Part shown: positions 1-64,000 of the stretch, one piece after another
Position numbering within the stretch: position 1 is the stretch's first letter
How the letters are laid out: each line of letters starts with the position of its first letter
Source of the DNA: Escherichia coli
Lineage (GTDB): Bacteria; Pseudomonadota; Gammaproteobacteria; Enterobacterales; Enterobacteriaceae
Direction: 5' to 3' (one strand)
Assembly: GCF_003790525.1 (NCBI RefSeq)
Contig: NZ_CP033635.1
Length of the DNA stretch: 64,000 nucleotides
Made by a program: the position numbers and the translations under genes
Notes under the pieces: model-generated
The model's input: only the letters and a program-made list of their open reading frames with translations
What the model was told of the DNA's origin: nothing
Databases searched by the model: none

Positions 1-1223
1 GCATAAACGGCGGCAACTCAGGTGTACGCGAAGGTAGCTGGGATCTGGGAGTAGAATGGTTCCCGATGCTCGAGAATCCTGTTAAAACGCAGATTTCCGT
101 CTTTACATGGACAGATGCCATCGACCATGGTACGGAAATGACCGCGACCCGTGATGGTGTTCGTGGAAAAGAAAAACTGGATGTCCCCATCAAGTTTTTA
201 TGGTGCTACGCCAGTAACACATTGATCAATCAACATGGCGACATCAATCACACCCATGAGGTGCTTCAGGATGACAGCAAGTGCGAGATGATTGTTGGCA
301 TTGACCACTTCATGACTGCCTCGGCTAAGTATTGCGATATCCTGTTGCCCGACCTGATGCCAACAGAGCAAGAAGACCTTATCTCTCACGAATCTGCCGG
401 GAATATGGGCTATGTGATCCTCGCCCAACCCGCAACCTCAGCAAAATTTGAACGCAAACCCATCTACTGGATTCTGAGTGAAGTTGCCAAACGCTTAGGA
501 CCAGACGTTTATCAAACCTTTACTGAAGGTCGCAGTCAGCATGAATGGATCAAATATCTCCATGCGAAAACGAAGGAACGTAACCCTGAGATGCCCGACT
601 ACGAGGAGATGAAAACGACCGGGATCTTTAAGAAAAAATGCCCGGAAGAACACTACGTCGCTTTCCGCGCATTCCGTGAAGATCCACAGGCAAACCCGTT
701 GAAAACACCTTCGGGGAAAATCGAAATTTATTCTGAACGACTGGCGACGATTGCGGATACCTGGGAATTGAAAAAAGATGAAATTATTCATCCCCTTCCT
801 GCATATACCCCAGGTTTTGATGGCTGGGACGATCCCCTGCGGAAAACCTATCCACTGCAGCTAACGGGCTTCCACTACAAAGCACGTACCCACTCCAGCT
901 ACGGCAATATTGATGTGTTACAGCAGGCCTGCCCACAAGAGGTGTGGATCAACCCCATTGATGCTCAGGCACGCGGTATCCGTCATGGCGATACCGTGCG
1001 GGTATTTAACACTAATGGAGAAATGCTGATTGCCGCAAAAGTGACTCCGCGTATTCTGCCTGGCGTTACCGCCATCGGGCAAGGTGCGTGGCTTAAAGCG
1101 GATATGTTTGGTGACCGGGTCGATCACGGCGGCAGTATCAATATTCTGACCTCTCACCGCCCTTCACCGCTGGCAAAGGGAAACCCGTCGCACAGCAATC
1201 TAGTCCAGATCGAAAAGGTTTAA
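1..1223 (+). CDS. ynfF: DMSO-reductase-family molybdopterin oxidoreductase catalytic subunit, 3' portion (gene starts upstream of window)
   Basis: Long ORF in frame running to stop at 1223; sits directly upstream of ynfG/ynfH/dmsD as in K-12 gene order; translation has DmsA-paralog character. Confidence 0.8.
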   Translation, partial: INGGNSGVREGSWDLGVEWFPMLENPVKTQISVFTWTDAIDHGTEMTATRDGVRGKEKLDVPIKFLWCYASNTLINQHGDINHTHEVLQDDSKCEMIVGIDHFMTASAKYCDILLPDLMPTEQEDLISHESAGNMGYVILAQPATSAKFERKPIYWILSEVAKRLGPDVYQTFTEGRSQHEWIKYLHAKTKERNPEMPDYEEMKTTGIFKKKCPEEHYVAFRAFREDPQANPLKTPSGKIEIYSERLATIADTWELKKDEIIHPLPAYTPGFDGWDDPLRKTYPLQLTGFHYKARTHSSYGNIDVLQQACPQEVWINPIDAQARGIRHGDTVRVFNTNGEMLIAAKVTPRILPGVTAIGQGAWLKADMFGDRVDHGGSINILTSHRPSPLAKGNPSHSNLVQIEKV

Positions 1224-1233
1224 GGAGTAGCCC

Positions 1234-1851
1234 ATGACCACACAATATGGATTTTTTATCGATTCCAGCCGCTGTACTGGCTGTAAAACCTGCGAACTGG
1301 CGTGCAAAGATTTTAAAGATCTTGGCCCGGAAGTCAGTTTCCGCCGTATTTATGAATATGCTGGCGGCGACTGGCAGGAAGATAATGGCGTCTGGCACCA
1401 GAACGTGTTCGCTTATTATCTCTCCATCTCCTGTAACCATTGCGATGACCCCGCATGTACAAAAGTCTGCCCCAGCGGCGCAATGCATAAGCGTGAAGAT
1501 GGCTTTGTGGTGGTTGATGAAGATGTTTGTATCGGCTGCCGCTACTGCCACATGGCTTGTCCGTACGGCGCACCACAGTACAATGCTGAAAAAGGGCACA
1601 TGACGAAGTGCGATGGTTGTTATTCGCGCGTCGCCGAGGGGAAACAACCCATATGTGTCGAATCCTGCCCGCTGCGTGCACTTGAATTCGGTCCAATTGA
1701 AGAGCTGCGCCAGAAGCACGGCACTCTGGCTGCCGTTGCGCCACTGCCGCGCGCGCATTTCACAAAACCCAATATCGTTATCAAACCTAACGCCAACAGC
1801 CGCCCGACCGGCGATACCACTGGTTATCTGGCTAATCCGGAGGAAGTGTAA
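1234..1851 (+). CDS. ynfG: DMSO reductase-type iron-sulfur subunit (DmsB paralog), 4Fe-4S ferredoxin cysteine clusters
   Basis: 205-aa ORF with repeated CxxCxxCxxxCP motifs; position in ynfEFGH-dmsD operon. Confidence 0.9.
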   Translation: MTTQYGFFIDSSRCTGCKTCELACKDFKDLGPEVSFRRIYEYAGGDWQEDNGVWHQNVFAYYLSISCNHCDDPACTKVCPSGAMHKREDGFVVVDEDVCIGCRYCHMACPYGAPQYNAEKGHMTKCDGCYSRVAEGKQPICVESCPLRALEFGPIEELRQKHGTLAAVAPLPRAHFTKPNIVIKPNANSRPTGDTTGYLANPEEV

Positions 1852-1852
1852 A

Positions 1853-2707
1853 ATGGGAAATGGATGGCATGAATGGCCACTGGTTATCTTTACCGTATTG
1901 GGTCAATGCGTAGTAGGCGCGCTGATTGTTAGCGGAATTGGCTGGTTCGCCGCCAAAAATGACGCAGACCGTCAGCGTATTGTCCGTGGCATGTTTTTCC
2001 TCTGGCTGTTGATGGGCATCGGGTTTATTGCCTCTGTCATGCACCTGGGGTCGCCACTGCGGGCGTTTAACTCGCTGAATCGAATCGGAGATTCTGGTCT
2101 GAGTAACGAGATTGCTGCCGGTTCCATATTTTTTGCCGTTGGCGGATTATGGTGGCTGGTGGCAGTCATCGGTAAAATGCCGCAAGCGTTGGGGAAACTC
2201 TGGTTACTTGTCAGCATGGCGCTCGGCGTCATTTTCGTCTGGATGATGACCTGCGTGTATCAAATCGACACAGTGCCAACCTGGCATAACGGTTACACTA
2301 CGCTGGCTTTCTTCCTGACAGTATTGTTGAGCGGTCCAATACTTGCTGCCGCAATTCTGCGGGCAGCCCGCGTTACATTTAATACCACACCATTTGCCAT
2401 CATTAGCGTTCTGGCGCTGATCGCTTGTGCCGGGGTGATTGTGCTGCAAGGTTTGTCTCTGGCGTCTATTCACTCATCCGTACAACAAGCCAGCGCACTG
2501 GTACCAGATTACGCCTCCTTACAGGTCTGGCGTGTGGTATTGTTATGCGCAGGTCTAGGATGCTGGCTTTGTCCGCTCATTCGTCGCCGTGAACCTCACG
2601 TTGCCGGACTTGTTCTGGGGTTAATCCTCATTCTTGGCGGTGAAATGATCGGGCGTGTGCTCTTTTATGGCCTGCACATGACGGTAGGAATGGCTATTGC
2701 AGGTTAA
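1853..2707 (+). CDS. ynfH: DMSO reductase-type membrane anchor subunit (DmsC paralog)
   Basis: ATG at 1853 (MGNGWHEW...), 284 aa, highly hydrophobic; starts 1 nt after the ynfG stop. Confidence 0.88.
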   Translation: MGNGWHEWPLVIFTVLGQCVVGALIVSGIGWFAAKNDADRQRIVRGMFFLWLLMGIGFIASVMHLGSPLRAFNSLNRIGDSGLSNEIAAGSIFFAVGGLWWLVAVIGKMPQALGKLWLLVSMALGVIFVWMMTCVYQIDTVPTWHNGYTTLAFFLTVLLSGPILAAAILRAARVTFNTTPFAIISVLALIACAGVIVLQGLSLASIHSSVQQASALVPDYASLQVWRVVLLCAGLGCWLCPLIRRREPHVAGLVLGLILILGGEMIGRVLFYGLHMTVGMAIAG

Positions 2708-2749
2708 CAAATTGGTGCGGGGCAACCCGCACATTTCAGGATGTTAGGA

Positions 2750-3364
2750 ATGACCCATTTTTCACAGCAAGATAATTTTTCTGTTGCGGCGCGCGTGTTG
2801 GGCGCGCTGTTTTATTACGCTCCAGAGAGTGCGGAAGCCGCCCCCCTGGTTGCGGCACTCACCCGTGACGGCTGGGAAACTCAGTGGCCTCTACCAGAAG
2901 AGTCATTAGCGCCGCTGGTGACTGCTTTTCAGACACAGAGTGAAGAGACTCACGCCCAGGCTTGGCAGCGTTTGTTTGTCGGCCCGTGGGCACTGCCGTC
3001 ACCGCCGTGGGGATCGGTCTGGCTGGATCGCGAATCTGTGCTGTTTGGCGATTCAACATTGGCACTTCGTCAGTGGATGCGCGAGAAAGGCATTCAGTTT
3101 GAAATGCAGCAAAACGAACCGGAAGATCATTTTGGTTCACTGCTGTTGATGGCTGCGTGGTTGGCGGAGAATGGTCGCCAGACAGAATGCGAAGAATTGC
3201 TGGCATGGCACCTTTTTCCGTGGTCAACACGTTTTCTTGACGTTTTTATCGAAAAAGCAGAACACCCTTTCTACTGTGCACTGGGTGAACTGGCTCGCTT
3301 AACGCTGGCGCAATGGCAATCACAACTGTTGATTCCTGTCGCGGTTAAACCACTCTTTCGATAG
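2750..3364 (+). CDS. dmsD: Tat proofreading chaperone DmsD
   Basis: 204-aa ORF from MTHFSQQDNFSV..., matching recalled DmsD N-terminus; operon position. Confidence 0.9.
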   Translation: MTHFSQQDNFSVAARVLGALFYYAPESAEAAPLVAALTRDGWETQWPLPEESLAPLVTAFQTQSEETHAQAWQRLFVGPWALPSPPWGSVWLDRESVLFGDSTLALRQWMREKGIQFEMQQNEPEDHFGSLLLMAAWLAENGRQTECEELLAWHLFPWSTRFLDVFIEKAEHPFYCALGELARLTLAQWQSQLLIPVAVKPLFR

Positions 3365-3558
3365 GATCACCGTAATATTGCCGGATGGTGACGATTACGC
3401 GCGATTCGGCAATAATACGTTACAGTGTCACGTTTTTTTATCTCTTAAAGCACGCACTGCTTTTGCGGCTGGCCTCTTTTGCCGCAAAATAGTCGCCCGT
3501 GTTTCATTGCCCATTTCTGCTCATGCATCATCTACACATCTATCCGGATCTGAGCACT

Positions 3559-4815
3559 ATGTTCCGCCGTCTGCTTATCGCAACAGTCGTCGGTATTCTT
3601 GCGGCCTTTGCCGTTGCCGGGTTTCGTCATGCAATGCTGCTACTGGAGTGGTTGTTCCTCAATAATGACTCCGGCAGTCTGGTCAATGCAGCGACAAATC
3701 TTTCCCCATGGCGACGGTTGCTAACTCCGGCGCTCGGCGGACTGGCGGCGGGTTTGTTGCTGATGGGCTGGCAGAAATTTACCCAGCAACGCCCTCATGC
3801 GCCGACCGATTACATGGAAGCGTTGCAAACCGATGGTCAGTTCGATTACGCAGCAAGCCTGGTTAAATCGCTTGCCTCTCTGCTGGTAGTAACCAGCGGC
3901 AGTGCAATTGGTCGCGAAGGTGCGATGATTCTTTTAGCTGCCCTTGCCGCCTCCTGTTTTGCCCAACGTTTTACGCCACGCCAGGAGTGGAAATTATGGA
4001 TCGCCTGTGGAGCTGCGGCGGGAATGGCTGCGGCCTATCGAGCCCCGCTTGCTGGCAGTTTATTTATAGCCGAAGTGCTGTTTGGCACTATGATGTTGGC
4101 CTCTCTCGGCCCGGTGATTATTTCCGCCGTCGTGGCGTTGCTGGTTAGCAATCTGATTAATCATAGCGACGCGTTACTCTACAGCGTACAACTCTCAGTG
4201 ACGGTTCAGGCTCGTGACTATGCGCTGATTATCAGTACAGGTGTGCTGGCAGGTCTGTGCGGACCACTGTTGTTAACGTTAATGAACGCCTGTCATCGTG
4301 GATTTGTAAGTCTCAAACTTGCGCCGCCCTGGCAACTGGCACTGGGCGGGTTGATCGTGGGTCTGCTTTCCCTGTTCACACCTGCAGTGTGGGGCAACGG
4401 CTATAGCACCGTACAATCCTTTTTAACCGCCCCGCCACTGTTAATGATCATTGCCGGGATCTTCCTCTGTAAACTGTTTGCCGTGCTGGCGAGTAGTGGT
4501 TCTGGCGCGCCCGGTGGTGTCTTTACACCGACGCTATTTATCGGTCTTGCCATTGGCATGTTGTATGGTCGTAGCCTGGGATTATGGTTCCCTGATGGCG
4601 AAGAAATTACGCTTTTACTCGGATTGACCGGGATGGCGACACTATTGGCGGCAACCACGCACGCGCCGATTATGTCGACGTTGATGATATGTGAAATGAC
4701 CGGGGAGTATCAGCTACTCCCCGGTTTATTGATTGCCTGCGTAATTGCGTCGGTAATTTCGCGGACGTTACACCGTGACTCTATCTACCGCCAGCACACT
4801 GCGAAGCATAGCTAA
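3559..4815 (+). CDS. clcB: ClC-type voltage-gated chloride channel/H+-Cl- antiporter
   Basis: 418-aa polytopic membrane protein from [15 protein letters not shown]...; start chosen at the internal ATG consistent with K-12 ClcB. Confidence 0.85.
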
Positions 4816-5463
4816 GCGGATGTATTGCCCCAGTTCACGCTGTTCGGCGCGCGGCAGATAAGGCAGTTCACCAATGAGCGGTGCCGGAAGTTTTTTACCG
4901 AGCACATCAATGATTTCCGCATAATGCGCAAGTCCTGGGTTGATTCGGTTAGCCACCCAGCCAATGAGCGGCAGCCCGTCGTTGGCAATCGCCTGAGCTG
5001 TTAGCAGTGCATGGTTAATGCAACCTTCCTGAATACCGACAACCATCAACACCGGCAGTTGTTCCTGCACCACCCATTCAGAGAGCGGACGCAAATCATT
5101 CATCAGACTGCGCCAGCCGCCAGTCCCTTCTACCACGACATGATCGACTTTATCGGTCAGGTTTGCCAGGCCGTTTGAAATGAGGGTGTAATTGATTGGG
5201 CAACTGTGCGCCACGCTACTTTCTTCTTCGCTTAACGCGATAGGATTAACTGCTTCATAAGGCAGTTCGATGGTTGAAACACTCTGCAACACCAGGGCAT
5301 CTTTATTACGCAGCCCTTCGGGTGTCTCTTTGCTCCCCTTCGCTACGGGTTTATATCCCGCAACCGTTTTTCCCTGGGAGGCTAACGCTTGTAGCAATGC
5401 GCGGGAAACCACCGTTTTCCCTACAGAAGTGTCTGTACCGGTAATAAAGAAACGCTTCAGCAT
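4768..5463 (-). CDS. ynfK: dethiobiotin synthetase paralog (BioD2)
   Basis: 231 aa from [17 protein letters not shown] (P-loop); 3' end overlaps clcB 3' end by 48 bp (convergent). Confidence 0.88.
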
Positions 5464-5587
5464 CACTAACTCCACCGTTATGCTTCACAAATATAAACCA
5501 GGAAAATAATTAACCTTGAAAGTCTAAGTTATGCTTTCCTGGCCCAAATTGAGATAGCGCAAATTTTGGTAGAACAGTTAAAAAATG

Positions 5588-6808
5588 TTAACCCTGCAAC
5601 AGACGAATCAACAAAGAACCGTTATACATCGCGTCTTTTACTAGCGCAGCCCCTGCCATCGTACCCTGGTTAGAAAATTGAGTACTCTCAACGCTAATGT
5701 GCTGACTATACGCAGGAAGGGCCTGCTGACGGATGCTGTCCGAGATGACCGGGAAGAGGATATCTGCCGCTTTACTTAACGGTGAGCCAATCAGTATTTT
5801 TTGTGGGTTAAATAAATTCACCATGATGGCAAGAATGCGCCCGACATGCGCGCCCACCCCGGTAATGATGTCTTTTGCCAGTAGATCGCCGCGCAATGCC
5901 GCCTGACACAATGAGTCCACGGTTAACGGCTGTCCATGTAACATCGAGCTCATGGATTGATTGAGACGCAGCTGTGCCAGCTCAAGAATACTGTCCACAC
6001 TGGCGATGGTTTCGAGGCAGCCGTGATTCCCGCAATAACAGCGTTTCCCATACGGGTCGACCTGCGTGTGACCTATTTCCACGAGGCTACTGCTGCCGGC
6101 GTGTAGCAGATGACCATCGGTAATGACGCCCGCCCCCACGTTGTGATCGATAACCACCTGAATCACATCGCGCGCCCCGCGTGAGGCACCAAACAAGGCC
6201 TCTGCCATCGTCCATGCGCTGATATCATGCTGGATATAAACCGGTACGCCGGTATGCTGCTCCAGCGCCTCGCCGAGCGGCATCTCTTTTACATCCTCGT
6301 AGAACGGCATGCGATGTACAATGCCATTTTCCGTATCAATAATTCCCGGCAAGGTTATGGCAATCGAAGTTAGACGCTCAAGTTTTTTCTGGTGGCGGAT
6401 AAAAAACTGATCGATATGGGAAATGATACGATCCAGCAATGGTGAGTCATCTTTTAACGCCAGTTCCTGCGCCTCCTCCACCACCAGTTTGCTGCTCAGA
6501 TCGCGCAGAGCAAGGAAAATCTCCCCGCGACTAATGCGCAGAGAAAGATAGTGCCAGGCTTCAGTTTCAACCACCAGCCCCACCGCCGGACGGCCACGGT
6601 TCCCCGCTTCTTTGATTTCCAGCTCTTGCACCAGGTGTGCTTCGAGCATCTCACGGACAATTTTAGTGATACTGGCAGGAGCCAGTTGCGCCAGACGGGA
6701 AAGATCGATACGCGAGACTGGACCAAGCTGATCAATCAGGCGATATACCGCGCCCGCGTTGGTCTGCTTTATTTGATCAATGTGCCCAGGCTGGTTTTCA
6801 GCAACCAC
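5588..6808 (-). CDS. mlc: ROK-family global repressor Mlc (DgsA)
   Basis: 406-aa ORF, GTG start, N-terminal HTH plus ROK sugar-kinase-like fold with Cys/His zinc motif (CYCGNHGC). Confidence 0.9.
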   Translation of the reverse strand: MVAENQPGHIDQIKQTNAGAVYRLIDQLGPVSRIDLSRLAQLAPASITKIVREMLEAHLVQELEIKEAGNRGRPAVGLVVETEAWHYLSLRISRGEIFLALRDLSSKLVVEEAQELALKDDSPLLDRIISHIDQFFIRHQKKLERLTSIAITLPGIIDTENGIVHRMPFYEDVKEMPLGEALEQHTGVPVYIQHDISAWTMAEALFGASRGARDVIQVVIDHNVGAGVITDGHLLHAGSSSLVEIGHTQVDPYGKRCYCGNHGCLETIASVDSILELAQLRLNQSMSSMLHGQPLTVDSLCQAALRGDLLAKDIITGVGAHVGRILAIMVNLFNPQKILIGSPLSKAADILFPVISDSIRQQALPAYSQHISVESTQFSNQGTMAGAALVKDAMYNGSLLIRLLQG

Positions 6809-6942
6809 CGCATACTCCCTATATTTTCGCGCTCCGAAATAATCTGTAGGCTATGGTGAAGCACTTCAATACGTGTCGTCAAATTTTTACTTAGGCATGT
6901 GATTAACAGCACATTTTTCGGGCTTTTTCGCTGAAATTTCCC

Positions 6943-7836
6943 TCACCTGAGAGCATTCAGCAGATGAATACGAAAGTTTCGCGCAGCTGGACTTTGTTCA
7001 TGATGTTTCGGCCAGACCAACCACATTTCAGAAACCGCATCCTCTTCAGCAATCGGCACCCAGCGCATTTCGTTGAGCTGAACACGTTTAAATGACGCAG
7101 GCAAAATTGAAACGCCCAGACCAGCGGAAACCAGACCGATGATGGTCATTGCCTCACCCACCTCCTGAGTGATGACGGGCGTCAAATGGTAACGTCGCAT
7201 CAGTCCGAGAATATCGTCATACAGCCCTGTCCCGACGTGCGGATCAAAAAAGACAAAGGGTTCTTTCGCCAGTTCAGCCAGCGTTACACTCGGGTTATTT
7301 GCCAGGGGATGATCGTGCGGGATCATCGCCATAAGCGGTTCATGGACGATGACTGCGTGTTCAAGCGTCTCCGGTAACGCTGTGTTACGCAGCAATCCCA
7401 TATCCAGCGTTCCTTCAATGAGCGGAGCGATTTGCTCGCGAGTGTTCATTTCGCGGGTTTGTAAATGGACATCGGGATAATCACGGCGAAACAGCGATAA
7501 CGTATCAGACACCGCCCGAATAAAAGGAGCGGACGAAGTAAAACCAATACGCAACTCCCCCGCTTCACCCTGATGCAGTCTTTCAGCGCGAGCGGCAGCG
7601 TCATCCACCATAGACAGGATTTGCCGACTATCTGCAAGAAACTGTTTTCCTGCTGCCGTCAGAAATACACTGCGATTGGTTCGTGCCAGCAGTCGGGCAC
7701 CAATTTGTTGCTCCAGCGCCTGAATCTGCTGGCTTAGCGGCGGTTGCGAAATATTCAGGCGGGCAGCGGCGCGCCCGAAATGCAGCTCTTCTGCAACCGC
7801 AACAAAGTAACGCAGATGACGAAGTTCAATATTCAT
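6943..7836 (-). CDS. ynfL: LysR-family transcriptional regulator
   Basis: 297 aa, N-terminal LysR HTH (MNIELRHLRYFVAVAEELHFGRAA...); divergent from ynfM. Confidence 0.85.
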   Translation of the reverse strand: MNIELRHLRYFVAVAEELHFGRAAARLNISQPPLSQQIQALEQQIGARLLARTNRSVFLTAAGKQFLADSRQILSMVDDAAARAERLHQGEAGELRIGFTSSAPFIRAVSDTLSLFRRDYPDVHLQTREMNTREQIAPLIEGTLDMGLLRNTALPETLEHAVIVHEPLMAMIPHDHPLANNPSVTLAELAKEPFVFFDPHVGTGLYDDILGLMRRYHLTPVITQEVGEAMTIIGLVSAGLGVSILPASFKRVQLNEMRWVPIAEEDAVSEMWLVWPKHHEQSPAARNFRIHLLNALR

Positions 7837-7942
7837 ATTTAAAACATCTTATTTGAGATTATTAATATATTAGACAGAACAATTCGATTTTCCTAATCTA
7901 TCCATAAGCCTGATCCACAGGCATATTTAGCAAGGATTTCAA

Positions 7943-9196
7943 GTGAGCCGTACTACAACTGTTGATGGCGCTCCGGCAAGCGACACTGACAAGCAAAGCA
8001 TTTCTCAGCCAAATCAATTTATTAAACGCGGTACGCCGCAATTTATGCGCGTCACCCTGGCGCTGTTCTCTGCCGGACTGGCAACCTTCGCACTTCTCTA
8101 TTGTGTGCAACCTATCCTTCCGGTGCTTTCGCAGGAGTTTGGCTTAACGCCCGCGAACAGTAGTATTTCACTGTCCATTTCCACGGCGATGTTGGCTATC
8201 GGTTTGCTGTTTACTGGCCCGTTATCCGATGCCATTGGTCGCAAACCAGTGATGGTCACGGCGCTACTGTTGGCCTCCATTTGTACGTTACTTTCGACAA
8301 TGATGACCAGCTGGCACGGCATTTTGATTATGCGCGCCTTGATTGGGCTTTCGTTAAGTGGCGTAGCAGCTGTTGGCATGACTTATCTTAGCGAGGAAAT
8401 CCACCCCAGTTTCGTGGCCTTTTCGATGGGGTTGTATATCAGCGGCAACTCAATTGGCGGCATGAGCGGACGCTTAATTAGCGGTGTCTTCACGGACTTT
8501 TTCAACTGGCGAATTGCGCTGGCGGCAATCGGTTGTGTCGCGCTGGCCTCGGCGTTAATGTTCTGGAAAATCCTCCCTGAATCACGCCATTTTCGCCCGA
8601 CTTCGCTGCGACCTAAGACGTTGTTTATCAACTTTCGTCTGCACTGGCGTGACCGGGGATTACCGTTATTGTTCGCAGAAGGCTTTTTGCTGATGGGGTC
8701 GTTCGTCACGCTGTTTAATTACATCGGCTATCGGTTGATGCTCTCCCCCTGGCATGTCAGTCAGGCTGTGGTTGGCTTATTATCGCTGGCCTATTTGACC
8801 GGTACATGGAGCTCACCCAAAGCCGGAACCATGACCACCCGCTATGGGCGCGGTCCGGTGATGTTGTTTTCGACGGGGGTTATGCTGTTTGGTTTACTGA
8901 TGACCTTATTCAGCTCGCTGTGGCTGATCTTTGCCGGAATGTTACTCTTCTCAGCCGGATTCTTCGCAGCCCACTCCGTTGCCAGCAGCTGGATCGGCCC
9001 CCGCGCAAAACGCGCTAAAGGCCAGGCCTCCTCGCTGTATCTGTTCAGTTACTATCTGGGGTCGAGTATTGCCGGGACGCTGGGTGGTGTTTTCTGGCAT
9101 AACTATGGCTGGAACGGCGTCGGCGCATTTATTGCTCTGATGCTGGTCATTGCTCTGCTGGTCGGGACGCGTTTGCATCATCGTCTGCACGCCTGA
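7943..9196 (+). CDS. ynfM: MFS transporter
   Basis: 417 aa, about 12 predicted TM segments; divergent from ynfL. Confidence 0.85.
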   Translation: MSRTTTVDGAPASDTDKQSISQPNQFIKRGTPQFMRVTLALFSAGLATFALLYCVQPILPVLSQEFGLTPANSSISLSISTAMLAIGLLFTGPLSDAIGRKPVMVTALLLASICTLLSTMMTSWHGILIMRALIGLSLSGVAAVGMTYLSEEIHPSFVAFSMGLYISGNSIGGMSGRLISGVFTDFFNWRIALAAIGCVALASALMFWKILPESRHFRPTSLRPKTLFINFRLHWRDRGLPLLFAEGFLLMGSFVTLFNYIGYRLMLSPWHVSQAVVGLLSLAYLTGTWSSPKAGTMTTRYGRGPVMLFSTGVMLFGLLMTLFSSLWLIFAGMLLFSAGFFAAHSVASSWIGPRAKRAKGQASSLYLFSYYLGSSIAGTLGGVFWHNYGWNGVGAFIALMLVIALLVGTRLHHRLHA

Positions 9197-9620
9197 AAAA
9201 ATAAGTCCGGACTGAGGTAAATACCCGTCCGGACTTATTGCCTGCTCAAACCAACGTTAATAGCCATCCTAAAATAGACGAAGCGCCAGCCAATTCCCGC
9301 AGCGCATCTAGCGTCATCAGGATTATAAGTACCCAAATAAACGGATTCATTTTGCTGTGTGTCATTTATTACTGATGCGCAGTTATTCTACCGCTTTGTG
9401 GGTAGTAAAATAGTTAACCCGATCAAGACTACTATTATTGGTAGCTAAATTTCCCTTAAGTCACAATACGTTATTATCAACGCTGTAATTTATTCAGCGT
9501 TTGTACATATCGTTACACGCTGAAACCAACCACTCACGGAAGTCTGCCATTCCCAGGGATATAGTTATTTCAACGGCCCCGCAGTGGGGTTAAATGAAAA
9601 AACAAATTGAGGGTATGACA

Positions 9621-9929
9621 ATGAAAAAAGTATTAGCTCTGGTTGTTGCCGCTGCTATGGGTCTGTCTTCTGCCGCCTTTGCTGCAGAAACTGCGACCAC
9701 ACCTGCTCCGACTGCGACGACCACCAAAGCAGCGCCGGCGAAAACTACACATCATAAAAAACAGCATAAAGCAGCACCTGCCCAGAAAGCGCAGGCGGCT
9801 AAAAAGCATCATAAAAATGCGAAAGCTGAACAGAAAGCTCCTGAACAAAAAGCGCAGGCAGCGAAGAAACACGCCAAGAAACACAGCCATCAGCAACCGG
9901 CAAAACCTGCTGCACAACCCGCAGCGTAA
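9621..9929 (+). CDS. asr: acid shock protein Asr (periplasmic, Lys/Ala/His-rich, signal peptide)
   Basis: 102 aa from [21 protein letters not shown]..., low-complexity [14 protein letters not shown] repeats. Confidence 0.9.
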
Positions 9930-10021
9930 GTTTTCAACAGTAATGCTGGCGCGCCCCCTCGCGCCTGAAAATTACGGTGCTAAGCGGTTAACGTTTAGCA
10001 CCGCCTTTAGCGGAGGGTAGT

Positions 10022-10105
10022 ATGGTGGGCCGTTATCGCTTTGAGTTCATTCTTATCATCCTTATTTTATGCGCACTGATTGCCGCCCGTTTTTATCTTT
10101 CCTGA
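10022..10105 (+). CDS. ydgU: small hydrophobic protein (27 aa)
   Basis: ATG at 10022, 27 codons (MVGRYRFEFILIILILCALIAARFYLS); position between asr and ydgD as in K-12. Too short for the ORF track. Confidence 0.5.
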   Translation: MVGRYRFEFILIILILCALIAARFYLS

Positions 10106-10204
10106 TCGTAGTTATCTGATTTTACTCCCACTTTCATCCCGTCCCGTCTATAGTATTTATGAGGGTTTGCTTTTAATAATCATAATTACCCACCAGAGTG
10201 TGAT

Positions 10205-11026
10205 ATGCGTACAACCATTGCTGTAGTGTTGGGTGCAATTAGTTTGACGTCTGCTTTTGTGTTTGCAGATAAACCAGACGTTGCCAAATCGGCAAACGAT
10301 GAGGTCAGCACCCTGTTTTTTGGTCATGATGATCGTGTGCCAGTAAATGACACGACCCAATCACCGTGGGATGCGGTTGGGCAACTGGAAACGGCCAGCG
10401 GCAATTTATGTACGGCTACGCTGATTGCACCCAATCTGGCATTAACGGCAGGACACTGTTTATTGACGCCGCCAAAGGGTAAAGCCGATAAAGCGGTAGC
10501 GCTGCGTTTCGTGTCAAATAAAGGTCTTTGGCGCTATGAGATCCACGACATAGAAGGCCGCGTTGACCCGACACTAGGAAAGCGGTTAAAAGCAGATGGG
10601 GATGGCTGGATTGTACCTCCCGCAGCTGCGCCGTGGGACTTCGGTTTGATTGTGCTACGTAATCCCCCTTCTGGCATTACACCGTTGCCGTTATTTGAGG
10701 GAGATAAAGCCGCGCTTACCGCCGCATTAAAAGCAGCTGGTCGTAAAGTGACTCAGGCGGGCTACCCTGAAGATCATCTCGATACGTTGTACAGTCATCA
10801 AAACTGTGAAGTGACTGGCTGGGCGCAAACGTCGGTGATGTCGCATCAGTGCGATACCTTGCCGGGAGACAGCGGTTCGCCTCTGATGTTGCATACCGAT
10901 GACGGCTGGCAATTAATTGGGGTACAAAGCTCGGCTCCTGCCGCGAAAGATCGCTGGCGCGCCGATAACCGGGCCATTTCTGTTACCGGTATTCGCGACA
11001 AGCTGGATCAACTGTCGCAAAAATAA
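10205..11026 (+). CDS. ydgD: secreted trypsin-like serine protease family protein
   Basis: 273 aa with signal peptide, TAGHC and GDSGSP serine-protease motifs. Confidence 0.85.
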
Positions 11027-11064
11027 TGTTCAAACGCTGCCCGACAGTGCGGGCAGCGTGTTCA

Positions 11065-11394
11065 TCAGGCAAGTTTCACCATGATCATTCCAGCCAACAG
11101 CAAGACCAGGCCAATCCAGCCTTTACGATTTAACCGTTGACCAAACAAGATCCAACCTGCGGCTAACGTGGCGGCAATACCAAACCCGCCCCACAATGCA
11201 TAAGCGACAGACAAGTCGATCCCTTTAACGGCCTGAGAAAGCGCACTAAAGGCAGCCAGCACCGCCGCCAGGGAGAGCAAGCCAAATATTTTGCGACGAA
11301 AGCCGTCAGAAAATTTCAAAAAGACGTTAGCAACGATTTCCAGCACGATTGCCAATGCCAGCCAGGCGGCGTGAACCCATTCAAACTGCGCCAT
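11065..11394 (-). CDS. mdtI: SMR-family spermidine export protein subunit MdtI
   Basis: 109 aa, 4-TM small multidrug resistance fold; overlaps mdtJ 3' end. Confidence 0.88.
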
Positions 11395-11746
11395 GGTTCA
11401 CCTCCAGTTCAGGTTTACGCGCTTTACGAGTACCTGATTTGATCAACACAATCCCGGCGACCAGGGTGGTTAACCCGGCAATTTTCATCAGCGATAAACT
11501 TTCGTCGAATAACAAAACGCTAAACAAGGTAATAAATAAAATACCGATACCTTCCCACAGCGCATAAGCCACGCCTAAGGCGATCTTTTTAACGGCGAAA
11601 GAGAGAAATATATACGACAGAGAAATCATCACCAGCATTAAAATAAAGCCGCCATTTCCCTCACTGACGCTCGCCCATTTCATAGACAGCGTACCGGTAA
11701 TTTCTGTAGCAATAGCCAGACCTAATAAAATCCAATAAATATACAT
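11381..11746 (-). CDS. mdtJ: SMR-family spermidine export protein subunit MdtJ
   Basis: 121 aa, SMR fold, directly upstream of and overlapping mdtI. Confidence 0.88.
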
Positions 11747-12157
11747 TGTCCTTCTCCTGCAAGAGAATTATTTTAATTTTCGCTTAATTCAGCGAAACCA
11801 AAGTAAAGTGGTCAAGCCCCGCGCATAGCGCAAGCTTAAGCAGGAGAAAGGACTAAAGCGCGTTGCGCCAGTGCTGCTCACCTACGAGCAAGATAGTGGA
11901 TGAGGTACGAAGATGGGTAAATGTAGAAAATAACGTCCTGAACAAATTGTCCATAATATTACAATTATCCGCAGTGTTGCTTCTCGTCATCGCGGATGAT
12001 AATTGTCCTCGGTAGTTGAACACGCCTGATTTGTATCATAGCTTAAGAATTAACTCAAAATATTTTCACTTCTTTACCTGAGCGGTTTGATTTTCGTTAT
12101 GATGACGGAGCGAAAAAGACATTATTATTAGCAAAGGAAGAAAAAACGGGGACAAGC

Positions 12158-12294
12158 ATGGCAAAGCCGATCATCACGCTCAATGGCCTAAAAATCGTCA
12201 TTATGTTGGGAATGCTGGTCATTATTCTCTGCGGTATCCGTTTTGCCGCCGAGATCATCGTGCCGTTTATTCTCGCATTATTTATTGCTGTTAT
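12158..12294 (+). pseudogene. tqsA: 5' fragment of tqsA (AI-2 exporter), first ~46 codons; reading frame then runs into element DNA and stops after 7 foreign codons
   Basis: ATG at 12158 encodes [45 protein letters not shown]; the remainder of the gene resumes in frame at 23729. Confidence 0.85.
12286..12294. repeat. attL core (direct repeat 'tgctgttat')
   Basis: Identical 9-mer at 23720-23728; chromosomal tqsA sequence on the left, element-specific sequence on the right. Confidence 0.7.
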
Positions 12295-12365
12295 ATATAA
12301 CTTATTTCGCTTAACTAATTGATTTAATTAAATAATTTGCACTACAAAAAGTGCCAAAAATCGCA

Positions 12366-12391
12366 AATTAACTACACCATTAACTACACCG
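12366..12391. repeat. 26-bp element-end repeat 'aattaactacaccattaactacaccg' (tandem 'ttaactacacc'), candidate integrase arm-type site, left end
   Basis: Exact 26-bp copy at 23567-23592 next to the int start; both copies in direct orientation just inside the element ends. Confidence 0.6.
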
Positions 12392-13466
12392 TTCGGCGCA
12401 CTGTATGAAACAACGTGGAACAAATAGACACAAGCGGCAGGCTATACCGTTATCATTTTTCAGCTATCCGTCATGAAGCTGGTGGATGATCACGGATAAC
12501 CAGGCATCTACAGCGCCTTAAAAAGCTGAACCCGACAAACATTTCTGCTTATCGGGTCCGATCGCTCTTTCTACTCGTGGCAGATGAGTTTACTAGGAAG
12601 GGGGGAACATTGTATCAGGCTATCCCCTTTCTGTGCTGATTCGGCTGGTGAATGATCTACTTGGGGCACTACACTTTTCGGATAGTGCGGGTATCCGGTT
12701 TTCTGCCTCATCGAATTTTAAGCCTTCTGACGGCCTGTATATCATTTCCTGTGGAGTTGCCGCCCTGATAGCGAATACTGCGGCAGCATGTGATTTACCC
12801 CCCGTTCTGTTGATGTTTGATGTGGCTGGTTGATGTGCTGCCATGTTTTCCGCCAATGGTGGAAAAGCCCACCAGCGCAACGCAGGACGCATAAAACCAT
12901 TGCGATGACTCTGGACGCAAAACCACGTTTAACGATGTTTTGCACTGAACCAGAATACTGTTCGTTTTTGTCTCGATGTCCGTACGTATTACGTCCGCAC
13001 CTAATCCGGCATCATGCCCACCAGCGTAACGCATTTTTTTAATTTCGTGGCTGTGCGTCCACCAGCTACGCCGGAATGGGGTATTCCGTTTCAACGGAAC
13101 AGGTATGACGAACATAATCGCACCTTCTCCCGAAAACGGTGCGACCTGCATCATCGAAATGGTGATTCAGCTACTCGGCGATTTTCACCATTCAGAATCT
13201 GGCGGGTGAGTTATCCAGCTTCCACCAATGGGGGATTCTGGAACAATCAACGGGTTACGCCTTATCAGCAAAAAAGCACATCAACTGTAAAGGAAATCGT
13301 TATGGTTGCTGGTGGGCTGCGTCACCATCATGGTGATGATGCTGTCCAGTCAGCCGGAACGGTTGAACAGGGTGGCTATGGGTCACTCTGTTGTGCGTTA
13401 TTTGCGTGATCCTGGTACGGGGTGACTATCTTTCAGATAGTCGGTTGCCTGGTTACACGAAAAAAT

Positions 13467-13775
13467 TTACTTCCTGCGTTTATCCTGCTTTGTATGCCCG
13501 TGCTGAATGCCCCGCAGTGGATCTTCTTTTTTCAGGTCGATCCCCATGTCCGTTAGTGTTTTTGTGGCGGCGGTTCTTATGGCACAAATCAGGTCTCTTT
13601 CCGGTTCCCGGGTTATGGTTGCCTTCCGGATGCATGCCGTTCGTCGTTCCGTTACATACTGACGCGCTTCATCACTTGCCGCCTGTTTCAGTAACTCACC
13701 CCAGCGATTAGCCGCCCGTCGCCATAAACCTTTCGCTTCCAGTTCTTCCGCTTTGTCATCATGCACCATAAGCAT
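13467..13775 (-). CDS. PerC-family-like putative transcriptional activator (copy 2)
   Basis: N-terminal MVHDDKAEELEAKGLWRRAANRWGEL resembles PerC/Pch activators (recalled) and is a paralog of the 17352-17624 ORF; start chosen at an internal Met. Confidence 0.45.
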   Translation of the reverse strand: MLMVHDDKAEELEAKGLWRRAANRWGELLKQAASDEARQYVTERRTACIRKATITREPERDLICAIRTAATKTLTDMGIDLKKEDPLRGIQHGHTKQDKRRK

Positions 13776-13883
13776 AATCCCATTGATACCTGTTAACTCT
13801 GAATGGTTGGTTTCTGTTCTTTTGATAATTTCCCGCATAGCTTATTGTATGACAGTACTGTCCCACAATAAGGAGTTGCACGC

Positions 13884-14174
13884 ATGAGAATGACTAGGCA
13901 CAAAAAACAGATTCTTGAACTCTACAAACCTGAGTATCGCGATTGGGTGCGGGTGGAGGCCGGAGATCCGCCTTTTGATGTTCGTGGTGTGACAGTGCTG
14001 CTCTATGGTTCCGAATATCGGCGATATCACATAGAGGCAACACGAAGGACGCTAAACGCTATGGTTCGTGATAAGTTGCTGGAGCGTGTGAAAGTCCGTG
14101 AGCCACGTTTTGATGTGCGTATTGGTGGCGATGGTGCGCATTGCACGGTAATCCGCTATGGCCTGGTAAGGTAA
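13884..14174 (+). CDS. hypothetical protein (96 aa), only plus-strand gene in the left half of the element
   Basis: ORF with ATG start; internal duplicated motif PPFDVRGV / PRFDVRIGG; followed by the palindrome 'cagaatgtaaatttacattctg'. No family recognised. Confidence 0.4.
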   Translation: MRMTRHKKQILELYKPEYRDWVRVEAGDPPFDVRGVTVLLYGSEYRRYHIEATRRTLNAMVRDKLLERVKVREPRFDVRIGGDGAHCTVIRYGLVR

Positions 14175-14276
14175 GCCATCGGGTAAATCAGATGATTAAA
14201 TCACCAGAATGTAAATTTACATTCTGCCAGCCACCAGCTACCCTCCTCAAAATTGAGGACCCTTTTTATCAACTGG

Positions 14277-14558
14277 TTACCGCCGCAACCGTTCCGGCTT
14301 CTTCCACTGATAAGTGTTTTTCGCGCTCTCCTGATACATCGCCACGCGTCGACGGTATGCCAGCAACTCTAGTACTCTGATTCGTATGTCGCGCATATCC
14401 ACGCCGTTAAGCTCAATACCATCACGGCGCATTACATCAGCAACAACACGCACATAATTTTCGGCGGTCACGCTGTCCGGCTGCGTGGCCTGTTCGTCAT
14501 GCTGCTGGCTGATTCCGGTAACGCGGCGGATTAATCCCAGTAGTTCGACTTCTGTCAT
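14277..14558 (-). CDS. hypothetical protein (~94 aa) immediately downstream of the cos/terS region
   Basis: ORF-track frame 14277..14756; start moved to the internal Met (MTEVELLGL...) so that it does not overlap the cos-like sequence. Function unknown. Confidence 0.4.
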   Translation of the reverse strand: MTEVELLGLIRRVTGISQQHDEQATQPDSVTAENYVRVVADVMRRDGIELNGVDMRDIRIRVLELLAYRRRVAMYQESAKNTYQWKKPERLRR

Positions 14559-14591
14559 TGTGCCCCCATCGCTCTGATAGTCTGGTGTCGT

Positions 14592-14655
14592 CGGGTCCTT
14601 TCCGGCATGTGGACCCGTTACGGGGCGTCGACCTCGCGCGTTTTCACTATTTATG
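14592..14655 (+). other. lambda-like cos site, copy A (cosN plus flanking sequence)
   Basis: 'cgggtcctttccgg...gttacggggcgtcgacctcgcgcgttttcactatttatgaaaattttt' closely parallels the phage lambda cos junction as I recall it ('...acgggtcctttccggtgatccgacaggttacg|gggcggcgacctcgcgggttttcgctatttatgaaaattttccgg'); the 12-mer gggcgtcgacct at 14623-14634 differs from the lambda cohesive end at one base. Confidence 0.75.
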
Positions 14656-14671
14656 AAAATTTTTCGGGATC

Positions 14672-14770
14672 CATGTCCGGTTTCTCTGCAAGTTAACCAT
14701 ATGAAAAATATAAAAACATGCTTTCCATGAACCGGACATGCGCAAAAAACAGACACTAAAACCGGACATC
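14672..14770. promoter_or_regulatory. cosB-like array: three 'ccggacat' repeats (one inverted, two direct) with an AT-rich spacer, candidate binding sites for the element's Nu1-like protein
   Basis: 'catgtccgg' at 14672-14680, 'accggacatg' at 14731-14740, 'accggacatc' at 14761-14770; located on the cosB side of cos copy A, where lambda has R3-I1-R2-R1. Confidence 0.5.
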
Positions 14771-14837
14771 GAACCAGTTAACCGAAAGTGTGCACAAATC
14801 ACATTCATTGCTGCGAGTGATTAACAAGTTATCGGCT

Positions 14838-15272
14838 TTACTGTTCTGTATCGGCTGATTGCTCCATGCTGGCACGGCGAACGCTTACGGCATGACGCCA
14901 CCCAGCCAGAAAGCCAGCCATTTTATTTCGTGCCTTGCTCACATCTTCCGGTGAATAGCCGTAAATATGCAAACCTTCATCAAATCGATGTTCTGTTTCT
15001 TCACTGGAGTACTCGTCACGCTCAGATGAAAGCAGCCTCGCAAACATAATTTTTTCCAGCGCACTGGTTTCTACGTGATATCCGATGGTCTGAAGATGGC
15101 TTTTACCTGAATACCAAAGCAATGTATGCCCGATGTGATAACCGCCAGACTTTCCGCGATCCGCATTAAGATACGGCATCCCCTGTTTGGTCCATGCGCG
15201 AATAGTGGTTCTGTTAACCTTGAAATGTTCAGCTATTTCCTGCTGACTTACAAAACAAGCTTTATCAATCAT
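14838..15272 (-). CDS. terminase small subunit Nu1-like DNA-binding protein (possible packaging-specificity/redirecting factor)
   Basis: N-terminus QQEIAEHFKVNRTTIRAWTKQGMPYL parallels lambda Nu1 KKQLADIFGASIRTIQNWQEQGMPVL (winged HTH); C-terminal half unlike Nu1; flanked by cos-like sites. Confidence 0.65.
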   Translation of the reverse strand: MIDKACFVSQQEIAEHFKVNRTTIRAWTKQGMPYLNADRGKSGGYHIGHTLLWYSGKSHLQTIGYHVETSALEKIMFARLLSSERDEYSSEETEHRFDEGLHIYGYSPEDVSKARNKMAGFLAGWRHAVSVRRASMEQSADTEQ

Positions 15273-15339
15273 AATGTTACCTTAACTGCATGGTTAAATA
15301 TCAATCAAGTGGTGGTGGTGTCACCTTCACGGAAAAACG

Positions 15340-15403
15340 TCATAAATAGCGAAAACGTGCGAGGTCGACGCCCCGTAACGGGTCCACATGCCGGAAAGGA
15401 CCC
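15340..15403 (-). other. lambda-like cos site, copy B (inverted copy of A, cosN plus flank, without the 'ccggacat' array)
   Basis: Reverse complement matches copy A at 62 of 64 positions; lies ~70 bp upstream of the Nu1-like gene start on the same strand. Confidence 0.7.
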
Positions 15404-15404
15404 G

Positions 15405-15430
15405 CAAAAAAAGCCGGATTTCTCCGGCCT
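15405..15430 (-). terminator. rho-independent terminator after the head-gene cluster (minus strand)
   Basis: Minus-strand hairpin ggccggagaaatccggcc followed by a T-run; related hairpin motif at 17324-17345. Confidence 0.5.
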
Positions 15431-15502
15431 TGTCTCAGATGGTTTTCAGTATGCGATAGATGTCGCCGTCATCGCCCTGGTTTGTGCCATCGTTCCCCCT
15501 GC

Positions 15503-15838
15503 TTATCGGGCCAGCGGCTGAACGGATACGCCGGAACCCGCAAAGGCGGCGCATTTTTTCGCATCGGTGTCGACGCTCTCAGGCCAGTTAACGGCGGCAA
15601 TATTGAATATCCCCGTCTTGTAACACTGTGCTGATTTCTGCTTTGACGTGTCCACAGGGTACGAGGTCAGATAAACAGCCTTGCCAGATTCCTTACCATC
15701 CCACGCCTTAAACTCGCCATTGTCTGCCAGCATCAGCGGGGTAAATTCCTGAATAACGCCAGCATCAGCGGCAAAATGTACCAGCGTCGTGGATACCTGT
15801 TGGCTGCCTGAAAATAACTCAATGTATGGAGCGTCCAT
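15503..15838 (-). CDS. head decoration protein, lambda gpD-like
   Basis: 111 aa; motifs TPLMLADNGEFKAWDG, YKTGIF, NWPE and KKCAAFAG parallel lambda gpD (TPLMLDTSSRKLVAWDG, YKSGTF, LWPE, KKRTAFAG) as recalled. Confidence 0.7.
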   Translation of the reverse strand: MDAPYIELFSGSQQVSTTLVHFAADAGVIQEFTPLMLADNGEFKAWDGKESGKAVYLTSYPVDTSKQKSAQCYKTGIFNIAAVNWPESVDTDAKKCAAFAGSGVSVQPLAR

Positions 15839-15849
15839 AGAATCCCCCG

Positions 15850-16905
15850 TTAAGCAATTTTGACGGTAACAAATTTGCGAATATCTGCCGGTACAGGCTG
15901 CGGTGCGCTGTGCGTCTGCACGTACTCAATCGCCGGATCGCCGTCCTCAATCCAGTTTTTCGGGTAGTACATGTTTTGCGTTGCGCCCGTTCTTACCGCT
16001 TCCTGATCCATAATCGCACCATATGCCACCAGCCCTTTATTGTTGGTGTTACCCAGGACCAGCAAATCAGGCTCAAGGAAATATTTTTCGGTCCCGTCGC
16101 TGTCAGTGTATTTGCCGGAATAGACGATAAGGGCCAGATCACCAAGATAGCCTTTAAAGCTCACCACTTCGCCCAGGTTTTTACAGGCCAGCTCGGCGGC
16201 GGATTCTGATCCACGGGAAAGATCGTACAGTTCACGGAATTTTTTAAAGCTGCGTAATGTGCGCCATACCTCACCGCCCATAATCATGACGTTGGCGGGG
16301 CAACCTGCCTGATCAGCATAAAGCTCGATGTCATAGATTGGGTCGTGCATGTCTTTATCCTGCTGGGACCATTTTTTACCACTGGCCTGCTGTATGATGC
16401 AGTTTTCCGGTATTTTCCAGTCGATTTCATAGCGTTCTATGCCTTCGCCCTCAATGATGTTTTTTCCGGTCGTTACCGCATTCACCGCCAGCCATTCCAC
16501 GCGCGCCTTAATGGCGTTTATCTGGCGGCGCATGTTGCCAGTAATCAGGCGCATACGGCGGTAAGTTGGATCGTTAAGCTGTGCCGGATCTTCTCCATCC
16601 ATGCGCATGATGGTCTTTGTTGGATCGATTTCGTGCTTTGGCTTCATGTAGCCTGGTTTAATCGTGCTGGTTTCGTACCCTTTATCGCGCTGGACCTGAC
16701 TACCCACCATAGGAGAACAGAACGCTGACATCGTAACCTCTTCAATGTCCAGGGTGTCCAGCATGATGTTTTGGGTGTTGAAGGTCGCCACGTTCGGGAA
16801 AAACAGCGTGGTAAACAGCGGACTAAATTTATATTCCGAAATATCCCCGCGATTCAGGTACGCGAAAAGCTGGTTAGTTGTAAGTGCCTTTGCTTTGCCT
16901 GTCAT
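15850..16905 (-). CDS. major capsid protein, lambda gpE family
   Basis: 351 aa; YKFSPLFTTLFFP and PGYMKPKHEIDP parallel lambda gpE FKFDPLFLRLFF and PGYVKPKHEVNP; similar length to gpE. Confidence 0.75.
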   Translation of the reverse strand: MTGKAKALTTNQLFAYLNRGDISEYKFSPLFTTLFFPNVATFNTQNIMLDTLDIEEVTMSAFCSPMVGSQVQRDKGYETSTIKPGYMKPKHEIDPTKTIMRMDGEDPAQLNDPTYRRMRLITGNMRRQINAIKARVEWLAVNAVTTGKNIIEGEGIERYEIDWKIPENCIIQQASGKKWSQQDKDMHDPIYDIELYADQAGCPANVMIMGGEVWRTLRSFKKFRELYDLSRGSESAAELACKNLGEVVSFKGYLGDLALIVYSGKYTDSDGTEKYFLEPDLLVLGNTNNKGLVAYGAIMDQEAVRTGATQNMYYPKNWIEDGDPAIEYVQTHSAPQPVPADIRKFVTVKIA

Positions 16906-17111
16906 TATTCACCTCCGTGAACCTGATTGATACCCAGCGCCGCACGCAAATAGGTGCGCACCTGCCAGCCTGTTGACGGCTCAACCATCGCCAGCGGATC
17001 AAGTCCTGCCGCAATGCCTGCTTTTACATTCTGCTGGTGGCGTTCCTTGAGCGCCTCCACGATGTCGGGGCTTATGTAGACCGTCACCCCGCCTTTTTTC
17101 TCTTCTGCCAT
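16905..17111 (-). CDS. hypothetical protein (68 aa), first gene of the head cluster
   Basis: ORF with ATG start, stop overlaps the capsid gene start; no family recognised. Confidence 0.4.
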   Translation of the reverse strand: MAEEKKGGVTVYISPDIVEALKERHQQNVKAGIAAGLDPLAMVEPSTGWQVRTYLRAALGINQVHGGE

Positions 17112-17323
17112 AGTCAGAAATTCCTCTTTGACTTAAAAAATCATAACTGGATGTTCATCCAGTCCTGATTATAATCATGATTGCATTTTGCGCAACAATA
17201 TTGAGTTACGTTGCAAATTATGAAATGATTATCCCGATCATGTGTGTCAGTTCACCATAAAAAACCTCGTATACAAAAGCCCCATAAGCCCCCTGTGACC
17301 TTATCGGGCTTTTTTTAGGCGTA

Positions 17324-17345
17324 AAAAAGCCGGATTGCTCCGGCT
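17324..17345 (-). terminator. rho-independent terminator downstream of the PerC-like gene (minus strand)
   Basis: Minus-strand hairpin gccggagcaatccggc followed by TTTTTT. Confidence 0.5.
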
Positions 17346-17351
17346 GTGTGC

Positions 17352-17624
17352 TCACTTCTGCGGGTAGTTGCGCCATATTGCTTTGCCAATACCAGCTATC
17401 CCCATTTGTTTTTCAGTGCGATTAACTGACCTTTTCAGAGCGCCTAAATCATCCGGCGGCTCCGGTGGCCTCTGTGCCTTACGGATACATTCCGCGCGAC
17501 GCATTGCCACCTGTTCGCGCTCCTTGTCTGTCTCCACCAGCCTCATAACTTCACCCCATCGCGCCGCCGCCCTCCGGTAAAAGCCTTTTGCCTCGAGTTC
17601 CTCCGCTATGCGGTCATGTACCAT
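17352..17624 (-). CDS. PerC-family-like putative transcriptional activator (copy 1)
   Basis: MVHDRIAEELEAKGFYRRAAARWGEV...; paralog of the 13467-13775 ORF; start placed at the internal Met just after the ssb stop. Confidence 0.45.
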   Translation of the reverse strand: MVHDRIAEELEAKGFYRRAAARWGEVMRLVETDKEREQVAMRRAECIRKAQRPPEPPDDLGALKRSVNRTEKQMGIAGIGKAIWRNYPQK

Positions 17625-17634
17625 CGTCACCCCC

Positions 17635-18045
17635 TCAGAACGGAATATCATCACCGTAAGGGTCATCGCCTCCCGCTGGTGGCTGATTACCCTGTGTGCC
17701 TGTGGTTTTGCGTCTGTTCCCGCCAGGACGTGCCGCACGGGCACTGATTACGCTGTCTGCAATAACCTGCCAGCCCTGCCGCGTTTCCCCGTTCTGTCCG
17801 GTCCACTGGCTGACCTGCATCGTGCCGGATACGCTGGCAACGTCGCCTTTTTGATGTTTAGCCAGAAAGTCGGCCTGTTTGCCAAATGCGATGACCGATA
17901 ACCATAACGTCGCCTGTCCGTCCTGTGCCTGGCCGCATGGTAAAGATACCGCCATACGCGCCAGCGTCATCGGTGTACCCTTACTGGTCTGTTTTACCTG
18001 CGGGTCGTCCACCAGCCGCCCGTAAGCTGCTATCTGTGCTGTCAT
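17635..18045 (-). CDS. ssb: single-stranded DNA-binding protein (SSB)
   Basis: 136 aa with OB-fold-like core, Gly/Pro/Gln-rich linker and the acidic C-terminal tail ...DDIPF typical of SSB. Confidence 0.7.
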   Translation of the reverse strand: MTAQIAAYGRLVDDPQVKQTSKGTPMTLARMAVSLPCGQAQDGQATLWLSVIAFGKQADFLAKHQKGDVASVSGTMQVSQWTGQNGETRQGWQVIADSVISARAARPGGNRRKTTGTQGNQPPAGGDDPYGDDIPF

Positions 18046-18284
18046 GCTGTCTGCTCTCCGGTTTTAACGTTGATGGTTGTTACCTGTTCTGCTTCGGCAA
18101 TATCCCGCTCTGTCAGCGTGGCAAAGTTTGCCGCCGTCGTTGTCATGAATGCGCTTATCAGTTCGGGATGTGCTTTCGCGTATCCTTCCCCTGTGTTGCG
18201 GTCGATGATTTTTATCGCCACCCTCAGCCAGTGCTCTGTAAGGTCAATGGCGCGGTGATCTGTCTTTTTGTGGCTTACCTTCAT
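18042..18284 (-). CDS. hypothetical protein (80 aa)
   Basis: ORF in the replication module, overlaps ssb start by 4 nt (coupled); no family recognised. Confidence 0.45.
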   Translation of the reverse strand: MKVSHKKTDHRAIDLTEHWLRVAIKIIDRNTGEGYAKAHPELISAFMTTTAANFATLTERDIAEAEQVTTINVKTGEQTA

Positions 18285-18287
18285 GAT

Positions 18288-18656
18288 TTACTCCAGAGTA
18301 CCGCTATTGCTGCTGTCGTTAACCGGATACCAGGCAAATACCATCGATTCACCACAGTGAACAAACTTCTTATCCGGCAGATAAAGGCACTCGCACATTC
18401 CCTCATCAGGACTATGCGGACTCATGCCCAGCTCACTGGTCAGCACGGGTAAGATTTCGCGGCAGGTGTTCCCCGCACCGAAATAATCAACCTCACAAAG
18501 CGCCCATGCAGCAATCGGGCTGTACCATTCCGTGCCGTCGTCGTCTTTGAACTTAGCCCACCAGCCAGGAAGGGCAGTTGATATGCTCAGTGTTTCAATT
18601 TCAGTGTTCATAAATTTACCTTCGGTATTTTGTCCTGCTGTTCGATTTTTATTCAT
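18288..18656 (-). CDS. hypothetical protein (122 aa or shorter)
   Basis: ORF directly downstream of the iteron region; Cys-containing; no family recognised. Confidence 0.45.
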   Translation of the reverse strand: MNKNRTAGQNTEGKFMNTEIETLSISTALPGWWAKFKDDDGTEWYSPIAAWALCEVDYFGAGNTCREILPVLTSELGMSPHSPDEGMCECLYLPDKKFVHCGESMVFAWYPVNDSSNSGTLE

Positions 18657-18860
18657 TGCTCACCATCTCTCACTTTTACTACTCACTTTTTAAAGCGTCT
18701 CGCTTCGTCTCACTTGAGATTTTTGTGTTTTGTATGTGCATGTTTCATAAGTGTTTTTTCACTGCTCACTTTTGAGCATGTATACAGGTGAGAAAGTGAG
18801 TAATTGTGTTAATATTTTGTAAAAACCTCACCATTACTCACTTTTACTACTCACTTTTTA
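18657..18860. repeat. iteron array, candidate replication origin ('ctcactttt' repeated ~7 times, one inverted, around an AT-rich core)
   Basis: Copies at 18669, 18682, 18709 (variant), 18765, 18793 (inverted), 18837 and 18850; 'ctcacttttactactcacttttta' occurs twice; lies immediately 3' of the rep ATPase gene. Confidence 0.6.
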
Positions 18861-20264
18861 CAGTGGTCCTACATCATCACCATCAATGTAAATCACGGCG
18901 TCTTTTTCCAGTTTGGCTAACCATCGCCGCATATTTTTCACGTCATACCCAAGCCGTTTCATGTCATCACGTAACAGCGGGATCGTGCACTTGTCGCCGT
19001 TCTGTGTGCGTGAACGGATGCACCCCCATAGCGCGGTATGGTTTTCCGTCTTGTTGCCTGCCTCCTCGATGCGCTCCAGTTCAGCAGGGGCGCGGGGAAC
19101 GTCAATCACCACCATGGACACAATTTCTTCGCCATCTGTATCGGTGAACACCTCCACGCTTTTAAGGTCGTATGCACTCTCTTTTGGCTCCTCTGCGTCC
19201 TTCATCTTCGTACACGCCGCAACCAGTGCTGTAACGTCTGAATTTTCCCTGCTGATTCGGTACTCTGCATCAAGCGCGGCACGGAATGCACTGGAACCAC
19301 GCGCCCCCTTTGTTTCATCCTTGCCGGAATGGTGAACCACCAGCACCGTGGCCCCTGTGGCCTGCTTTATCGCGTCACACCCCTGGATAAATGCGCCCAT
19401 ATCACGGGAATCATTTTCATCATTCCCACCAAAGCAACGGGCCAGCGTGTCGATCACAATCAGCCGCACATTTTCGCCCGTTCTGCTCTTAACAAGTCCG
19501 GCAGTCCTGATAACCTGCTCCACATAGTCAGGCGATGCAGGGAAAACAGGCGCGTTAATGATGCACAAATCTGTAACCACCTTGTCGTGGGTTATCTCCC
19601 ACGCCTTAACGCGGCGTTTTACGCCCATGCTGCCTTCACCAGCGATATAGATAACCGCACCCTTACTTACCCTGCGGCCTCCCCATGCCATACCTGTGGC
19701 AACATGGCACGACCAGGAAATGGCGAGGAACGATTTATAAGAACCGCTGGCCCCGTAGGTGCTGCATAATGACTCAGCCGGAATAAGCCCCTTAATGACG
19801 TAGCTTTGCTGCGCATCGAATCCCTCAGAACCCCATGAGATGGGAAGTGTGATTTTTCGCTTTCCGCCATTCATGACCAGGCTTTCCCCTCTCTCCCATG
19901 TTTCCCGTAGTCGTGGTAGCTGGTCGCTCCAGTCCTCCAGCAGTTCGAAATTTTCAGAAAGTAGCCGCGCCTCCTGGACTCCGGCGATCGCCAGTTTTGT
20001 GGCAATGGTCAGCATCTGCATATCGTCCAGGTTTCCGGCGCGTATGACCTTTACCCTGTATCGTCCTTCATCAACAATCTGTAAGTTGTCCAGTTCGCTT
20101 AACTGATAACGGCCCAGATAAACCGGAGGGATGGGATCGCCTGCTTTTTTGGCCTGTGCAATCATGTAATGTTCTGCAAAGGAGTGAGCATTATCACCCG
20201 CAAAAATAACCGCCTCAGTGTGTTTATCTTTCGGTAACAGTTTTACGTTCGGTGCAAGTTTCAT
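18858..20264 (-). CDS. replication protein with RecA-like P-loop ATPase domain (RepA/DnaB-like, satellite pri-rep type)
   Basis: 468 aa; Walker A YGASGSYKS, Walker B-like RLIVIDTL, HHSGK motif; C-terminal region possibly DNA-binding; iterons directly downstream. Confidence 0.65.
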   Translation of the reverse strand: MKLAPNVKLLPKDKHTEAVIFAGDNAHSFAEHYMIAQAKKAGDPIPPVYLGRYQLSELDNLQIVDEGRYRVKVIRAGNLDDMQMLTIATKLAIAGVQEARLLSENFELLEDWSDQLPRLRETWERGESLVMNGGKRKITLPISWGSEGFDAQQSYVIKGLIPAESLCSTYGASGSYKSFLAISWSCHVATGMAWGGRRVSKGAVIYIAGEGSMGVKRRVKAWEITHDKVVTDLCIINAPVFPASPDYVEQVIRTAGLVKSRTGENVRLIVIDTLARCFGGNDENDSRDMGAFIQGCDAIKQATGATVLVVHHSGKDETKGARGSSAFRAALDAEYRISRENSDVTALVAACTKMKDAEEPKESAYDLKSVEVFTDTDGEEIVSMVVIDVPRAPAELERIEEAGNKTENHTALWGCIRSRTQNGDKCTIPLLRDDMKRLGYDVKNMRRWLAKLEKDAVIYIDGDDVGPL

Positions 20265-20548
20265 TTCTTACCCCCTGCGACCAGCATTTCACGGATTTTG
20301 CGGATATAACTTGCAGCACGTTTCTGATTAACGGCTTTACGATGGCCCACCAGCGTGAAATCACGCCGGAACTGATAAACAGGCATAACGCAGTCATATT
20401 CGTAGCCTTCACGGCGGTAAGTGATGCGACGTTCCTCCACGCCCTTAATCATTACCGTGCCGCCGTAGTTATCACGGAAAATATCGCCGGGACGGATTTC
20501 AGGACGAGCGGGGCCGCTGGCATTAACGCCAGAATTTTTATTTTTCAT
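20261..20548 (-). CDS. hypothetical protein (95 aa), translationally coupled upstream of rep
   Basis: ORF overlapping the rep start by 4 nt; basic; no family recognised. Confidence 0.45.
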   Translation of the reverse strand: MKNKNSGVNASGPARPEIRPGDIFRDNYGGTVMIKGVEERRITYRREGYEYDCVMPVYQFRRDFTLVGHRKAVNQKRAASYIRKIREMLVAGGKK

Positions 20549-20553
20549 GTTTT

Positions 20554-20781
20554 TTATTCTCCGGTGTGCTGTTCTTTATATCTGTCGTGAATTGCCATCA
20601 CTGTATTTAATTCATTAATAACAGCCGTTAATAGCGTACGCACGGCAGAAAACATCATTGAATCAGATTCATCGCCACTTTCCTGCACATCAATTAAATT
20701 AAGTAGTAATGCGTCCATTTCCTTTGCGCGGATTAATGCCTTTTCACAATGAAAAATAACACCAAAGGGTATTTTATTCAT
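20554..20781 (-). CDS. hypothetical protein (~75 aa; ORF-track frame extends to 20823)
   Basis: First gene of the minus-strand replication operon; start uncertain (MNKIPFGV... versus the upstream Met). Confidence 0.4.
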   Translation of the reverse strand: MNKIPFGVIFHCEKALIRAKEMDALLLNLIDVQESGDESDSMMFSAVRTLLTAVINELNTVMAIHDRYKEQHTGE

Positions 20782-21060
20782 GACTCCCCTCCTGACGGAT
20801 ACGGGCGGCGAATACAGCGACACAACCGGACGGGCAACGGTTACGCGCTTCGCGTTCCGTCCAGGCGGTCACGTGGATAATTTGAGATTCTCCGGCACTC
20901 AGTGCCAGAAAACGCCACACAAAGGCGGTTTGTGTGTGCGCTAGTCGTGGGGTATGCTGTGTTCCAGCCATAATCGTTACTCCTGTTAACGGTTTGGTTA
21001 GACGCCCTGCATGTGTTACAGCACTGCGGGGCGTTGTCTTTTTAACGGCTTTCGTGATAG

Positions 21061-21104
21061 GGTGTACACCTATCAAGCAAAAACATAACGCTATAGGTGT
21101 ACAC
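21061..21104. promoter_or_regulatory. perfect 12-bp inverted repeat (gtgtacacctat ... ataggtgtacac), candidate operator abutting a small regulator gene
   Basis: Read directly from sequence; the 3' half ends 1 nt before the ATG at 21105. Confidence 0.5.
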
Positions 21105-21299
21105 ATGTCAACAGTTATTAAGCGAGATAAAAAACCAAAGGGAACAGGAAAAGCCCCCCCATTCCATATGCGAATAGCTCCAGAACTGAAAGAGCAGTTT
21201 GATAATGAGGCCAGCAATGATGGGGTAAGCCTAGCCAACTGGCTTAAAGAGTTGGGGCGCGCCGAACTAAAGCGACGCGGCATTGAACCTAAAGGCTGA
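21105..21299 (+). CDS. small basic protein (64 aa), possible ribbon-helix-helix/YlcI-YnfO-like prophage regulator
   Basis: MSTVIKRDKKPKGTGKAPPFHMRIAPELKEQFDNEASNDGVSLANWLKELGRAELKRRGIEPKG; family assignment from memory only; divergent from the replication operon. Confidence 0.4.
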   Translation: MSTVIKRDKKPKGTGKAPPFHMRIAPELKEQFDNEASNDGVSLANWLKELGRAELKRRGIEPKG

Positions 21300-21302
21300 T
21301 GT

Positions 21303-21426
21303 ATGACTGAAAAGCAGACCGATAACAAACTTTCTCTACCAGAGAATAAACCAGCAGGCTTCTTACCAAGAAAAATCCTTGATGAGATCAAACGCCGCCA
21401 GCGCCGCAAGGCCAAAGAGCAGGAAT
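21303..21426 (+). CDS. possible small protein (41 aa, Lys/Arg-rich C-terminus)
   Basis: ATG 4 nt after the preceding stop; MTEKQTDNKLSLPENKPAGFLPRKILDEIKRRQRRKAKEQE; followed by a strong hairpin terminator. Too short for the ORF track. Confidence 0.25.
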
Positions 21427-21460
21427 AGCCCACCAGCAAGCCAGCACACTGATCACATTG

Positions 21461-21490
21461 GCCACCGTGACAGGTGGCCTTTTCTTTGCC
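21461..21490 (+). terminator. rho-independent terminator (ggccaccgtgacaggtggcc + T-rich tract)
   Basis: Perfect 7-bp stem with 6-nt loop followed by ttttctttg, just after the 41-codon ORF. Confidence 0.55.
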
Positions 21491-21752
21491 CGTTATCCGG
21501 CAATTGTGGCGCTTCGCCACACGGTTGATATAATTCCCCTGCTCAGATTCATTTTTTGCGCGGCAGGTAAATTGTTCAGAAAGGCGGCTCCTTATCGGGG
21601 CCGCTTTTTTTATGTCTGAAAAACCGCGATTTTGTTGTTTTTCAGTTTCACCAGGCCGAACGAAGCCCCGCCCATGTTCGGGCGTATATCCAGTCTTCAT
21701 GGTTAAATCTCTGTATTAGTGGATGGGTGGCGGCTGTGTGCCGCCAGTCTTT

Positions 21753-21941
21753 TTAGTGAACTGCCTCGCAGCTTTCCTTCCATGCCAGAACTTCGGATAA
21801 AGACCAGCCAACGGAACGACCGCCCAGCTTACGCCGTGATGGGAATTGTCCGGCCTTTTCCAGGCGGTAGCGGCATGAGCGGCTAAGGCCTGTTAGCTTT
21901 TCGCATTCTTTTTCACGTATAAAGCGATCAGTGCTTAACAC
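21753..21941 (-). CDS. alpA: AlpA-family (Phage_AlpA) transcriptional regulator
   Basis: 62 aa; ...EKLTGLSRSCRYRLEKAGQFPSRRKLGGRSVGWSLSEVLAW... matches the AlpA HTH signature; adjacent to int. Confidence 0.75.
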   Translation of the reverse strand: MLSTDRFIREKECEKLTGLSRSCRYRLEKAGQFPSRRKLGGRSVGWSLSEVLAWKESCEAVH

Positions 21942-22315
21942 TATTGCCCCCTTTCGTTTCTTAAAGAGTTATTTCGTGTTCTATTGCGTTGGGATGTGTC
22001 TGATTGTGTCAGGGTGATTCAGAGTTGGCAAATGTTGGTGGCGGGTATTTTACAGAAACGGGGTGATTTTAATAAAAATCATTTTAATTCAGTATTATGC
22101 AAAGGCATAAAATCTCGTTTTATGCCTTTTTTCTCACTATTTAAAGCGTTATTCGCTAATGTATAAAAAACCAGTTGAGCATTAAAAATCAGCAACTTAT
22201 AAATCTGTATACTTTTTGACCTCTTGTTCGTGGTTGTTTCACGTTGTTGTGTATTGTTGCACGTTGTATCTGTGCACTTATCCAGTATGCGCATACTGAA
22301 AAAACACGAAAAAAA

Positions 22316-23563
22316 TTATTTTCTTCTGGCTACTGGTAGCGTGGTTACGTTTTCATGTGCTCCCGCCAGTATCTCCAACCGCTCCACCCACATATCCAGC
22401 GCATTGCGTTTCGCATCCAGATAACGGGAATGATTATAAACTCGCTGCATTCCTGGCATCTGGTGGCCTGTAAGCTGCTCCACGACGTGAGGATCCACGC
22501 CTAAATCGTTCAGCATCGTTGTAAAGGTGCGCCGGATGTCATGCAGTGACCATTGAGGGTGTTTTAGCCTCCTGTGCGCTAATCTGCCGTACTGCGATAC
22601 GCTGGCCTCCTGTTTCACTTCCCCCAGTAATAAGCCCGTGTGCCTGTTCTGCTCCACCAGCCGCGTGACGAACGGCAGGATCGCTTCCGGTATGGGCCGG
22701 AATATTGCGACCTTCGTTTTGCTGTGCTCCTTCGGAACGGTCCAGAGCATTTCCGTGAAATCCCACTCCCCGATCTCCGATAACCTCAGTTCTACCGTCC
22801 TGGCTCCGAAGACAATCAGGAGGCGGATTAGTGCGACGTAGTAAGGGGAAAATATTTTTTTGTCCAGTGCCTGCAATAATTCGCCCAGTTCTTTGGTGCT
22901 TAAGACACGTTCGCTTATATCCGGTTTTTTCCCAACGTCCGCCACGTTCAGATCGTCCAGAACGTTGCTGATTGCATAGCGCCGCCTCCGGCAAAACTTA
23001 AGCGCCTGTTTGCACGCCTGTAGCACGAATCCGGCAGTAACAGGCGTTCGCTTTGCCACCCGATCAAAACAGGCCAGCCAGTGCCGTAGCTCGCATTTAT
23101 CCAGCGGCATAGCACCAATGTGCTGTATTACGTGATTATTAAGTCGCCTTTTCAGGGCGATATAATCCACGCGGTTTTCCTTTACGTAAGACTCAAGCCA
23201 GTAGGTGAGCGCATCTCCAACCGTTACAGGCTTTAACGCTTCCTGCATGGTGTAATTCATCTCATGACGTGGATTTTTCCCCTCAGCCAGCCATGCGCGA
23301 CACTGGGCGGCTTTTTCCCTGGCTGATTTCAGGCTCAGATCAGGATAATTTCCCAGCTTAATACGTTCCGGTCGTGTCTCTCTTCCCGTTCCGGCCCTGT
23401 AAGTGAAATACCAGGTTAAAAGGCCGCTGGTTGAATGCCTGACGCTCAGATTTCCACCGTCATTAAGAAAGGCTGTTTTTTGGGCGGGTGTGCCGTTGAT
23501 TTTCCTTAGCTGTGTATCGCTCAGCTTGTTAAGTGCTCTGGTCATAATTTTGAATCCGGTCAT
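22316..23563 (-). CDS. int: tyrosine site-specific integrase (P4-type)
   Basis: ~415 aa; N-terminal arm-binding-like region, C-terminal catalytic motifs (HDIRRTF, GHQ..VYNHSRY); located at the element's right end next to the arm-type repeat. Exact start uncertain (GTG/ATG/ATG cluster). Confidence 0.85.
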   Translation of the reverse strand: MTGFKIMTRALNKLSDTQLRKINGTPAQKTAFLNDGGNLSVRHSTSGLLTWYFTYRAGTGRETRPERIKLGNYPDLSLKSAREKAAQCRAWLAEGKNPRHEMNYTMQEALKPVTVGDALTYWLESYVKENRVDYIALKRRLNNHVIQHIGAMPLDKCELRHWLACFDRVAKRTPVTAGFVLQACKQALKFCRRRRYAISNVLDDLNVADVGKKPDISERVLSTKELGELLQALDKKIFSPYYVALIRLLIVFGARTVELRLSEIGEWDFTEMLWTVPKEHSKTKVAIFRPIPEAILPFVTRLVEQNRHTGLLLGEVKQEASVSQYGRLAHRRLKHPQWSLHDIRRTFTTMLNDLGVDPHVVEQLTGHQMPGMQRVYNHSRYLDAKRNALDMWVERLEILAGAHENVTTLPVARRK

Positions 23564-23566
23564 CAC

Positions 23567-23592
23567 AATTAACTACACCATTAACTACACCG
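23567..23592. repeat. 26-bp element-end repeat (same as 12366-12391), right end, immediately upstream of int
   Basis: Exact 26/26 identity with the left copy. Confidence 0.6.
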
Positions 23593-23719
23593 ATCGTTGC
23601 ACAAAGGGCTACAACGTGAAACAAGCTGGAACAAGAAAAATCACAAATTTGTTTATAATCAAAAACATAATGCACAACCTGAAACATTATGAAACGGCAA
23701 AAAACACTAATTGATAAAG

Positions 23720-23728
23720 TGCTGTTAT
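23720..23728. repeat. attR core (direct repeat 'tgctgttat')
   Basis: Identical to 12286-12294; element sequence on the left, tqsA sequence on the right. Confidence 0.7.
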
Positions 23729-24626
23729 TCTTAACCCGCTGGTGCAACACATGGTCCGCTGGCGAGTGCCGCGTGTACTGGCGGTGTCGATTTTGATGAC
23801 CATCATCGTGATGGCGATGGTGTTGCTGTTAGCTTATCTGGGTTCCGCGCTCAACGAGTTGACGCGGACGTTACCGCAATATCGCAACTCTATTATGACG
23901 CCGCTGCAAGCGATTGAACCGTTGTTGCAACGCGTAGGGATTGATGTCTCAGTTGACCAACTGGCGCATTACATTGATCCGAACGCGGCAATGACGTTGC
24001 TCACCAACTTATTGACGCAGTTATCTAATGCCATGTCATCAATCTTTTTATTGCTGCTGACGGTGCTGTTTATGTTGCTCGAAGTGCCACAATTGCCCGG
24101 AAAATTTCAGCAAATGATGGTGCGTCCGGTTGAAGGGATGGCGGCGATTCAGCGTGCGATTGACAGTGTGTCTCATTATCTGGTGCTGAAAACAGCCATC
24201 AGCATCATCACCGGCCTGGTCGCCTGGGCGATGCTCGCCGCACTCGATGTTCGCTTCGCTTTTGTCTGGGGATTGCTGGCCTTTGCGCTTAATTACATCC
24301 CTAATATTGGTTCAGTTCTCGCGGCAATCCCCCCTATCGCTCAGGTACTGGTGTTTAATGGCTTCTACGAAGCGTTGCTGGTGCTGGCGGGATATCTGCT
24401 AATTAATCTGGTCTTCGGCAATATTCTGGAGCCGCGCATCATGGGACGTGGGCTGGGGCTTTCCACATTGGTGGTATTTTTGTCGTTGATTTTTTGGGGA
24501 TGGTTGTTAGGACCGGTGGGTATGCTGCTTTCCGTGCCGTTAACAATTATTGTCAAAATTGCGCTTGAACAAACAACGGGAGGTCAAAGCATCGCCGTTC
24601 TGTTAAGCGATCTCAACAAAGAGTGA
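23729..24626 (+). pseudogene. tqsA: 3' portion of tqsA (AI-2 exporter, AI-2E/PerM family), separated from its 5' end by the element
   Basis: In-frame continuation ([12 protein letters not shown]...) of the fragment ending at 12294; upstream frame closed by tga/taa in element DNA; only an internal GTG/ATG could restart translation. Confidence 0.8.
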
Positions 24627-24649
24627 CGGCCTCCGCAGAGGCCGTCAGG
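24624..24649. terminator. hairpin between convergent tqsA and pntB (gacggcctc-cgca-gaggccgtc)
   Basis: Perfect 9-bp stem read from sequence; no strong T-run, so the terminator call is tentative. Confidence 0.4.
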
Positions 24650-24650
24650 G

Positions 24651-26042
<1,392 letters not shown>

Positions 26043-26049
26043 TTACCCC

Positions 26050-27645
<1,596 letters not shown>

Positions 27646-28106
27646 TCATGTACGAGCTAAATGTTACTCCGTTAAAATAAATTAGTAACAAACGCCCTAT
27701 AACGTACTGAAAATTATGCCTGTGATCTAGCGCCAAAAATCAGTATTTCGGCGTGAACTCGCAAAATATTAACGATTCAGCCGTGATAGTGGGATAAACA
27801 CCTTAGAACGCTGGATAAAGACTGATAATTGTCTTCGACGGTCGGGTAAAACGAGACATCGCCCCGGTACGAATCACTACTTAACATTAAATTAACTTAT
27901 ACAATTCAGTTGATTCAGTAGTATTGATGCTGATACGGCTGTTTTTTTAAGCATAGACGGTCATTTGAGCAGGATTAAAATTGGCTTAAGGAATGTGATA
28001 TGAAAAATGACGCAGACAGTTACACCGTTTAAATGCAATAATCAGCCACGTTTCTCGTTAATAACAATACCAGTACTTGGTTTGCGCAAGGCGAAGGATT
28101 ATTTTT

Positions 28107-29051
28107 ATGAAGCTTAAGAACACCCTCCTGGCGTCGGCACTGCTTTCTGCTACGGCATTCTCCGTTAACGCAGCAACAGAACTGACACCGGAGCAAGCGG
28201 CAGCGGTTAAACCTTTTGACCGTGTAGTGGTTACCGGTCGTTTTAATGCTATTGGCGAAGCGGTGAAAGCCGTTTCTCGTCGCGCAGATAAAGAAGGTGC
28301 CGCCTCTTTTTATGTTGTCGACACTTCTGATTTTGGTAACAGCGGTAACTGGCGTGTGGTCGCTGACCTCTATAAAGCCGATGCTGAAAAAGCAGAAGAA
28401 ACAAGTAATCGCGTAATTAACGGTGTTGTCGAACTGCCGAAAGATCAGGCTGTTCTGATTGAACCGTTTGACACGGTCACCGTCCAGGGCTTCTATCGTA
28501 GCCAGCCAGAAGTCAATGATGCCATCACCAAAGCAGCAAAAGCGAAAGGTGCCTACTCTTTCTACATCGTTCGTCAAATCGATGCCAACCAGGGCGGCAA
28601 CCAGCGTATTACTGCATTCATCTATAAAAAAGATGCTAAGAAACGTATCGTCCAGAGCCCGGATGTGATCCCGGCAGATTCCGAAGCAGGACGTGCAGCT
28701 CTGGCTGCCGGTGGCGAAGCTGCGAAGAAAGTTGAGATCCCGGGGGTTGCGACTACCGCATCACCAAGTTCTGAAGTCGGTCGCTTCTTTGAAACCCAGT
28801 CATCAAAAGGCGGGCGTTACACCGTCACGCTCCCGGATGGCACTAAAGTCGAAGAACTGAACAAAGCGACCGCAGCGATGATGGTCCCGTTCGACAGCAT
28901 CAAATTCTCTGGCAACTACGGCAACATGACCGAAGTCTCCTATCAGGTTGCGAAACGTGCCGCGAAGAAAGGTGCTAAGTATTACCACATCACCCGCCAG
29001 TGGCAGGAACGTGGTAATAACCTGACCGTCAGCGCAGATCTGTATAAATAA
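28107..29051 (+). CDS. ydgH: periplasmic DUF1471-repeat protein
   Basis: 314 aa with signal peptide and three repeated domains; K-12 gene order. Confidence 0.85.
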   Translation: MKLKNTLLASALLSATAFSVNAATELTPEQAAAVKPFDRVVVTGRFNAIGEAVKAVSRRADKEGAASFYVVDTSDFGNSGNWRVVADLYKADAEKAEETSNRVINGVVELPKDQAVLIEPFDTVTVQGFYRSQPEVNDAITKAAKAKGAYSFYIVRQIDANQGGNQRITAFIYKKDAKKRIVQSPDVIPADSEAGRAALAAGGEAAKKVEIPGVATTASPSSEVGRFFETQSSKGGRYTVTLPDGTKVEELNKATAAMMVPFDSIKFSGNYGNMTEVSYQVAKRAAKKGAKYYHITRQWQERGNNLTVSADLYK

Positions 29052-29100
29052 CTATTCAGTTACTCCTATAAGGCGGCTTGATGCCGCCTTTCGCATTTTT
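29052..29100 (+). terminator. probable ydgH terminator (aaggcggc-ttgat-gccgcctt then T-rich)
   Basis: Hairpin plus 'tcgcattttt' directly after the ydgH stop. Confidence 0.5.
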
Positions 29101-29236
29101 AGTCACAAATTTCCCCGCGACCATTGCATGCAGACACATCTCTTCGTAAAATCCCGCGCTTCAGTGGCAAACTCCATTTTTATGCGTTTTGCCCTAATAT
29201 TTATTCTTCTTATCACGTTTTAATCACTGGATATCG

Positions 29237-30619
29237 ATGGAAAAGAAACTGGGACTGAGCGCACTCACCGCGCTGGTATTAAGCTCAATGCTGGGCGCGG
29301 GTGTTTTCAGTCTGCCGCAAAATATGGCGGCAGTTGCCAGCCCGGCAGCACTGCTCATCGGCTGGGGTATTACTGGCGCTGGCATTTTATTGCTGGCCTT
29401 TGCCATGCTGATCCTCACGCGCATTCGTCCCGAACTTGACGGCGGTATCTTTACCTATGCCCGCGAAGGGTTTGGCGAGCTAATCGGCTTTTGTTCCGCA
29501 TGGGGATACTGGCTGTGCGCAGTCATCGCCAACGTCTCCTATCTGGTGATCGTTTTTTCCGCGTTAAGCTTTTTTACGGACACGCCGGAATTGCGCCTGT
29601 TTGGCGATGGTAATACCTGGCAATCGATAGTCGGTGCATCGGCTTTATTGTGGATTGTTCACTTTTTGATCCTGCGCGGGGTGCAAACCGCTGCCAGCAT
29701 TAACCTGGTGGCAACACTGGCAAAACTGTTGCCGCTGGGTCTGTTTGTTGTGCTGGCGATGATGATGTTCAAACTGGATACCTTCAAGCTCGACTTCACC
29801 GGACTTGCACTTGGCGTACCCGTTTGGGAACAGGTGAAAAACACCATGCTGATCACCCTGTGGGTTTTCATTGGTGTGGAAGGTGCCGTGGTTGTTTCTG
29901 CGCGTGCGCGTAATAAACGTGATGTTGGCAAAGCGACACTGCTGGCGGTTCTCTCCGCTCTGGGCGTTTACTTGCTGGTAACGCTGCTTTCGCTGGGTGT
30001 GGTGGCACGTCCTGAACTGGCTGAAATTCGTAACCCGTCAATGGCCGGTCTGATGGTGGAAATGATGGGACCATGGGGCGAAATCATCATCGCAGCCGGT
30101 TTGATCGTTTCCGTTTGCGGCGCGTACTTAAGCTGGACCATCATGGCGGCAGAAGTTCCGTTCCTGGCCGCCACTCATAAAGCATTCCCGCGCATTTTTG
30201 CGCGCCAGAACGCACAAGCTGCGCCATCCGCCTCACTGTGGTTGACCAACATCTGCGTGCAAATTTGTCTGGTGCTCATCTGGCTGACCGGTTCCGATTA
30301 CAACACATTGCTGACCATCGCCTCAGAAATGATTCTGGTGCCCTATTTCCTGGTCGGCGCGTTCTTGCTAAAAATCGCAACCCGTCCACTGCATAAAGCG
30401 GTAGGTGTCGGTGCCTGCATTTATGGCTTATGGTTATTGTACGCCTCTGGTCCAATGCACTTGCTGTTATCCGTTGTTCTGTATGCACCGGGGCTGCTGG
30501 TTTTCCTGTACGCGCGTAAAACGCATACCCATGATAATGTACTGAATCGTCAGGAAATGGTGCTGATTGGCATGCTGTTAATTGCCTCAGTTCCGGCGAC
30601 CTGGATGCTGGTGGGATAA
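29237..30619 (+). CDS. ydgI: APC-family amino acid antiporter (ArcD-like arginine/ornithine antiporter homolog)
   Basis: 460 aa polytopic membrane protein; K-12 gene order. Confidence 0.85.
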   Translation: MEKKLGLSALTALVLSSMLGAGVFSLPQNMAAVASPAALLIGWGITGAGILLLAFAMLILTRIRPELDGGIFTYAREGFGELIGFCSAWGYWLCAVIANVSYLVIVFSALSFFTDTPELRLFGDGNTWQSIVGASALLWIVHFLILRGVQTAASINLVATLAKLLPLGLFVVLAMMMFKLDTFKLDFTGLALGVPVWEQVKNTMLITLWVFIGVEGAVVVSARARNKRDVGKATLLAVLSALGVYLLVTLLSLGVVARPELAEIRNPSMAGLMVEMMGPWGEIIIAAGLIVSVCGAYLSWTIMAAEVPFLAATHKAFPRIFARQNAQAAPSASLWLTNICVQICLVLIWLTGSDYNTLLTIASEMILVPYFLVGAFLLKIATRPLHKAVGVGACIYGLWLLYASGPMHLLLSVVLYAPGLLVFLYARKTHTHDNVLNRQEMVLIGMLLIASVPATWMLVG

Positions 30620-30655
30620 CGTTCATCCCATCGTTGGATAGCAAAGGAGATAACG

Positions 30656-31378
30656 ATGGGTAAAGCCCAACCCTTGCCAATATTAATTACTGGCGGTGGT
30701 CGTCGCATCGGCCTCGCCCTCGCATGGCATTTCATTAATCAAAAGCAACCGGTGATTATCAGCTATCGGACGCACTATCCCGCCATTGATGGACTTATTA
30801 ACGCAGGTGCGCAGTGTATTCAGGCTGATTTTTCGACCAACGACGGTGTGATGGCGTTTGCCGATGAAGTACTAAAAAGCACCCATGGCCTGCGTGCTAT
30901 TTTGCATAACGCCAGCGCGTGGATGGCAGAAAAACCAGGTACATCACTGACCGACGTACTGGCTTGCATGATGCAGATCCACGTTAATACCCCATACCTA
31001 CTCAACCATGCACTGGAAAGATTACTGCGTGGGCACGGACACGCCGCCAGCGATATCATTCACTTTACCGATTATGTGGTGGAGCGCGGTAGCGACAAAC
31101 ATATTGCCTATGCTGCAAGCAAAGCGGCACTGGATAATATGACCCGCTCGTTTGCCCGCAAGCTGGCACCGGAAGTGAAAGTGAATTCTATTGCGCCATC
31201 GCTAATCCTGTTTAATGAACATGATGATGCCGAATATCGACAACAGGCGCTGAATAAATCACTGATGAAAACCGCGCCTGGCGAGAAAGAAGTGATCGAC
31301 CTGGTCGATTACTTACTTACCAGCTGCTTTGTCACCGGACGCAGTTTCCCTCTTGATGGCGGTCGTCATCTGCGTTAA
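30656..31378 (+). CDS. folM: dihydromonapterin reductase (short-chain dehydrogenase)
   Basis: 240 aa, SDR fold (TGGGRRIG cofactor motif). Confidence 0.88.
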   Translation: MGKAQPLPILITGGGRRIGLALAWHFINQKQPVIISYRTHYPAIDGLINAGAQCIQADFSTNDGVMAFADEVLKSTHGLRAILHNASAWMAEKPGTSLTDVLACMMQIHVNTPYLLNHALERLLRGHGHAASDIIHFTDYVVERGSDKHIAYAASKAALDNMTRSFARKLAPEVKVNSIAPSLILFNEHDDAEYRQQALNKSLMKTAPGEKEVIDLVDYLLTSCFVTGRSFPLDGGRHLR

Positions 31379-31710
31379 TGCAGCTTTATCCAGCATATAA
31401 TCAACACCCATGCGCTTATCCCCCAACACGCAACAGAACCAACAAAAGCGGCGGGCAAGCGCATCATTCCGGTGAAATACCACAGCGACGCCAGGTAAAC
31501 AAAATAGGGAATAATCGACCACATACTAAAAATGATGGTTGCGCGTAAGGCTTCAATGCCGCGTTCGCTGGCAACAATATAATGCGCGATAAGCGCAAAG
31601 GTCGGGAAAAGTGGAATCAGCCCGGCGATATAATAATTTTTCGTTTTTGCTAAAACACCAATCAACAGCACTACCAGCGCACCGAGCGCGGCTTTGATTA
31701 CCAGCCCCAT
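31375..31710 (-). CDS. ydgC: GlpM-family inner membrane protein
   Basis: 111 aa, hydrophobic; convergent with folM with a 4-nt overlap. Confidence 0.8.
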   Translation of the reverse strand: MGLVIKAALGALVVLLIGVLAKTKNYYIAGLIPLFPTFALIAHYIVASERGIEALRATIIFSMWSIIPYFVYLASLWYFTGMMRLPAAFVGSVACWGISAWVLIICWIKLH

Positions 31711-31838
31711 CTTTTTACCTTAACACTTCCATAACAAGTCATCAGTAGAATACCTGATGAAACCTTGTTTAGAAACGATTGATAGTAAGTAAAAACAGTG
31801 CGGTGTATTGTGACGTTTTTATATCTACCGTGAATGTT

Positions 31839-32558
31839 ATGAACACTATCGTATTTGTGGAAGATGATGCGGAAGTCGGTGCACTGATTGCCGCATACCT
31901 GGCAAAACATGATATGCAGGTTACCGTAGAGCCGCGCGGCGACCGGGCCGAAGAAACTATTCTGCGAGAAAATCCGGATTTGGTGTTACTCGACATCATG
32001 CTACCAGGCAAGGACGGCATGACCATTTGTCGTGATTTACGCGCAAAGTGGTCCGGACCGATTGTTCTTCTAACCTCTCTCGATAGCGATATGAACCACA
32101 TCCTGGCACTGGAAATGGGCGCCTGCGACTATATTCTCAAAACGACGCCCCCTGCTGTTTTGCTAGCGCGTTTACGTTTGCATTTGCGTCAGAATGAGCA
32201 AGCCACAGTGACCAAAGGTATTCAGGAAACGTCTCTGACTCCCTACAAAGCCCTGCATTTCGGCACGTTGACCATCGATCCCATCAACCGCGTAGTCACC
32301 CTGGCTAACACTGAAATCTCGCTCTCGACAGCTGATTTCGAATTATTGTGGGAATTAGCTACCCATGCCGGGCAAATCATGGACCGCGATGCATTGCTGA
32401 AAAATTTACGCGGCGTCAGTTATGACGGTCTGGATCGTAGCGTGGACGTGGCTATTTCGCGGTTAAGAAAAAAACTGCTCGATAACGCCGCAGAACCTTA
32501 TCGTATTAAAACCGTGCGTAACAAAGGCTATCTTTTTGCGCCTCATGCGTGGGAATAA
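31839..32558 (+). CDS. rstA: two-component response regulator RstA (OmpR family)
   Basis: 239 aa from MNTIVFVEDDAEVG...; receiver plus winged-helix domains. Confidence 0.9.
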   Translation: MNTIVFVEDDAEVGALIAAYLAKHDMQVTVEPRGDRAEETILRENPDLVLLDIMLPGKDGMTICRDLRAKWSGPIVLLTSLDSDMNHILALEMGACDYILKTTPPAVLLARLRLHLRQNEQATVTKGIQETSLTPYKALHFGTLTIDPINRVVTLANTEISLSTADFELLWELATHAGQIMDRDALLKNLRGVSYDGLDRSVDVAISRLRKKLLDNAAEPYRIKTVRNKGYLFAPHAWE

Positions 32559-32561
32559 GCG

Positions 32562-33863
32562 ATGAAAAAACTGTTTATCCAGTTTTACCTGTTATTGTTT
32601 GTCTGCTTCCTTGTGATGTCTCTGCTGGTCGGGCTGGTGTACAAATTTACCGCCGAACGCGCAGGCAAACAGTCGCTGGATGATTTGATGAACAGTTCGC
32701 TGTATCTGATGCGCAGCGAATTGCGTGAGATCCCCCCACACGACTGGGGTAAGACGCTGAAAGAGATGGATTTAAATCTCTCTTTCGATCTGCGTGTCGA
32801 GCCGCTGAGTAAATACCATCTTGATGATATTTCCATGCACCGGCTGCGTGGCGGCGAAATTGTCGCTCTGGACGATCAGTACACCTTTTTGCAACGTATC
32901 CCGCGCAGCCACTACGTGCTGGCAGTTGGTCCTGTTCCTTATCTTTATTACCTCCATCAGATGCGATTACTGGATATCGCCCTGATCGCTTTTATTGCTA
33001 TTTCCCTCGCCTTTCCGGTGTTTATCTGGATGCGTCCGCACTGGCAGGATATGTTAAAACTGGAAGCAGCGGCGCAACGATTTGGCGATGGGCATCTCAA
33101 TGAACGTATCCACTTTGATGAGGGTTCGAGCTTTGAACGACTTGGTGTTGCATTTAACCAGATGGCGGACAATATCAACGCCTTGATTGCCAGCAAAAAA
33201 CAGCTTATTGACGGTATCGCTCACGAACTGCGAACACCGTTAGTGCGCCTGCGTTATCGACTGGAGATGAGCGATAACCTGAGCGCCGCCGAATCCCAGG
33301 CGTTGAACCGCGATATCAGTCAACTTGAAGCTTTAATTGAAGAGCTTCTGACTTATGCCCGACTCGATCGCCCACAAAATGAGCTTCATCTTAGCGAACC
33401 AGACCTGCCGTTGTGGCTGTCAACGCATCTGGCAGATATTCAGGCAGTAACGCCCGATAAAACGGTACGGATAAAAACGCTCATGCAAGGCCATTATGCG
33501 GCGTTGGATATGCGCTTAATGGAGCGCGTGCTGGATAATTTGCTCAATAACGCCCTGCGCTACTGTCATTCAACGGTTGAAACCAGCCTGCTACTGTCGG
33601 GGAATAGAGCGACATTAATTGTTGAGGATGATGGCCCAGGGATTGCCCCAGAAAACCGCGAACATATCTTTGAACCTTTTGTTCGCCTCGATCCCAGCCG
33701 GGATCGCTCAACCGGCGGCTGCGGGCTGGGGCTGGCAATTGTCCACTCTATAGCACTGGCAATGGGCGGTACGGTTAATTGTGACACCAGCGAACTGGGT
33801 GGTGCCCGCTTCTCGTTTAGCTGGCCGTTATGGCATAACATCCCGCAATTTACCTCTGCCTGA
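32562..33863 (+). CDS. rstB: two-component sensor histidine kinase RstB
   Basis: 433 aa; TM segments, HAMP, H-box (IAHELRTPL) and ATPase domain. Confidence 0.9.
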   Translation: MKKLFIQFYLLLFVCFLVMSLLVGLVYKFTAERAGKQSLDDLMNSSLYLMRSELREIPPHDWGKTLKEMDLNLSFDLRVEPLSKYHLDDISMHRLRGGEIVALDDQYTFLQRIPRSHYVLAVGPVPYLYYLHQMRLLDIALIAFIAISLAFPVFIWMRPHWQDMLKLEAAAQRFGDGHLNERIHFDEGSSFERLGVAFNQMADNINALIASKKQLIDGIAHELRTPLVRLRYRLEMSDNLSAAESQALNRDISQLEALIEELLTYARLDRPQNELHLSEPDLPLWLSTHLADIQAVTPDKTVRIKTLMQGHYAALDMRLMERVLDNLLNNALRYCHSTVETSLLLSGNRATLIVEDDGPGIAPENREHIFEPFVRLDPSRDRSTGGCGLGLAIVHSIALAMGGTVNCDTSELGGARFSFSWPLWHNIPQFTSA

Positions 33864-33905
33864 CACTATGCGCACGGTGGTCAAGTCACCACCATTGTGC
33901 TATAA

Positions 33906-36268
<2,363 letters not shown>

Positions 36269-36380
36269 GGCCTGCTCCTCACCTGATTAATTTTTTCTTT
36301 CTGTTTTGCTTTCGTTAAGCAACTTTTAGCTCACTCATTATTTACTATTTGATAACAAATGTTTGGTCTTTCGTGCCATG

Positions 36381-36404
36381 TAAAAAAACCGCCCCGAAGG
36401 GCGG
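36381..36404 (-). terminator. rho-independent terminator downstream of fumA
   Basis: Minus-strand hairpin ccgccc-ttcg-gggcgg followed by TTTTTTT. Confidence 0.55.
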
Positions 36405-36410
36405 CTCTGT

Positions 36411-38057
36411 TTATTTCACACAGCGGGTGCACTGTGTGAGTTGTATCTGCTGGAAGAAGTCATTTCCTTTATCATCCACAAGGATAAATGCCGGGAAATC
36501 TTCCACTTCAATTTTCCAGATGGCTTCCATTCCCAGTTCCGGATATTCAACACATTCCAGGCTCTTAATACTACCCTGCGCCAATACAGCGGCCGGACCA
36601 CCGATACTGCCAAGGTAGAAACCGCCGTGTTTTTTACAGGCATCCGTCACCTGCTGGCTGCGGTTGCCTTTCGCCAGCATGATCATACTTCCTCCCTGCG
36701 CTTGCAGTTGATCGACATAAGAATCCATCCGTCCGGCGGTCGTTGGGCCAAGAGAACCGGAGGCATAACCTTCCGGCGTTTTGGCCGGACCCGCATAGTA
36801 AATCGGATGATCTTTGATGTACTGCGGCAGCCCTTCACCGTTATCCATCCGCTCTTTCAGTTTGGCGTGAGCAATATCACGACCGACGATAATCGTGCCA
36901 TTCAGCGATAAGCGTGTAGAAACGGGATACTGCGACAACTGTGCGAGGATCTCTTTCATCGGACGGTTAAGGTCAACGCGCACCGCTTCGCCTTCTCCCG
37001 CTTTGCGCAGCTCTTCCGGGATATATTTTCCTGGATTATGTTCCAGTTTTTCGATCCAGATCCCCTGACGGTTGATCTTCGCTTTGATATTACGGTCAGC
37101 AGAACAGGAGACGCCCATACCGACCGGGCAGGATGCGCCGTGACGTGGCAGGCGAATCACGCGGATGTCGTGAGCGAAGTATTTACCACCAAACTGCGCA
37201 CCCAGACCAAGATTTTGCGCTTCGATCAGCAATTCTTTTTCCAGTTCCACATCGCGGAACGCCTGTCCGTGCTCATTCCCTTCCGTTGGCAGTTCATCAT
37301 AGTATTTAGCGGAAGCCAGTTTCACCGTTTTAAGGTTCGTTTCTGCAGAAGTTCCACCAATAACGAACGCAATATGATACGGAGGACAGGCCGCCGTACC
37401 CAGCGTGCGCATCTTCTCAACCAGGTAATTTTTCAGTTTCCCCGGCGTTAGTAACGCTTTGGTTTCCTGATACAGATACGTCTTGTTTGCCGAACCGCCA
37501 CCTTTGGCGATACAGAGGAATTTGTACTCGTCGCCATCAACGGCATAAAGATCGATCTGCGCTGGTAGATTGGTGCCGGTATTCACCTCTTTATACATAT
37601 CCAGCGGCGCGTTTTGCGAGTAGCGCAGATTATCTTCGATATAAGTGTTATAGACACCGCGTGCCAGCGCCGCTTCATCACCGCCACCGGTCCATACACG
37701 CTGCCCTTTTTTACCAACAATAATCGCGGTGCCGGTATCCTGACAGGTCGGCAGAATGCCTTTCGCCGCGATGTCGGAGTTACGCAGGAATTGCAGCGCC
37801 ACATATTTATCATTTTCGCTGGCTTCCGGGTCACGCAGAATGTCGGCCACCTGTTGTTGGTGAGCCGGACGCAGCATAAATGACGCATCATGAAACGCTT
37901 GACGCGCCAACAGAGTTAACGCTTCGGGTGCGACTTTCAAAATCTCCTGCCCTTCAAATTCAGATACGCTAACGTGTTCGCTGGTTAGCAGGTAATACTC
38001 AGTATCATCTTTTTTGAGTGGAAAAGGAGCCTGATAATGAAAGGGTTTGTTTGACAT
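36411..38057 (-). CDS. fumA: fumarate hydratase class I (Fe-S)
   Basis: 548-aa ORF, upstream of fumC in the same orientation. Confidence 0.92.
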
Positions 38058-38255
38058 TGTTCTCTCACTTACTGCCTGGTTTGGTTATGCTCTGGGCGGG
38101 TGTTCCGTTGCCCTGTTAAAAGCGAGTAACAATATCCTACACACTTTTTTAACAAAAACTGAGACTAGTACGACTTTTTGCGGCTCCAGGTTACTTCCCG
38201 TAGGATTCTTGCTTTAATAGCGGGATTAATTTCCACATTAAAACAGGGATTGATC

Positions 38256-39431
38256 ATGCAAAAACTCATTAACTCAGTGCAAAACTATGCCTGGGGCAGC
38301 AAAACGGCGTTGACTGAACTTTATGGTATGGAAAATCCGTCCAGCCAGCCGATGGCCGAGCTGTGGATGGGCGCACATCCGAAAAGCAGTTCACGAGTGC
38401 AGAATGCCGCCGGAGATATCGTTTCACTGCGTGATGTGATTGAGAGTGATAAAGCGACTCTTTTGGGAGATGCCGTTGCCAAACGCTTTGGCGAACTGCC
38501 TTTCCTGTTCAAAGTATTATGCGCAGCACAGCCGCTCTCCATTCAGGTTCATCCAAACAAACGCAATTCTGAAATCGGTTTTGCCAAAGAAAATGCCGCA
38601 GGTATTCCGATGGATGCCGCCGAGCGTAACTATAAAGATCCTAACCACAAGCCGGAGCTGGTTTTTGCGCTGACGCCTTTCCTTGCGATGAACGCGTTTC
38701 GTGAGTTTTCCGAGATTGTCTCCCTGCTCCAGCCGGTCGCAGGTGCACATCCGGCGATTGCTCACTTTTTACAACAGCCTGATGCCGAACGTTTAAGCGA
38801 ACTGTTCGCCAGCCTGTTGAATATGCAGGGTGAAGAAAAATCCCGCGCGCTGGCGATTTTAAAATCGGCCCTCGACAGCCAGCAGGGTGAACCGTGGCAA
38901 ACGATTCGTTTAATTTCTGAATTTTACCCGGATGACAGCGGTCTGTTCTCCCCGCTGTTGCTGAATGTGGTGAAATTGAATCCTGGCGAAGCGATGTTCC
39001 TGTTCGCTGAAACGCCGCACGCTTACCTGCAAGGCGTGGCGCTGGAAGTGATGGCGAACTCCGATAACGTGCTGCGTGCGGGTCTGACGCCTAAATATAT
39101 TGATATTCCGGAACTGGTTGCCAATGTGAAGTTCGAAGCCAAACCGGCTAACCAGTTGTTGACCCAGCCGGTGAAACAAGGTGCAGAACTGGACTTCCCG
39201 ATTCCTGTGGATGATTTTGCCTTCTCGCTGCATGACCTTAGTGATAAAGAAACCACCATTAGCCAGCAGAGTGCCGCCATTTTGTTCTGCGTCGAAGGCG
39301 ATGCAACGCTGTGTAAAGGTTCTCAGCAGTTACAGCTTAAACCGGGTGAATCAGCGTTTATTGCCGCCAACGAATCACCGGTGACTGTCAAAGGCCACGG
39401 TCGTTTAGCGCGTGTTTACAACAAGCTGTAA
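38256..39431 (+). CDS. manA: mannose-6-phosphate isomerase
   Basis: 391 aa from MQKLINSVQNYAWGSKTALTELYG...; start at the internal ATG matching ManA. Confidence 0.92.
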   Translation: MQKLINSVQNYAWGSKTALTELYGMENPSSQPMAELWMGAHPKSSSRVQNAAGDIVSLRDVIESDKATLLGDAVAKRFGELPFLFKVLCAAQPLSIQVHPNKRNSEIGFAKENAAGIPMDAAERNYKDPNHKPELVFALTPFLAMNAFREFSEIVSLLQPVAGAHPAIAHFLQQPDAERLSELFASLLNMQGEEKSRALAILKSALDSQQGEPWQTIRLISEFYPDDSGLFSPLLLNVVKLNPGEAMFLFAETPHAYLQGVALEVMANSDNVLRAGLTPKYIDIPELVANVKFEAKPANQLLTQPVKQGAELDFPIPVDDFAFSLHDLSDKETTISQQSAAILFCVEGDATLCKGSQQLQLKPGESAFIAANESPVTVKGHGRLARVYNKL

Positions 39432-39531
39432 GAGCTTACTGAAAAAATTAACATCTCTTGCTAAGCTTATTAAAGGCTTATAACACCTTCAGGCGGCCAG
39501 TCCGCCTGATTTCATTTTATGGATAATCATT

Positions 39532-41040
39532 ATGAATAAATCGCTGGTAGCGGTAGGCGTCATTGTTGCGCTAGGCGTAGTCTGGACAGGCGGCGCATGG
39601 TATACAGGCAAGAAGATTGAAACCCATCTCGAAGACATGGTCGCGCAGGCGAACGCGCAACTCAAACTGACCGCTCCTGAATCCAACCTGGAAGTGAGTT
39701 ATCAAAACTATCATCGCGGCGTATTCAGCAGTCAGCTGCAACTGTTGGTGAAACCCATTGCCGGGAAAGAAAATCCGTGGATTAAAAGCGGTCAGAGCGT
39801 CATCTTCAACGAATCGGTTGATCATGGTCCCTTCCCCCTTGCCCAGCTAAAAAAACTGAACCTGCTCCCGTCGATGGCATCAATTCAAACCACGCTGGTT
39901 AATAACGAAGTTAGCAAGCCACTGTTTGATATGGCAAAAGGTGAAACGCCTTTTGAGATTAACTCCCGCATTGGTTACAGCGGAGATTCCAGTTCCGATA
40001 TTTCGCTCAAGCCGCTGAATTACGAGCAAAAGGATGAAAAAGTCGCCTTTAGCGGCGGCGAGTTCCAGTTAAATGCGGACAGAGACGGCAAAGCTATCTC
40101 CCTTTCCGGAGAGGCGCAAAGTGGTCGGATAGACGCAGTTAACGAATACAACCAGAAAGTGCAGTTGACCTTTAATAATCTGAAAACCGACGGTTCCAGC
40201 ACGCTGGCAAGTTTTGGTGAGCGCGTAGGAAACCAAAAACTGTCACTGGAAAAAATGACCATTTCAGTGGAAGGCAAAGAACTGGCACTGCTGGAAGGCA
40301 TGGAGATCAGCGGTAAATCGGATCTGGTCAATGACGGTAAAACGATCAATAGCCAACTGGATTACTCGCTAAACAGCCTGAAGGTACAGAATCAGGATCT
40401 GGGCAGTGGCAAGCTGACTTTAAAAGTCGGCCAGATTGATGGTGAAGCCTGGCATCAGTTTAGCCAGCAATATAACGCGCAAACTCAGGCGCTGCTGGCA
40501 CAGCCAGAAATTGCCAACAATCCCGAACTTTATCAGGAGAAAGTGACGGAAGCCTTCTTTAGCGCCCTGCCGCTGATGTTGAAAGGCGATCCGGTGATTA
40601 CTATCGCGCCGCTAAGCTGGAAAAACAGTCAGGGTGAAAGTGCGCTGAATCTGTCGCTGTTCCTGAAAGATCCGGCAACGACTAAAGAAGCGCCGCAAAC
40701 GCTGACGCAGGAAGTAGATCGTTCGGTTAAATCTCTGGATGCGAAACTGACCATTCCGGTGGATATGGCAACTGAGTTGATGACTCAGGTAGCGAAGCTG
40801 GAAGGTTATCAGGAAGATCAAGCGAAAAAACTGGCGAAACAGCAAGTTGAAGGTGCATCAGCAATGGGGCAGATGTTCCGTCTGACCACCTTGCAGGACA
40901 ATACCATCACCACCAGCCTGCAATATGCTAACGGTCAGATAACGTTAAACGGGCAGAAAATGCCACTGGAAGATTTCGTGGGTATGTTTGCGATGCCGAC
41001 ATTAAACGTTCCGGCTGTACCCGCTATTCCGCAGCAGTAA
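39532..41040 (+). CDS. ydgA: DUF945-family periplasmic/membrane-anchored protein
   Basis: 502 aa with N-terminal signal/anchor; K-12 gene order. Confidence 0.85.
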   Translation: MNKSLVAVGVIVALGVVWTGGAWYTGKKIETHLEDMVAQANAQLKLTAPESNLEVSYQNYHRGVFSSQLQLLVKPIAGKENPWIKSGQSVIFNESVDHGPFPLAQLKKLNLLPSMASIQTTLVNNEVSKPLFDMAKGETPFEINSRIGYSGDSSSDISLKPLNYEQKDEKVAFSGGEFQLNADRDGKAISLSGEAQSGRIDAVNEYNQKVQLTFNNLKTDGSSTLASFGERVGNQKLSLEKMTISVEGKELALLEGMEISGKSDLVNDGKTINSQLDYSLNSLKVQNQDLGSGKLTLKVGQIDGEAWHQFSQQYNAQTQALLAQPEIANNPELYQEKVTEAFFSALPLMLKGDPVITIAPLSWKNSQGESALNLSLFLKDPATTKEAPQTLTQEVDRSVKSLDAKLTIPVDMATELMTQVAKLEGYQEDQAKKLAKQQVEGASAMGQMFRLTTLQDNTITTSLQYANGQITLNGQKMPLEDFVGMFAMPTLNVPAVPAIPQQ

Positions 41041-41050
41041 TTCACAGCCA

Positions 41051-41085
41051 AAACGCCGGAGATTTTTCTCTCCGGCGTTTTTTCT
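41051..41085 (+). terminator. rho-independent terminator after ydgA
   Basis: acgccggaga-ttttt-ctctccggcgt followed by tttttc. Confidence 0.6.
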
Positions 41086-42350
41086 TACTTCAGCATAAAG
41101 TCATACTGAATACTCATTTTCACATCCCAGTAATTCAGGCGATCGCCCAGCGTACTGCCATCGCGCTTTTCCCGCCCTTTATCGGCAGCAAGAAAGAAAT
41201 TCATCCCTTGTAACGGCCCTTCGCTGACCCGATAGTTCATACCCCCTAAGATACCCGCGCCTTCAATCCGCACATCTCGTTTACTGGATTCATAGCCGCG
41301 GGTCACAATCGGTGCAAATGTCAGCGTAAATTGCGGAGTTAAACGATAGTTGACGCCCAATTGCCAGGACTGCATTCCTTCACGGTTACGATCAAGACTT
41401 AATGAAAAGGGATAGCCAATGTCGGTGTCCACCACGGCACCATTCATTGCATGGCGCAAATAACCACCACTGCCAAATACGCTTCCCCACGGCGCATTCC
41501 AGGTCAATTGTCCACTAACCAACGCCGTTTCATTGGGCTGGCTGGTATTACGACTTAAACCTTCGAGTTGCGCGTAAAAGCCGAGCAACTCCCCTTTCAA
41601 CGTATAATTCGGGTCGAGCGGTATGCTTTTCTCGAGAATACTTTGTAACTGATTGGAAACATCTTTCTGTACCGATGCCCCCAGAGAATAGCGACTGGTA
41701 TCATCATGCCAACTGGCGGCTAAAAAAGAACGTGCGCGATGTTTATCGTATTTTCCCGTCTGGCTGTTATACACCCCTTCATCACGAATACCGGTTGTTG
41801 AATCGGTCCATAAAAATACTCGTGAACGCCACATTCCCCACAGATCAATATTTGGCGTTAAAGCCCAATAACCTAATGCTCCTTCAGAAACTGTCGGTAA
41901 TGTACGTTGCGAACTGCCAGCCATTAACGGAATACGATAAGGTAAGCTACCATAACTATAATCCGTCCCGAAGCGACCTAATTTAAGCAGACTACTTTCA
42001 CTGGGTTTTATTTTTACTGCCCCCAGGGCAAAGCCAAAACTTTTATCACCATCAAGATACCACCGGGTACTCATATCAGCACGAGCACCTAATTTATAAA
42101 CATAATACGCCCCGCCTTCAACGCCAATAATATTGGAATAGTAACCACTATTGAAATCGAGCAATCCTCCCTGTACCCATGCGTAAATATCTCTTCCCGC
42201 GCCAGCACTGGGCTTATCAGCCCTGCGTAATTCATTTTTCAGTCTGATGCGTAGTCCCGCTTCATCGTCAGCCAGTTGCGCCGCATAAGCAGAGGTAAGG
42301 CCAGAGGCAGCCGTCAGGCAAATAACGGCCATGGCCACTATTTTTCTCAT
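41085..42350 (-). CDS. uidC: outer membrane beta-barrel protein for glucuronide uptake
   Basis: 421 aa, signal peptide, C-terminal aromatic residue pattern typical of OM porins; last gene of uidABC. Confidence 0.85.
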   Translation of the reverse strand: MRKIVAMAVICLTAASGLTSAYAAQLADDEAGLRIRLKNELRRADKPSAGAGRDIYAWVQGGLLDFNSGYYSNIIGVEGGAYYVYKLGARADMSTRWYLDGDKSFGFALGAVKIKPSESSLLKLGRFGTDYSYGSLPYRIPLMAGSSQRTLPTVSEGALGYWALTPNIDLWGMWRSRVFLWTDSTTGIRDEGVYNSQTGKYDKHRARSFLAASWHDDTSRYSLGASVQKDVSNQLQSILEKSIPLDPNYTLKGELLGFYAQLEGLSRNTSQPNETALVSGQLTWNAPWGSVFGSGGYLRHAMNGAVVDTDIGYPFSLSLDRNREGMQSWQLGVNYRLTPQFTLTFAPIVTRGYESSKRDVRIEGAGILGGMNYRVSEGPLQGMNFFLAADKGREKRDGSTLGDRLNYWDVKMSIQYDFMLK

Positions 42351-42388
42351 AGTTGCACCTTTGATGTTCTGATTATTTTTATTGAATA

Positions 42389-45621
<3,233 letters not shown>

Positions 45622-45959
45622 TTAACCAATTCTGTGTTGCACACAGTTATCTGTGAGAAACCCACGGAAGAGAAATGGAAATAAAAAGAACTGACACCGC
45701 GATCAAAAAACCAAAAACTGCAATACCCACAGCGTGATATTGATCGCATTAATCTTTAAAACAGCGTTGACAGAAGCCACAAAATAAGCAATCGAACGTT
45801 CGTTCGAACATATTGGGAACGATAAACCCTCATGATATATTGCTACGATGAATATTTAGGTGGGATTCTCCGATCCCGGGGAGGATGATTTTTGCACAGA
45901 GAAATTACGATATGAAACGCGGGCTCAGTTGTCACCAGCCCGCGGAAAGAGAGAGAGGA

Positions 45960-46547
45960 TCAGGATGCGGTTAATATACCGCCAATCATCGCGCGTAATC
46001 CCTGAGCAAACGACGCTTCACGCGCCAGATCTTCCGCTTCGATATCGGCCAGTACACCGTAGGTCAGATCCAGCAGTAAACGTGAAGTCATTGCCGTGTT
46101 GATATCTGGGCTTATCTCGCCTTTTTGCTGGGCATCACGCATCCGCTGGGCAACAAATTCCGTGATCGTCATATGCTTATTTTTAAGCATGGCGGCGACC
46201 TGTGGGTTACGCATCCCTTCCGCCATAATTTCGACCACCAGCGCCCGTTGCCCAAAGGCTTCATGGGTGAGAGAGACAATAGACTCGACCATATAGTCAA
46301 CGAAATGAATCCCTTCAATCGGTTCCCGGAAACGGGCCAGCGCCCTCTCCTGGTCCTGTAAGATAATCGCCTGAATCAGGGCTTCTTTGGAGATGAAATG
46401 GTGATAGAGCGTCCCGGGACTAATGGCGCAAGATTTACAGATGGCTTTCATCGAGGCACTGTGAAATCCATTTTCTGAAAAAATCTCTCTGGCAGCATTG
46501 AGGATCCGGGTCCGTGTCGGTTGTGCTTCAGTTTGCATGTTATCCAT
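45960..46547 (-). CDS. uidR: TetR-family repressor of the uid operon
   Basis: 195 aa, N-terminal TetR HTH; upstream of uidA in the same orientation. Confidence 0.85.
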   Translation of the reverse strand: MDNMQTEAQPTRTRILNAAREIFSENGFHSASMKAICKSCAISPGTLYHHFISKEALIQAIILQDQERALARFREPIEGIHFVDYMVESIVSLTHEAFGQRALVVEIMAEGMRNPQVAAMLKNKHMTITEFVAQRMRDAQQKGEISPDINTAMTSRLLLDLTYGVLADIEAEDLAREASFAQGLRAMIGGILTAS

Positions 46548-46777
46548 CGTTAACCAATATAGTTAGCATGAATAACTAGTTTACCGCGTTGTCCGGTGAG
46601 CGCCTATCATTGCTGTTGAATAGTGCGAAGGCACACTCAATTCGTAAGCTTTTTATCCAGATATTGGTTAACCAATAGCCGTGATTTGGCTGCCAGTTGT
46701 TTAGCAGAGACGTTGATGAGTTGCACACGCTATCCCGGTAAACAACACATACGGCTGTTTACCGGTTCGTTAGTGTA

Positions 46778-47545
46778 TTAATTGAGCTCCTGTACCCCAC
46801 CACCGGAGACGGTGAGAATTTGTCCGCTTACCCAGCTGGCTGCAGGCGAGCAAAGGAACAGCGCCGCGTTAGCTATATCTTGCGGTTGGCCCAGACGTCT
46901 GATTGGTGTGTGTTGCAACATTTTCTGTTCAATTTCTGGTGTAATAACGGATTTCAGGGCATCGGTTAATATTGCCCCCGGCGCAATGCCATTCACCCGA
47001 ATATTTTTTTCACCAAGGTCAAACGCCATATTTCTGACCAGATGACTGGCCGCAGCTTTAGATGATGCATAGGAGGTCATGTTTATATTTTTATTTTCTG
47101 CCGCCATAGAAGTAATGGTCAAAATAACGCCACCGCCATTTTTTTCCATTTCTGGCGCAACAAGTTGTGACAGATGGAAAAAAGAAAATACATTCAGTTC
47201 ATAAGCGCGGCGAAAATCTGCCATTGGCATATCAAACGGTTTAGGACCACCGCCACCGGCGTTGTTAACCAGGATATCAACTTTACCCAACTTACTGACG
47301 GCAAAGTCTGCCAGTGCAGAGAGTTCCTGTTCGGAAGTAATATCGCAGCGGCAGGCAAATGCCTGACCACCCAGTTGTTGAATTTCATTTACAACATGAT
47401 TAGCTGCATCGGCATTAATATCACTGACCACCACAGATGCGCCAGCTGTCGCGAATGTAATGGCAATTTCTTTACCAATACCTGCACCCGCACCTGTGAT
47501 GATGGCGCATTTTCCGTCGAGTCTCAGGTTGTCAGAATTAAACAC
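46778..47545 (-). CDS. hdhA: 7-alpha-hydroxysteroid dehydrogenase (SDR)
   Basis: 255 aa, SDR motifs TGAGAGIG and YxxxK. Confidence 0.88.
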   Translation of the reverse strand: MFNSDNLRLDGKCAIITGAGAGIGKEIAITFATAGASVVVSDINADAANHVVNEIQQLGGQAFACRCDITSEQELSALADFAVSKLGKVDILVNNAGGGGPKPFDMPMADFRRAYELNVFSFFHLSQLVAPEMEKNGGGVILTITSMAAENKNINMTSYASSKAAASHLVRNMAFDLGEKNIRVNGIAPGAILTDALKSVITPEIEQKMLQHTPIRRLGQPQDIANAALFLCSPAASWVSGQILTVSGGGVQELN

Positions 47546-47656
47546 ATAAACCTCCTGTGAACTTCAGTAAAAATAAAAGGCACCGCCTGTGTGCCACATT
47601 TTTTATCATTAACCTTGAGGAAAGGACTCTACCAGGTATAGCAGATAAAGAGAGGA

Positions 47657-50452
<2,796 letters not shown>

Positions 50453-50461
50453 GGATAAGAT

Positions 50462-51634
50462 ATGTTCGATTTTTCAAAGGTCGTGGATCGTCATGGCACA
50501 TGGTGTACGCAGTGGGATTATGTCGCCGACCGTTTCGGCACTGCTGACCTGTTACCGTTCACGATTTCAGACATGGATTTTGCCACTGCCCCCTGCATTA
50601 TCGAGGCGCTGAATCAGCGTCTGATGCACGGCGTGTTTGGCTACAGCCGCTGGAAAAACGATGAGTTTCTCGCGGCTATTGCCCACTGGTTTTCCACCCA
50701 GCATTACACCGCCATCGATCCCCAGTCGGTGGTGTATGGCCCTTCTGTCATCTATATGGTTTCAGAACTGATTCGTCAGTGGTCTGAAACAGGTGAAGGC
50801 GTGGTGATCCACACACCCGCCTATGACGCATTTTACAAGGCCATTGAAGGTAACCAGCGCACAGTAATACCCGTTGCTTTAGAGAAGCAGGCTGACGGCT
50901 GGTTTTGCGATATGGGCAAGCTGGAAGCCGTGCTGGCGAAACCAGAATGTAAAATTATGCTCCTGTGTAGCCCACAGAATCCTACCGGGAAAGTGTGGAC
51001 GTGCGATGAGCTGGAGATCATGGCTGACCTGTGCGAGCGTCATGGTGTGCGGGTTATTTCCGATGAAATCCATATGGATATGGTTTGGGGCGAGCAGCCG
51101 CATATTCCATGGTGTAATGTGGCGCGCGGAGACTGGGCGTTGCTAACGTCGGGATCAAAAAGTTTCAATATTCCCGCCCTGACCGGTGCTTACGGGATTA
51201 TAGAAAATAGCAGTAGCCGCGATGCCTATTTATCGGCACTGAAAGGACGTGATGGGCTTTCTTCCCCTTCGGTACTGGCGTTAACTGCTCATATCGCCGC
51301 CTATCAGCAAGGCGCGCCGTGGCTGGATGCCTTACGCGTCTATCTGAAAGATAACCTGACGTATATCGCAGATAAAATGAACGCTGCGTTTCCTGAACTC
51401 AACTGGCAGATCCCGCAATCCACTTATCTGGCCTGGCTTGATCTACGTCCATTGAACATTGACGACAACGCGTTGCAAAAAGCGCTTATCGAGCAAGAAA
51501 AGGTCGCGATCATGCCGGGATATACCTACGGTGAAGAAGGTCGTGGTTTTGTCCGACTCAATGCCGGGTGCCCGCGTTCGAAACTGGAAAAAGGTGTTGC
51601 TGGATTAATTAACGCCATCCGCGCTGTTCGTTAA
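50462..51634 (+). CDS. malY: PLP-dependent cystathionine beta-lyase/maltose regulon modulator MalY
   Basis: 390 aa, aminotransferase class I/II fold. Confidence 0.9.
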   Translation: MFDFSKVVDRHGTWCTQWDYVADRFGTADLLPFTISDMDFATAPCIIEALNQRLMHGVFGYSRWKNDEFLAAIAHWFSTQHYTAIDPQSVVYGPSVIYMVSELIRQWSETGEGVVIHTPAYDAFYKAIEGNQRTVIPVALEKQADGWFCDMGKLEAVLAKPECKIMLLCSPQNPTGKVWTCDELEIMADLCERHGVRVISDEIHMDMVWGEQPHIPWCNVARGDWALLTSGSKSFNIPALTGAYGIIENSSSRDAYLSALKGRDGLSSPSVLALTAHIAAYQQGAPWLDALRVYLKDNLTYIADKMNAAFPELNWQIPQSTYLAWLDLRPLNIDDNALQKALIEQEKVAIMPGYTYGEEGRGFVRLNAGCPRSKLEKGVAGLINAIRAVR

Positions 51635-51737
51635 CCCCAATTGCGCAACGTAAAAAATCGTTGCGCAATCGTGGATTTTTACCCTGCTTTGTTTTTATAA
51701 TGGTGCGCACTTTTATATCCAGAAAAAGAGTGCGACC

Positions 51738-52739
51738 ATGATTGATACCACCCTGCCATTAACTGATATCCATCGCCACCTTGATGGCAACATTCGTCCC
51801 CAGACCATTCTTGAACTTGGCCGCCGGTATAATATCTCGCTTCCTGCACAATCCCTGGAAACACTGATTCCCCACGTTCAGGTCATTGCCAACGAACCCG
51901 ATCTTGTGAGCTTTCTGACCAAACTTGACTGGGGCGTTAAAGTTCTCGCCTCTCTTGATGCCTGTCGCCGCGTGGCATTTGAAAACATTGAAGATGCAGC
52001 CCGTAACGGCCTGCACTATGTCGAGCTGCGTTTTTCACCGGGCTACATGGCAATGGCACATCAGCTGCCTGTAGCGGGTGTTGTCGAAGCGGTGATCGAT
52101 GGCGTACGTGAAGGTTGCCGCACCTTTGGTGTGCAGGCGAAGCTTATCGGCATTATGAGCCGGACCTTCGGTGAAGCCGCCTGTCAGCAAGAGCTGGAGG
52201 CCTTTTTAGCCCACCGTGACCAGATTACCGCACTTGATTTAGCCGGTGATGAACTTGGTTTCCCGGGAAGTCTGTTCCTTTCTCACTTCAACCGCGCGCG
52301 TGATGCGGACTGGCATATTACCGTCCATGCAGGCGAAGCTGCCGGGCCGGAAAGCATCTGGCAGGCGATTCGTGAACTGGGGGCGGAACGTATTGGACAT
52401 GGCGTAAAAGCCATTGAAGATCGGGCGCTGATGGATTTTCTCGCCGAGCAGCAAATTGGTATTGAATCCTGTCTGACCTCCAATATTCAGACCAGCACCG
52501 TGGCAGAGCTGGCGGCACATCCGCTGAAAATGTTCCTTGAGCATGGCATTCGTGCCAGCATTAACACTGACGATCCCGGCGTACAGGGAGTGGATATCAT
52601 TCACGAATATACCGTTGCCGCGCCGGCTGCTGGGTTATCCCGCGAGCAAATCCGCCAGGCGCAGATTAATGGTCTGGAAATGGCTTTCCTCAGCGCAGAG
52701 GAAAAACGCGCACTGCGAGAAAAAGTCGCTGCGAAGTAA
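51738..52739 (+). CDS. add: adenosine deaminase
   Basis: 333 aa, begins ...[16 protein letters not shown] (metal-binding HxH). Confidence 0.92.
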
Positions 52740-52774
52740 CAAAAATGGATGGTGCTAATTGCACCATCCTCTTT

Positions 52775-53815
52775 TCACGCAAGGCACAGCGTCGCGCGAT
52801 GTTTGGCGGATTCGATGCCCTGCTCAATCAACTCCATTACCTGGATTGCCTGACTTGCCGGAACCGGATTTTCACCATCGCCATTTAACGCATCACGAAT
52901 AGCCGCATAGTAAGCCGGATAATTCCCTGGTACTGTCAACAGCGTTTCTTCGACACGTTCCTCACCTTCCACGCGGGTAAGTACGCCATCACGCATATCG
53001 TAGCCCCAGTCTTCCTGCGGCAGACGCTCGCCATTTTTCAGACGTTCTTCCTGTGGATCGAGGCCATATTTCACATAACTGCCTCGGGATCCATGCACGA
53101 TATAACGTGCTGACTCAGCAGCTGCCAGCATGGTACCGTGTAAAATGACTCGCCGCTGCGGATAGGACAAGATGGCGTGGAAATAATCGGTCGACTGCGC
53201 TCCGGGCCGTAACTGTGCCAAATCAACCGTCATGCTGACCGGTAAACCAAATAGCGTAATGGCCTGATCAAGAAGATGCGGTGCTAAATCGTACCAGATA
53301 CCGCTGCCAGGACCGCCCTGTTCACGCCAACGATCGCGCACCTGCGGACGGAAGCGGTCAAAATGAGACTCAAAGTAAGCAACTTCACCCAGTACGCCTT
53401 CCACGAGCAAACCTTTTAGCGTCAGGAAATCGCTATCCCAGCGACGGTTATGGAATACAGACAGCACACGCCCCAGGCTTTTTGCCAGCGCTTCCAGCTC
53501 TCGCGCTTGTGACAGTGTCACGGTAAAGGGTTTATCAACGACCACATGTTTACCCGCCTCAAGCGCCGCTTTGGCTAACGGGAAATGGGTATCGTTGGGT
53601 GTAGGAATGACAATCAGGTCTATGTTGGGATCGTTAAACAGATGCTTCGGCTCAGAGACAACCGCAACCGTTGGCCAGTCGGCTTTTACTTTTGTTTCAT
53701 CGCTGCTGGAGATTACCGCCAGTTCCAGCCCGGGCGTGCCCGCAATCAGGGGCGCATGGAAGGTTTTGCTCGCATAACCATACCCAATCAACCCAACACG
53801 GATGTTGTCGCTCAT
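52775..53815 (-). CDS. ydgJ: Gfo/Idh/MocA-family oxidoreductase
   Basis: 346 aa from MSDNIRVGLIGYGYASKTFHAPLI (Rossmann). Confidence 0.85.
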   Translation of the reverse strand: MSDNIRVGLIGYGYASKTFHAPLIAGTPGLELAVISSSDETKVKADWPTVAVVSEPKHLFNDPNIDLIVIPTPNDTHFPLAKAALEAGKHVVVDKPFTVTLSQARELEALAKSLGRVLSVFHNRRWDSDFLTLKGLLVEGVLGEVAYFESHFDRFRPQVRDRWREQGGPGSGIWYDLAPHLLDQAITLFGLPVSMTVDLAQLRPGAQSTDYFHAILSYPQRRVILHGTMLAAAESARYIVHGSRGSYVKYGLDPQEERLKNGERLPQEDWGYDMRDGVLTRVEGEERVEETLLTVPGNYPAYYAAIRDALNGDGENPVPASQAIQVMELIEQGIESAKHRATLCLA

Positions 53816-54057
53816 GTCATTGCCTCTCATTGAAGTATGATGGCTATTTGACACTATCCTTTACCCTCGCTCAACAGTTTAATAACCTGCCAGCAATAAG
53901 GGATGTTGTTTAACTTAAGTCAAAAAAATAGCGAATTTTCCAACGACAAAAGCTAAATATCGCAAAAACCTCAGTAAAAATCTTGCTGGAGCTATTATTG
54001 CTAAGTAACATTTACCCCCTGAAGTTAATGGATCAATCAACAGAGATGTGGGCTGTA

Positions 54058-54183
54058 ATGAATCGTCTTATTGAATTAACAGGTTGGATCGTTCTTGTCG
54101 TTTCAGTCATTCTTCTTGGCGTGGCGAGTCACATTGACAACTATCAGCCACCTGAACAGAGTACTACGGTACAACACAAGTAA
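54058..54183 (+). CDS. blr: small membrane protein Blr (41 aa)
   Basis: MNRLIELTGWIVLVVSVILLGVASHIDNYQPPEQSTTVQHK; location between ydgJ and cnu. Confidence 0.7.
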   Translation: MNRLIELTGWIVLVVSVILLGVASHIDNYQPPEQSTTVQHK

Positions 54184-54455
54184 GCTCTGCGCTTGTAGAG
54201 CGACATGCTGCCCGTCCGGGTGCATGTTTTCACTTGTCGGATATTAAACCAGGAATTTATTATCTTGTTCGATGTTGTTGGTGATTGTCAGGGATAGTAA
54301 AGCGCGTTACTCTTTTCAGAGCAGTTTTTCATCTCTGAATATTTGCCATCAGCGCATTCTTATTATTGTAATAACACACGCGTTCACTTTTGGTGAAATT
54401 TTATCATCACTAATAATACCTACTCCTTTGGTATTAATTATTTTATGGACCTTTT

Positions 54456-54671
54456 ATGACTGTTCAGGACTACTTATTAAAATTTCGCAAAATCAGTTCA
54501 CTCGAAAGTCTGGAAAAACTCTACGACCATCTTAATTACACTCTGACGGATGATCAGGAACTGATCAATATGTATCGTGCTGCCGATCACCGCCGCGCAG
54601 AGCTGGTTTCTGGCGGGCGTTTGTTTGACCTCGGCCAGGTACCGAAGTCCGTCTGGCACTATGTCCAGTAA
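54456..54671 (+). CDS. cnu: Hha/YmoA-family nucleoid-associated regulator Cnu (YdgT)
   Basis: 71 aa, [50 protein letters not shown]... Confidence 0.9.
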
Positions 54672-54756
54672 AGAAAGTAGCGATCGGTTATAAAAGCCTT
54701 ATAATAACGCCCCTAAAATTAGATTTGCCTGTTTGCGTCGCTATTCTGGAGAACCT

Positions 54757-55197
54757 ATGACCACCACAACGCCACAACGTATTGGAGGCTGGTTGCTTGG
54801 CCCATTGGCCTGGCTTTTAGTCGCTCTGTTAAGTACGACGCTGGCGTTGTTGCTGTATACCGCTGCGTTATCTTCTCCGCAAACATTTCAAACGCTCGGC
54901 GGACAAGCACTGACGACACAAATCTTATGGGGCGTTTCTTTTATTACCGCTATCGCCATGTGGTATTACACACTGTGGTTGACCATCGCTTTCTTTAAAC
55001 GTCGGCGTTGTGTTCCTAAACACTATATTATCTGGCTGCTTATTTCCGTATTGCTGGCAGTAAAAGCGTTCGCTTTTTCACCCGTAGAAGATGGCATAGC
55101 CGTTCGCCAGTTGCTGTTTACTTTGTTGGCAACCGCATTGATCGTCCCCTATTTCAAACGCTCGTCGCGGGTGAAAGCGACGTTTGTGAATCCGTAA
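54757..55197 (+). CDS. ydgK: inner membrane protein (DUF2569)
   Basis: 146 aa, 4 TM segments; immediately upstream of rsxA. Confidence 0.8.
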   Translation: MTTTTPQRIGGWLLGPLAWLLVALLSTTLALLLYTAALSSPQTFQTLGGQALTTQILWGVSFITAIAMWYYTLWLTIAFFKRRRCVPKHYIIWLLISVLLAVKAFAFSPVEDGIAVRQLLFTLLATALIVPYFKRSSRVKATFVNP

Positions 55198-55273
55198 TAA
55201 CCTTACAGTTAACCTGTTGTCGCCTGCTCTGGATTAACGGATAATAGGCGGCTTTTTTATTTCAGGCCGAAAA

Positions 55274-55854
55274 ATGACTGACTACCTGTTACTGTTTGTC
55301 GGAACTGTACTGGTCAATAACTTTGTACTGGTCAAGTTTCTCGGTCTCTGTCCGTTTATGGGGGTTTCCAAAAAGCTGGAAACCGCGATGGGCATGGGGC
55401 TGGCAACAACGTTTGTAATGACGCTGGCGTCTATTTGCGCCTGGCTTATCGATACGTGGATTTTGATCCCGCTTAATCTGATTTACCTGCGCACCCTGGC
55501 GTTTATTCTGGTGATTGCTGTGGTTGTGCAGTTCACCGAGATGGTGGTGCGCAAAACCAGCCCGGTGCTTTACCGTCTGCTGGGGATTTTTTTGCCGCTT
55601 ATCACCACCAATTGTGCAGTGCTCGGCGTGGCGTTGCTGAATATCAATCTCGGGCACAATTTCTTGCAGTCGGCGCTGTACGGTTTTTCCGCCGCTGTCG
55701 GTTTCTCGCTGGTGATGGTGCTCTTCGCCGCCATCCGCGAACGCCTCGCTGTGGCTGATGTCCCGGCACCTTTTCGCGGTAATGCCATTGCGTTAATTAC
55801 CGCAGGTCTTATGTCTCTGGCCTTTATGGGCTTTAGTGGTTTGGTGAAGTTGTA

Positions 55855-55855
<1 letters not shown>
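55274..55855 (+). CDS. rsxA: Rsx/Rnf electron transport complex subunit A
   Basis: 193 aa membrane protein; first gene of rsxABCDGE. Confidence 0.9.
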
Positions 55856-58552
<2,697 letters not shown>

Positions 58553-59611
58553 ATGGTATTCAGAATAGCTAGCTCCCCTTATACCCATAACCAGCGCCAG
58601 ACATCGCGCATTATGCTGTTGGTGTTGCTCGCAGCCGTGCCAGGAATCGCAGCGCAACTGTGGTTTTTTGGTTGGGGTACTCTCGTTCAGATCCTGTTGG
58701 CGTCGGTCAGTGCTCTGTTAGCCGAAGCTCTCGTACTCAAACTACGCAAGCAGTCGGTAGCCGCAACGTTGAAAGATAACTCAGCATTGCTGACAGGCTT
58801 ATTGCTGGCGGTAAGTATTCCCCCCCTCGCGCCATGGTGGATGGTCGTGCTGGGTACGGTGTTTGCGGTGATCATCGCTAAACAATTGTATGGCGGTCTG
58901 GGGCAAAACCCGTTTAATCCGGCAATGATTGGTTATGTGGTCTTACTGATCTCCTTCCCGGTGCAGATGACCAGCTGGTTACCGCCACATGAAATTGCGG
59001 TCAACATCCCTGGTTTTATCGACGCCATACAGGTTATTTTCAGCGGACATATCACCAGTGGTGGTGATATGAACACGCTACGCTTAGGTATTGATGGCAT
59101 TAGTCAGGCGACACCGCTGGATACATTTAAAACCTCTGTCCGTGCCGGTCATTCGGTTGAACAGATTATGCAATATCCGATCTACAGCGGTATGCTGGCG
59201 GGCGTTGGTTGGCAATGGGTAAATCTCGCCTGGCTGGCTGGCGGCGTATGGTTGCTGTGGCAGAAAGCGATTCGCTGGCATATTCCCCTCAGCTTCTTAG
59301 TAACGCTGGCGTTATGCGCAACGTTGGGCTGGTTGTTCTCACCAGAAACACTGGCAGCACCGCAAATTCATCTGCTGTCTGGAGCGACCATGCTCGGCGC
59401 ATTCTTTATTTTGACTGACCCGGTTACCGCTTCTACGACCAATCGTGGTCGTCTTATTTTCGGCGCGCTGGCGGGCTTATTAGTCTGGTTGATCCGCAGT
59501 TTCGGCGGCTATCCTGACGGCGTGGCTTTTGCCGTCCTGCTGGCGAACATCACGGTTCCTCTGATCGATTACTACACGCGTCCGCGCGTCTACGGCCATC
59601 GCAAAGGGTAA
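58553..59611 (+). CDS. rsxD: Rsx/Rnf complex subunit D
   Basis: 352 aa polytopic membrane protein. Confidence 0.9.
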
Positions 59612-59614
59612 ACC

Positions 59615-60235
59615 ATGCTGAAAACTATCCGAAAACACGGCATTACACTGGCACTATTTGCAGCGGGTTCAACAGGGTTAACTGCGGCCATCAACCAGAT
59701 GACCAAAACGACGATTGCTGAACAGGCCAGTCTGCAACAAAAGGCGTTATTTGATCAGGTGCTGCCAGCCGAACGCTATAACAATGCGCTGGCACAGAGT
59801 TGCTATCTGGTCACTGCGCCAGAGTTAGGTAAAGGTGAGCATCGGGTTTACATCGCCAAACAGGATGACAAACCGGTAGCCGCCGTTCTGGAAACAACCG
59901 CGCCAGATGGCTATTCCGGTGCGATTCAGCTGCTGGTGGGAGCCGATTTTAACGGCACGGTACTTGGCACGCGCGTGACAGAGCACCACGAAACGCCAGG
60001 GCTTGGCGATAAAATCGAACTGCGCCTTTCTGACTGGATCACCCATTTTGCGGGTAAAAAAATCAGTGGTGCGGATGATGCGCACTGGGCGGTGAAGAAA
60101 GATGGTGGTGATTTCGACCAGTTCACCGGCGCGACGATTACTCCCCGCGCGGTGGTTAATGCGGTAAAACGCGCCGGATTGTACGCTCAGACGTTACCGT
60201 CACAACTTTCTCAACTTCCTGCCTGTGGAGAATAA
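59615..60235 (+). CDS. rsxG: Rsx/Rnf complex subunit G
   Basis: 206 aa, FMN-binding-type subunit. Confidence 0.9.
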
Positions 60236-60238
60236 AGC

Positions 60239-60934
60239 GTGAGCGAAATTAAAGACGTTATTGTTCAGGGGTTGTGGAAAAACAACTCTGCGCTGGTCCA
60301 GCTGCTCGGCCTCTGTCCGCTATTGGCGGTCACGTCCACTGCCACTAACGCTCTGGGTTTAGGACTTGCGACTACGCTGGTACTGACGCTGACCAACTTG
60401 ACCATTTCGACGCTGCGTCACTGGACGCCAGCCGAGATCCGCATTCCCATTTACGTGATGATCATCGCCTCGGTGGTCAGCGCTGTACAGATGCTGATCA
60501 ACGCCTACGCCTTTGGCCTGTATCAATCATTAGGGATTTTTATTCCGCTGATTGTCACTAACTGTATCGTTGTGGGCCGCGCTGAAGCCTTCGCCGCCAA
60601 AAAAGGTCCGGCGCTTTCGGCACTGGACGGCTTTTCAATTGGTATGGGCGCAACCTGCGCCATGTGCGTGCTGGGTTCACTACGCGAAATTATCGGCAAT
60701 GGCACGTTGTTTGACGGTGCAGATGCGCTGTTAGGTAGCTGGGCAAAAGTATTACGCGTGGAAATTTTCCACACCGACTCCCCTTTCCTGCTGGCGATGC
60801 TGCCACCAGGTGCATTTATTGGCCTGGGACTGATGCTGGCAGGGAAATACCTGATTGATGAAAGAATGAAAAAGCGCCGTACTGAAGCAGCTGCCGAACG
60901 TGCATTGCCAAACGGTGAAACAGGGAATGTCTGA
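60239..60934 (+). CDS. rsxE: Rsx/Rnf complex subunit E
   Basis: 231 aa membrane protein, GTG start. Confidence 0.88.
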
Positions 60935-61569
60935 TGAACAAAGCAAAACGCCTGGAGATCCTCACTCGCCTGCGTGAGAACAATCCTCATCCCACCACCG
61001 AGCTTAATTTCAGTTCGCCTTTTGAATTGCTGATTGCCGTACTGCTTTCCGCTCAGGCGACCGATGTCAGTGTTAATAAGGCGACGGCGAAACTCTACCC
61101 GGTGGCTAATACACCTGCAGCGATGCTTGAACTGGGCGTCGAAGGGGTGAAAACCTATATCAAAACCATTGGGCTTTATAACAGCAAAGCAGAAAATATC
61201 ATCAAAACCTGCCGTATCTTACTGGAACAGCATAATGGCGAGGTTCCGGAAGATCGTGCTGCGCTTGAAGCCCTGCCTGGTGTAGGTCGTAAAACAGCCA
61301 ACGTCGTATTAAACACTGCATTCGGCTGGCCGACTATTGCTGTCGACACGCACATTTTCCGCGTTTGTAATCGTACTCAATTTGCGCCGGGGAAAAACGT
61401 CGAACAGGTAGAAGAAAAGCTACTGAAAGTGGTTCCGGCAGAGTTTAAAGTCGACTGCCACCATTGGTTGATCCTCCACGGGCGATATACCTGCATTGCC
61501 CGCAAGCCCCGCTGTGGCTCTTGTATTATTGAAGATCTTTGTGAATACAAAGAGAAAGTTGACATCTGA
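60934..61569 (+). CDS. nth: endonuclease III (DNA glycosylase/AP lyase)
   Basis: 211 aa, HhH-GPD domain and C-terminal 4Fe-4S cluster (CIARKPRCGSCIIEDLC). Confidence 0.92.
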   Translation: MNKAKRLEILTRLRENNPHPTTELNFSSPFELLIAVLLSAQATDVSVNKATAKLYPVANTPAAMLELGVEGVKTYIKTIGLYNSKAENIIKTCRILLEQHNGEVPEDRAALEALPGVGRKTANVVLNTAFGWPTIAVDTHIFRVCNRTQFAPGKNVEQVEEKLLKVVPAEFKVDCHHWLILHGRYTCIARKPRCGSCIIEDLCEYKEKVDI

Positions 61570-62178
61570 AGAAAAGGGGTAACACCGATTACCCCATTCA
61601 TAACCTTTCTTTATCCTCTTTTAAAACATCTTTTTAACGTCAATGATGCCATTGCTTAGCGTTATCATCAGGTAATCCGTTTGTGGATAACCAAAAATGC
61701 AGGTTAATTGTTTTTTTAATAGCGAAATTTTCTATTCATTCGTGATCAAGATCACGATGCTGTGGCAATGTAAAAACATTGCAAGAACTAGGTTAAAATC
61801 ATTTAAATTTACACACGCAACAAATATTGACCTACAAAACATTACACTGGCTATTTTTCAGAAACTGGACTATCTCACTAGGAAAAACGCTAAATAGCAG
61901 AACATATCGCCGTTAAGCCATCATCCCCCTCTCAGGGTAGTGAAAAAATCTGCCGTTACGTTTTTTGAAAAATTTAACGCTGGATAACATTTCCCGGAAT
62001 GGTTGAATTCCCCGCCTCAGTTATATGTAACAGATTATTACAAAGGACTTGTCTGAAAGTGCAAGATAGTGAACATTACCTGCCGTTTCCCCTCCCACTA
62101 TAACAATTGCGCGTATGTTTTTAGGCATAACGCGAGAAAGCACCCCCGTTAATATGGGATGTAAAAAAAGAGGTAAAA

Positions 62179-63681
62179 GTGTCCACTGCAAACCAAAAAC
62201 CAACTGAAAGCGTCAGTTTGAACGCTTTCAAACAACCGAAGGCGTTCTATCTCATCTTCTCGATTGAGTTATGGGAACGTTTTGGTTATTACGGCCTACA
62301 AGGAATTATGGCTGTTTACCTGGTTAAACAACTGGGTATGTCTGAAGCGGATTCAATCACCCTTTTCTCTTCCTTTAGTGCCCTGGTTTATGGTCTGGTC
62401 GCTATCGGCGGCTGGTTAGGTGACAAGGTACTGGGTACTAAACGCGTAATTATGCTTGGCGCTATTGTGCTGGCGATTGGTTATGCTCTGGTTGCCTGGT
62501 CTGGTCACGACGCCGGTATCGTTTATATGGGTATGGCGGCTATTGCGGTCGGTAACGGCCTGTTTAAAGCTAACCCGTCTTCTCTGCTTTCTACATGCTA
62601 TGAGAAAAACGACCCGCGTCTGGACGGTGCATTCACCATGTACTACATGTCCGTCAACATCGGCTCTTTCTTCTCTATGATCGCCACCCCGTGGCTGGCC
62701 GCGAAATACGGCTGGAGTGTTGCGTTTGCGTTGAGCGTTGTAGGCCTGCTGATCACTATCGTTAACTTCGCCTTCTGCCAACGCTGGGTTAAACAGTACG
62801 GTTCAAAACCAGACTTCGAGCCTATCAACTACCGTAACCTGCTGCTGACCATTATTGGTGTTGTGGCACTGATCGCTATCGCCACCTGGCTGCTGCACAA
62901 TCAGGAAGTTGCGCGTATGGCGCTGGGCGTTGTTGCCTTCGGTATTGTGGTTATCTTCGGTAAAGAAGCCTTCGCGATGAAAGGTGCTGCGCGTCGTAAA
63001 ATGATCGTTGCCTTCATCCTGATGCTCGAAGCCATTATCTTCTTCGTGCTGTACAGCCAGATGCCAACGTCACTGAACTTCTTTGCGATTCGTAACGTTG
63101 AGCACTCCATTCTGGGTCTGGCCGTAGAACCTGAGCAGTATCAGGCACTGAACCCGTTCTGGATCATCATCGGTAGTCCGATTCTGGCCGCTATCTATAA
63201 CAAGATGGGCGATACCCTGCCGATGCCAACCAAGTTTGCAATCGGCATGGTGATGTGTTCTGGTGCGTTCCTGATTCTGCCGCTGGGTGCGAAATTCGCG
63301 TCTGACGCTGGTATCGTGTCTGTAAGCTGGCTGGTCGCGAGCTATGGCCTGCAGAGTATCGGGGAACTGATGATCTCTGGTCTGGGTCTGGCAATGGTCG
63401 CACAACTCGTTCCGCAGCGTCTGATGGGCTTCATTATGGGTAGCTGGTTCCTGACCACTGCCGGTGCAAACCTGATTGGTGGTTATGTTGCGGGTATGAT
63501 GGCTGTGCCGGATAACGTTACCGATCCGCTGATGTCACTGGAAGTCTATGGTCGCGTATTCTTGCAGATTGGTGTCGCTACTGCCGTTATTGCAGTACTG
63601 ATGCTGCTGACCGCGCCGAAACTGCACCGCATGACGCAGGATGACGCTGCAGACAAAGCGGCGAAAGCTGCTGTAGCGTAA
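62179..63681 (+). CDS. dtpA: proton-dependent di/tripeptide transporter (POT family)
   Basis: 500 aa, GTG start, [39 protein letters not shown] (POT signature). Confidence 0.92.
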
Positions 63682-63703
63682 AATTCAGGGAAACTCTTTT
63701 ACA

Positions 63704-63738
63704 AGCCGCTAACTTTTCGTTAGCGGCTTTTTTTTGTT
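63704..63738 (+). terminator. rho-independent terminator after dtpA
   Basis: agccgctaa-cttttc-gttagcggct followed by ttttttttg. Confidence 0.65.
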
Positions 63739-63785
63739 CAGCAACGCACTACCATACTTTAAACCACAGACAAAAGGAGTTACCG

Positions 63786-64000
63786 ATGAAATTGTTCTAC
63801 AAACCGGGTGCCTGCTCTCTCGCTTCCCATATCACCCTGCGTGAGAGCGGAAAGGATTTTACGCTCGTCAGTGTGGATTTAATGAAAAAACGTCTCGAAA
63901 ACGGTGACGATTACTTTGCCGTTAACCCTAAGGGACAGGTGCCTGCATTGCAGCTGGACAATGGTACTTTGCTGACGGAAGGCGTAGCAATTATGCAGTA
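63786..64000 (+). CDS. gstA: glutathione S-transferase, 5' portion (continues beyond window)
   Basis: [55 protein letters not shown]...; no stop before the window end. Confidence 0.88.

Follow-up and report, generated by a model that had tools for sequence, protein, structure and literature searches.

A conserved dual-coding overlap at the 3′ ends of Escherichia coli clcB and ynfK, with a clcB-internal hairpin as the probable 3′ end of the ynfK mRNA

Opposite-strand overlaps between the 3′ ends of convergent genes are well documented. For E. coli, 58 convergent overlaps have been counted, and the phase designated 123:321 accounts for 33% of the convergent overlaps of at least 5 nt (Lillo & Krakauer 2007, PMC2174442). 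Of 116 E. coli genes in such overlaps, the same study found 23 with a predicted rho-independent terminator within the coding sequence (CDS) of the partner. Excludons are defined by mutually exclusive expression, achieved by interference or RNase III, and 165 convergent excludons of MG1655 have been listed from RNA-seq coverage alone, on the basis of detection in at least 50% of 58 transcriptomes; clcB-bidA is among them (PMC12288877, Table 1). A further class consists of Rho-terminated E. coli mRNAs, which end at stable, exonuclease-protective stem-loops without U tracts (Dar & Sorek 2018, PMC6061677). Bidirectional or RNAP-collision terminators have also been described (Ju et al. 2019); in the account of them given in bioRxiv 10.1101/2022.10.23.513370, these elements lie between genes and are reportedly Rho-independent.

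Here, we analyzed the clcB-ynfK gene pair within a 64,000-nucleotide stretch of Escherichia coli DNA (GCF_003790525.1, NZ_CP033635.1), which we call the window and from whose first base all positions are counted. The two genes overlap tail to tail. The overlap is real, ancient and ordinary, and it is already annotated. Taken as a whole, the locus is likely best explained as a dual-coding overlap in which each gene would form its 3′ end inside its partner, with the hairpin described below serving ynfK. The features discussed are as follows.

3559..4815, + strand: clcB CDS, ClC-type Cl-/H+ antiporter, 418 aa with the K-12 start (ORF list and K-12/SMS-3-5 annotation)
4768..5463, - strand: ynfK/bidA CDS, dethiobiotin synthetase paralogue of BioD, 231 aa (ORF list and annotation)
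4768..4815, both strands: tail-to-tail dual-coding overlap, 48 nt, phase 123:321 (from the sequence)
4768..4770, - strand: ynfK stop TAA, which is the ClcB Leu404 codon TTA on the + strand (from the sequence)
4813..4815, + strand: clcB stop TAA, which is the YnfK Leu217 codon TTA on the - strand (from the sequence)
4780..4788, both strands: shared motif bases, ClcB Ser408-Ile409-Tyr410 and YnfK Val226-Asp227-Arg228
4698..4726, both strands: hairpin with a 12-bp perfect stem and a 5-nt loop, on clcB codons Thr381-Gly389 (T-G-E-Y-Q-L-L-P-G)
4690..4767, - strand: putative ynfK 3′ UTR, opposite clcB codons 378-403, extending from the stop codon to slightly beyond the hairpin

A sequence-only reading of this stretch had named the two genes clcB and ynfK and reported a 48-bp convergent overlap between them. 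The K-12 annotation bears out both gene identities (ynfK is now bidA), and the stops at 4813-4815 (+) and 4768-4770 (-) give exactly the overlap it described. That reading had proposed a comparison with K-12, where we found the identical 48 nt: the MG1655 RefSeq record places clcB at 1665315..1666571 (+) and bidA (b1593, formerly ynfK) at 1666524..1667219 (-). The annotation of strain SMS-3-5 has the same overlap as K-12. The supposition in the sequence-only reading that this is a standard feature of the locus was also right, given the agreement with K-12 and conservation across the Enterobacteriaceae, and no in-frame clcB stop occurs earlier in the window, as it had stated. Alternative clcB starts lie upstream, at 3523 (RefSeq PGAP, 430 aa) and at 3499 (longest ORF).

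Between 4660 and 4830 the window differs from K-12 at 1 base, E. coli SMS-3-5 and no fewer than 14 other strains match 2.2 kb here at 100% identity, and the region is found in approximately 5,410 of 5,426 complete E. coli genomes. Beyond this local region, the window lacks the ISVsa5 of SMS-3-5 and carries an extra element of ~11 kb. Both overlapping ORFs are genuine protein-coding genes, as judged from structure and Pfam matches and from conservation in 63 species. ClcB matches ClcA structures with an E value of 1e-26 over residues 5-402, its homologues match the Pfam family Voltage_CLC, and YnfK matches the E. coli BioD structure 1a82 with an E value of 5e-65.

The overlap holds 15 sense codons and a stop for each gene, corresponding to ClcB residues 404-418 and YnfK residues 217-231. 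The two frames are directly opposed, so that codon position 1 of one gene faces position 3 of the other. Because of this exact opposition (123:321), the TAA of either gene lies across from a TTA leucine codon in the other. Like other convergent overlaps (PMC2174442), the pair joins two opposite-strand 3′ ends, and the stop-mutation model proposed for such pairs fits the drifting clcB stop described below. However, clcB-ynfK exceeds the usual 4-nt TTAA type, and its bases encode motifs of both proteins, which locks at least 27 nt of overlap across the family.

We surveyed the arrangement with a YnfK scan, taking one genome per species, which gave 80 Enterobacteriaceae loci, 63 of them with an intact clcB. 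Overlap lengths were measured by scanning from an in-frame anchor in each locus, with the following result.

27 nt: 3 loci of 63 (L060, L004, L065)
39 nt: 1 locus of 63
45 nt: 15 loci of 63
48 nt: 33 loci of 63
66 nt: 11 loci of 63

Every one of the 63 clcB-containing species thus has an overlap of at least 27 nt. The position of the ynfK stop is fixed, with YnfK 231 aa long in 80/80 loci, and it is the clcB stop alone that drifts among species, always downstream of the conserved S-I-Y. In Salmonella and Citrobacter, for example, the clcB stop is TGA and lies one codon earlier, opposite a YnfK serine codon, TCA. Since only the clcB stop moves (27-66 nt), there is nothing special about a length of 48 nt. 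An open antisense frame is also easily had in this phase, in which antisense stops arise only from TTA, CTA and TCA codons. By our own rough estimate from typical E. coli usage, rather than a computed value, these three account for ~2-3% of codons, so that 15 codons without an antisense stop are nothing unusual by chance. The conservation of the overlap, unlike its length, is beyond chance.

The reason for this conservation lies in bases 4780-4788, which read TCT ATC TAC (ClcB S-I-Y) on one strand and GTA GAT AGA (YnfK V-D-R) on the other. BioD, whose full structure has been solved, ends where YnfK residue 220 aligns, and an 11-residue C-terminal tail is therefore particular to YnfK. This tail, with its conserved D-R-V, has the same length in 13 species without clcB. 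Conversely, ClcB homologues that are 45-49% identical and lie away from ynfK end 2-4 residues past S-I-Y or a close variant. Each motif is thus conserved independently, meaning that both proteins separately keep bases 4780-4788, and the arrangement is fixed in the Enterobacteriaceae because conserved C-terminal residues of the two proteins share the same bases.

Codon choice bears the mark of this double load. Among nine-codon windows, the overlap ranks first in ynfK for synonymous constraint (deficit -0.65 bit, ~4 sd) and second in clcB. Elsewhere in ynfK no window is unusually constrained, the next best being -0.34 at the start codon. YnfK Arg228 is AGA or CGA, both rare arginine codons in enterobacteria, in 55/63 loci with clcB and CGC or CGT in 9/13 loci without it. 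Val226 is GTA in 57/63 loci with clcB, and codon usage at YnfK 226, 228 and 231 shifts when clcB is absent. The ynfK stop follows suit: it is TAA or TAG in 63/63 loci with clcB, because the antisense codon must read leucine (TTA/CTA), and TGA in 9/13 loci without clcB. The overlap is truly dual-coding and constrains both genes, and the constraint relaxes where clcB has been lost.

As there is no spacer between clcB and ynfK, the 3′-end signals of each gene must sit within its partner. The overlap itself is not structured as RNA (z +0.6 and +1.5), and the + strand fold of 4800-4920, where a clcB 3′-end structure within ynfK was looked for, is no better than shuffles (z +1.2). On the other side lies the hairpin at 4698-4726, whose near edge is 42 nt past the ynfK stop when read along the - strand. 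Its folding energy is -21.5 to -21.7 kcal/mol, with z -5 to -6 against shuffled sequences on either strand; on the ynfK strand it is a GC-rich stem-loop of 11-12 bp with dG -21.5 kcal/mol and z -6.1. When the same peptide was resampled with synonymous codons, 0.015% of trials equaled this stability (P ~1.5e-4).

The hairpin is also the top-ranked synonymously constrained window of clcB, and its stem was found in all 63 loci with clcB, with equal mean stability on the two strands. It is built from the codons GGG, CTA, CTC and CCC, which each have a usage of 0.04-0.15 and vary little or not at all between genera. All 61 sequences compared have ACC for Thr381 and CCC for Pro388, against 1.4-1.75 bits of variation at the other Thr and Pro codons of clcB. 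One stem pair shows compensatory change: 30 sequences have CG and 15 have GC, the switch combining a Glu/Gln change with a synonymous Leu change. Perhaps one or two independent double changes underlie this covariation. Escherichia, Citrobacter and Buttiauxella have G-C at this pair; in Klebsiella, Kluyvera and Enterobacter it is C-G. RNAalifold independently recovered the stem in ynfK sense. Three distant ClcB homologues that do not adjoin ynfK, all from GC-rich genomes, do not have the hairpin.

Two other identities for this element were tried and discarded. A REP-type repeat is ruled out, as the hairpin is single-copy, occurring at a median of 1 place per genome, and the HusR (YnfL) box CnGnnnAnnTnnnCnG (PMC12844172), compared by eye, does not fit. 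An Rfam scan of 4400-5600 at E values up to 10 returned sub-threshold chance matches of at most 24.5 bits, against gathering thresholds of at least 55.

Whether the hairpin belongs to ynfK or to clcB is best judged from loci that have lost clcB. Trabulsiella, Lelliottia and one C. amalonaticus keep the hairpin arms right after the ynfK stop with the rest of clcB gone, the surviving arms being CCGGGCAG/CTGCCCGG or CCGGGGAG/CTCCCCGG. In the C. amalonaticus locus (L017), the hairpin is followed by 7 U in ynfK sense and is thereby a canonical terminator. Four clcB pseudogene remnants retain the stem as their flanks decay, and in other lineages without clcB an unrelated canonical terminator occupies this position. 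Survival of the hairpin after clcB loss ties it to ynfK and not to clcB. It is the probable 3′-end hairpin of the ynfK mRNA. In E. coli, the ynfK-sense tail past the hairpin is CAUUUCACA, which is not a proper U tract; likewise, the tail taken for scoring an intrinsic terminator on this strand, CAUUUCACAUAU, is not U-rich. The sequence of this tail is fixed by the ClcB Cys-Glu-Met codons.

Published transcriptome data fit an end of the ynfK message within clcB. A Rho termination region is listed with its center at K-12 position 1666514 (-), which corresponds to window position 4758, and was classed as "primary ynfK / antisense clcB" (Adams et al., PMC7815308). Across the ynfK stop, read counts drop from 85 to 11 without treatment and from 292 to 159 under bicyclomycin (BCM), and the Rho score for the ynfK 3′ region is 4.2 (p 1.5e-6), computed from 800-nt windows and therefore locating termination only roughly (PMC7815308 supplementary file 2). 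Upon Rho inhibition, ynfK-strand RNA reads into clcB antisense (same file). The curated Term-seq tables of Adams et al. hold no 3′ end within ~2 kb of the locus, probably because ynfK is anaerobic and FNR-activated. In ynfK-sense RNA, the C/G ratio is 1.05-1.64 over ~270 nt past the ynfK stop, a skew that is only mild.

Together, these observations suggest how the ynfK message could end. Ribosomes would leave the ynfK mRNA at its stop (4768), and the untranslated RNA beyond it, antisense to clcB, would be terminated largely by Rho. The hairpin at 4698-4726 would then act as a protective 3′ stem-loop that sets and stabilizes the end of the ynfK mRNA, and it may also be a weak intrinsic terminator for ynfK. 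For clcB, no conserved structure was found within ynfK, and its transcripts would most likely be ended by Rho or by colliding polymerases. That ribosome release, Rho termination in clcB antisense and a hairpin-defined, stabilized ynfK 3′ end act jointly is, on balance, probable. This scheme resembles the Rho terminators with a protective stem-loop (PMC6061677) in its BCM-sensitive drop on the ynfK strand and in a stable stem-loop without a U tract 42 nt downstream; unlike them, the ynfK stem-loop is co-encoded within the CDS of a convergent gene. With the terminators embedded in convergent partners (PMC2174442) it shares a strong hairpin within clcB past the ynfK stop. However, the U tract on the ynfK strand (CAUUUCACA) is poor, and the element is canonical only in the clcB-less L017. 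With the elements of Ju et al. (as cited in bioRxiv 10.1101/2022.10.23.513370), the locus shares convergent genes and a palindromic hairpin that folds equally well on either strand; in contrast to them, the clcB hairpin is intragenic, and the termination region on the ynfK strand is BCM-sensitive.

The hairpin could instead serve clcB, by pausing the ribosome or RNAP during synthesis of the last transmembrane helix or as a translation-dependent attenuator ~90 nt before the stop. In clcB sense, the E. coli hairpin is followed by UUUAUUGAUUG, and a terminator scan requiring at least 5 T in 8 bases called a site on the clcB strand alone and none on the - strand. The hairpin is equally stable on both strands, and it sits on conserved T-G-x-Y...L-P-G codons that align with the ClcA D-N-Y-Q-L segment. 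A test of G-U pairs against A-C mismatches is ambiguous as to strand and confounded by coding constraints: the outer and apical pairs favor clcB sense, and the 9-bp core pairs better in ynfK sense (97% versus 89%). However, conservation does not extend to the U-rich tail in clcB sense, where the codons for Leu390 and Leu391 vary freely at 1.3-1.4 bits. The hairpin has also been kept after deletion or pseudogenization of clcB, once gaining a U tract on the ynfK strand, and it is missing from the distant ClcB homologues, including one that still has T-G-Q-Y..L-P-G. A role in clcB is quite unlikely. Nor do we put much weight on both features being neutral leftovers, with the overlap derived from a harmless stop loss and the hairpin a functionless by-product of peptide motif and codon bias. 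The variation in overlap length fits stop-codon drift, published models of such pairs invoke stop mutation (PMC2174442), the 15-codon open antisense frame is expected by chance, and the T-G...P-G peptide is self-complementary at the codon level (ACC GGG / CCC GGT). Such an account is fair for the origin of the overlap and its 48-nt length but not for the hairpin, where the resampling probability, the near-invariance of low-usage codons across genera, the compensatory change in the stem and the persistence of the stem in remnants as their flanks decay all oppose it. As an explanation of the locus as a whole, we regard it as very unlikely.

Returning to ynfK and clcB as a dual-coding pair with a ynfK 3′ end inside clcB, the two mRNAs would be complementary over at least 48 nt, and over ~118 nt if the ynfK RNA reaches the hairpin. 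Such complementarity makes interference or RNase III cleavage possible and need not be the reason for the overlap. Additionally, ynfK is reported to be directly activated by FNR (PMC3688515), so its anaerobic transcription could in principle interfere with that of clcB. Coupling of expression by transcriptional interference, which the sequence-only reading had also raised, is plausible; our literature search found no report of clcB and ynfK being expressed reciprocally, of their RNAs being processed by RNase III or of interference between them. A stronger proposal is that the overlap exists in order to make clcB and ynfK expression mutually exclusive, by collision or by RNase III acting on double-stranded RNA. 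Besides the FNR activation of ynfK, this could draw on the listing of the pair as a convergent excludon (PMC12288877), on the ynfK-strand RNA antisense to clcB, which increases under Rho inhibition (PMC7815308), on the long conservation of the overlap and on the finding that hairpins determine where polymerases collide between convergent genes (bioRxiv 10.1101/2022.10.23.513370). As in an excludon, the clcB and ynfK transcripts overlap unavoidably if both CDSs are fully transcribed. However, pairs with overlapping CDSs score as excludons automatically once both genes are transcribed, and the definition demands mutually exclusive expression, whereas clcB-ynfK was listed from coverage alone. The conservation is fully explained by the C-terminal motifs of both proteins on the same bases, and the length of the overlap drifts from 27 to 66 nt. 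Furthermore, the 13 lineages without clcB keep ynfK unchanged at 231 aa, which makes ynfK independent of its partner. An overlap maintained for exclusive expression is thus unlikely. A more speculative idea is that the hairpin, on its conserved T-G-x-Y...L-P-G codons, is a bidirectional control point where anaerobic, FNR-driven transcription of ynfK meets that of clcB and the clcB mRNA is truncated ~90 nt before its stop by collision or by RNase III. This is a long shot; if it held, cells would express either the Cl-/H+ antiporter or the anaerobic dethiobiotin synthetase but not both, and the overlap would be conserved for regulation and not for protein constraints only.

The overlap itself was already known, being present in the reference annotation and catalogued as a transcriptionally overlapping pair. 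The hairpin appears to be unannotated so far and adds an instance to a known type of element; the K-12 RefSeq annotation at the locus lists coding sequences only. The locus offers a worked example of dual coding, in which 9 bases carry two motifs and restrict both the Arg228 codon and the choice of ynfK stop, and, if the hairpin acts as proposed, of an RNA 3′-end signal held in synonymous sites of a neighboring gene. Although the practical relevance of the overlap and the hairpin is modest, recoding or deleting clcB, including by a Keio-type knockout, would remove or alter the probable ynfK 3′-end hairpin and the last 15 ynfK codons, and phenotypes of clcB mutants could therefore partly reflect ynfK. 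Elsewhere in the window, fumC/tus and ydgC/folM form two 4-nt TTAA overlaps.

The main result of the follow-up is a hairpin that was absent from the sequence-only reading, which concerned the 48-nt overlap between the convergent 3' ends of clcB and ynfK.

4698-4726, both strands: perfect hairpin with a 12-bp stem, within clcB and 42 nt beyond the ynfK stop.

The hairpin is kept across Enterobacteriaceae, with synonymous-site constraint, and it persists in lineages that have lost clcB. We also observed that an insertion sequence adjoins this terminator-like hairpin in E. coli AST85 (NZ_AP043644.1), whose ynfK/clcB locus is designated L083.

L083 2797-3505, equivalent to window position about 4730: IS200/IS605-family element with a 152-aa tnpA.

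The element interrupts clcB directly 3' of the hairpin, after ...CCCCGGTTTATTG. In this strain, clcB is truncated, and both the hairpin and ynfK are undamaged.

A genomic-SELEX study places a weak HusR peak (intensity 72) inside ynfK, between clcB and mlc, and does not list a HusR box for it (PMC12844172). By coordinate conversion, the peak falls at approximately window position 4890 (K-12 about 1,666,646). HusR is the LysR regulator YnfL, and its own gene lies two genes away. The hairpin at 4698-4726 was rejected as a candidate HusR box, as the sequences do not match.

A palindrome and two further convergent overlaps are present in the window.

24617-24657: GC-rich palindrome GACGGCCTCCGCAGAGGCCGTC, between pntB and a tqsA fragment.
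31375-31378: ydgC/folM convergent coding-sequence overlap, 4-nt TTAA type.
34865-34868: fumC/tus convergent coding-sequence overlap, 4-nt TTAA type.

The palindrome is typical of a bidirectional intergenic terminator and sits in an intergenic spacer, whereas the clcB/ynfK junction has no spacer. Both 4-nt overlaps are of the minimal TTAA type, with the stop codons of the two genes interlocked. The published MG1655 list of excludons, opposite-strand neighbors with overlapping transcripts, includes both of these pairs as well (PMC12288877).

Annotations disagree on the start of clcB (window 3499-3561), and called lengths of its homologs range from 381 to 459 aa among database entries.

3499, plus strand: GTG start of the longest ORF, 438 aa.
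3523, plus strand: start in the RefSeq PGAP annotation of SMS-3-5, 430 aa.
3559, plus strand: ATG start in the K-12 annotation, 418 aa.

Finally, the tqsA gene is split by an integrated element.

About 12,300-23,720 (approximate): integrated element of ~11 kb.

Going by the annotation of the near-identical strain CM2, the element encodes a tyrosine integrase, an Icd-like protein, a RepA-family helicase, an SSB, two PerC-family regulators, a major capsid protein, and a head-decoration protein. It looks like a phage satellite or a capsid-encoding island. At least 80% of window 5600-25600 is covered in only 5 of 5,426 E. coli genomes.

Follow-up and report, generated by a model that had tools for sequence, protein, structure and literature searches.

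In a 64-kb stretch of Escherichia coli DNA (the window), the tqsA reading frame, which begins MAKPII and reaches ALFIAVI, breaks off at 12294 and continues at 23729, raising the question of what the 11.4 kb between its two halves represent. A first-pass annotation took this insert for a phage satellite of the PICI type, and not a prophage, adding that its lineage might be uncharacterised. The analysis presented here supports the first proposal and not the second: with a probability of about 0.93, the insert is an integrated PICI of the EcCICFT073 type, lying at the tqsA attachment site already known for this family.

The split of tqsA, with the same 9-mer at both junctions, is confirmed. This 9-mer, TGCTGTTAT, occurs four times in the window against an expectation of 0.5, and when the flanks are joined with a single copy of the core, the resulting 186-nt sequence, the reconstructed attB, is 100% identical to intact tqsA. 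Comparison of the junctions with uninterrupted tqsA, as the first-pass annotation had proposed for defining attB, found no interruption of this sequence in 5,174 of 5,426 complete E. coli genomes, while 246 carry the same tqsA junction as here; the rpp-dec-mcp module is present in 611 of the same set. The core is the reverse complement of ATAACAGCA, which is listed in Table S1 of PMC6092414 (Fillol-Salom et al. 2018) for EcCI042 and EcCIK1516, both in tqsA. Since tqsA sequence lies at both junctions, the element is not contiguous with further phage genes, which excludes its being part of a larger prophage, and no helper prophage is found within the 64-kb window. Just inside the ends, direct repeats with tandem AATTAACTACACC are probably arm-type integrase binding sites.

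Searches of PHROGs and PDB served to check the gene content (Table 1). The integrase, AlpA, RepA-type helicase with iterons, SSB, E- and D-like proteins and cos sites recognised earlier are all borne out, as is the absence of portal, large terminase (TerL), protease, tail and lysis genes, families to which no ORF of the element has a match in these searches. For the integrase, M8 is the most likely start, giving a CDS (22316-23545) that agrees with the RefSeq annotation of near-identical copies.

Table 1. Features of the element inserted in tqsA, in window coordinates (CFT073 stands for EcCICFT073)
Feature	Position	Strand	Evidence or remark
att core TGCTGTTAT, integrase-distal copy	12286..12294	+	the 5' part of tqsA ends with these 9 bases
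Sub-terminal direct repeat, tandem AATTAACTACACC, first copy	12366..12434	+	motif also at both CFT073 ends
Accessory ORF, 106 aa	12795..13115	-	hypothetical in near-identical CM2 copy
Accessory ORF, 67 aa	13206..13409	+	
Second, divergent PerC-family regulator, accessory	13467..13769	-	phrog_994 and phrog_10396, transcriptional activator; 'PerC family' in CM2
Accessory ORF, 96 aa	13884..14174	+	internal 40-nt duplication
Conserved 93-aa PICI gene downstream of rpp (orf93)	14277..14558	-	phrog_1561; 78% identical to CFT073 homologue
cos site downstream of rpp (cosQ-cosN)	14592..14669	+	cosN GGGCGTCGACCT at 14623-14634; cosB side matches CFT073 site downstream of rppA
rppA, redirecting phage packaging protein, 144 aa	14838..15272	-	96% identical to CFT073 RppA; PDB 6HLK RppC, E 4e-32
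cos site upstream of rpp (cosQ-cosN-cosB toward rpp)	15327..15404	-	cosN 15362-15373; cosB side identical to CFT073 site upstream of rppA
Nu3-like scaffold gene remnant (c1501 homologue)	15448..15492	-	deletion bounded by two acgATGGCA repeats
Head decoration protein homologue, lambda gpD / phage 21 SHP type (= c1500)	15503..15838	-	phrog_49; 96% identical to CFT073
Major capsid protein homologue, lambda gpE type (= c1499)	15850..16905	-	phrog_29, E 2e-108; 95% identical to CFT073
Conserved 68-aa gene	16905..17111	-	phrog_3255; overlaps capsid gene start
PerC-family regulator, family-typical copy	17352..17624	-	phrog_994, E 9e-42; CM2 annotation
Single-stranded DNA-binding protein (SSB)	17635..18045	-	phrog_44, E 4e-41
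Conserved 80-aa gene	18042..18284	-	phrog_1231; CFT073 has homologue
Replication-module gene, 107 aa	18288..18611	-	phrog_27268; CM2 annotation
Replication origin, 5 AAAGTGAGYA iterons and degenerate copies	18660..18860	-	A+T-rich centre; directly downstream of repA, its coding strand
RepA-family replicative helicase, 468 aa	18858..20264	-	phrog_2850, E 4e-188; placed where CFT073 has primase
DUF4222 protein	20261..20548	-	phrog_285; CM2 annotation
Small early gene, probable start M15 of 89-aa ORF	20554..20781	-	phrog_2196 to residues 15-86
Icd-like cell-division inhibitor homologue, 65 aa	20774..20971	-	so annotated in CM2, CFT073 and 042
Arc/HicB-like ribbon-helix-helix protein	21105..21299	+	phrog_228; CM2 annotation; divergent from early operon
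AlpA, activator of the island's cycle	21753..21941	-	phrog_2790, E 1e-17; about 94% identical to CFT073 AlpA
Tyrosine integrase, 409 aa from M8	22316..23545	-	phrog_1, E 2e-73; 94% identical to CFT073 integrase
Sub-terminal direct repeat, AATTAACTACACC x2, second copy	23567..23635	+	
att core TGCTGTTAT, integrase-side copy	23720..23728	+	tqsA continues from 23729

It is the comparison with EcCICFT073, the prototype Gram-negative PICI (E. coli CFT073, AE014075.1 1377749-1389210; Fillol-Salom et al. 2018, 2019), that identifies the element. Both are 11.4 kb long, and all core genes are intact here and co-linear with those of the prototype: int, alpA, the Icd-like and DUF4222 genes, rep, origin iterons, ssb and perC, followed by the 68-aa gene, capsid, decoration, cos, rppA, cos and the 93-aa gene. 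The core proteins are 94-96% identical, SSB about 98%, and the sub-terminal AATTAACTACACC repeats are the same. Thus, a well-characterised PICI with a matching gene set does exist.

The two 78-nt cos sites are inverted repeats of one another. They align with lambda cosQ and cosN, diverge from lambda in cosB and flank rpp in inverted orientation exactly as in EcCICFT073. In each cosN, position 6 of the 12-nt cohesive end has changed from G to T, a feature that counts against the preferred reading. The gene described earlier as Nu1-like does match the small terminase profile phrog_57 at its N-terminus, but it is not a small terminase: judged from its sequence, it is RppA, which would bind the small terminase of the helper and redirect it to the island cos. 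It keeps R21, T22, T23, W27, L51 and F121, which were either mutated or put forward as DNA contacts in PMC6739421, where the Rpp-TerS heterodimer mechanism and a preference for cos1 are described.

The lambda E-like and D-like genes, together with the tqsA site, had been thought to fit no known satellite family. However, EcCICFT073 encodes both c1499, a putative capsid protein, and c1500, a protein for head decoration (PMC6092414), and Table S1 of the same work lists tqsA; these head genes are standard in the family and conserved by selection. The capsid homologue matches 3BQW (E 5e-229) and lambda gpE (7VI9, E 4e-81) and is under purifying selection (dN/dS 0.08), and the decoration homologue matches phage 21 SHP and lambda gpD (1TD0 and 1C5E, E 1e-13 to 1e-9). 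In the prototype, the E-like and D-like genes are dispensable for transfer; all packaged DNA was phage-sized, and deletion of c1499 or c1500 left interference unrelieved (PMC6092414). By the description given there, SaPIbov5 is likewise a cos-packaged PICI with a capsid homologue (ccm), which in its case makes small capsids. A search of the phage collection with the 68-aa gene returned no homologue.

The element does differ from the prototype, and these differences are what a new satellite lineage, distinct from the PICI, cfPICI and P4 families, would have in its favour: a RepA-family helicase instead of the EcCICFT073 primase, a missing Nu3-like gene and a rare cargo segment. The helicase resembles the primase only over residues 1-126 (47% identity), and its AAAGTGAGYA iterons (AAAGTGAG), five copies of which lie within 18680-18857 against 0.2 expected for the entire window, are replaced in EcCICFT073 by different repeats downstream. 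However, a RepA-family helicase is present in EcCI042 too, one of the PICIs catalogued in tqsA, and four allelic Pri-Rep variants were already noted among E. coli PICIs (PMC6092414). The differences are module swaps plus one deletion inside a known family, and against the EcCICFT073 identities and shared gene order, the published attachment site and core, and the EcCI042 RepA, a separate lineage is refuted and retains hardly any probability. Taking into account that the EcCICFT073 family has already been studied and that its attachment site was published in 2018, the element is an ordinary member.

A decayed lambdoid prophage that retained E, D, cos and Nu1-like sequences would explain the clear homology of the E-like and D-like proteins, and of cosQ/cosN, to those of lambda, yet it is very improbable. 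The element is compactly laid out, its ORFs are all intact and its att repeats precise; hundreds of genomes share this architecture, at several att sites; the integrase, AlpA and replicon are the element's own and unrelated to lambda modules; and the selection on the capsid homologue speaks against decay. Besides, a PHROGs search of the element found nothing left of portal, TerL, tail or lysis genes as pseudogenes, no record of the phage collection has more than negligible DNA similarity to it, and the prototype EcCICFT073 was mobilised as a unit in experiments (PMC6092414).

Finally, the P4-family integrase and AlpA homologue recall P4, but P4-like elements require Psu, Delta, Sid, epsilon and alpha primase, families that no ORF here matches. 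A capsid-forming PICI would likewise encode capsid-type proteins, but the defining genes of cfPICIs are those for portal, protease, head-tail adaptor and connector, together with terminase genes of their own (PMC10085698), all of which the element lacks, so that either assignment is most unlikely.

Within the EcCICFT073 family, near-identical copies are present in E. coli CM2, PKF11 and PKF4 (RefSeq), in tqsA and with the same cargo (96-98% coverage, 99.1-99.3% identity); that of CM2 has about 317 bp extra between its DUF4222 and Icd-like genes, in the early region. EcCI042, from E. coli 042, shares the insertion point, the 9-bp core and the family architecture, but its alignment covers only about 70% of the region, with 89% identity (RepA 63%, Int 93%); it still has the Nu3-like gene and is without the left-end cargo. 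EcCIK1516, compared by its Table S1 listing alone, has the same insertion point and core and a listed size of 11.4 kb. EcCICFT073 itself occupies the ycfD-phoQ intergenic region with core GGACATATTT, instead of tqsA with ATAACAGCA, and its early region cannot be aligned with 20590-21650 here.

In the EcCICFT073-type cycle, the helper activates AlpA, int, alpA and pri-rep are required, and transfer by lambda and phi80 is cos-dependent and needs the phage TerS (PMC6092414). By analogy with this experimentally studied relative, a lambdoid cos-type helper in lytic growth would turn on alpA, and AlpA would then activate the leftward operon of the island. The integrase would excise the island across the 9-bp core, restoring tqsA, and RepA and SSB would replicate it from the iteron origin just downstream of repA; since the replication protein is unlike that of the prototype, the replication details are drawn from position and iterons alone. 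RppA would form a heterodimer with the helper small terminase (Nu1/TerS), and the terminase so bound would be drawn off the phage cosB to the island cosB beside the lambda-like cosQ-cosN. Island concatemers would thus be cut and packaged in helper-made capsids with helper tails, and the helper yield would fall. It has to be noted that, among the members residing in tqsA, EcCI042 is the only one with a published test, in which its native strain yielded less than 1 transductant per ml after mitomycin C (PMC6092414, Table 1), and that only this lack of transfer is reported there.

This copy stands out in three respects: the Nu3-like scaffold gene, c1501 in EcCICFT073, has been lost by microhomology deletion, both cosN carry the G-to-T change (G6T), and the left end holds an extra, rare cargo segment of 1.8 kb. 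The accessory 106-aa ORF has no match in PHROG, PADLOC, NCBIfam or Pfam, and the second PerC-family gene, which the segment carries, is just 41-49% identical to other PerC copies.

The element, an 11.4-kb insert that splits tqsA, lies among the E. coli chromosomal genes ydgD, mdtIJ, tqsA and pntBA. The tqsA reading frame starts at 12158, ends with "...ALFIAVI" at 12294 and restarts at 23729, with the 9-bp sequence TGCTGTTAT at both junctions; this 9-mer is present four times in the window, 0.5 occurrences being expected. When the flanks are joined round a single copy of this core, 186 nt are obtained that are 100% identical to intact tqsA, and this reconstructed empty site, a perfect attB, is uninterrupted in 5,174 of the 5,426 complete E. 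coli genomes. Thus, the insertion and its limits are real, and the split gene with its flanking repeat, described in the first-pass annotation, is borne out. The integrase-side junction was found in 246 of the same genomes (4.5%), a carrier being defined by a match over at least 80% of the junction query, and with the empty sites added, essentially all of the 5,426 are accounted for.

This attachment site has already been catalogued. Table S1 of Fillol-Salom 2018 (PMC6092414) places two phage-inducible chromosomal islands (PICIs) in tqsA, EcCI042 (E. coli 042, FN554766.1 1832521-1843554, 11 kb) and EcCIK1516 (11.4 kb), both with the att core ATAACAGCA, which is the reverse complement of TGCTGTTAT. 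The element has, as expected of a PICI, a specific att site with flanking direct repeats that is distinct from those of prophages, and its core and target gene are those of that table. The EcCI042 integrase (L004, its comparison sequence, 11216-12445) is ~93% identical to that of the element and shares the tqsA core, whereas the integrase of EcCICFT073, the prototype Gram-negative PICI of E. coli CFT073 (L003, 5931-7160), is ~94% identical and yet has a different core, GGACATATTT, at the site ycfD-phoQ; therefore, overall integrase identity does not track site choice. Just inside each end of the element lies one copy of a 69-nt direct repeat (77% identity between copies) containing a tandem AATTAACTACACC, and these sub-terminal AATTAACTACACC repeats are conserved in EcCICFT073 and EcCI042. 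What Table S1 (PMC6092414) gives as the EcCIDI14 att site core is the reverse complement of the sub-terminal repeat sequence, and therefore this entry may denote arm repeats rather than the true core.

After insertion, tqsA is left as a 54-codon stub and a 5'-truncated remainder, both annotated in RefSeq as incomplete pseudogenes. Taking into account that two in-frame stops, TGA TAA, immediately precede the core, the element supplies no replacement N-terminus to tqsA. The function of TqsA, an AI-2 exporter, is probably lacking in the carriers (4.5% of complete genomes) until the island excises. In genome annotation, the split tqsA should be described as a PICI insertion, and neither as a prophage nor as an assembly error.

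Features of the element and its junctions, ordered from the integrase end; genes were called from PHROG, PDB and the RefSeq annotation of neighbouring copies
Feature	Coordinates	Remarks
tqsA remainder, 5'-truncated	23729-24626	
Core, integrase side	23720-23728	
Sub-terminal repeat, integrase side	23567-23635	69 nt
Tyrosine integrase	22316-23545	phrog_1; 94% identical to EcCICFT073 integrase
AlpA	21753-21941	phrog_2790; ~94% identical to EcCICFT073 AlpA
Arc/HicB-like gene, divergent		between AlpA and Icd-like gene
308-aa ORF of the mechanical list (-)	20774-21700	real gene only in last 65 codons (20774-20971, Icd-like)
Icd-like gene, two small genes, DUF4222 gene		between Arc/HicB-like gene and repA
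RepA-family helicase	18858-20264	PHROG
Iterons, n=5, AAAGTGAGYA	18680-18857	just 3' of repA, on the repA coding strand
Two small genes, SSB, PerC-family regulator, then 68-aa gene		between iterons and capsid homologue
Major capsid homologue, lambda gpE type	15850-16905	lambda gpE 7VI9, E 4e-81
Decoration homologue, gpD/SHP type	15503-15838	
Remnant of Nu3-like gene	15448-15492	14 codons, out of frame
cos site upstream of rpp	15327-15404	cosN 15362-15373
144-aa protein, Nu1-like N-terminus	14838-15272	between the cos sites
Second cos site, inverted		site 14592-14669, cosN 14623-14634
93-aa gene, then ~1.8 kb cargo	cargo 12435-14266	integrase-distal end
Sub-terminal repeat, distal side	12366-12434	69 nt
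Core, distal side	12286-12294	
tqsA stub, 54 codons	12158-12322	

The gene content reported at first reading (integrase, AlpA, a replication gene with iterons, SSB, lambda E- and D-like head genes and cos sites) was confirmed throughout by PHROG and PDB matches, and no ORF of the element matched the PHROG families of portal, large terminase, protease, tail or lysis proteins. As in other PICIs, integrase and AlpA stand together at one end, each ~94% identical to its CFT073 counterpart, and the element has its own replication initiator with an origin immediately downstream, the five iterons lying no more than 200 bp from the RepA-family helicase gene (0.2 expected in the whole window). Four allelic Pri-Rep variants have been described among E. 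coli PICIs (PMC6092414). The EcCICFT073 primase, otherwise unrelated to the RepA of the element, is similar to it only over residues 1-126, with 47% identity, and this shared N-terminus looks like a portable domain of different PICI replication proteins. The remainder of the 308-aa ORF, which overlaps the divergent Arc/HicB-like gene, is most likely spurious. An Rfam scan of 11800-24200 with E up to 0.1 returned no RNA family, and a promoter and terminator scan was uninformative, promoter-like sites being fewer than in shuffled sequences.

EcCICFT073 is co-linear with the element, with identities of 94% for the integrase, 95% for the capsid homologue, 96% for the decoration homologue, 96% for the 144-aa protein, 78% for the 93-aa protein, ~98% for SSB and ~94% for AlpA. 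In the RefSeq annotation of strain 042, EcCI042 shows the same architecture at the same place, including the RepA-family helicase, and the closest whole copies, in strains CM2, PKF11 and PKF4, are 99.1-99.3% identical. At 11.4 kb, the element is roughly a third as long as a helper genome, and tail, lysis, portal and TerL matches are lacking in PHROG, as in PICIs. From these likenesses, the element is one more copy within a PICI family that is already known and characterised by experiment, that of EcCICFT073, at a catalogued att site; its earlier placement among PICI-type satellites is therefore upheld. It has to be noted that helper-dependent induction, high-frequency transfer and helper interference have been shown only for EcCICFT073, and that EcCI042, the island in tqsA, was not transferred from its native strain (PMC6092414).

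The PICI model of SatelliteFinder (de Sousa 2023, PMC10085698) has five core components, namely integrase, AlpA, primase-replicase, capsid morphogenesis and small-terminase-like proteins. By PHROG and PDB matches, all five functions are present in the element; this would correspond to Type A, the RepA helicase being one that may or may not match the pri-rep profile. The components forbidden by the model (tail, holin, portal, head-tail connector or attachment; PMC10085698) were not found in the element by PHROG. The E-like and D-like genes are of capsid type, as in a cfPICI, but the element fails on the genes that define this class: portal, prohead protease, head-tail adaptor and connector, and its own terminase (PMC10085698). 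Likewise, a P4-like satellite would have integrase and AlpA in common with the element, but no ORF matched psu-delta-sid, epsilon or the alpha primase-helicase (PMC10085698).

That the insert could be a decayed lambdoid prophage is excluded by an architecture that is intact, compact and widely repeated, by the element's own replicon and regulators, by purifying selection, and by the lack of terminase large subunit, portal, tail, lysis and immunity genes as well as of phage pseudogenes. When 50,697 phage records were searched with the element by megablast, only fragments of 45-180 nt were returned, and both ends abut tqsA, without continuation into a larger prophage outside the window; on this comparison, the element is not part of a known phage. 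The other ORFs of the window are ordinary chromosomal genes, with no helper prophage among them. Finally, a new satellite lineage, suggested in the first-pass annotation, is excluded by proteins 78-98% identical to those of EcCICFT073, a PICI that shares its gene set and is already well characterised, and by a tqsA core listed in Table S1 (PMC6092414). As an EcCICFT073-type PICI, the element has little value as a discovery, its family, packaging mechanism and att site having been published in 2018-2019.

The two cos sites are inverted copies of one another, 78 nt long and 91% complementary. Both align with what we take to be the lambda sequence through cosQ-cosN and for ~35 nt past it, and then diverge at the position of cosB, which in lambda is placed between cosN and Nu1. 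The packaging module is that of a PICI, with phage-like cosQ and cosN, a different cosB, and Rpp. The 144-aa protein matches RppC (PDB 6HLK/6HN7; E 4e-32) and is 96% identical to the RppA of CFT073; it has the published RppA length and keeps R21, T22, T23, W27, L51 and F121, residues analysed by Fillol-Salom 2019 (PMC6739421). Its description as Nu1-like holds for the N-terminus, but the protein itself is, by sequence, RppA, and the gene should carry the name rppA. Each cosB side in EcCICFT073 matches its counterpart in the element and the RppA proteins are 96% identical; therefore, the same packaging specificity is expected. The two RppA proteins differ at six amino acids, synonymous changes being almost absent (dN/dS about 1.6), and five of the six differences fall within residues 54-63, which closely follow the TerS-contacting L51; such clustering would be consistent with adaptation to the TerS of another helper, the numbers being too small for significance. 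The rpp-dec-mcp module is present in 611 (11%) of the 5,426 complete E. coli genomes.

Both cosN copies of the element read GGGCGTCGACCT, whereas lambda and EcCICFT073 read GGGCGGCGACCT, the same G-to-T change being present in each copy. An exact-match scan of IMG/VR for this G6T variant returned 10 matches, on contigs of 4-21 kb that are mostly PICI-sized, and none on a contig of phage-genome length, which suggests a satellite-borne variant held identical in two inverted copies.

By homology with EcCICFT073, for which the individual steps were shown, the life cycle of this copy would begin when a lambdoid cos helper develops lytically and thereby raises alpA expression, and AlpA would activate the island genes. 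Excision and transfer would require the integrase, efficient transfer would also require the rep gene, and transfer would depend on the helper TerS and the island cos sites (PMC6092414). A heterodimer of RppA and helper TerS would block recognition of the phage cosB and promote that of the island cosB at cos1 (PMC6739421). The text of these papers does not specify which site is cos1; by analogy with the placement of cosB in lambda, it would presumably be the one upstream of rpp (15327-15404).

The remaining interest belongs to the family more than to this locus, and concerns the lambda E and D homologues, which strong purifying selection keeps throughout the family. In PDB, the capsid homologue has a match in 3BQW ("putative capsid protein of prophage", 351 aa; E 5e-229). 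In EcCICFT073, all packaged DNA was phage-sized, deletion of c1499 (capsid) or c1500 (decoration) did not relieve interference, and a c1499::cat island was transferred at 1e5 to 1e6 per ml (PMC6092414); therefore, the head-gene homologues of the prototype are dispensable for transfer by the helpers tested, lambda and phi80. In the later literature searched, no mention of the decoration homologue was found, and a citing paper examined for capsid content assigns no function. Between this copy and CFT073, dN/dS is 0.08 for the capsid homologue and 0.24 for the decoration homologue, and both are maintained genes rather than debris.

EcCICFT073 and EcCI042 differ from this copy in that their decoration gene is separated from cos by a 137-aa gene (L003, 15084-15497). 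Its product is 37% identical over 83 aa to the Nu3 scaffold of phage-21-type lambdoids (E 2e-5 to 4e-4), with a phrog_53 match at the C-terminus, so that E-, D- and Nu3-like genes are all present in the prototype islands. This copy has lost its Nu3-like gene, apart from a short remnant, through a deletion bounded by two acgATGGCA repeats. Taking into account that the marked EcCICFT073, which is transferable, has tetA inserted in c1501, the homologue of the lost gene (PMC6092414), this loss should not prevent transfer. The dN/dS of 0.08 and the natural loss of a scaffold-like gene both bear on the E/D function, unassigned since 2018. This role may appear only with particular helpers, for example as joint assembly into heads that are chimeric or of satellite size, or as interference with some of these helpers. 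That the E/D pair has such a helper-specific, capsid-related role and that the cargo, separately, has an undescribed anti-phage or virulence-regulatory function is, taken jointly, improbable; if true, the natural variant lacking the Nu3-like gene would offer a ready-made genetic contrast for the E/D role.

The features particular to this locus are the cosN variant and the small, rare cargo. No match to the cargo was found in PHROG, PADLOC, NCBIfam, Pfam (two orphan ORFs only) or Rfam, except for the PerC gene, and the sole match of the accessory and small conserved ORFs in PADLOC, NCBIfam and Pfam was a sub-threshold one to ANR/PerC. Besides three orphan ORFs, the cargo (~1.8 kb) carries a second PerC-family gene, which is divergent, with 41-49% identity to the PerC copies set against it. 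The whole segment is complete in only three of the 5,426 complete E. coli genomes. One ORF of the cargo, of 96 aa, contains an internal 40-nt duplication.

Follow-up and report, generated by a model that had tools for sequence, protein, structure and literature searches.

The Escherichia coli AI-2 exporter gene tqsA is split by an element that is very probably an EcCI042-type phage-inducible chromosomal island

Within the window, a 64,000-nucleotide stretch of E. coli DNA, the gene encoding the AI-2 exporter TqsA is interrupted behind codon 46. The inserted element, 11,425 bp long (12295–23719), is bounded by the 9-bp direct repeat TGCTGTTAT and carries a tyrosine integrase gene at one end and arm repeats near both. 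The features of the two junctions are:

12158–12322, plus strand: tqsA 5′ fragment, codons 1–46 with a foreign tail and a TGA stop; its equivalent is a pseudogene in RefSeq in strains CM2 and 042
12286–12294, plus strand: attL core TGCTGTTAT, which in reverse complement is the core ATAACAGCA published for EcCI042
12366–12434, plus strand: left arm of attP, with a tandem TTAACTACACC repeat at 12368–12390, a probable arm-type Int-binding site
22316–23545, minus strand: tyrosine integrase gene (int) with P4-type arm-binding and catalytic domains (Pfam Arm-DNA-bind_3 and Phage_integrase; 92.7% identity to the EcCI042 integrase)
23567–23635, plus strand: right arm of attP, with a tandem TTAACTACACC repeat at 23569–23591, directly upstream of the int start codon
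23720–23728, plus strand: attR core TGCTGTTAT
23721–24626, plus strand: tqsA 3′ fragment, codons 44–344, with first possible starts at GTG 23742 and ATG 23751

The 5′ fragment runs from the ATG at 12158 to the stop at 12320–12322 and encodes 54 residues, of which 1–46 are those of TqsA, followed by eight foreign codons (YNLFRLTN) and TGA; an earlier note on this DNA, drawn up from the sequence, had placed the truncation after the same codon and counted seven foreign codons. The first base of the element is set at 12295 because codon 46 reads ATA for ATT (still Ile). The 3′ part opens with TqsA codon 44 at 23721 and is preceded in frame by TGA (23712–23714), TAA (23715–23717) and AGT, while its earliest in-frame starts are GTG 23742 (codon 51) and ATG 23751 (codon 54), in an open reading frame ending at 24626; the stops and the internal starts were likewise as the note had described them. 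Deletion of 12295–23728 in silico restores an uninterrupted 344-residue TqsA with a full-length match to PDB 7NB6, and both halves are pseudogenes in the RefSeq annotation.

The same int–attR–tqsA junction is found in 244 of 5,426 complete E. coli genomes (about 4.5%) and the uninterrupted tqsA site in 5,170 of 5,422, and with junction and empty site recurring across genomes the insertion is neither a chance event nor an assembly artefact. Elements at the site are mosaic, even among near-identical hosts, and the diversity of these variants indicates ongoing integration events. Disruption of tqsA by integrating elements is already known from the literature (Bobay 2013; Mageeney 2020), as is the att site itself: EcCI042 and EcCIK1516 lie in tqsA with the att core ATAACAGCA (Fillol-Salom et al. 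2018; PMC6092414, Table S1). By sequence, the 9-bp core described here is that published EcCI042 core, a known att site of phage-inducible chromosomal islands (PICIs); the earlier note had mentioned neither this site nor the previous listings of tqsA disruption.

Between the junctions, the following features lie outside the packaging region:

12435–13466, no strand assigned: cargo segment at the left end, rare and without a recognisable gene
13467–13838, minus strand: PerC-family regulator gene, copy 2 (Pfam PF06069, E=7.6e-23), annotated as shorter in CM2 (13467–13769)
14277–14558, minus strand: conserved hypothetical gene (phrog_1561)
17352–17624, minus strand: PerC-family regulator gene, copy 1 (Pfam PF06069, E=4.5e-39)
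17635–18045, minus strand: single-strand DNA-binding protein (SSB) gene (Pfam PF00436)
18659–18866, no strand assigned: iteron cluster directly 3′ of the helicase gene, a probable replication origin positioned as in PMC6092414
18858–20264, minus strand: RepA-like replicative helicase gene, AAA_25 (Pfam PF13481, E=8.5e-43)
20261–20548, minus strand: DUF4222/RgdR-like gene, with RPGD replacing the RGD motif
20774–20971, minus strand: Icd-like gene, named from synteny with the CM2 annotation
21105–21299, plus strand: HicB/YlcI/Arc-like small DNA-binding protein gene
21753–21941, minus strand: alpA regulator gene, near int (Pfam PF05930, E=5e-18)

The packaging region comprises:

14592–14669, plus strand: cos-like arm lying downstream of rpp and containing the cosN-like GGGCGTCGACCT (14623–14634)
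14838–15272, minus strand: rpp homologue, for a redirecting phage packaging protein (PDB 6HLK RppC, E=4.3e-32; weak Nu1/HTH Pfam matches)
15327–15404, minus strand: cos-like arm lying upstream of rpp and containing the cosN-like GGGCGTCGACCT (15362–15373); the arm is homologous to the lambdoid Rz–Nu1 intergenic site
15503–15838, minus strand: lambda gpD-like head decoration gene (Pfam PF02924, E=4e-17)
15850–16905, minus strand: lambda gpE-like major capsid gene (Pfam PF03864, E=2e-49)

Taken together, these features make the element very probably a Gram-negative PICI of the EcCI042/EcCIK1516 group, integrated site-specifically in tqsA. The PICI gene set is complete (int, alpA, RepA helicase, SSB, two PerC genes, gpE-like and gpD-like genes), with a terminal tyrosine integrase that has a dedicated att site, an AlpA-family regulator near int, a replication module of its own whose origin is predicted from iterons 3′ of the rep gene, and a length inside the range of about 8–15 kb. 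Every family-assigned gene lies on the minus strand save the small HicB/YlcI-like gene and one hypothetical ORF, an arrangement of unidirectional transcription. Pfam and PHROG scans of the element ORFs returned no tail, lysis, portal or large-terminase family. The rpp homologue is flanked by two inverted lambda-like cosN 12-mers, for which the chance expectation is 0.01 matches, and a cos and Rpp packaging-hijack module is thereby recognisable by homology. Two other satellite classes were considered and rejected: a capsid-forming PICI (cf-PICI) would carry a complete HK97-type head module with TerS, TerL and HNH, and here there are gpE-like and gpD-like genes only; a P4-like satellite would carry psu, delta, sid, the alpha primase-helicase and cnr, which are absent from the Pfam and PHROG scans, and the replication protein is instead a RepA-type AAA_25 helicase. 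Resemblance to P4 is limited to the integrase type and the Icd-like gene.

That integrase arm-binding domain and Icd-like gene, the first annotation of the related O-island 51 as cryptic prophage CP-933C with P4 ancestry, and a replacement in the early region relative to CM2 (186 bp vs 503 bp) might together suggest a decayed P4-like satellite or cryptic prophage remnant, immobile and leaving the tqsA split as a fixed scar. This is very unlikely: besides the lack of P4 hallmark genes in the Pfam and PHROG scans, every core PICI module consists of intact ORFs, no imperfection is present in either att core or in any of the four arm repeats, close relatives such as EcCICFT073 are mobile by experiment, and the site holds the diverse mosaic variants described above. 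The region is more properly labelled an EcCI042-type PICI than a cryptic prophage, and the value of the finding lies mainly in annotation.

As a PICI, the element would have entered by site-specific recombination into a dedicated att site, the 9-bp core at tqsA codons 43–46, with the P4-type integrase, whose gene adjoins attR, probably binding the tandem ACTACACC arm repeats near both element ends and exchanging strands inside the core. Integration leaves two tqsA pieces because the element has no replacement for either end of the gene; these would be a 54-residue N-terminal stub and a promoterless 3′ fragment lacking its own start codon, helix H1 and most of helix H2, and hence tqsA would be a null allele for as long as the island is integrated, with precise excision expected to restore it. 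From homology to EcCICFT073 we infer the type of helper phage, induction and transfer: a lambdoid cos phage is the probable inducer of the island, which would replicate from its own RepA/iteron origin, after which Rpp would pair with the helper small terminase (Nu1) so that island cos sites are packaged in place of those of the phage.

The insertion very probably inactivates tqsA, and loss of AI-2 export is inferred from this. The Pfam AI-2E score falls from 265.4 bits for the intact protein (profile 2–326) to 234.3 bits for the 3′ piece (profile 40–326), a ratio of 1.13 against the domain-disruption cutoff of 1.1 used by Mageeney et al. 2020, and the 5′ piece has no match in the Pfam AI-2E search. 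In the cryo-EM structure, helix H1 (T7–F29) forms the main cytoplasmic pentamer contact and H2 spans A31–W57 (PMC9475539), placing the insertion point within H2. The element contributes the 9-bp core and no replacement tqsA segment, and no in-frame N-terminus is supplied from its side, where the in-frame stops block fusion; related elements append anywhere from two to eight foreign codons to the 5′ fragment, so there is no conserved fusion product. The probable inactivation and the lack of a rebuilt gene end, both proposed in the earlier note, are therefore upheld by domain disruption, the loss of H1 and a restart for which the sequence offers no support.

Such a restart, by re-initiation at GTG 23742 or ATG 23751, would make the insertion phenotypically mild by yielding a functional or partly functional TqsA from the 3′ fragment, which shows no decay and from 23742 holds an open frame of 294 codons retaining Pfam profile positions 40–326. 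The product, however, would lack H1 and most of H2, and int is transcribed in the opposite direction, away from the fragment. A consensus scan of 23300–23900 found no sigma-70-like promoter, a simple search that could overlook a promoter directed outward from attR if it were weak or not of the sigma-70 type. Anti-Shine–Dalgarno pairing is +1.5 kcal/mol at GTG 23742 and −2.8 kcal/mol at ATG 23751, vs −5.7 kcal/mol at the native tqsA start, which leaves the GTG-initiated product once suggested for 23742 bare of sequence support and the re-initiation of a working exporter scarcely credible. Codon 69 is an internal ATG (23796) with Shine–Dalgarno-like pairing of −6.1 kcal/mol, from which some N-terminally deleted TqsA polypeptide may be made. 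Paralogous AI-2E family proteins in E. coli might partly compensate for the loss of TqsA.

Both tqsA halves are free of stops and frameshifts in each of seven sampled occupied genomes from different lineages, an observation compatible with an adaptive switch without demonstrating one. A role of this kind, in which tqsA serves as an att site adaptively rather than incidentally and the satellite drives a reversible switch of cell–cell signalling, is nonetheless unlikely. Under regulated gene integrity, the island would excise and re-integrate on cue, turning tqsA and AI-2 export on and off to the benefit of host or satellite. In its favour are the listing of tqsA among the candidate cases of Mageeney et al. 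2020, the exact rebuilding of the ORF on excision, the intact halves, the spontaneous excision and circularisation reported for E. coli PICIs, the disruption of a conserved domain without restoration, and repeated independent integrations at one position by one integrase clade (the 244 genomes with their diverse mosaic elements). PICI excision, however, goes with induction by a helper phage and hence, as a rule, with lysis of the cell, to which a restored gene would seldom be of use; recent or repeated acquisition explains the intact halves equally well, given elements that are mosaic even between near-identical hosts; and cue, phenotype and re-integration cycle are all hypothetical, which makes such a switch improbable. 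If it did operate, AI-2 export would be off during integration and back on after excision, altering quorum-sensing and biofilm behaviour and perhaps also exposure to, or induction of, lambdoid helper phages; only proof that integration is a regulated, reversible switch of AI-2 export would establish a new role for phage satellites. On the preferred reading of an EcCI042-type island in an inactivated gene, roughly one complete E. coli genome in 22 would be that of a natural tqsA-null strain with a PICI at the site, a status relevant when AI-2 export, biofilm and motility phenotypes are compared between strains.

Among known systems, the active lysogeny or regulated gene integrity elements, exemplified by the Listeria comK prophage and the B. 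subtilis sigK skin element (PMC7192596), also split a conserved coding region without restoring it, with precise excision rebuilding the gene; unlike these, the window element is a helper-dependent satellite, and switching of tqsA is hypothetical. O-island 51/CP-933C of E. coli O157:H7 is a member of the same family of islands and codes for a DUF4222-type RgdR whose RGD motif is needed for activation of type III secretion (Flockhart et al. 2012; PMC3378721), although it occupies another chromosomal site and in the window homologue RPGD replaces RGD. A cf-PICI in strain G8 (NZ_CP060057.1) has the same int–attR–tqsA junction and the same backbone of alpA, Icd-like, DUF4222, SSB and PerC genes, yet carries a primase in place of the RepA helicase and a complete set of HK97-type head and packaging genes (capsid, protease, portal, connectors, HNH, TerS and TerL), where the window element has gpE-like, gpD-like and Rpp genes only.

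The experimentally characterised EcCICFT073, which lambda and phi80, both lambdoid cos phages, mobilise (PMC6092414; PMC6739421), shares the architecture of int–alpA, a replicon with its origin 3′ of rep, rgdR and perC, together with genes for a capsid-like (c1499) and a decoration-like (c1500) protein, an Rpp protein, and a pair of cos sites, cos1 and cos2, whose description the cos arms reported here match in their homology to the lambdoid Rz–Nu1 intergenic site. Neither interference nor transfer changed when its capsid-like and decoration-like genes were deleted. It differs in its integrase and in its att site, GGACATATTT between ycfD and phoQ; because this site is intergenic, EcCICFT073 disrupts no gene. 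The window Rpp is closest to the RppC type.

The closest likeness is to EcCI042 and EcCIK1516 (PMC6092414), which share the att gene tqsA, the 9-bp core ATAACAGCA (equivalent to TGCTGTTAT), a size class of 11–11.4 kb and gene order. Beyond the integrase, identity to EcCI042 is 93.7% for AlpA, 95% for Rpp and 95.5% for the capsid protein, whereas the replication and early module diverges (63.5% for the helicase and 60% for the RgdR-like protein, with the RGD motif missing in the window element) and the arm repeats differ by co-varying substitutions. The window element, unlike EcCI042, has an extra 1.8-kb left-end cargo (12435–14271), comprising the second PerC gene and the rare 1-kb segment, and EcCI042 in turn has, between its gpD-like gene and rpp, a 414-bp gene absent from the window element; in both, a DUF4222-type gene lies upstream of the helicase gene.

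The AI-2 exporter gene tqsA is split after codon 46, as the earlier note had proposed, by an 11,425-bp island (12295–23719), leaving two remnants:

start 12158 to stop TGA 12320–12322, tqsA 5′ fragment: TqsA codons through 46, then eight foreign codons
23721 (codon 44) to ORF end 24626, tqsA 3′ fragment

The first foreign base is 12295, at which codon 46 changes from ATT to ATA with isoleucine kept, and the foreign tail runs for eight codons (YNLFRLTN) before the TGA rather than the seven previously counted. In-frame TGA, TAA and AGT directly precede codon 44 at 23721, and the earliest in-frame starts of the 3′ fragment are GTG 23742 (codon 51) and ATG 23751 (codon 54), in agreement with the stops and internal GTG/ATG that had been read there. 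The 9-bp direct repeat TGCTGTTAT stands at both junctions (12286–12294 and 23720–23728), and deletion of 12295–23728 yields an unbroken 344-aa ORF matching the TqsA structure 7NB6 over residues 1–344. The surrounding gene order (ynfF ... mlc-asr-ydgD-mdtIJ-tqsA-pntBA ... tus-fumCB-manA-uidABC-malXY-rsx) is that of an ordinary E. coli core chromosome, and a search of the whole window found no second, intact junction-spanning tqsA copy; blastn self-offset matches mark an internally repetitive stretch at 58082–58503 (∼90–91% identity, 96-bp offsets), equivalent to the rsxC region of strain CM2 (locus L003, about 5800–6220), which is apparently an unremarkable tandem repeat within coding sequence.

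The prediction that the insertion inactivates the gene without rebuilding its end holds on several counts. The element supplies no substitute gene end, with the in-frame stops barring fusion from its side, and related elements give the 5′ stub a foreign tail of anywhere between 2 and 8 codons, which leaves no conserved fusion product. The Pfam AI-2E score falls from 265.4 bits (profile 2–326) for the rejoined protein to 234.3 bits (profile 40–326) for the 3′ piece, a drop large enough to count as domain disruption by the standard of Mageeney et al., and the 5′ piece has no AI-2E match. Cryo-EM of TqsA assigns the major cytoplasmic pentamer contact to H1 (Thr7–Phe29) of the five protomers, followed by H2 (Ala31–Trp57), a horizontal helix embedded in the membrane (PMC9475539); the insertion point lies within H2, and a restart at codon 51 or 54 would be without H1. 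Translation from GTG 23742, raised earlier as a possible source of a truncated product, finds no sequence support: no sigma-70-like promoter was found between the integrase gene (int) and the 3′ fragment, int transcription is directed away from that fragment, and predicted anti-Shine-Dalgarno pairing is +1.5 kcal/mol at GTG 23742 and −2.8 at ATG 23751, as against −5.7 at the native start and an average of −1.7 over random positions. A search for an outward-directed promoter or a Shine-Dalgarno sequence that could drive expression of the 3′ fragment found neither. For as long as the island is integrated, we take tqsA to be a null allele; any phenotypic consequences of its loss are inferred.

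The island carries nearly all of its genes on the minus strand, with the following content:

22316–23545, tyrosine integrase with P4-type arm-binding domain
21753–21941, AlpA
plus strand, small HicB/YlcI-like protein
Icd-like gene
20261–20548, DUF4222 protein (RgdR-like)
18858–20264, RepA-like AAA_25 helicase
18659–18866, iterons, directly after the helicase gene
SSB gene
two PerC-family regulator genes
15850–16905, lambda gpE-like capsid gene
15503–15838, lambda gpD-like decoration gene

The island lacks genes for tail, portal, large terminase and lysis, and both a P4-like satellite and a capsid-forming phage-inducible chromosomal island (cf-PICI) were rejected on gene content. The left end is poor in recognisable genes: segment 12435–13466 (∼1 kb) is full-length in 3 of 5,426 complete E. 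coli genomes (CM2, PKF11 and PKF4), its ORFs lack Pfam or PHROG matches, and it has no Rfam match. A 119-aa ORF from this end, compared with 5.8 billion proteins, returned besides near-identical copies only fragmentary Escherichia hypotheticals at 26–60% query coverage; the segment is probably non-coding or degenerate, and is either rare cargo or a degenerate remnant. At E≤1, an Rfam scan of 11800–24800 yielded two chance matches below threshold (symR, 24.7 bits, and a Dictyostelium snoRNA) and nothing else, so that neither the junctions nor the ORF-poor left end showed a structured RNA. Island transcription leaving the left island end (attL) into mdtJI was also considered, and is argued against by a strong 14-pair terminator-like hairpin with a T-run at 12528–12559, on the minus strand used by the island genes, which would halt island transcripts before the tqsA stub, ydgV and mdtJI.

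A putative packaging module lies towards the left of the island, where a 144-aa protein (14838–15272) matches the ‘redirecting phage packaging protein’ RppC (PDB 6HLK, E=4.3e-32). The rpp homologue is bracketed by a 78-nt inverted repeat (14592–14669 and 15327–15404; 91% complementary), each arm of which contains the lambda-like cosN 12-mer GGGCGTCGACCT, in two copies against 0.01 expected by chance; this 12-mer differs at a single position from the cohesive-end sequence of lambda. The arm has 80–88% identity to a site found between genes in 69 temperate (lambdoid) E. coli phages; in phage PhiR5_1 this site falls in the interval from Rz to the Nu1 terminase gene, the one that holds cos in lambda. 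The two arms probably correspond to cos1 and cos2 of the island EcCICFT073.

Repeats of a second kind lie just inside the island ends. A tandem TTAACTACACC-A-TTAACTACACC occurs 72 bp inside attL (12368–12390) and again, in the same orientation, just upstream of the int start codon (23569–23591), as part of a 69-nt direct repeat 77% identical between the ends; in EcCI042, the island of E. coli 042, both arms read GACTACACCAGTGACTACACC, which shows the two arms of one element co-varying. These tandem repeats are most likely arm-type integrase-binding sites. The 26-bp form of the repeat, AATTAACTACACCATTAACTACACCG (12366–12391 and 23567–23592), is in reverse complement exactly the ‘att site core’ listed for EcCIDI14 (Fillol-Salom et al. 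2018, Table S1). In E. coli clone D i14 (locus L005) the same repeat is found at 3549–3572 and 14165–14188, inside both ends of a related island with an 86% identical integrase, inserted in an ISEc45 transposase gene; because of this position, the published EcCIDI14 ‘core’ is probably an arm-type Int-binding repeat, not the crossover site.

Across complete E. coli genomes, a 267-bp empty-site query is uninterrupted in 5,170 of 5,422 matching genomes, and a 541-bp query spanning int, the right island end (attR) and tqsA is covered at ≥80% in 244; in every genome outside the 244, the first base of the 9-bp core is the exact starting point of the 541-bp alignment. This puts occupancy at ∼4.5% of complete genomes, with this integrase family accounting for nearly every interruption at this point. 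A varied set of mosaic elements occupies the site: E. coli G8 (NZ_CP060057.1; locus L010, 1–13720) carries at the same tqsA attR, with the same integrase type, a cf-PICI that encodes HNH, TerS and TerL besides a full head module of HK97 type with capsid, protease and portal, so that a single att/int module is shared by two types of satellite. Compared with CM2, to which the chromosome outside the island is 99.98–99.99% identical, the island shows clustered substitutions in 15750–20800 despite such flanks, and in its early region, at 20592–20779 upstream of the Icd-like gene, it has 186 bp where CM2 has 503 bp, a pattern that indicates recent recombination between PICIs in one host lineage, or ongoing recombination or turnover.

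Joined back together, the tqsA halves give an intact 344-aa ORF both in the window and in six further occupied genomes of different lineages, and in a seventh, G8, the 3′ half, the only one within the fetched locus, is stop-free. Such intact halves would suit a reversible island acting as a regulatory switch of tqsA, although recent or repeated acquisition explains them equally well. A PICI normally excises together with helper induction and lysis, for which reason we consider a regulatory role improbable.

The anatomy of the island is that described for the Gram-negative PICI EcCICFT073, whose Rpp heterodimerises with helper TerS and which is mobilised by phages lambda and phi80 (PMC6092414, PMC6739421). 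Two islands, EcCI042 (11 kb) and EcCIK1516 (11.4 kb), are listed with tqsA as att gene and ATAACAGCA as att core (Fillol-Salom et al. 2018, Table S1; PMC6092414), the reverse complement of TGCTGTTAT, and tqsA is split identically in E. coli 042. Identity to EcCI042 is high for the integrase (92.7%), AlpA (93.7%), Rpp (95%) and capsid protein (95.5%), and the lower values for the helicase (63.5%) and DUF4222/RgdR (60%) fit the known modular mosaicism of such islands. The 99-aa DUF4222 protein of 042 is RgdR, because it has RGD at residues 20–22 (PMC3378721); the window protein has RPGD where EcCI042 and O157 RgdR have RGD, a motif whose residue 20 decides activation of type III secretion (PMC3378721). 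RefSeq annotates both tqsA halves as pseudogenes in every occupied genome inspected, and tqsA has been listed among core genes disrupted by integrating elements (Bobay et al. 2013) and as a new candidate for ‘regulated gene integrity’ (Mageeney et al. 2020). The disruption is thus already known, catalogued twice and flagged by public annotation, and the split tqsA is a correct but ordinary finding: the element belongs to a PICI group already described and occupies the att site published for it.

Follow-up and report, generated by a model that had tools for sequence, protein, structure and literature searches.

A PICI-type satellite in tqsA carries two identical doubled repeats

The window, a 64,000-nucleotide stretch of E. 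coli DNA, contains an 11.4-kb PICI-type satellite inserted in tqsA, whose sequence stops at 12294 and picks up again at 23720, with the 9-bp block TGCTGTTAT common to both junctions. The satellite carries int, alpA and genes for a RepA-type helicase, capsid and decoration proteins, and it shows the features by which PICIs are recognized: a replication module after int and alpA, a size of ~10-15 kb, no tail or lysis genes, and an att site of its own. Its integrase is 94% identical to that of the O157:H7 element adjoining roxA, whose gene content fits the cf-PICI description, and integrase relatives are present in 1245 of 5426 complete E. coli genomes. The features of the two arms and of the int-alpA region are as follows.

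12286..12294, no strand: attL copy of the crossover identity block TGCTGTTAT, at the host junction; an intact attP with the same junction is found in the circular contig L039
12312..12324, minus strand: perfect IHF consensus AATCAATTAGTTA, between the crossover and the distal motif A
12367-12378 and 12379-12390, plus strand: int-distal doubled motif A, 2x ATTAACTACACC, candidate arm-type sites (mean pairwise identity 0.86, six att-site groups)
12407..12433, plus strand: motif B of the int-distal arm, GAAACAA / GGAACAA / GACACAA with a 10-bp period, candidate AlpA (directionality factor) boxes
21753..21941, minus strand: AlpA-family protein, 62 aa
22224..22240, minus strand: pair of B motifs, GAAACAAccaCGAACAA, in the interval from the int stop to alpA, a candidate site of AlpA autoregulation
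22316..23545, minus strand: P4-like tyrosine integrase, 409 aa, with an Arm-DNA-bind_3 domain, a weak central-domain match and a catalytic domain
23568-23579 and 23580-23591, plus strand: int-proximal doubled motif A, 2x ATTAACTACACC, candidate arm-type sites and candidate int operator
23618..23644, plus strand: motif B of the int-proximal arm, GAAACAA / GGAACAA, third unit degenerate
23681..23700, plus strand: a further B-like pair, close to the core, GAAACATTATGAAAC; its positional counterpart in the clpS/cspD elements is CGAACAC x2
23701..23719, plus strand: core-adjacent conserved block AAAACACTAATTGATAAAG (identity 0.85 across att-site groups)
23720..23728, no strand: attR copy of the crossover identity block TGCTGTTAT, at the start of which tqsA sequence resumes

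The first-pass annotation had described two identical, co-oriented 26-bp copies with internal tandem structure, and a motif search bore this out. The 26-mer AATTAACTACACCATTAACTACACCG occurs exactly twice in the window, at 12366-12391 and 23567-23592, both on the plus strand, and no further match appeared even with three mismatches; 100 dinucleotide shuffles yielded 0 matches, and the chance expectation is no copies. Each copy consists of two perfect tandem 12-mers, ATTAACTACACC (motif A), and the 8-mer core ACTACACC occurs five times in the 64 kb against 1.0 expected, with four of the five inside the 26-bp repeats. The weaker similarity claimed for ~40 bp beyond each copy is also real: the arm segments 12366-12434 and 23567-23635 are 77% identical over 69 nt, and what follows each repeat is a second motif, GRAACAA with a 10-bp period (motif B).

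The positions inside the core repeats, given earlier as ~70 and ~130 bp, were measured as 71 nt and 127 nt between the TGCTGTTAT block and the repeat. In the reconstructed attP, the pairs start 77 bp (int-distal) and 148 bp (int-proximal) from the block; measured from the centre of the block, the 24-bp pairs have their near edges at 77 and 132 bp. Both motif A pairs fall beyond the crossover region and show no sequence relationship to TGCTGTTAT or its flanks. The claim that the right copy lies within a few bp of the integrase start needs one correction: the copy abuts the GTG at 23566 called by the ORF finder, but this start was rejected, as RefSeq and an alignment of ten homologous integrases give ATG 23545, so that 21 nt separate the int start from the 26-bp repeat and the 12-mer pair begins 22 nt upstream of the ATG. 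The distal repeat adjoins no gene start, and the nearest ORF, which reads towards the repeat, stops ~90 nt off.

Two further candidates were set aside. IHF was rejected as the repeat binder, since the motif is unlike WATCAANNNNTTR, and a separate perfect IHF consensus is present at 12312-12324. An Rfam scan of 12000-24000 matched no family, and an RNA explanation was therefore dropped.

The paired layout is conserved among related elements

The comparison set comprised ten E. coli relatives of the element, integrated at six att sites (tqsA, roxA, smrA/abgR, yifB, clpS/cspD and thiM/rcnR), in loci of 34-37 kb and with int protein identity to the window from 94% down to 66%. A doubled 12-bp-period motif was found in both arms of all ten elements, at a constant distance from the crossover, and nowhere else in these loci. 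The pair-to-pair distance in reconstructed attP was 232-233 bp in 10 of 10 elements (233 bp in the window element), and the int ATG-to-core distance was 27-39 nt across the ten. In a Klebsiella relative, the int of which is 50% identical, doubled TGTATAAACA pairs lie 234 bp apart and one pair ends 20 nt before the int ATG. The motif A pairs are among the best-conserved attP blocks (0.86 vs 0.44-0.75 elsewhere), excepting the 0.85 of the core-adjacent block AAAACACTAATTGATAAAG, which is likely a core-type integrase or IHF contact.

Intact attP is also present in the circular or permuted metagenome contigs L039 and L092, and the best 80 matches in an integrase-alignment scan of viral contigs were mostly known close relatives, with only L092 and L094 being new and no distant clade among them. 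Circular forms in viral metagenome contigs are consistent with, rather than proof of, helper-dependent induction, packaging and transfer.

This conservation bears on the possibility that the two copies are a functionless product of neutral duplication or gene conversion of the element ends. The 69-nt arm similarity could stem from duplication, and circularization brings the copies near each other; however, the layout is kept at integrase identity down to 50% and even in P4 (24%) while the motif sequences differ, conservation of the motif exceeds that of most of the neighbouring sequence, and the four half-sites change together, which makes a neutral origin extremely unlikely. The geometry likewise bears on a purely regulatory role, in which the repeats would be a transcriptional operator for int, or some other regulatory site, and take no part in a recombination complex. 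Such a role would fit the start of the proximal copy just ahead of int, and both P4 Int (as cited in PMC7286903) and KplE1 IntS (PMC2951348) autoregulate via promoter-overlapping sites, but no gene starts beside the distal copy, and promoter control alone does not account for a spacing around the crossover that stays at 232-233 bp across six att-site groups. Operator and recombination roles are not mutually exclusive, and it is the exclusively regulatory one that we consider highly improbable.

Motif A varies with the integrase N-domain in sequence comparison

The N-terminus of the integrase (residues 8-95) matches PF13356 with an E value of 1e-18, and the sequence match of this domain to 3JTZ/3RMP is 3.6e-5. 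The integrase model (mean pLDDT 83) superposes on 3JTZ, 3JU0 and 3RMP, which are arm-type binding domains of P4-like integrases, with a Foldseek probability of 1.00 and an rmsd of 1.4 Å to 3JTZ and 3JU0. The integrase thus carries a separate N-terminal domain with the arm-binding fold.

In the thiM/rcnR group, all four half-sites are changed to GACCACACA and the integrase N-domain is changed too, whereas all four half-sites of the clpS/cspD group read AACTACACC; the integrase N-domains of the two groups differ, while one AlpA type and one motif B variant (CGAACAA) are common to both. On a finer scale, the N-terminal integrase variant SVKYLTSGKL pairs with the flank A[G/A]T[G/A] and SVRHSTSGLL with ATT[A/G] in 31 of 31 arms, including distal arms with otherwise unchanged surroundings, and in two att-site backgrounds. 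The covarying integrase residues, 35-37 and 42, fall in the model where one predicted strand ends and shortly before the next begins. Judged from these sequences, motif A tracks the integrase N-domain rather than AlpA, in a sample of few independent lineages with ~3 motif classes and the flank variant in two backgrounds; all parts lie within ~400 bp of the circular form, so that co-inheritance or gene conversion between arm copies could mimic selection.

Binding of the doubled 12-bp motif by AlpA rather than by integrase was weighed against this pattern. AlpA-family directionality factors bind direct repeats, AlpA regulates and is needed for excision and induction in Gram-negative PICIs (PMC6092414), and Tommasini et al. 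(PMC10111431) name it as a possible binder of the analogous motif in helper-embedded PICIs (HE-PICIs). However, the AlpA proteins of the clpS/cspD and thiM/rcnR groups are nearly identical and their A motifs differ, and the AlpA types of the window and clpS/cspD elements differ (60% identity) and their A core is the same. In addition, sites for directionality factors are usually spaced by one helical turn (PMC7498355), which matches the 10-bp period of the B boxes but not the 12-bp period of the A pair, and B boxes recur upstream of alpA where A does not. AlpA was rejected as the motif A binder on the covariation evidence, and we regard it as very unlikely in that role. Motif B, for its part, has 4 matches in the window against 0.13 expected, and its variant tracks the AlpA type.

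The motif might also be bound by a nucleoid protein of the host, or by a further protein of the element, for instance a PerC-like or Icd-like one, given that these elements encode several small DNA-binding-like proteins. The motif is clade-specific and changes with the integrase, which argues against a host factor, and cargo differs widely among motif-sharing elements (the O157 cf-PICI vs the capsid-plus-decoration window element), leaving int and alpA as the only constant neighbours; in EcCICFT073, it was an int-attP segment that was cloned for an integration test (PMC6092414). Such a binder is thus judged highly unlikely. Every available computational test agrees with the reading of the first-pass annotation, and the two 26-bp repeats very probably represent arm-type binding sites of the P4-like tyrosine integrase of the satellite.

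Comparison with known attP architectures

The arm repeats of P4 attP reportedly go back to Pierson and Kahn in 1987. In the P4 record NC_001609, tandem 12-mer pairs at 3942-3965 and 4151-4174 are labelled 'attP arm sequence repeat', with the first pair 16 nt upstream of int and the core (4078-4097) between the pairs. P4 resembles the window element in that co-oriented tandem 12-bp pairs flank the core, one of them just upstream of int (16 vs 22 nt), in its P4-like integrase with an Arm-DNA-bind_3 N-domain, and in its AlpA-family protein, Vis, described as an excision factor. The two differ in repeat core (ATGCCCCC vs ACTACACC), in pair-to-pair distance (209 vs 233 bp), in their integrases (24% identical) and in target, a tRNA-Leu gene for P4 and the tqsA coding sequence for the window element, and P4 alone has two additional single copies, of which one lies inverted at the start of int and the other within the gene.

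For HE-PICIs, Tommasini, Mageeney and Williams (2023, PMC10111431) described a doubled motif, tgTGTATTGCantgTGTATTGCa, with an 8-bp core and a 12-bp period, with copies placed 81 bp to one side of the attP centre and 132 bp to the other; in their proposal the four half-sites serve the arm domains of a tetrameric integrase, and they also allowed for AlpA or another protein as the binder. These are likewise Gram-negative PICIs with int and alpA and with co-oriented copies at fixed distances (81/132 vs 77/132 bp), and the window clade has the same architecture but clade-specific sequences, a different integrase clade and chromosomal targets. On the int-coding strand, only TGTA is common to the window core (GGTGTAGT) and the HE-PICI core (TGTATTGC). 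The window repeat is identical to neither the P4 nor the HE-PICI one, and as its sequence is clade-specific, it is a distinct member rather than the same motif. A literature search with the motif string found no relevant paper.

Lambda, unlike the window element, has five arm sites in a 2+3 arrangement with ~10-bp spacing, an integrase N-domain of an unrelated sequence family, and int expressed from pI/pL and not through an att arm. Its P1, P2 and P'1-P'3 sites resemble those of the window in serving a heterobivalent integrase, in lying on both sides and being distinct from the core sites, in having IHF sites between arm and core, and in being accompanied by directionality-factor sites that are direct repeats (PMC9791396). 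ICEMlSymR7A also has a P4-family integrase, IntS, and its arm sites P1-P5 (TGKTGGTATC) are required for integration; the directionality factor RdfS binds beside an arm site upstream of int, and attP-bound integrase limits int transcription (PMC11963761). It is an ICE with five dispersed sites, as opposed to a phage satellite with 2+2 tandem pairs. In the KplE1 IntS/TorI system, the int promoter region overlaps arm-type sites of the att arm, leading to negative autoregulation (PMC2951348), with another integrase family and another site layout than in the window, where position suggests autoregulation.

A proposed recombination complex

In the excised circle, the two arms would join into a single attP with one co-oriented 12-bp half-site pair on each side. 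Each of the four half-sites would take one N-terminal arm-binding domain of an integrase tetramer, whose catalytic and core-binding domains would engage TGCTGTTAT and its flanks, the crossover region, in both attP and tqsA. IHF, at its consensus site 12312-12324, would bend the arms back to the core, and the 10-bp-period GRAACAA boxes, as putative AlpA sites, would bias the complex toward excision and autoregulate alpA.

Integrase on the int-proximal pair would probably also repress int, as reported for P4, whose Int represses its own promoter as cited in PMC7286903. A promoter scan of 21700-23800 and a by-eye reading found no sigma-70-like site in the int-proximal arm; Pint was not located, so that int autoregulation is suggested by position. 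In EcCICFT073, AlpA is without effect on Pint (PMC6092414), which is neutral as to integrase binding.

Implications for the satellite family

The paired arm-site arrangement is well supported and is of no new kind, being annotated in P4 and reported for related satellites, and it reveals no new mechanism. What it offers is a complete and testable attP map for a satellite clade that is widespread and includes an O157:H7 element of the cf-PICI type; placed on the map are the crossover, an IHF site, candidate AlpA boxes and the four half-sites of the arms. Through comparison, candidate integrase sites are told apart from candidate AlpA sites, a question left open for helper-embedded PICIs. In practical terms, the map defines a minimal attP for integration vectors and helps to predict cross-talk between co-resident satellites.

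One arm layout serves six different chromosomal targets, and the SVKYLTSGKL / A[G/A]T[G/A] module is found in both tqsA- and yifB-targeting integrases. A possible, still tentative, extension is that the doubled 12-bp layout is a family-wide modular specificity code of PICI- and P4-type integrases, in which a short N-terminal segment reads the half-site and can be swapped independently of core or target specificity. Such a code may consist of two pairs ~209-234 bp apart, one just upstream of int, with half-site positions that may be read by residues ~12-42, including the predicted strand-loop-strand region. If true, this would extend the work of Tommasini et al. (2023), in which the motif was absent from other PICIs, and would make arm specificity predictable from sequence.

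An 11.4-kb satellite interrupts tqsA and carries paired repeats in both arms

The uninterrupted tqsA of thousands of genomes aligned to position 12294 and then again from 23720, and therefore an 11.4-kb element is inserted within this gene. tqsA, encoding an AI-2 transporter, is split near codon 46 and is not restored by the element. The main features are as follows.

12158-12294 and 23720-24626: the two parts of tqsA
12286-12294 and 23720-23728: 9-bp identity block TGCTGTTAT, the crossover sequence common to attL and attR, bounding the element
12366-12391 and 23567-23592, plus strand: 26-mer AATTAACTACACCATTAACTACACCG
23545..22316, minus strand: tyrosine integrase, 409 aa, with Arm-DNA-bind_3 and catalytic domains and a weak central-domain match
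20264..18858, minus strand: RepA/AAA_25 helicase
Also encoded by the element: a 62-aa AlpA protein, SSB and PerC-family regulators, a lambda-E-like major capsid protein and a D-like decoration protein

This int-alpA-replication layout matches that of Gram-negative phage-inducible chromosomal islands, PICIs (PMC6092414, 10.1101/2022.09.08.507074). Among 5426 complete E. coli genomes, 1245 had relatives in a blastn search with int plus arm, and 246 covered the int-arm-tqsA junction to at least 80%.

The first-pass annotation had described identical 26-bp repeats in the same orientation with an internal tandem structure, and the window search recovered both as exact plus-strand copies, each consisting of two perfect tandem 12-mers, ATTAACTACACC. 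No further copy with up to 3 mismatches was found in the 64-kb window, and 100 dinucleotide shuffles gave 0 matches. The 8-bp core ACTACACC occurred five times in the window (1.0 expected), four of them within the repeat pairs. The weaker similarity noted beyond the repeats was measured as 77% identity over 69 nt from arm to arm (repeat family D3), and the distances to the identity blocks, given earlier as about 70 and 130 bp, are 71 nt on the left and 127 nt on the right. The right copy had also been placed within a few bp of the integrase start; it does abut the GTG at 23566 of the ORF finder, but lies 21 nt off the conserved ATG at 23545. The mechanical GTG call adds seven codons absent from related integrases, and both RefSeq and the family alignment set the start at the ATG, from which the proximal pair begins at 22 nt.

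Elsewhere in the element, a 37-nt direct repeat (92%) and three copies of the 17-mer TTTTACTACTCACTTTT at 83-85 bp spacing were observed in 18659-18863 (repeats D5 and D7). Both lie directly beyond the 3′ end of the RepA-type helicase gene and are candidates for iterons of the satellite's replication origin. A 78-nt inverted repeat (14592-14669 and 15327-15404, 91% complementary) surrounds a hypothetical ORF at 14838-15272. An Rfam scan of the element gave no match.

The arm geometry is conserved across six attachment sites

The window element was compared with nine further elements, giving ten at six att sites: one more in tqsA (strain MS15046), one at roxA (an O157:H7 element with gene content as described for cf-PICI EcCIEDL933), one each at smrA/abgR and yifB, three at clpS/cspD and two at thiM/rcnR, with integrases 94% down to 66% identical to that of the window. 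A co-oriented doubled motif of 12-bp period, hereafter motif A, was present in both arms of all ten, and was not found outside the two arms in their 34-37 kb loci. When attP was reconstructed by joining both arms, the pair-to-pair distance was 232 or 233 bp in every element, despite differing site-specific identity blocks (TGCTGTTAT, AAATATGTCC, TCACGATATT, ATCCGCTATT, ATAACTATCAT, and ATACGGGTATTTCT). Across the six targets, these blocks are 9-14 bp and are flanked by TGATAAA/TTTATAA-like inverted half-sites (comparison loci L004-L012). When six representative attP sequences were aligned, mean pairwise identity was highest in the A pairs (0.86), followed by the core-adjacent block (0.85), the motif B boxes described below (0.74-0.75) and the remainder (0.44-0.69). 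One integrase clade serves six chromosomal targets with an unchanged arm layout, and retargeting appears to alter only the crossover region.

The reconstructed attP was confirmed by real molecules, since it occurs intact in two contigs. The IMG/VR contig L039 (IMGVR_UViG_3300045988_152974) is circular, with a 119-bp terminal overlap and a 10,979-bp unit, and carries the predicted attP junction (1-300, 10980-11098) with the pairs 233 bp apart; L092, a permuted contig with matching ends, carries a clpS/cspD-type attP (1-280). These metagenome attP contigs are direct evidence that the satellites exist excised or packaged in nature. In addition, Klebsiella record PQ569648 (phage P12620-1) encodes a PICI-type integrase, 50% identical, and holds an intact attP-like region (13723-14001) with doubled TGTATAAACA pairs at a pair-to-pair distance of 234 bp, of which the one closer to the integrase gene ends 20 nt before its ATG. 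An embedded or co-assembled satellite may form part of this 106-kb "phage" record.

Motif A varies with the integrase N-domain and motif B with AlpA

Each arm contains two repeated motifs, the A pair and, ~22 nt on, motif B (12407-12433 and 23618-23644), consisting of two or three GRAACAA-type units of 10-bp period. The sites of directionality factors are direct repeats spaced by one helical turn (PMC7498355). GRAACAA-N3-GRAACAA was matched four times in 64 kb (0.13 expected): two overlapping matches fall in the distal arm, one in the proximal arm, and the fourth, on the minus strand (22224-22240), between the int stop and alpA, ~280 nt before alpA begins. Equivalent B-type boxes precede alpA in the other elements. 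AlpA of EcCICFT073 is needed for induction and activates its own promoter (PMC6092414), and the 22224-22240 tandem fits such positive autoregulation.

For helper-embedded PICIs, Tommasini, Mageeney and Williams suggested that the four comparable half-sites are bound by an integrase tetramer through its arm domains, and left AlpA as an alternative (PMC10111431). The ten elements bear on this choice. AlpA type 1 (window, roxA, tqsA, smrA/abgR, and yifB elements) pairs with TG[G/A]AACAA, and type 2, nearly identical between the clpS/cspD and thiM/rcnR groups, with CGAACAA. Within type 2, the clpS/cspD group retains the motif A core AACTACACC, and the thiM/rcnR group, with the most divergent integrase N-domain (61-63% identity, residues 1-100), has GACCACACA in all four half-sites. 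Motif A thus differs where the integrase N-domain differs and the AlpA type is constant; therefore, A tracks the integrase and B tracks AlpA.

N-domain types and their 12-mers
Window: SVRHSTSGLL, ATTAACTACACC
MS15046/yifB: SVKYLTSGKL, AGTGACTACACC
thiM/rcnR: EIKHSKGGKL, CTGACCACACAA

SVKYLTSGKL, carried by the MS15046 tqsA element, the yifB element and 12 viral-contig relatives, goes with half-site flanks A[G/A]T[G/A], and SVRHSTSGLL with ATT[A/G], an association with no exception in 31 arms that is drawn from few independent lineages. In the MS15046 and yifB distal arms, the flank positions were the sole change from the nearest relatives, with identical surroundings. Hitch-hiking or gene conversion could contribute to this covariation, because all parts lie within ~400 bp in the circular form. 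In the AlphaFold model of integrase residues 1-110 (mean pLDDT 83), residues 35-37 end one predicted strand and residue 42 lies just before the next, and the model superposes on 3JTZ, 3JU0, and 3RMP, which are solved structures of the arm-type binding domain from P4-like integrases.

The repeats are likely arm-type sites of the P4/PICI kind

The fixed 2+2 geometry of four co-oriented half-sites around the crossover, the arm-binding fold and the half-site covariation support the earlier arm-type reading, and the 26-bp repeats are likely integrase arm-type sites. An integrase tetramer would bind the four half-sites with its four N-domains and act at the crossover through its C-terminal domains. 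A perfect IHF consensus (12312-12324) has the crossover on one side and the distal pair on the other, and IHF would bend the arms to the core. Bound to the B boxes, AlpA may direct excision and autoregulate, and integrase on the proximal pair may repress int; a consensus scan of the int-proximal arm found no int promoter. In P4, the int promoter is repressed by Int itself and also by Vis (PMC7286903).

In the GenBank record of P4, 12-bp features labelled "attP arm sequence repeat" form two tandem pairs. One, at 3942-3965 (AGATGCCCCCAA TTATGCCCCCAA), lies 16 nt upstream of int and the other, at 4151-4174, beyond the core at 4078-4097, giving a pair-to-pair distance of 209 bp. Helper-embedded PICIs carry a doubled TGTATTGC core of 12-bp period, with one copy 81 bp to one side of the attP centre and one 132 bp to the other, a motif that the authors did not find in other PICIs (PMC10111431). 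The window repeats share this architecture and have a different, clade-specific sequence. The PICI variants GGTGTAGT, TGTGTGGTC, TGTATAAAC, and TGTATTGC have a common TGT[A/G] start on the int-coding strand. IntS of ICEMlSymR7A, likewise of the P4 family, needs five arm sites (PMC11963761). No relevant paper emerged from a full-text literature search with the motif string.

Collectively, the window repeats belong with the known P4/PICI-type doubled arm repeats, in a sequence of their own clade. Somewhat speculatively, the layout may represent a modular specificity code common to the whole family, with the N-terminal segment and its sites swapping independently of target specificity.

Follow-up and report, generated by a model that had tools for sequence, protein, structure and literature searches.

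What is the roughly 1.1 kb at the left end of the element integrated in this stretch of Escherichia coli DNA, where no gene is evident? The stretch (64,000 nucleotides of contig NZ_CP033635.1, here called the window) contains a mobile element whose first clear gene is preceded by the region in question, positions 12392-13466, which we call the spacer. Working from the letters alone, a first-pass annotation had offered three guesses for it, namely a degraded cargo gene, an attP-proximal regulatory region and a non-coding RNA locus, and each of them turned out to be only marginally true.

The host DNA of the window is E. coli chromosome (ynfM-asr-ydgD-mdtIJ, followed by pntBA). The element itself is a satellite of 11.43 kb (12297-23728) whose insertion splits tqsA; the annotation of strain PKF11, which is 99.9% identical, has this gene in two partial pieces. 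Its left boundary and the gene that closes the spacer on the right are as follows, strand being given here and below where a feature has one:

12288..12296: attL core TGCTGTTAT, read from the sequence; the identical 9 bp lies at attR, 23720-23728
13467..13838, minus strand: PerC-family regulator (PF06069, E = 7.6e-23), the first clear gene right of the spacer

A tyrosine integrase (22316-23566), with the Pfam domains Arm-DNA-bind_3 and Phage_integrase, lies at one end of the element. Pfam also recognized an AlpA regulator (PF05930) and a RepA-type helicase (AAA_25), and the other products include an Icd-like protein, DUF4222, an SSB and two PerC regulators. By PGAP names and Pfam, the capsid genes are limited to homologues of the lambda E-like capsid and D-like decoration proteins, and a full set of phage structural or lysis genes is absent. 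Almost all satellite genes lie on the minus strand. The elements of the source strain and PKF11 differ at 21037-21383, and gene coordinates beyond 21.0 kb were taken from the ORFs of the window, not from PKF11 transfer. The integrase with its att repeats, alpA, the replication module, a size within 10-20 kb and the lack of a full structural or lysis set identify the element, by sequence, as a Gram-negative PICI of the EcCICFT073 type.

The statement that the region has no convincing ORF, only short ones overlapping on both strands, was borne out between the arm repeats and the PerC gene. Shuffles of the region gave a longest ORF with a 95th percentile of 127 aa, and the longest ORFs of the spacer (131 and 119 aa) come out at that value or slightly above it. 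In eight equivalent spacers of relatives the longest ORFs range over 65-136 aa, the corresponding 95th percentiles over 113-167 aa. In the PKF11 spacer PGAP annotates two 'hypothetical proteins'; both span breakpoints of the mosaic, and the relatives examined have neither in their annotation. Hypothetical proteins annotated in such spacers are probably spurious. For a frame-tolerant scan, six-frame translations with stops masked were searched against Pfam, which gave no match in the spacer, and against PHROGs, which gave a single match, located in the att arm and judged spurious. A frameshift-tolerant protein search of this kind had been proposed by the first-pass annotation as a check, and it recovered no gene. 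Of a protein-coding gene or recognizable pseudogene, the spacer holds only fragments of 18 codons or fewer. The comparison with related elements, likewise proposed, found an intact gene at the spacer position in none of the relatives examined. A covariance-model search lent the idea of a non-coding RNA locus no support from Rfam. Rfam 15 had no match over the window at the gathering score, and at E<=5 the sole match was mir-15, which is spurious. A promoter scan of the spacer found no promoter-like site.

Nor is such a region abnormal for a satellite, as had been supposed. Equivalent spacers of 0.55-2.5 kb, mostly unannotated, lie at the integrase-distal end of nine related satellites that occupy other attachment sites, and about 1 kb of ORF-free integrase-distal DNA is therefore normal for the family. 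The satellites are located next to yejO (two strains), yifB, tRNA-Ile, clpS, hpt (two different satellites) and phoQ, the phoQ-side satellite being EcCICFT073 itself, with a spacer of 555 bp. Of 5426 complete E. coli genomes, only 3 contain the spacer in its full 1075 bp. It is a mosaic, and its modules are shared piecemeal among E. coli satellites (L numbers denote related loci):

12392-12434: att-arm module, in about 1000 E. coli genomes
12465-12501 (37 bp) and 13007-13054 (48 bp): short patches, in the spacers of L002-L005
12662-12820: module in about 150 genomes at 72-76% identity, unannotated
12825-12911: 87-bp module, in L002-L004 at a different position, and also in L005
12869-12982: module in L005, in a different order
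13346..13466: block D, lying 3' of the PerC gene and moving together with it in relatives

The order of the modules differs in L005, L007 and L008, and relatives carry an insertion of 137-180 bp at the junction between block D and the block that precedes it (block C, below).

At its left edge the spacer overlaps the attachment site, and three features of this part bear on the guesses of the first-pass annotation:

12297..12436: attachment-site arm, with an IHF consensus, tandem arm-type repeats and a conserved arm up to 12434
12518..12559, minus strand: intrinsic terminator for leftward transcription, a 14-bp stem followed by UUUUU
12957..13010, minus strand: ORF6N antirepressor-like remnant of ~18 codons, AGLGADVIRTDIETKTNS, matching residues 56-73 of the phage phi467 protein (tblastn E = 0.004)

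The arm-type repeats (ATTAACTACACC, twice, at 12367-12390) recur on the opposite arm, beside int, and the two arms are alike over 58 bp (12366-12423 and 23567-23624, 81% identical). The IHF consensus (12312-12324, minus strand) is ~30 bp from the att core, and the first ~45 bp of the spacer (12392-12434) belong to the arm, in EcCICFT073 as well. An attP-proximal regulatory region is thus an apt description of the first ~140 bp of the element, with their arm-type repeats, IHF consensus and conserved arm to 12434, but not of what lies beyond.

The terminator, which runs from 12559 to 12528 in the direction of transcription, folds with -24.1 kcal/mol on the minus strand (z = -4.4) against -10 kcal/mol on the plus strand (z = -0.4). 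It sits inside a 70-bp module common to phage P1, where the copy comes immediately behind the stop codon of rlfB and separates this gene from the convergent pmgF. Since almost all satellite genes are on the minus strand, the predicted terminator likely marks the end of the satellite's leftward operon. Mimicry of helper-phage DNA was considered and rejected: blastn against 50,697 phage records returned only this 70-bp P1 terminator module and a 48-bp ORF6N patch.

Besides the ORF6N remnant, 13 spacer residues match the C-terminal tail of a 72-aa ORF of L005 that is annotated as a KilA-N domain protein; the matched tail is block C sequence and not the KilA-N part. Detectable gene debris thus comes to fewer than 35 codons in total. 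The guess of a degraded cargo gene holds marginally for these two stretches (~18 codons of ORF6N and 13 residues of the L005 ORF) and finds no support in the rest of the spacer, where six-frame scans were empty.

The right part of the spacer contains a conserved block and two hairpins, one of them joined to an IHF site, and a similar unit lies beyond the PerC gene:

12848..12864: hairpin/palindrome TTCCGCCAATGGTGGAA, folding z = -3.4, with a Chi site 4 nt later
13047..13345: block C, a conserved non-coding block found at the integrase-distal end of very different satellites, in 187 genomes
13105..13209, plus strand: candidate small ORF of 34 aa, MTNIIAPSPENG..., weakly evidenced, starting in the block C core
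13219..13257, plus strand: hairpin-IHF module, with a hairpin at 13219-13236, then ~10 nt, then the IHF consensus AATCAACGGGTTA at 13245-13257
14231..14279, plus strand: second hairpin-IHF module, outside the spacer, with a Chi site in minus orientation (14231-14238), a hairpin (14242-14257), a U-run and an IHF consensus (14267-14279)

Block C is built around an invariant core of ~60 nt, TTTCAACGGAAC.GGTATGACGAACAT.ATCGCACCTTCTCCCGAAAACGG, surrounded by swapped variable patches with three alternatives. Satellites whose packaging modules are unrelated have it at this same end; its carriers include a PICI with a protease-capsid fusion, a capsid-forming PICI with terL, terS and HNH, and nine IMG/VR contigs, the last identified as matches to a 19-nt core of the block. 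An exact-pattern scan for a 38-nt core in one genome per species gave 0 matches. RNAalifold on both strands of block C found only invariant helices, with little covariation outside the hairpin. The 34-aa ORF is cut to 21 aa in the commonest of the three block C variants, and tblastn of it against phages gave no match.

The second hairpin, TTCCACCAATGGGGGAT at 13220-13236, and TTCCGCCAATGGTGGAA are the only two such sites in the 64 kb of the window. In relatives the stem at 13219-13236 changes in sequence and keeps its pairing: 95% of cells are paired, against 35-62% in slid controls, two pairs show double changes, and the covariation score was reached in 0 of 500 shuffles. The non-coding RNA guess, disfavoured by Rfam and by the promoter scan, keeps some ground in this conserved block with its covarying hairpin and in the strong minus-strand terminator. 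AATCAACGGGTTA is a perfect match to WATCAANNNNTTR, the IHF consensus. The two hairpin-IHF modules (13219-13257 and 14242-14279) bracket a cassette of PerC and a 96-aa ORF, and the IHF consensus of the second overlaps the stop codon of a 93-aa gene. EcCICFT073 has three such modules in tandem and no cassette. Across all fetched loci, 36 of the 39 matches to ATCAACNN[GA]TTA fall in satellite terminal regions, in one orientation, and every one of these 36 is preceded by a hairpin, so that the unit consists of a hairpin, an A/T-rich stretch and an IHF core. The stems differ (TTCCACC/GGTGGAA, CCCCC/GGGGG, CCTCA/TGAGG, CAGCC/GGCTG, TTCGCC/GGCGAA, TCCTCA/TGAGGA and GGCTCA/TGAGCC). The density of the IHF consensus is 1.93 per kb in nine spacers, compared with 0.095 per kb for the host DNA of the window, with the qualification that spacers of related satellites share ancestry and their IHF and Chi counts are not independent across loci.

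Packaging signals lie to the right of the PerC cassette:

14590..14660, plus strand: lambda-like cos site, its cosN GGGCGTCGACCT differing from that of lambda at one position and flanked by lambda-like cosQ and I2
15340..15405, minus strand: second lambda-like cos site, inverted, its cosN also with one mismatch to lambda and likewise flanked by lambda-like cosQ and I2; then a Nu1/Rpp-like HTH gene on the minus strand

The cosN-like sequences are at 14623 and 15362. With both lambda-like cos sites at 14.6 and 15.4 kb, a cos or pac site in 12392-13466 was ruled out. The HTH gene between the sites (15272..14838) encodes 144 aa, and its Phage_Nu1 match has an E-value of only 0.0064, below the Pfam cut-off. 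EcCICFT073 likewise has two cos sites, and its Rpp redirects the TerS of the helper (PMC6092414, PMC6739421); it is packaged as phage-length concatemers or multimers (PMC6092414, PMC10111431). A replication origin in the spacer was also set aside, because the PICI origin is reported downstream of pri (PMC10111431) and the spacer has no iteron array except two Chi-like 18-mers.

These 18-mers are the short repeat that the first-pass annotation had quoted from the spacer. The repeat is real (12867-12884 and 13016-13033, 18 nt, 94% identical), and its sequence, GCCCACCAGCG(C/T)AACGCA, contains the reverse complement of Chi GCTGGTGG, an identity absent from that annotation. The spacer carries five exact Chi octamers:

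12478..12485, plus strand: Chi site inside the 37-bp patch 12465-12501 common to other satellites
12869..12876, minus strand: Chi site in the first copy of the 18-nt repeat, within the 87-bp module of L002-L004 and L005
13018..13025, minus strand: Chi site in the second copy of the repeat, inside the 48-bp patch 13007-13054
13059..13066, minus strand: Chi site at the left edge of block C
13308..13315, plus strand: Chi site in block C, conserved in L002-L004, L008 and L009

At the E. coli average of 0.22 per kb, five or more such octamers have a Poisson probability of 5e-6; measured against the Chi rate of the element itself, the cluster has modest significance only (P = 0.019). Of the 22 exact Chi sites of the whole window, the 11.4-kb element accounts for 16, or 1 per 0.7 kb, and the remaining 52.6 kb for six. 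No other 8-mer is as common as Chi in the element (16 copies; next 8) or in the spacer (5; next 3), and the same is true, among loci whose kinship makes the counts interdependent, of L002 (17; next 9), L004 (14; next 8), EcCICFT073 (11; next 6) and most IMG/VR relatives. Chi is not the top 8-mer of the flanking chromosome in the window, and the IMG/VR contigs L010 and L011 show little Chi enrichment. The excess is specific to the exact octamer, because one-mismatch variants are rare (a mean of 0.58 for each of 24 variants in the element, against 16 copies of Chi). Codon usage does not explain it either: the element's genes contain 10 Chi sites where 2.04 are expected, and with synonymous codons shuffled per gene, 10 was reached in 0 of 2000 shuffles. 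Seven of the eight sense-strand sites in genes encode Leu-Val as CTG-GTG. The 3.0 kb of non-coding DNA in the element holds six Chi sites, five of which are in the spacer, and nearly all patches common to otherwise diverged spacers contain one. The two orientations occur 12:4 in the element and ~1:1 in EcCICFT073, L002, L004 and L018; two inverted cos sites leave the reference end undefined, so the 'active' orientation of Chi is ambiguous. PGAP names and Pfam revealed, as far as annotation shows, no Gam or phage recombinase module in the element, several of whose small ORFs have no assigned product. We found no report of Chi excess in PICIs or other phage satellites in the searchable literature.

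With moderate confidence we read the spacer as the non-coding, integrase-distal terminal region of an EcCICFT073-type PICI, which would act in cis, in a satellite that relies on Chi and RecBCD. Its anatomy, conservation and statistics are observed; the functions of Chi, RecBCD, IHF and the terminator in what follows we infer from sequence. The spacer would have been assembled from short modules circulating among E. coli satellites. Its attachment-site arm, with the arm-type integrase repeats and the IHF site, would serve integration and excision, and the minus-strand terminator would end the long leftward operon ~230 bp before the host junction. The small GC-rich hairpins, one with a perfect IHF consensus, also mark the PerC cassette at both of its ends. 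Possible roles of the hairpin-IHF units are DNA bending, the stabilization or termination of transcripts, and service as short homologies for cassette exchange.

The five spacer Chi sites, in both orientations, would be part of a satellite-wide Chi saturation. A cos-packaged satellite has to form concatemers, and its DNA ends become exposed both when cos is cleaved and once the DNA has been injected. If neither Gam nor Red is there, its rolling-circle tails and linear DNA would be degraded by RecBCD. By switching RecBCD from degradation to RecA loading, Chi would shield concatemers and the ends cut at cos, and would favour both RecA-dependent multimer formation and the exchange of modules. The spacer is free of coding constraint and holds the densest Chi cluster. 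The presence of both orientations in the spacer fits two inverted cos sites. Several observations count against the Chi/RecBCD reading. Chi orientation is near 1:1 in relatives, unlike the strong bias of Chi-rich phages; enrichment is weak in L010 and L011, and the loci are kin. Lambda-type helpers make Gam, so Chi would be redundant during induction by such helpers.

A wider proposition, which we offer tentatively, is that E. coli PICIs as a class are Chi-saturated, in genes by synonymous choice and most densely in a dedicated terminal region, and that this would allow RecBCD survival independent of Gam and would drive RecA-dependent multimerization and cassette exchange. The hairpin-IHF modules would then be cis junctions for swapping cassettes such as PerC between otherwise unrelated satellites.

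Much of the same evidence could be taken to mean that the spacer is inert debris, the scar of repeated gain and loss of cargo at a variable end, with no function beyond the att arm and with Chi sites that reflect a satellite-wide bias. The ORF6N remnant and the 13-residue match to the L005 ORF annotated as a KilA-N domain protein would be expected of such a scar, as would the extreme mosaicism (the full 1075 bp in only 3 of 5426 genomes), the altered module order in L005, L007 and L008 and the fact that 555 bp is enough for EcCICFT073. We nevertheless consider this unlikely: the detectable gene debris is under 35 codons, block C retains its terminal position across unrelated packaging modules, the hairpin covaries, the terminator is strong and strand-specific, and five of the six non-coding Chi sites of the element are concentrated in the spacer.

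Somewhat more doubtful is that block C (13047-13345) encodes a small RNA or the 34-aa peptide, shared by PICIs and capsid-forming PICIs and serving, for example, as a regulator of helper or host. Its invariant ~60-nt core flanked by swapped variable patches, the start MTN(I/M)IAPSPENG of the small ORF with the frame kept in two of three variants, the covarying hairpin on the 3' side and a weak promoter-like TTCAAC-17-CATAAT read by eye at 13080-13108 point in this direction. Against them stand the lack of an Rfam match even at E<=5, the negative promoter scan, the small RNAalifold covariation outside the hairpin and an ORF that is 21 aa long in the commonest variant and has no phage homologue; moreover, block C has three sequence types only, and its conservation may reflect recent exchange. 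Sheer length could also have been what is selected, the spacer keeping the unit at ~11.4 kb so that four copies (45.7 kb) fill a lambda-size head in cos-to-cos concatemer packaging. The element and EcCICFT073 are indeed both ~11.4 kb with different gene content, and EcCICFT073 is reported to be packaged as phage-length concatemers (PMC6092414, PMC10111431), but the spacers of relatives range over 0.55-2.5 kb and a stuffer leaves the Chi, IHF and hairpin content unexplained. We regard this as very improbable.

Should the Chi/RecBCD reading hold, its consequences would reach beyond this locus. PICIs are major gene-transfer vehicles in Enterobacteria, and their helper dependence is usually described via proteins; a satellite-wide Chi excess would mean that they also depend on the host RecBCD/RecA pathway. 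This could bear on the range of helpers (Gam-plus or Gam-minus) and hosts (recBCD status, species-specific Chi) that can spread PICIs, on how PICIs swap modules and on the design of synthetic PICI vectors, and it would extend the recently described 'no Rec module, high Chi' strategy of phages to satellites. For annotation, roughly 1 kb of ORF-free integrase-distal DNA can be taken as normal in EcCICFT073-type satellites.

The type of element, its cos sites, its PerC cargo and the Chi richness of Rec-less lambdoid phages are already known. Closest to the element is EcCICFT073, whose type was described by Fillol-Salom et al. (2018, PMC6092414; 2019, PMC6739421). The integrase arm sequence is identical in the two, as is the gene order int-alpA-replication-SSB-PerC-capsid E/D-Rpp-like, and both have two lambda-like cos sites in ~11.4 kb. 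EcCICFT073 itself also has the terminal hairpin-IHF modules and the Chi excess; two PICI studies, the EcCICFT073 packaging study among them, mention neither RecBCD nor IHF. The element differs in being inserted in tqsA, in having a RepA-type helicase in place of a primase and in carrying an extra left-end module (the ~1.1 kb spacer, PerC and the 96-aa ORF) where EcCICFT073 has 555 bp.

In their Chi content, lambdoid phages without a Rec module are the nearest parallel: they are rich in Chi, and RecBCD influences their growth (PMC12315714; also PMC3784561, 2013). Phage LLS, for instance, has 23 Chi sites, or 1 per 1.86 kb, with 20 in the active orientation; the paper that describes it does not mention satellites (PMC12315714). 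Like these 'no Rec module, high Chi' phages, the element is cos-packaged and lambdoid-related, has no recognizable recombination or Gam module, and contains Chi as its most frequent octamer, far above host density; at 1 per 0.7 kb it exceeds LLS. Unlike them, it is a satellite and not a phage and has two inverted cos sites, its relatives show no consistent Chi orientation bias, and its reliance on RecBCD is a prediction.

The hairpin-IHF modules recall the BIME-1/RIP elements of E. coli, in which REP palindromes flank an IHF site, so that small extragenic palindromes and IHF occur together at the 3' ends of genes. We note the likeness without claiming membership: the stems are unlike REP by eye, and the satellite module has one hairpin and one IHF core and is confined to satellite ends. 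The logic that we propose for Chi is that of lambda red gam chi+, studied by Stahl, Smith and Kobayashi. Without Gam and Red, the rolling-circle tails and cos-cut ends of lambda are RecBCD substrates, and Chi restores growth by stimulating RecA/RecBCD recombination into packageable multimers. There the case is a laboratory mutant, whereas here it would be a natural element.

The excess of Chi, the RecBCD recombination hotspot octamer, extends across the whole satellite (12297-23728), the non-coding spacer at its integrase-distal end being just one part of it. Within the genes of the element we counted 10 Chi octamers, against 2.0 expected from synonymous-codon shuffles, and the main form of these genic sites is a Leu-Val pair written CTG-GTG. 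The model PICI EcCICFT073 (L019 14888-26300) shows the same excess: its 11.4 kb contain 11 Chi, against 2 in the 18.6 kb of its flanks, and a 6.7 kb prophage remnant inside those flanks holds 0.

The element is 99.8% identical to that of strain PKF11 outside one swapped segment, window 21037-21383 versus L001 21648-21908. In the window this segment contributes to a 308-aa ORF (20774-21700, minus strand) that has no Pfam match, whereas the corresponding region of PKF11 carries two genes, one Icd-like and the other YlcI/YnfO.

To the right of the PerC gene, the element carries two inverted cos sites on either side of an HTH gene.

Features of the cos region
14590-14660, plus strand: lambda-like cos site 1
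14838-15272, minus strand: Nu1/Rpp-like HTH gene, 144 aa, between the two cos sites
15340-15405, minus strand: lambda-like cos site 2, inverted relative to site 1

Right of cos site 1 lie three CCGGACAT repeats, one of them inverted, which could be satellite-specific cosB elements. Closer to PerC, a near-perfect 16+16 bp palindrome (13841-13872; CTTATTGTATGACAGT / ACTGTCCCACAATAAG) occupies the 45-bp gap separating the divergent PerC gene and 96-aa ORF, and it resembles an operator. Another palindrome, AATGTAAATTTACATT, is found at 14208-14225 between the 96-aa ORF and a 93-aa gene, just upstream of the minus-strand Chi at 14231 and the second hairpin-IHF module.

At the junction of spacer blocks C and D, two related satellites carry a (CCAG)n run of 9-11 copies (L003 ~4990-5035; L004 ~5430-5470), while the window has one CCAGTCAGCC only. 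Copy number varies among strains, resembling what would be seen in a slippage-prone tract.

Strain 2012EL-2448 (L021) has another island, whose genes include PerC genes and one of the antiterminator Q family. A ~0.8 kb stretch of it without annotation (L021 3455-4284) contains a copy of window 12693-12820 at 76% identity, and a hairpin plus IHF-like unit lies further into the island, at L021 4964.

Finally, a 70-bp terminator hairpin module in the spacer (12519-12589) is 86% identical to phage P1 52906-52976 (L020 801-871), and the phage copies of this module lie in the rlfB/pmgF intergenic region in both P1 and P7.

Follow-up and report, generated by a model that had tools for sequence, protein, structure and literature searches.

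The window, a 64,000-nucleotide stretch of an Escherichia coli contig (NZ_CP033635.1), carries a satellite of about 11.2 kb between direct repeats in E. coli tqsA, which the repeats and the annotation identify as the insertion site; tqsA is annotated as split by the element in strains CM2 and 042. The backbone features are:

12366-12391: left copy of a 26-nt exact direct repeat, AATTAACTACACCATTAACTACACCG (repeat family D1), close to where the element meets the 5' part of tqsA
14838-15272, minus strand: Rpp-like / small-terminase-like HTH protein, 144 aa (phrog_57 terminase small subunit, E 1e-8; weak BldC/MerR HTH match)
15503-15838, minus strand: head decoration protein homologue, lambda gpD-like (phrog_49, E 2e-26; PGAP)
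15850-16905, minus strand: major capsid protein homologue, lambda gpE-like (phrog_29, E 1.7e-108; PGAP; compare c1499 of EcCICFT073)
16905-17111, minus strand: phrog_3255, a conserved 68-aa protein gene that heads the capsid operon and is found in all capsid-type relatives
17635-18045, minus strand: ssb, single-stranded DNA-binding protein (TIGR00621, above its cut-off)
18659-18695 and 18827-18863: 37-nt direct repeats (repeat family D2) just 3' of the RepA gene, in AT-rich DNA
18858-20264, minus strand: RepA-family helicase, the replication initiator (PGAP)
21753-21941, minus strand: AlpA-type HTH regulator, 62 aa
22316-23566, minus strand: tyrosine integrase, int (PGAP)
23567-23592: right copy of the 26-nt repeat, adjoining int

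The int, alpA, RepA and ssb genes, the capsid and decoration homologues and the Rpp-like gene are all encoded on the same strand, and a copy of the direct repeat flanks the element on either side. An integrase, AlpA and replication module on the same strand, a length within the expected 10-15 kb, flanking repeats and no lysis or tail genes place the element among the Gram-negative PICIs, for which AlpA is the activator (PMC6092414); it is a satellite of the EcCICFT073 / O-island-51 type. The 37-nt repeats in AT-rich DNA downstream of the RepA gene are the probable origin of replication. Helper induction, replication and high-frequency transfer have been demonstrated for EcCICFT073 with lambda and phi80 (PMC6092414), and PICIs of that type (Fillol-Salom 2018, 2019) have the same int, alpA, replication module and ssb, a length of about 11 kb, unidirectional transcription, c1499-like capsid and c1500-like decoration homologues and an Rpp-like gene (for Rpp, PMC6739421). 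The present element differs from EcCICFT073 in lying in tqsA, in its truncated connector gene and in an extra terminal winged-helix/PerC cassette. A capsid-forming (cf-)PICI, defined by a complete head and packaging module (portal, protease, capsid, connectors, HNH, TerS and TerL), was considered and rejected for this element, which has only the capsid and decoration homologues and the Rpp-like HTH protein; what had been called a head operon does adjoin one of the PerC genes discussed below, but holds no full head module.

The initial annotation, made from the sequence alone, had drawn attention to two small ORFs at 13467-13775 and 17352-17624 with a common N-terminal motif taken as characteristic of PerC/Pch-type activators. 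Both are present at those coordinates and the motif is indeed common to them; no strand had been given, and both lie on the minus strand, the plus-strand translations being ridden with stops.

13467-13769, minus strand: perC-1, the terminal-cassette PerC, 100 aa, with the start (MVHD...) that PGAP uses in a near-identical genome
17352-17624, minus strand: perC-2, a PchE-type PerC, 90 aa (MVHDRIAEELEAKGFYRRAAARWGEV...)

An alternative ATG for perC-1, 6 nt earlier at 13775, would give a 102-aa product, MLMVHDDKAEELEAKGLWRRAANRWGEL... (13467-13775). Pfam PerC (PF06069) matches both proteins, perC-1 over model positions 1-82 of 90 (E 5.7e-23) and perC-2 over 1-89 of 90 (E 1.6e-39), and is the only significant Pfam match for either, with no match to the Ogr/Delta zinc-finger or lambda Q families; both genes are named "PerC family transcriptional regulator" by PGAP in strain CM2. 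In the PerC core A-E-x-L-E-x-x-G-x-x-R-R-A-x-x-R-W, residues L10, E11, G14, R17, R18 and A19 are invariant across a 44-sequence alignment. The AF2 model used in the fold test has five helices and is all-helical (pLDDT 84.8), and its predicted structure matches TPR-like cores, with no helix-turn-helix or other DNA-binding motif. Like PerC of the EPEC pEAF plasmid and PchA/B/C of EHEC prophage-like elements, with which they share the Pfam family and the conserved N-terminal core, the two are small, horizontally acquired regulators of Enterobacterales: both genes lie inside the integrated island, and all 44 of 44 related loci from other species are from this order. The carrier here is a satellite (PICI), not a prophage.

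The proposed paralogy is well founded: BLASTP aligns perC-1 and perC-2 with 39 of 77 residues identical (51%; E 2e-23), far beyond chance. This 51% is a local figure, with 42% over the aligned family core, and the two fall into different PerC clades; perC-1, moreover, came with a near-invariant terminal cassette common to unrelated satellite backbones, so that the description as a duplicated activator is not supported.

The replication operon ends with perC-2, which follows ssb at a distance of 10 nt and, as had been noted, is the gene immediately upstream, in transcriptional sense, of the 68-aa, major capsid and decoration genes. The boundary between the two operons is heavily punctuated:

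17275-17345, minus strand: tandem, conserved intrinsic terminators, T1 at 17328-17345 and T2 at 17275-17316 (folds of -12.6 and -20.8 kcal/mol; z -4.7 and -5.1), ending the replication/perC-2 operon
17168-17195, minus strand: candidate capsid-operon promoter, TTGCGC-N16-TATAAT, with a perfect -10, a poor -35 and an AT-rich stretch (GC 0.375 at 17100-17299)
17134-17170, minus strand: conserved leader hairpin and U-run between the -10 box and the RBS of the capsid operon (-13.4 kcal/mol; z -3.9)
15407-15433, minus strand: intrinsic-terminator hairpin after the decoration gene (-18.6 kcal/mol; z -3.1), a 27-nt repeat of the terminator following perC-2 (repeat family D6)

The promoter region is about 90% conserved in relatives, in which an ATTGCA-N5-TGCAAT inverted repeat overlaps the -35 and spacer. 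The perC-2 protein is 76% identical (66/87) to the PerC of O157 O-island 51, PchE (PMC3378721), of which it is, on sequence grounds, the orthologue. PchE (a group 3 PerC homologue) of the O157:H7 O-island 51 / CP-933C / Sp7 also sits after ssb, and that island has capsid, decoration and terS/Rpp genes of the same type; in O157, as in 042, two extra small ORFs intervene between PerC and the terminators, whereas perC-2 abuts them, and the O157 PchE island is inserted between phoQ and roxA/ycfD rather than in tqsA; a second PerC is a further point of difference of the present island. The perC-2 gene and its downstream region are found, at coverage of at least 80%, in 403 of 5426 E. coli genomes, with the ORF intact here and dN/dS of 0.2-0.5.

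perC-1, confirmed as the outermost gene on the low-coordinate side of the element, belongs to a terminal cassette of phrog_1561 gene, winged-helix gene and perC:

13844-13869: imperfect 26-bp palindrome, ATTGTGGGACAGTACTGTCATACAAT, with a perfect 12-bp core, GACAGTACTGTC
13884-14174, plus strand: h96, 96-aa predicted winged-helix DNA-binding protein, the divergent partner of perC-1
14277-14558, minus strand: 93-aa conserved protein, phrog_1561 (E 7.5e-54), the first gene of the terminal module

The cassette proteins are 99-100% identical across several satellite backbones, and the PerC itself is so in six other loci and over four insertion sites, while no other PerC in the sample exceeds 45% identity to it. 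The perC-1 ORF is intact and invariant across many genomes; the copies of the cassette, at 99% nucleotide identity, share too recent an origin to allow a measure of selection on perC-1. In all relatives the phrog_1561 gene lies beside either h96 or the end of the element. The divergent genes perC-1 and h96 are 114 bp apart, and this interval contains the palindrome, with -10-like boxes in both orientations; the palindrome is unique in the window and invariant in seven loci, and is a candidate shared operator.

Both PerC genes recur in related loci, most of which carry only one of the two. A post-ssb PerC accompanies the terminal cassette in six of the nine terminal-cassette loci examined, one of the six being a cf-PICI; the two-PerC layout recurs in L052-L056, including the cf-PICI (L054), while GB089 (L051) has the terminal PerC only. 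In L058 and L059 no PerC-family ORF was found in any frame (E up to 1), yet they have the same capsid operon and a ~90%-identical promoter region. The post-ssb slot may be empty (L051, L058, L059) or hold PerC alone, PerC and two small ORFs (042, O157) or ProQ/FinO and PerC. The adjacency of ssb and PerC, just ahead of late or morphogenesis genes, is conserved in several genera, and resembles a core regulatory position more than random cargo, a point that was counted against the cargo reading given below. PerC homologues have already been reported in elements of the EcCICFT073 / O-island-51 type, and the two-PerC layout, real and present in other satellites as well, is largely ordinary: neither the family nor the type of element is new.

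We consider it somewhat better than even (a probability of roughly 0.55) that these are two non-orthologous PerC/Pch cargo regulators, one in each variable slot of the satellite, which act in trans on silenced promoters. perC-2 would stand at the 3' end of an AlpA-driven replication operon, and so would be made whenever that operon is transcribed, basally or on induction. At the other end, the divergent winged-helix protein most likely binds the palindrome overlapping the perC-1 promoter; in a self-contained cassette, perC-1 would thus be expressed without regard to the remaining island genes. Both proteins may then remodel silencing complexes of the H-NS type, or associate with other regulators, at promoters of horizontally acquired genes or surface structures, LEE1 and csgD being examples; their low identity and differing C-terminal tails imply different targets, and neither would be a dedicated site-specific activator of the island's own head genes.

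This analysis leans on published relatives, as does the cross-talk with host promoters suggested at the outset, probably the best-backed part of that suggestion. EPEC PerC and PchA/B/C activate LEE1/ler via H-NS anti-silencing, PchA doing so only by relief of H-NS/StpA/Hha silencing (PMC4764244), whereas PchE, the nearest characterised relative of perC-2, is expressed basally, leaves the LEE unaffected and strongly represses csgD and curli (PMC6265319). EcCIMP1_025, a PerC-like protein of the PICI EcCIMP1, silences LEE1 (PMC11773190); regarded as an accessory regulator, and likened to the present pair by description, it too is a PerC-family product of an E. coli PICI with weak ANR resemblance, though the description of EcCIMP1 gives it one PerC-family gene and no capsid genes. 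Since PchE and EcCIMP1_025 repress, neither copy can safely be called an "activator". Anti-silencing by Pch was observed with group 1 members of the family rather than with PerCs of the PchE or terminal type; this too, like the recent spread of the cassette, was counted against the cargo reading.

Separate control of the head operon, also suggested at the outset, would make perC-2 the island's own late activator, produced at the end of the early (replication) operon to switch on the capsid/packaging promoter just downstream, perhaps by counter-silencing H-NS there, with perC-1 as a second tier or back-up. Lambda Q and P4 Delta occupy similar positions. The order of last early gene, two terminators, promoter (37.5% GC) and leader hairpin is consistent with such a switch; PerC likewise follows ssb at the boundary with morphogenesis genes in L054, and follows the replication genes, upstream of a module including a tape-measure gene, in satellites of Pantoea, Erwinia, Lonsdalea, Chimaeribacter and Leclercia, and the terminal PerC of GB089 is compatible with substitution. 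But L058 and L059 keep the capsid promoter without PerC, which argues against perC-2 as an obligatory late activator; the two extra ORFs in 042 and O157 separate PerC from the terminators, the candidate promoter inverted repeat is not enriched elsewhere in the window, no paper in the literature searched ties PerC to PICI packaging or late-gene control, and PchE expression drops upon SOS induction (PMC6265319). Such control, possible but weakened by these two islands and by the empty slot of L051, we regard as doubtful. Its broadest version appears more doubtful still: satellite late-gene control would be the ancestral job of the family, the post-ssb PerC counter-silencing an AT-rich morphogenesis promoter, the winged-helix-gated terminal PerC providing a second, separately triggered input and PerC-less islands borrowing PerC in trans, with the known LEE and curli effects as by-products.

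Protein contact offers another mechanism, in which both PerCs would bind and inhibit AraC/XylS-family activators or H-NS, as ANR-like repressors of virulence or surface genes; the authors of PMC11773190 proposed the same idea, the repression by EcCIMP1_025 and PchE fits it, and so does a helical, TPR-like fold without a DNA-binding motif. Aar-type AraC negative regulators are also small and helical, and show weak profile similarity over the first ~50 residues. The NCBIfam ANR_neg_reg matches (E 9e-4 and 5e-3) extend over nearly the whole 54-position model, but score 19.0 and 16.6 bits, well short of the curated threshold of 32 (NF033650), the Pfam PerC match is far stronger, the PerC proteins are longer with an extra C-terminal helical part, and no partner protein was identified; we think this improbable. 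Very unlikely, in our estimate, is that a helper phage or rival mobile element is the target, its late or early promoters being modulated for virion parts or interference. Cross-regulators of the helper are common in satellites (P4 Delta, SaPI Pti), PerC-like genes are found in temperate phages (SfV, SfII, Stx2c phages and CPS-53 YfdN-like phages) and perC-2 would be co-expressed with the replication genes; against this, no helper was identified for the element, the sequence gives no pointer to a helper target, and PADLOC assigned no defence or interference family to either protein. The shared motif within one element might also suggest a recent local duplication, or one copy decaying as a functionless remnant, but this was rejected as contradicted by the identities and separate clades, by two intact ORFs, one invariant and one with the dN/dS given above, and by relatives with a single PerC; we give it next to no weight.

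Through PerC/Pch proteins, mobile elements are tied into the control of virulence and biofilms in pathogenic E. coli. To this are added two distinct PerC slots in these islands, one of them a mobile, near-invariant winged-helix/PerC cassette, and natural PerC-less islands with the same capsid promoter, which together form a natural variant set for asking whether PerC serves the satellite or the host.

Both PerC genes belong to an island some 11.2 kb long. A 26-nt direct repeat, identical in its two copies (12366-12391 and 23567-23592), marks the ends of the island, whose insertion splits the chromosomal tqsA, located between mdtJI and pntAB. Of this AI-2 transporter gene there remain a short 5' part (12158-12301) and a 3' part of 294 codons (23742-24626). 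The tqsA site is also occupied by related islands in E. coli 042, TUM1886 and CM2; other related islands are found at phoQ/roxA, allC/allE, yejO/tRNA-Pro, clpS or yifB. The core genes are all on the minus strand and are listed here in transcription order, with the terminators and h96 in their places.

Features of the island in transcription order
22316-23566, minus: integrase (int)
21753-21941, minus: AlpA-type HTH protein
between the AlpA-type HTH and DUF4222 genes, minus: Icd-like and small ORFs
20261-20548, minus: DUF4222 protein
18858-20264, minus: RepA-family helicase, with AT-rich DNA containing 37-nt repeats after it
between the RepA region and ssb, minus: two small ORFs
17635-18045, minus: ssb, followed by perC-2
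17352-17624, minus: perC-2, PchE-type PerC gene, ORF of 90 aa
17328-17345: T1, intrinsic terminator after perC-2, -12.6 kcal/mol
17275-17316: T2, intrinsic terminator after perC-2, -20.8 kcal/mol
after perC-2 and before the capsid homologue, minus: 68-aa gene
15850-16905, minus: capsid homologue, lambda gpE-like
15503-15838, minus: decoration homologue, gpD-like
14838-15272, minus: Rpp-like / small-terminase-like HTH protein
after the Rpp-like gene, minus: phrog_1561 protein
13884-14174, plus: h96, 96-aa predicted winged-helix protein, between the phrog_1561 gene and perC-1
13467-13775, minus: perC-1, last gene of the island; the PGAP start in a near-identical genome is 13769, giving 100 aa

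The element is not a prophage but a satellite, with the layout published for EcCICFT073 and O157 O-island 51 (CP-933C, Sp7) (PMC3378721; PMC6092414; Rpp in PMC6739421); islands of this type are transcribed in one direction, with AlpA as activator (PMC3378721; PMC6092414). PerC homologues have already been reported in Gram-negative PICIs. The "head operon" described earlier holds as far as the capsid and decoration homologues are concerned, but the full head module is absent, and lack of portal, protease and TerL led to rejection of a cf-PICI classification. In relatives a 137-aa head-tail connector gene is found between the decoration and rpp/terS genes; it is missing from 15273-15502, with only a short matching fragment at about 15437-15577. 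In this gap, after the decoration gene, lies a 27-nt terminator repeat (15407-15433), which is a copy of the T1 sequence and resembles 17323-17349. Packaging may be impaired in this island, or its capsid and rpp genes may now be separate transcription units.

Both PerC ORFs are real and lie on the minus strand; a plus-strand reading at the same coordinates is broken by stops. Each matches the Pfam PerC model (PF06069) essentially end to end, with E values of 5.7e-23 for perC-1 and 1.6e-39 for perC-2, both are assigned to PHROG 994, and in strain CM2 PGAP labels both "PerC family transcriptional regulator". The shared N-terminal motif had been quoted accurately, and in a pairwise alignment the two proteins are identical at 39 of 77 positions (51%, E 2e-23). 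A PDB sequence search returned no solved PerC homologue, Foldseek against the PDB gave no match with E < 1, and the PADLOC defence families gave none for either PerC, h96 or the phrog_1561 protein.

The suggestion that the pair represents a duplicated activator fails where recent duplication is meant, which the level of identity and the placement in the tree exclude. The 761-bp unit made up of perC-1 and the divergent h96 occurs in 46 of 5426 genomes, every time at the distal end of a satellite and beside the phrog_1561 gene, on differing backbones and at differing insertion sites. The perC-1 protein is 99-100% identical throughout the cassette loci and forms its own clade, with at most 45% identity to any other sampled PerC; its dN/dS comparison has only 3 nucleotide differences to draw on. 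The window pair is therefore no local duplication, and the element is a mosaic in which both PerC slots are occupied.

Loci carrying the terminal cassette (phrog_1561 gene, h96 and perC-1)
CM2 (L001): near-identical to the window; two PerC genes
L052, L056: DUF927 / ProQ / DUF1441 / TerS satellites; two PerC genes
L053: primase / ProQ / DUF2213 satellite; two PerC genes
L055: RepA / ProQ / TerS satellite; two PerC genes
L054: genuine cf-PICI, having portal, protease, HNH and TerL; two PerC genes
L005, L057: ClpP-capsid-fusion satellite at clpS and at yejO; terminal copy alone
L051: capsid/decoration satellite at yejO; terminal copy alone

Six of the nine cassette loci inspected thus also have a PerC gene after ssb or ProQ; in this small sample the cassettes at least 95% identical to that of the window are all in two-PerC elements, and those below 95% all in single-PerC ones. 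Among PerC loci taken from one genome per species, a second PerC lies within 10 kb in 2 of 44. A two-PerC PICI is undescribed in the few papers of the searched literature that mention both PerC and PICIs. In four of the loci a ProQ/FinO-family RNA chaperone gene lies between ssb and PerC and overlaps the PerC start (L052 15519-16043, L053 14630-15160, L055 14731-15276, L056 14018-14554), which suggests that the RNA-binding protein and PerC are a co-expressed pair.

The 114-bp region between the starts of h96 and perC-1 contains a 26-bp palindrome, ATTGTGGGACAGTACTGTCATACAAT (13844-13869), with -10-like boxes facing both ways, and the palindrome is invariant in seven loci. We infer that the two genes would act as a divergent, autoregulated switch, h96 gating perC-1, though this invariance may reflect recent spread alone. 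The inverted repeat ATTGCA-N5-TGCAAT of the capsid-promoter region was rejected as a shared operator, there being no enrichment (8 matches with up to 2 mismatches against 6.1 expected); a generic sigma-70 scan gave fewer matches than shuffled sequence.

In E. coli 042, TUM1886, AR_0085 and O157, close relatives from which the second PerC is absent, ssb is likewise followed by the perC-2 gene; its counterpart in the O157 island at phoQ, PchE, shares 76% identity with perC-2. Among the 5426 complete E. coli genomes, 403 contain perC-2 together with its downstream region at a coverage of 80% or higher, and comparison of the gene with relatives gives dN/dS values of 0.2-0.5. Between ssb and the start of perC-2 lie 10 nt. 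Beyond T1 and T2 an AT-rich stretch (GC 0.375) bears TTGCGC-N16-TATAAT (17168-17195), followed by a hairpin with a U-run (17134-17170), a strong ribosome-binding site and the 68-aa gene; this terminator/promoter region is about 90% conserved in relatives. The stem-loop, itself conserved on the minus strand between the -10 box and the ribosome-binding site (-13.4 kcal/mol, z -3.9), might serve as an attenuator or antitermination target in the capsid-operon leader, or else as a 5' hairpin with a stabilising role. At three comparison loci with no post-ssb PerC (L058 7501-7915, L059 7501-7915, L051 14445-14859) T1 lies directly 3' of ssb, and an additional AT-rich insertion, roughly 170 nt long and with runs of TCATCATCATCA and TTTTAATTGTTTT, precedes T2 and the capsid promoter.

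It is because of its position, at the boundary between ssb and the late genes, that perC-2 is attractive as the island's late-gene activator. The same boundary position is seen in a cf-PICI and in satellites of Pantoea, Erwinia, Lonsdalea, Chimaeribacter and Leclercia, the latter with a tape-measure gene in the module downstream. However, L058 and L059 lack a PerC-family ORF in every frame yet share this capsid operon and promoter region, L051 has the terminal PerC copy only, and the post-ssb slot is itself variable, being empty or holding PerC, PerC with two ORFs, or ProQ with PerC. By a rough estimate from even sampling of the listed matches, about one sixth of 891 matching genomes match in the promoter part only. 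Late activation by perC-2 is a live rival of low probability, and the PerC-less relatives and variable slot favour both PerCs being cargo regulators that act in trans upon silenced promoters, whether of the host or of mobile elements (probability roughly 0.55).

Several relatives have been characterised in published work. PchA activates LEE1 solely by relieving H-NS/StpA/Hha silencing (PMC4764244). PchE, the perC-2 orthologue, has scant effect on the LEE and from a plasmid strongly represses csgD and curli; its expression is basal and decreases upon SOS induction (PMC6265319). The PICI PerC-like protein EcCIMP1_025 silences LEE1, and its authors also saw a likeness to ANR, the AraC negative regulator (PMC11773190). 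Both window PerCs match the ANR model weakly, scoring 19 and 16.6 bits where the cut-off is 32, and an ANR-like anti-activator mechanism seems somewhat more doubtful than late activation; regulation directed at a helper is improbable. These readings are compatible with one another and with the cargo one. The PerC family, the PICI element type and the occurrence of PerC in such islands were already known; modestly new are the two position-specific PerC slots with a different clade tied to each one, the mobile, near-invariant winged-helix/PerC terminal cassette with its palindrome, and the natural PerC-less controls.

Some further features of the island and its relatives deserve mention. Among the ssb-PerC satellites of Pantoea, Erwinia and Chimaeribacter, a tape-measure homologue of 1000-1100 aa (phrog_1107, E = 0), unusual at such a satellite size, lies downstream of PerC (L022 11534-14689, L020 11557-14697, L025 11676-15086). 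The 308-aa ORF at 20774-21700 (minus) is probably an overcall, since its Icd-like/repressor family match is limited to the last 65 or so residues; in CM2, PGAP places a HicB-family antitoxin-like gene there on the opposite strand (20934-21299, plus). No Rfam families were detected in 11800-24000 at E up to 0.1. A 36% GC stretch immediately past the RepA helicase gene contains a pair of 37-nt direct repeats that are 92% identical (18659-18695 and 18827-18863); they have the expected position and form of a PICI replication origin, which is what they probably are. The window's accessory segment at the low-coordinate end (12400-14276) is found at 80% coverage or more only in CM2, PKF11 and PKF4. 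The roughly 1 kb from perC-1 to the left repeat (12392-13466) holds no convincing gene, although PGAP calls two hypotheticals in CM2, and no Rfam match; it differs among islands sharing the cassette and includes a strong terminator-like hairpin (12528-12559, minus). A 21-nt similarity (86%) between 13455-13475 and 22304-22324, covering the stop codon and 3' flank of perC-1 and int, could be due to chance or be a scar of recombination. Once the island is excised as a circle, the direction of perC-1 would be toward int, across the att site.
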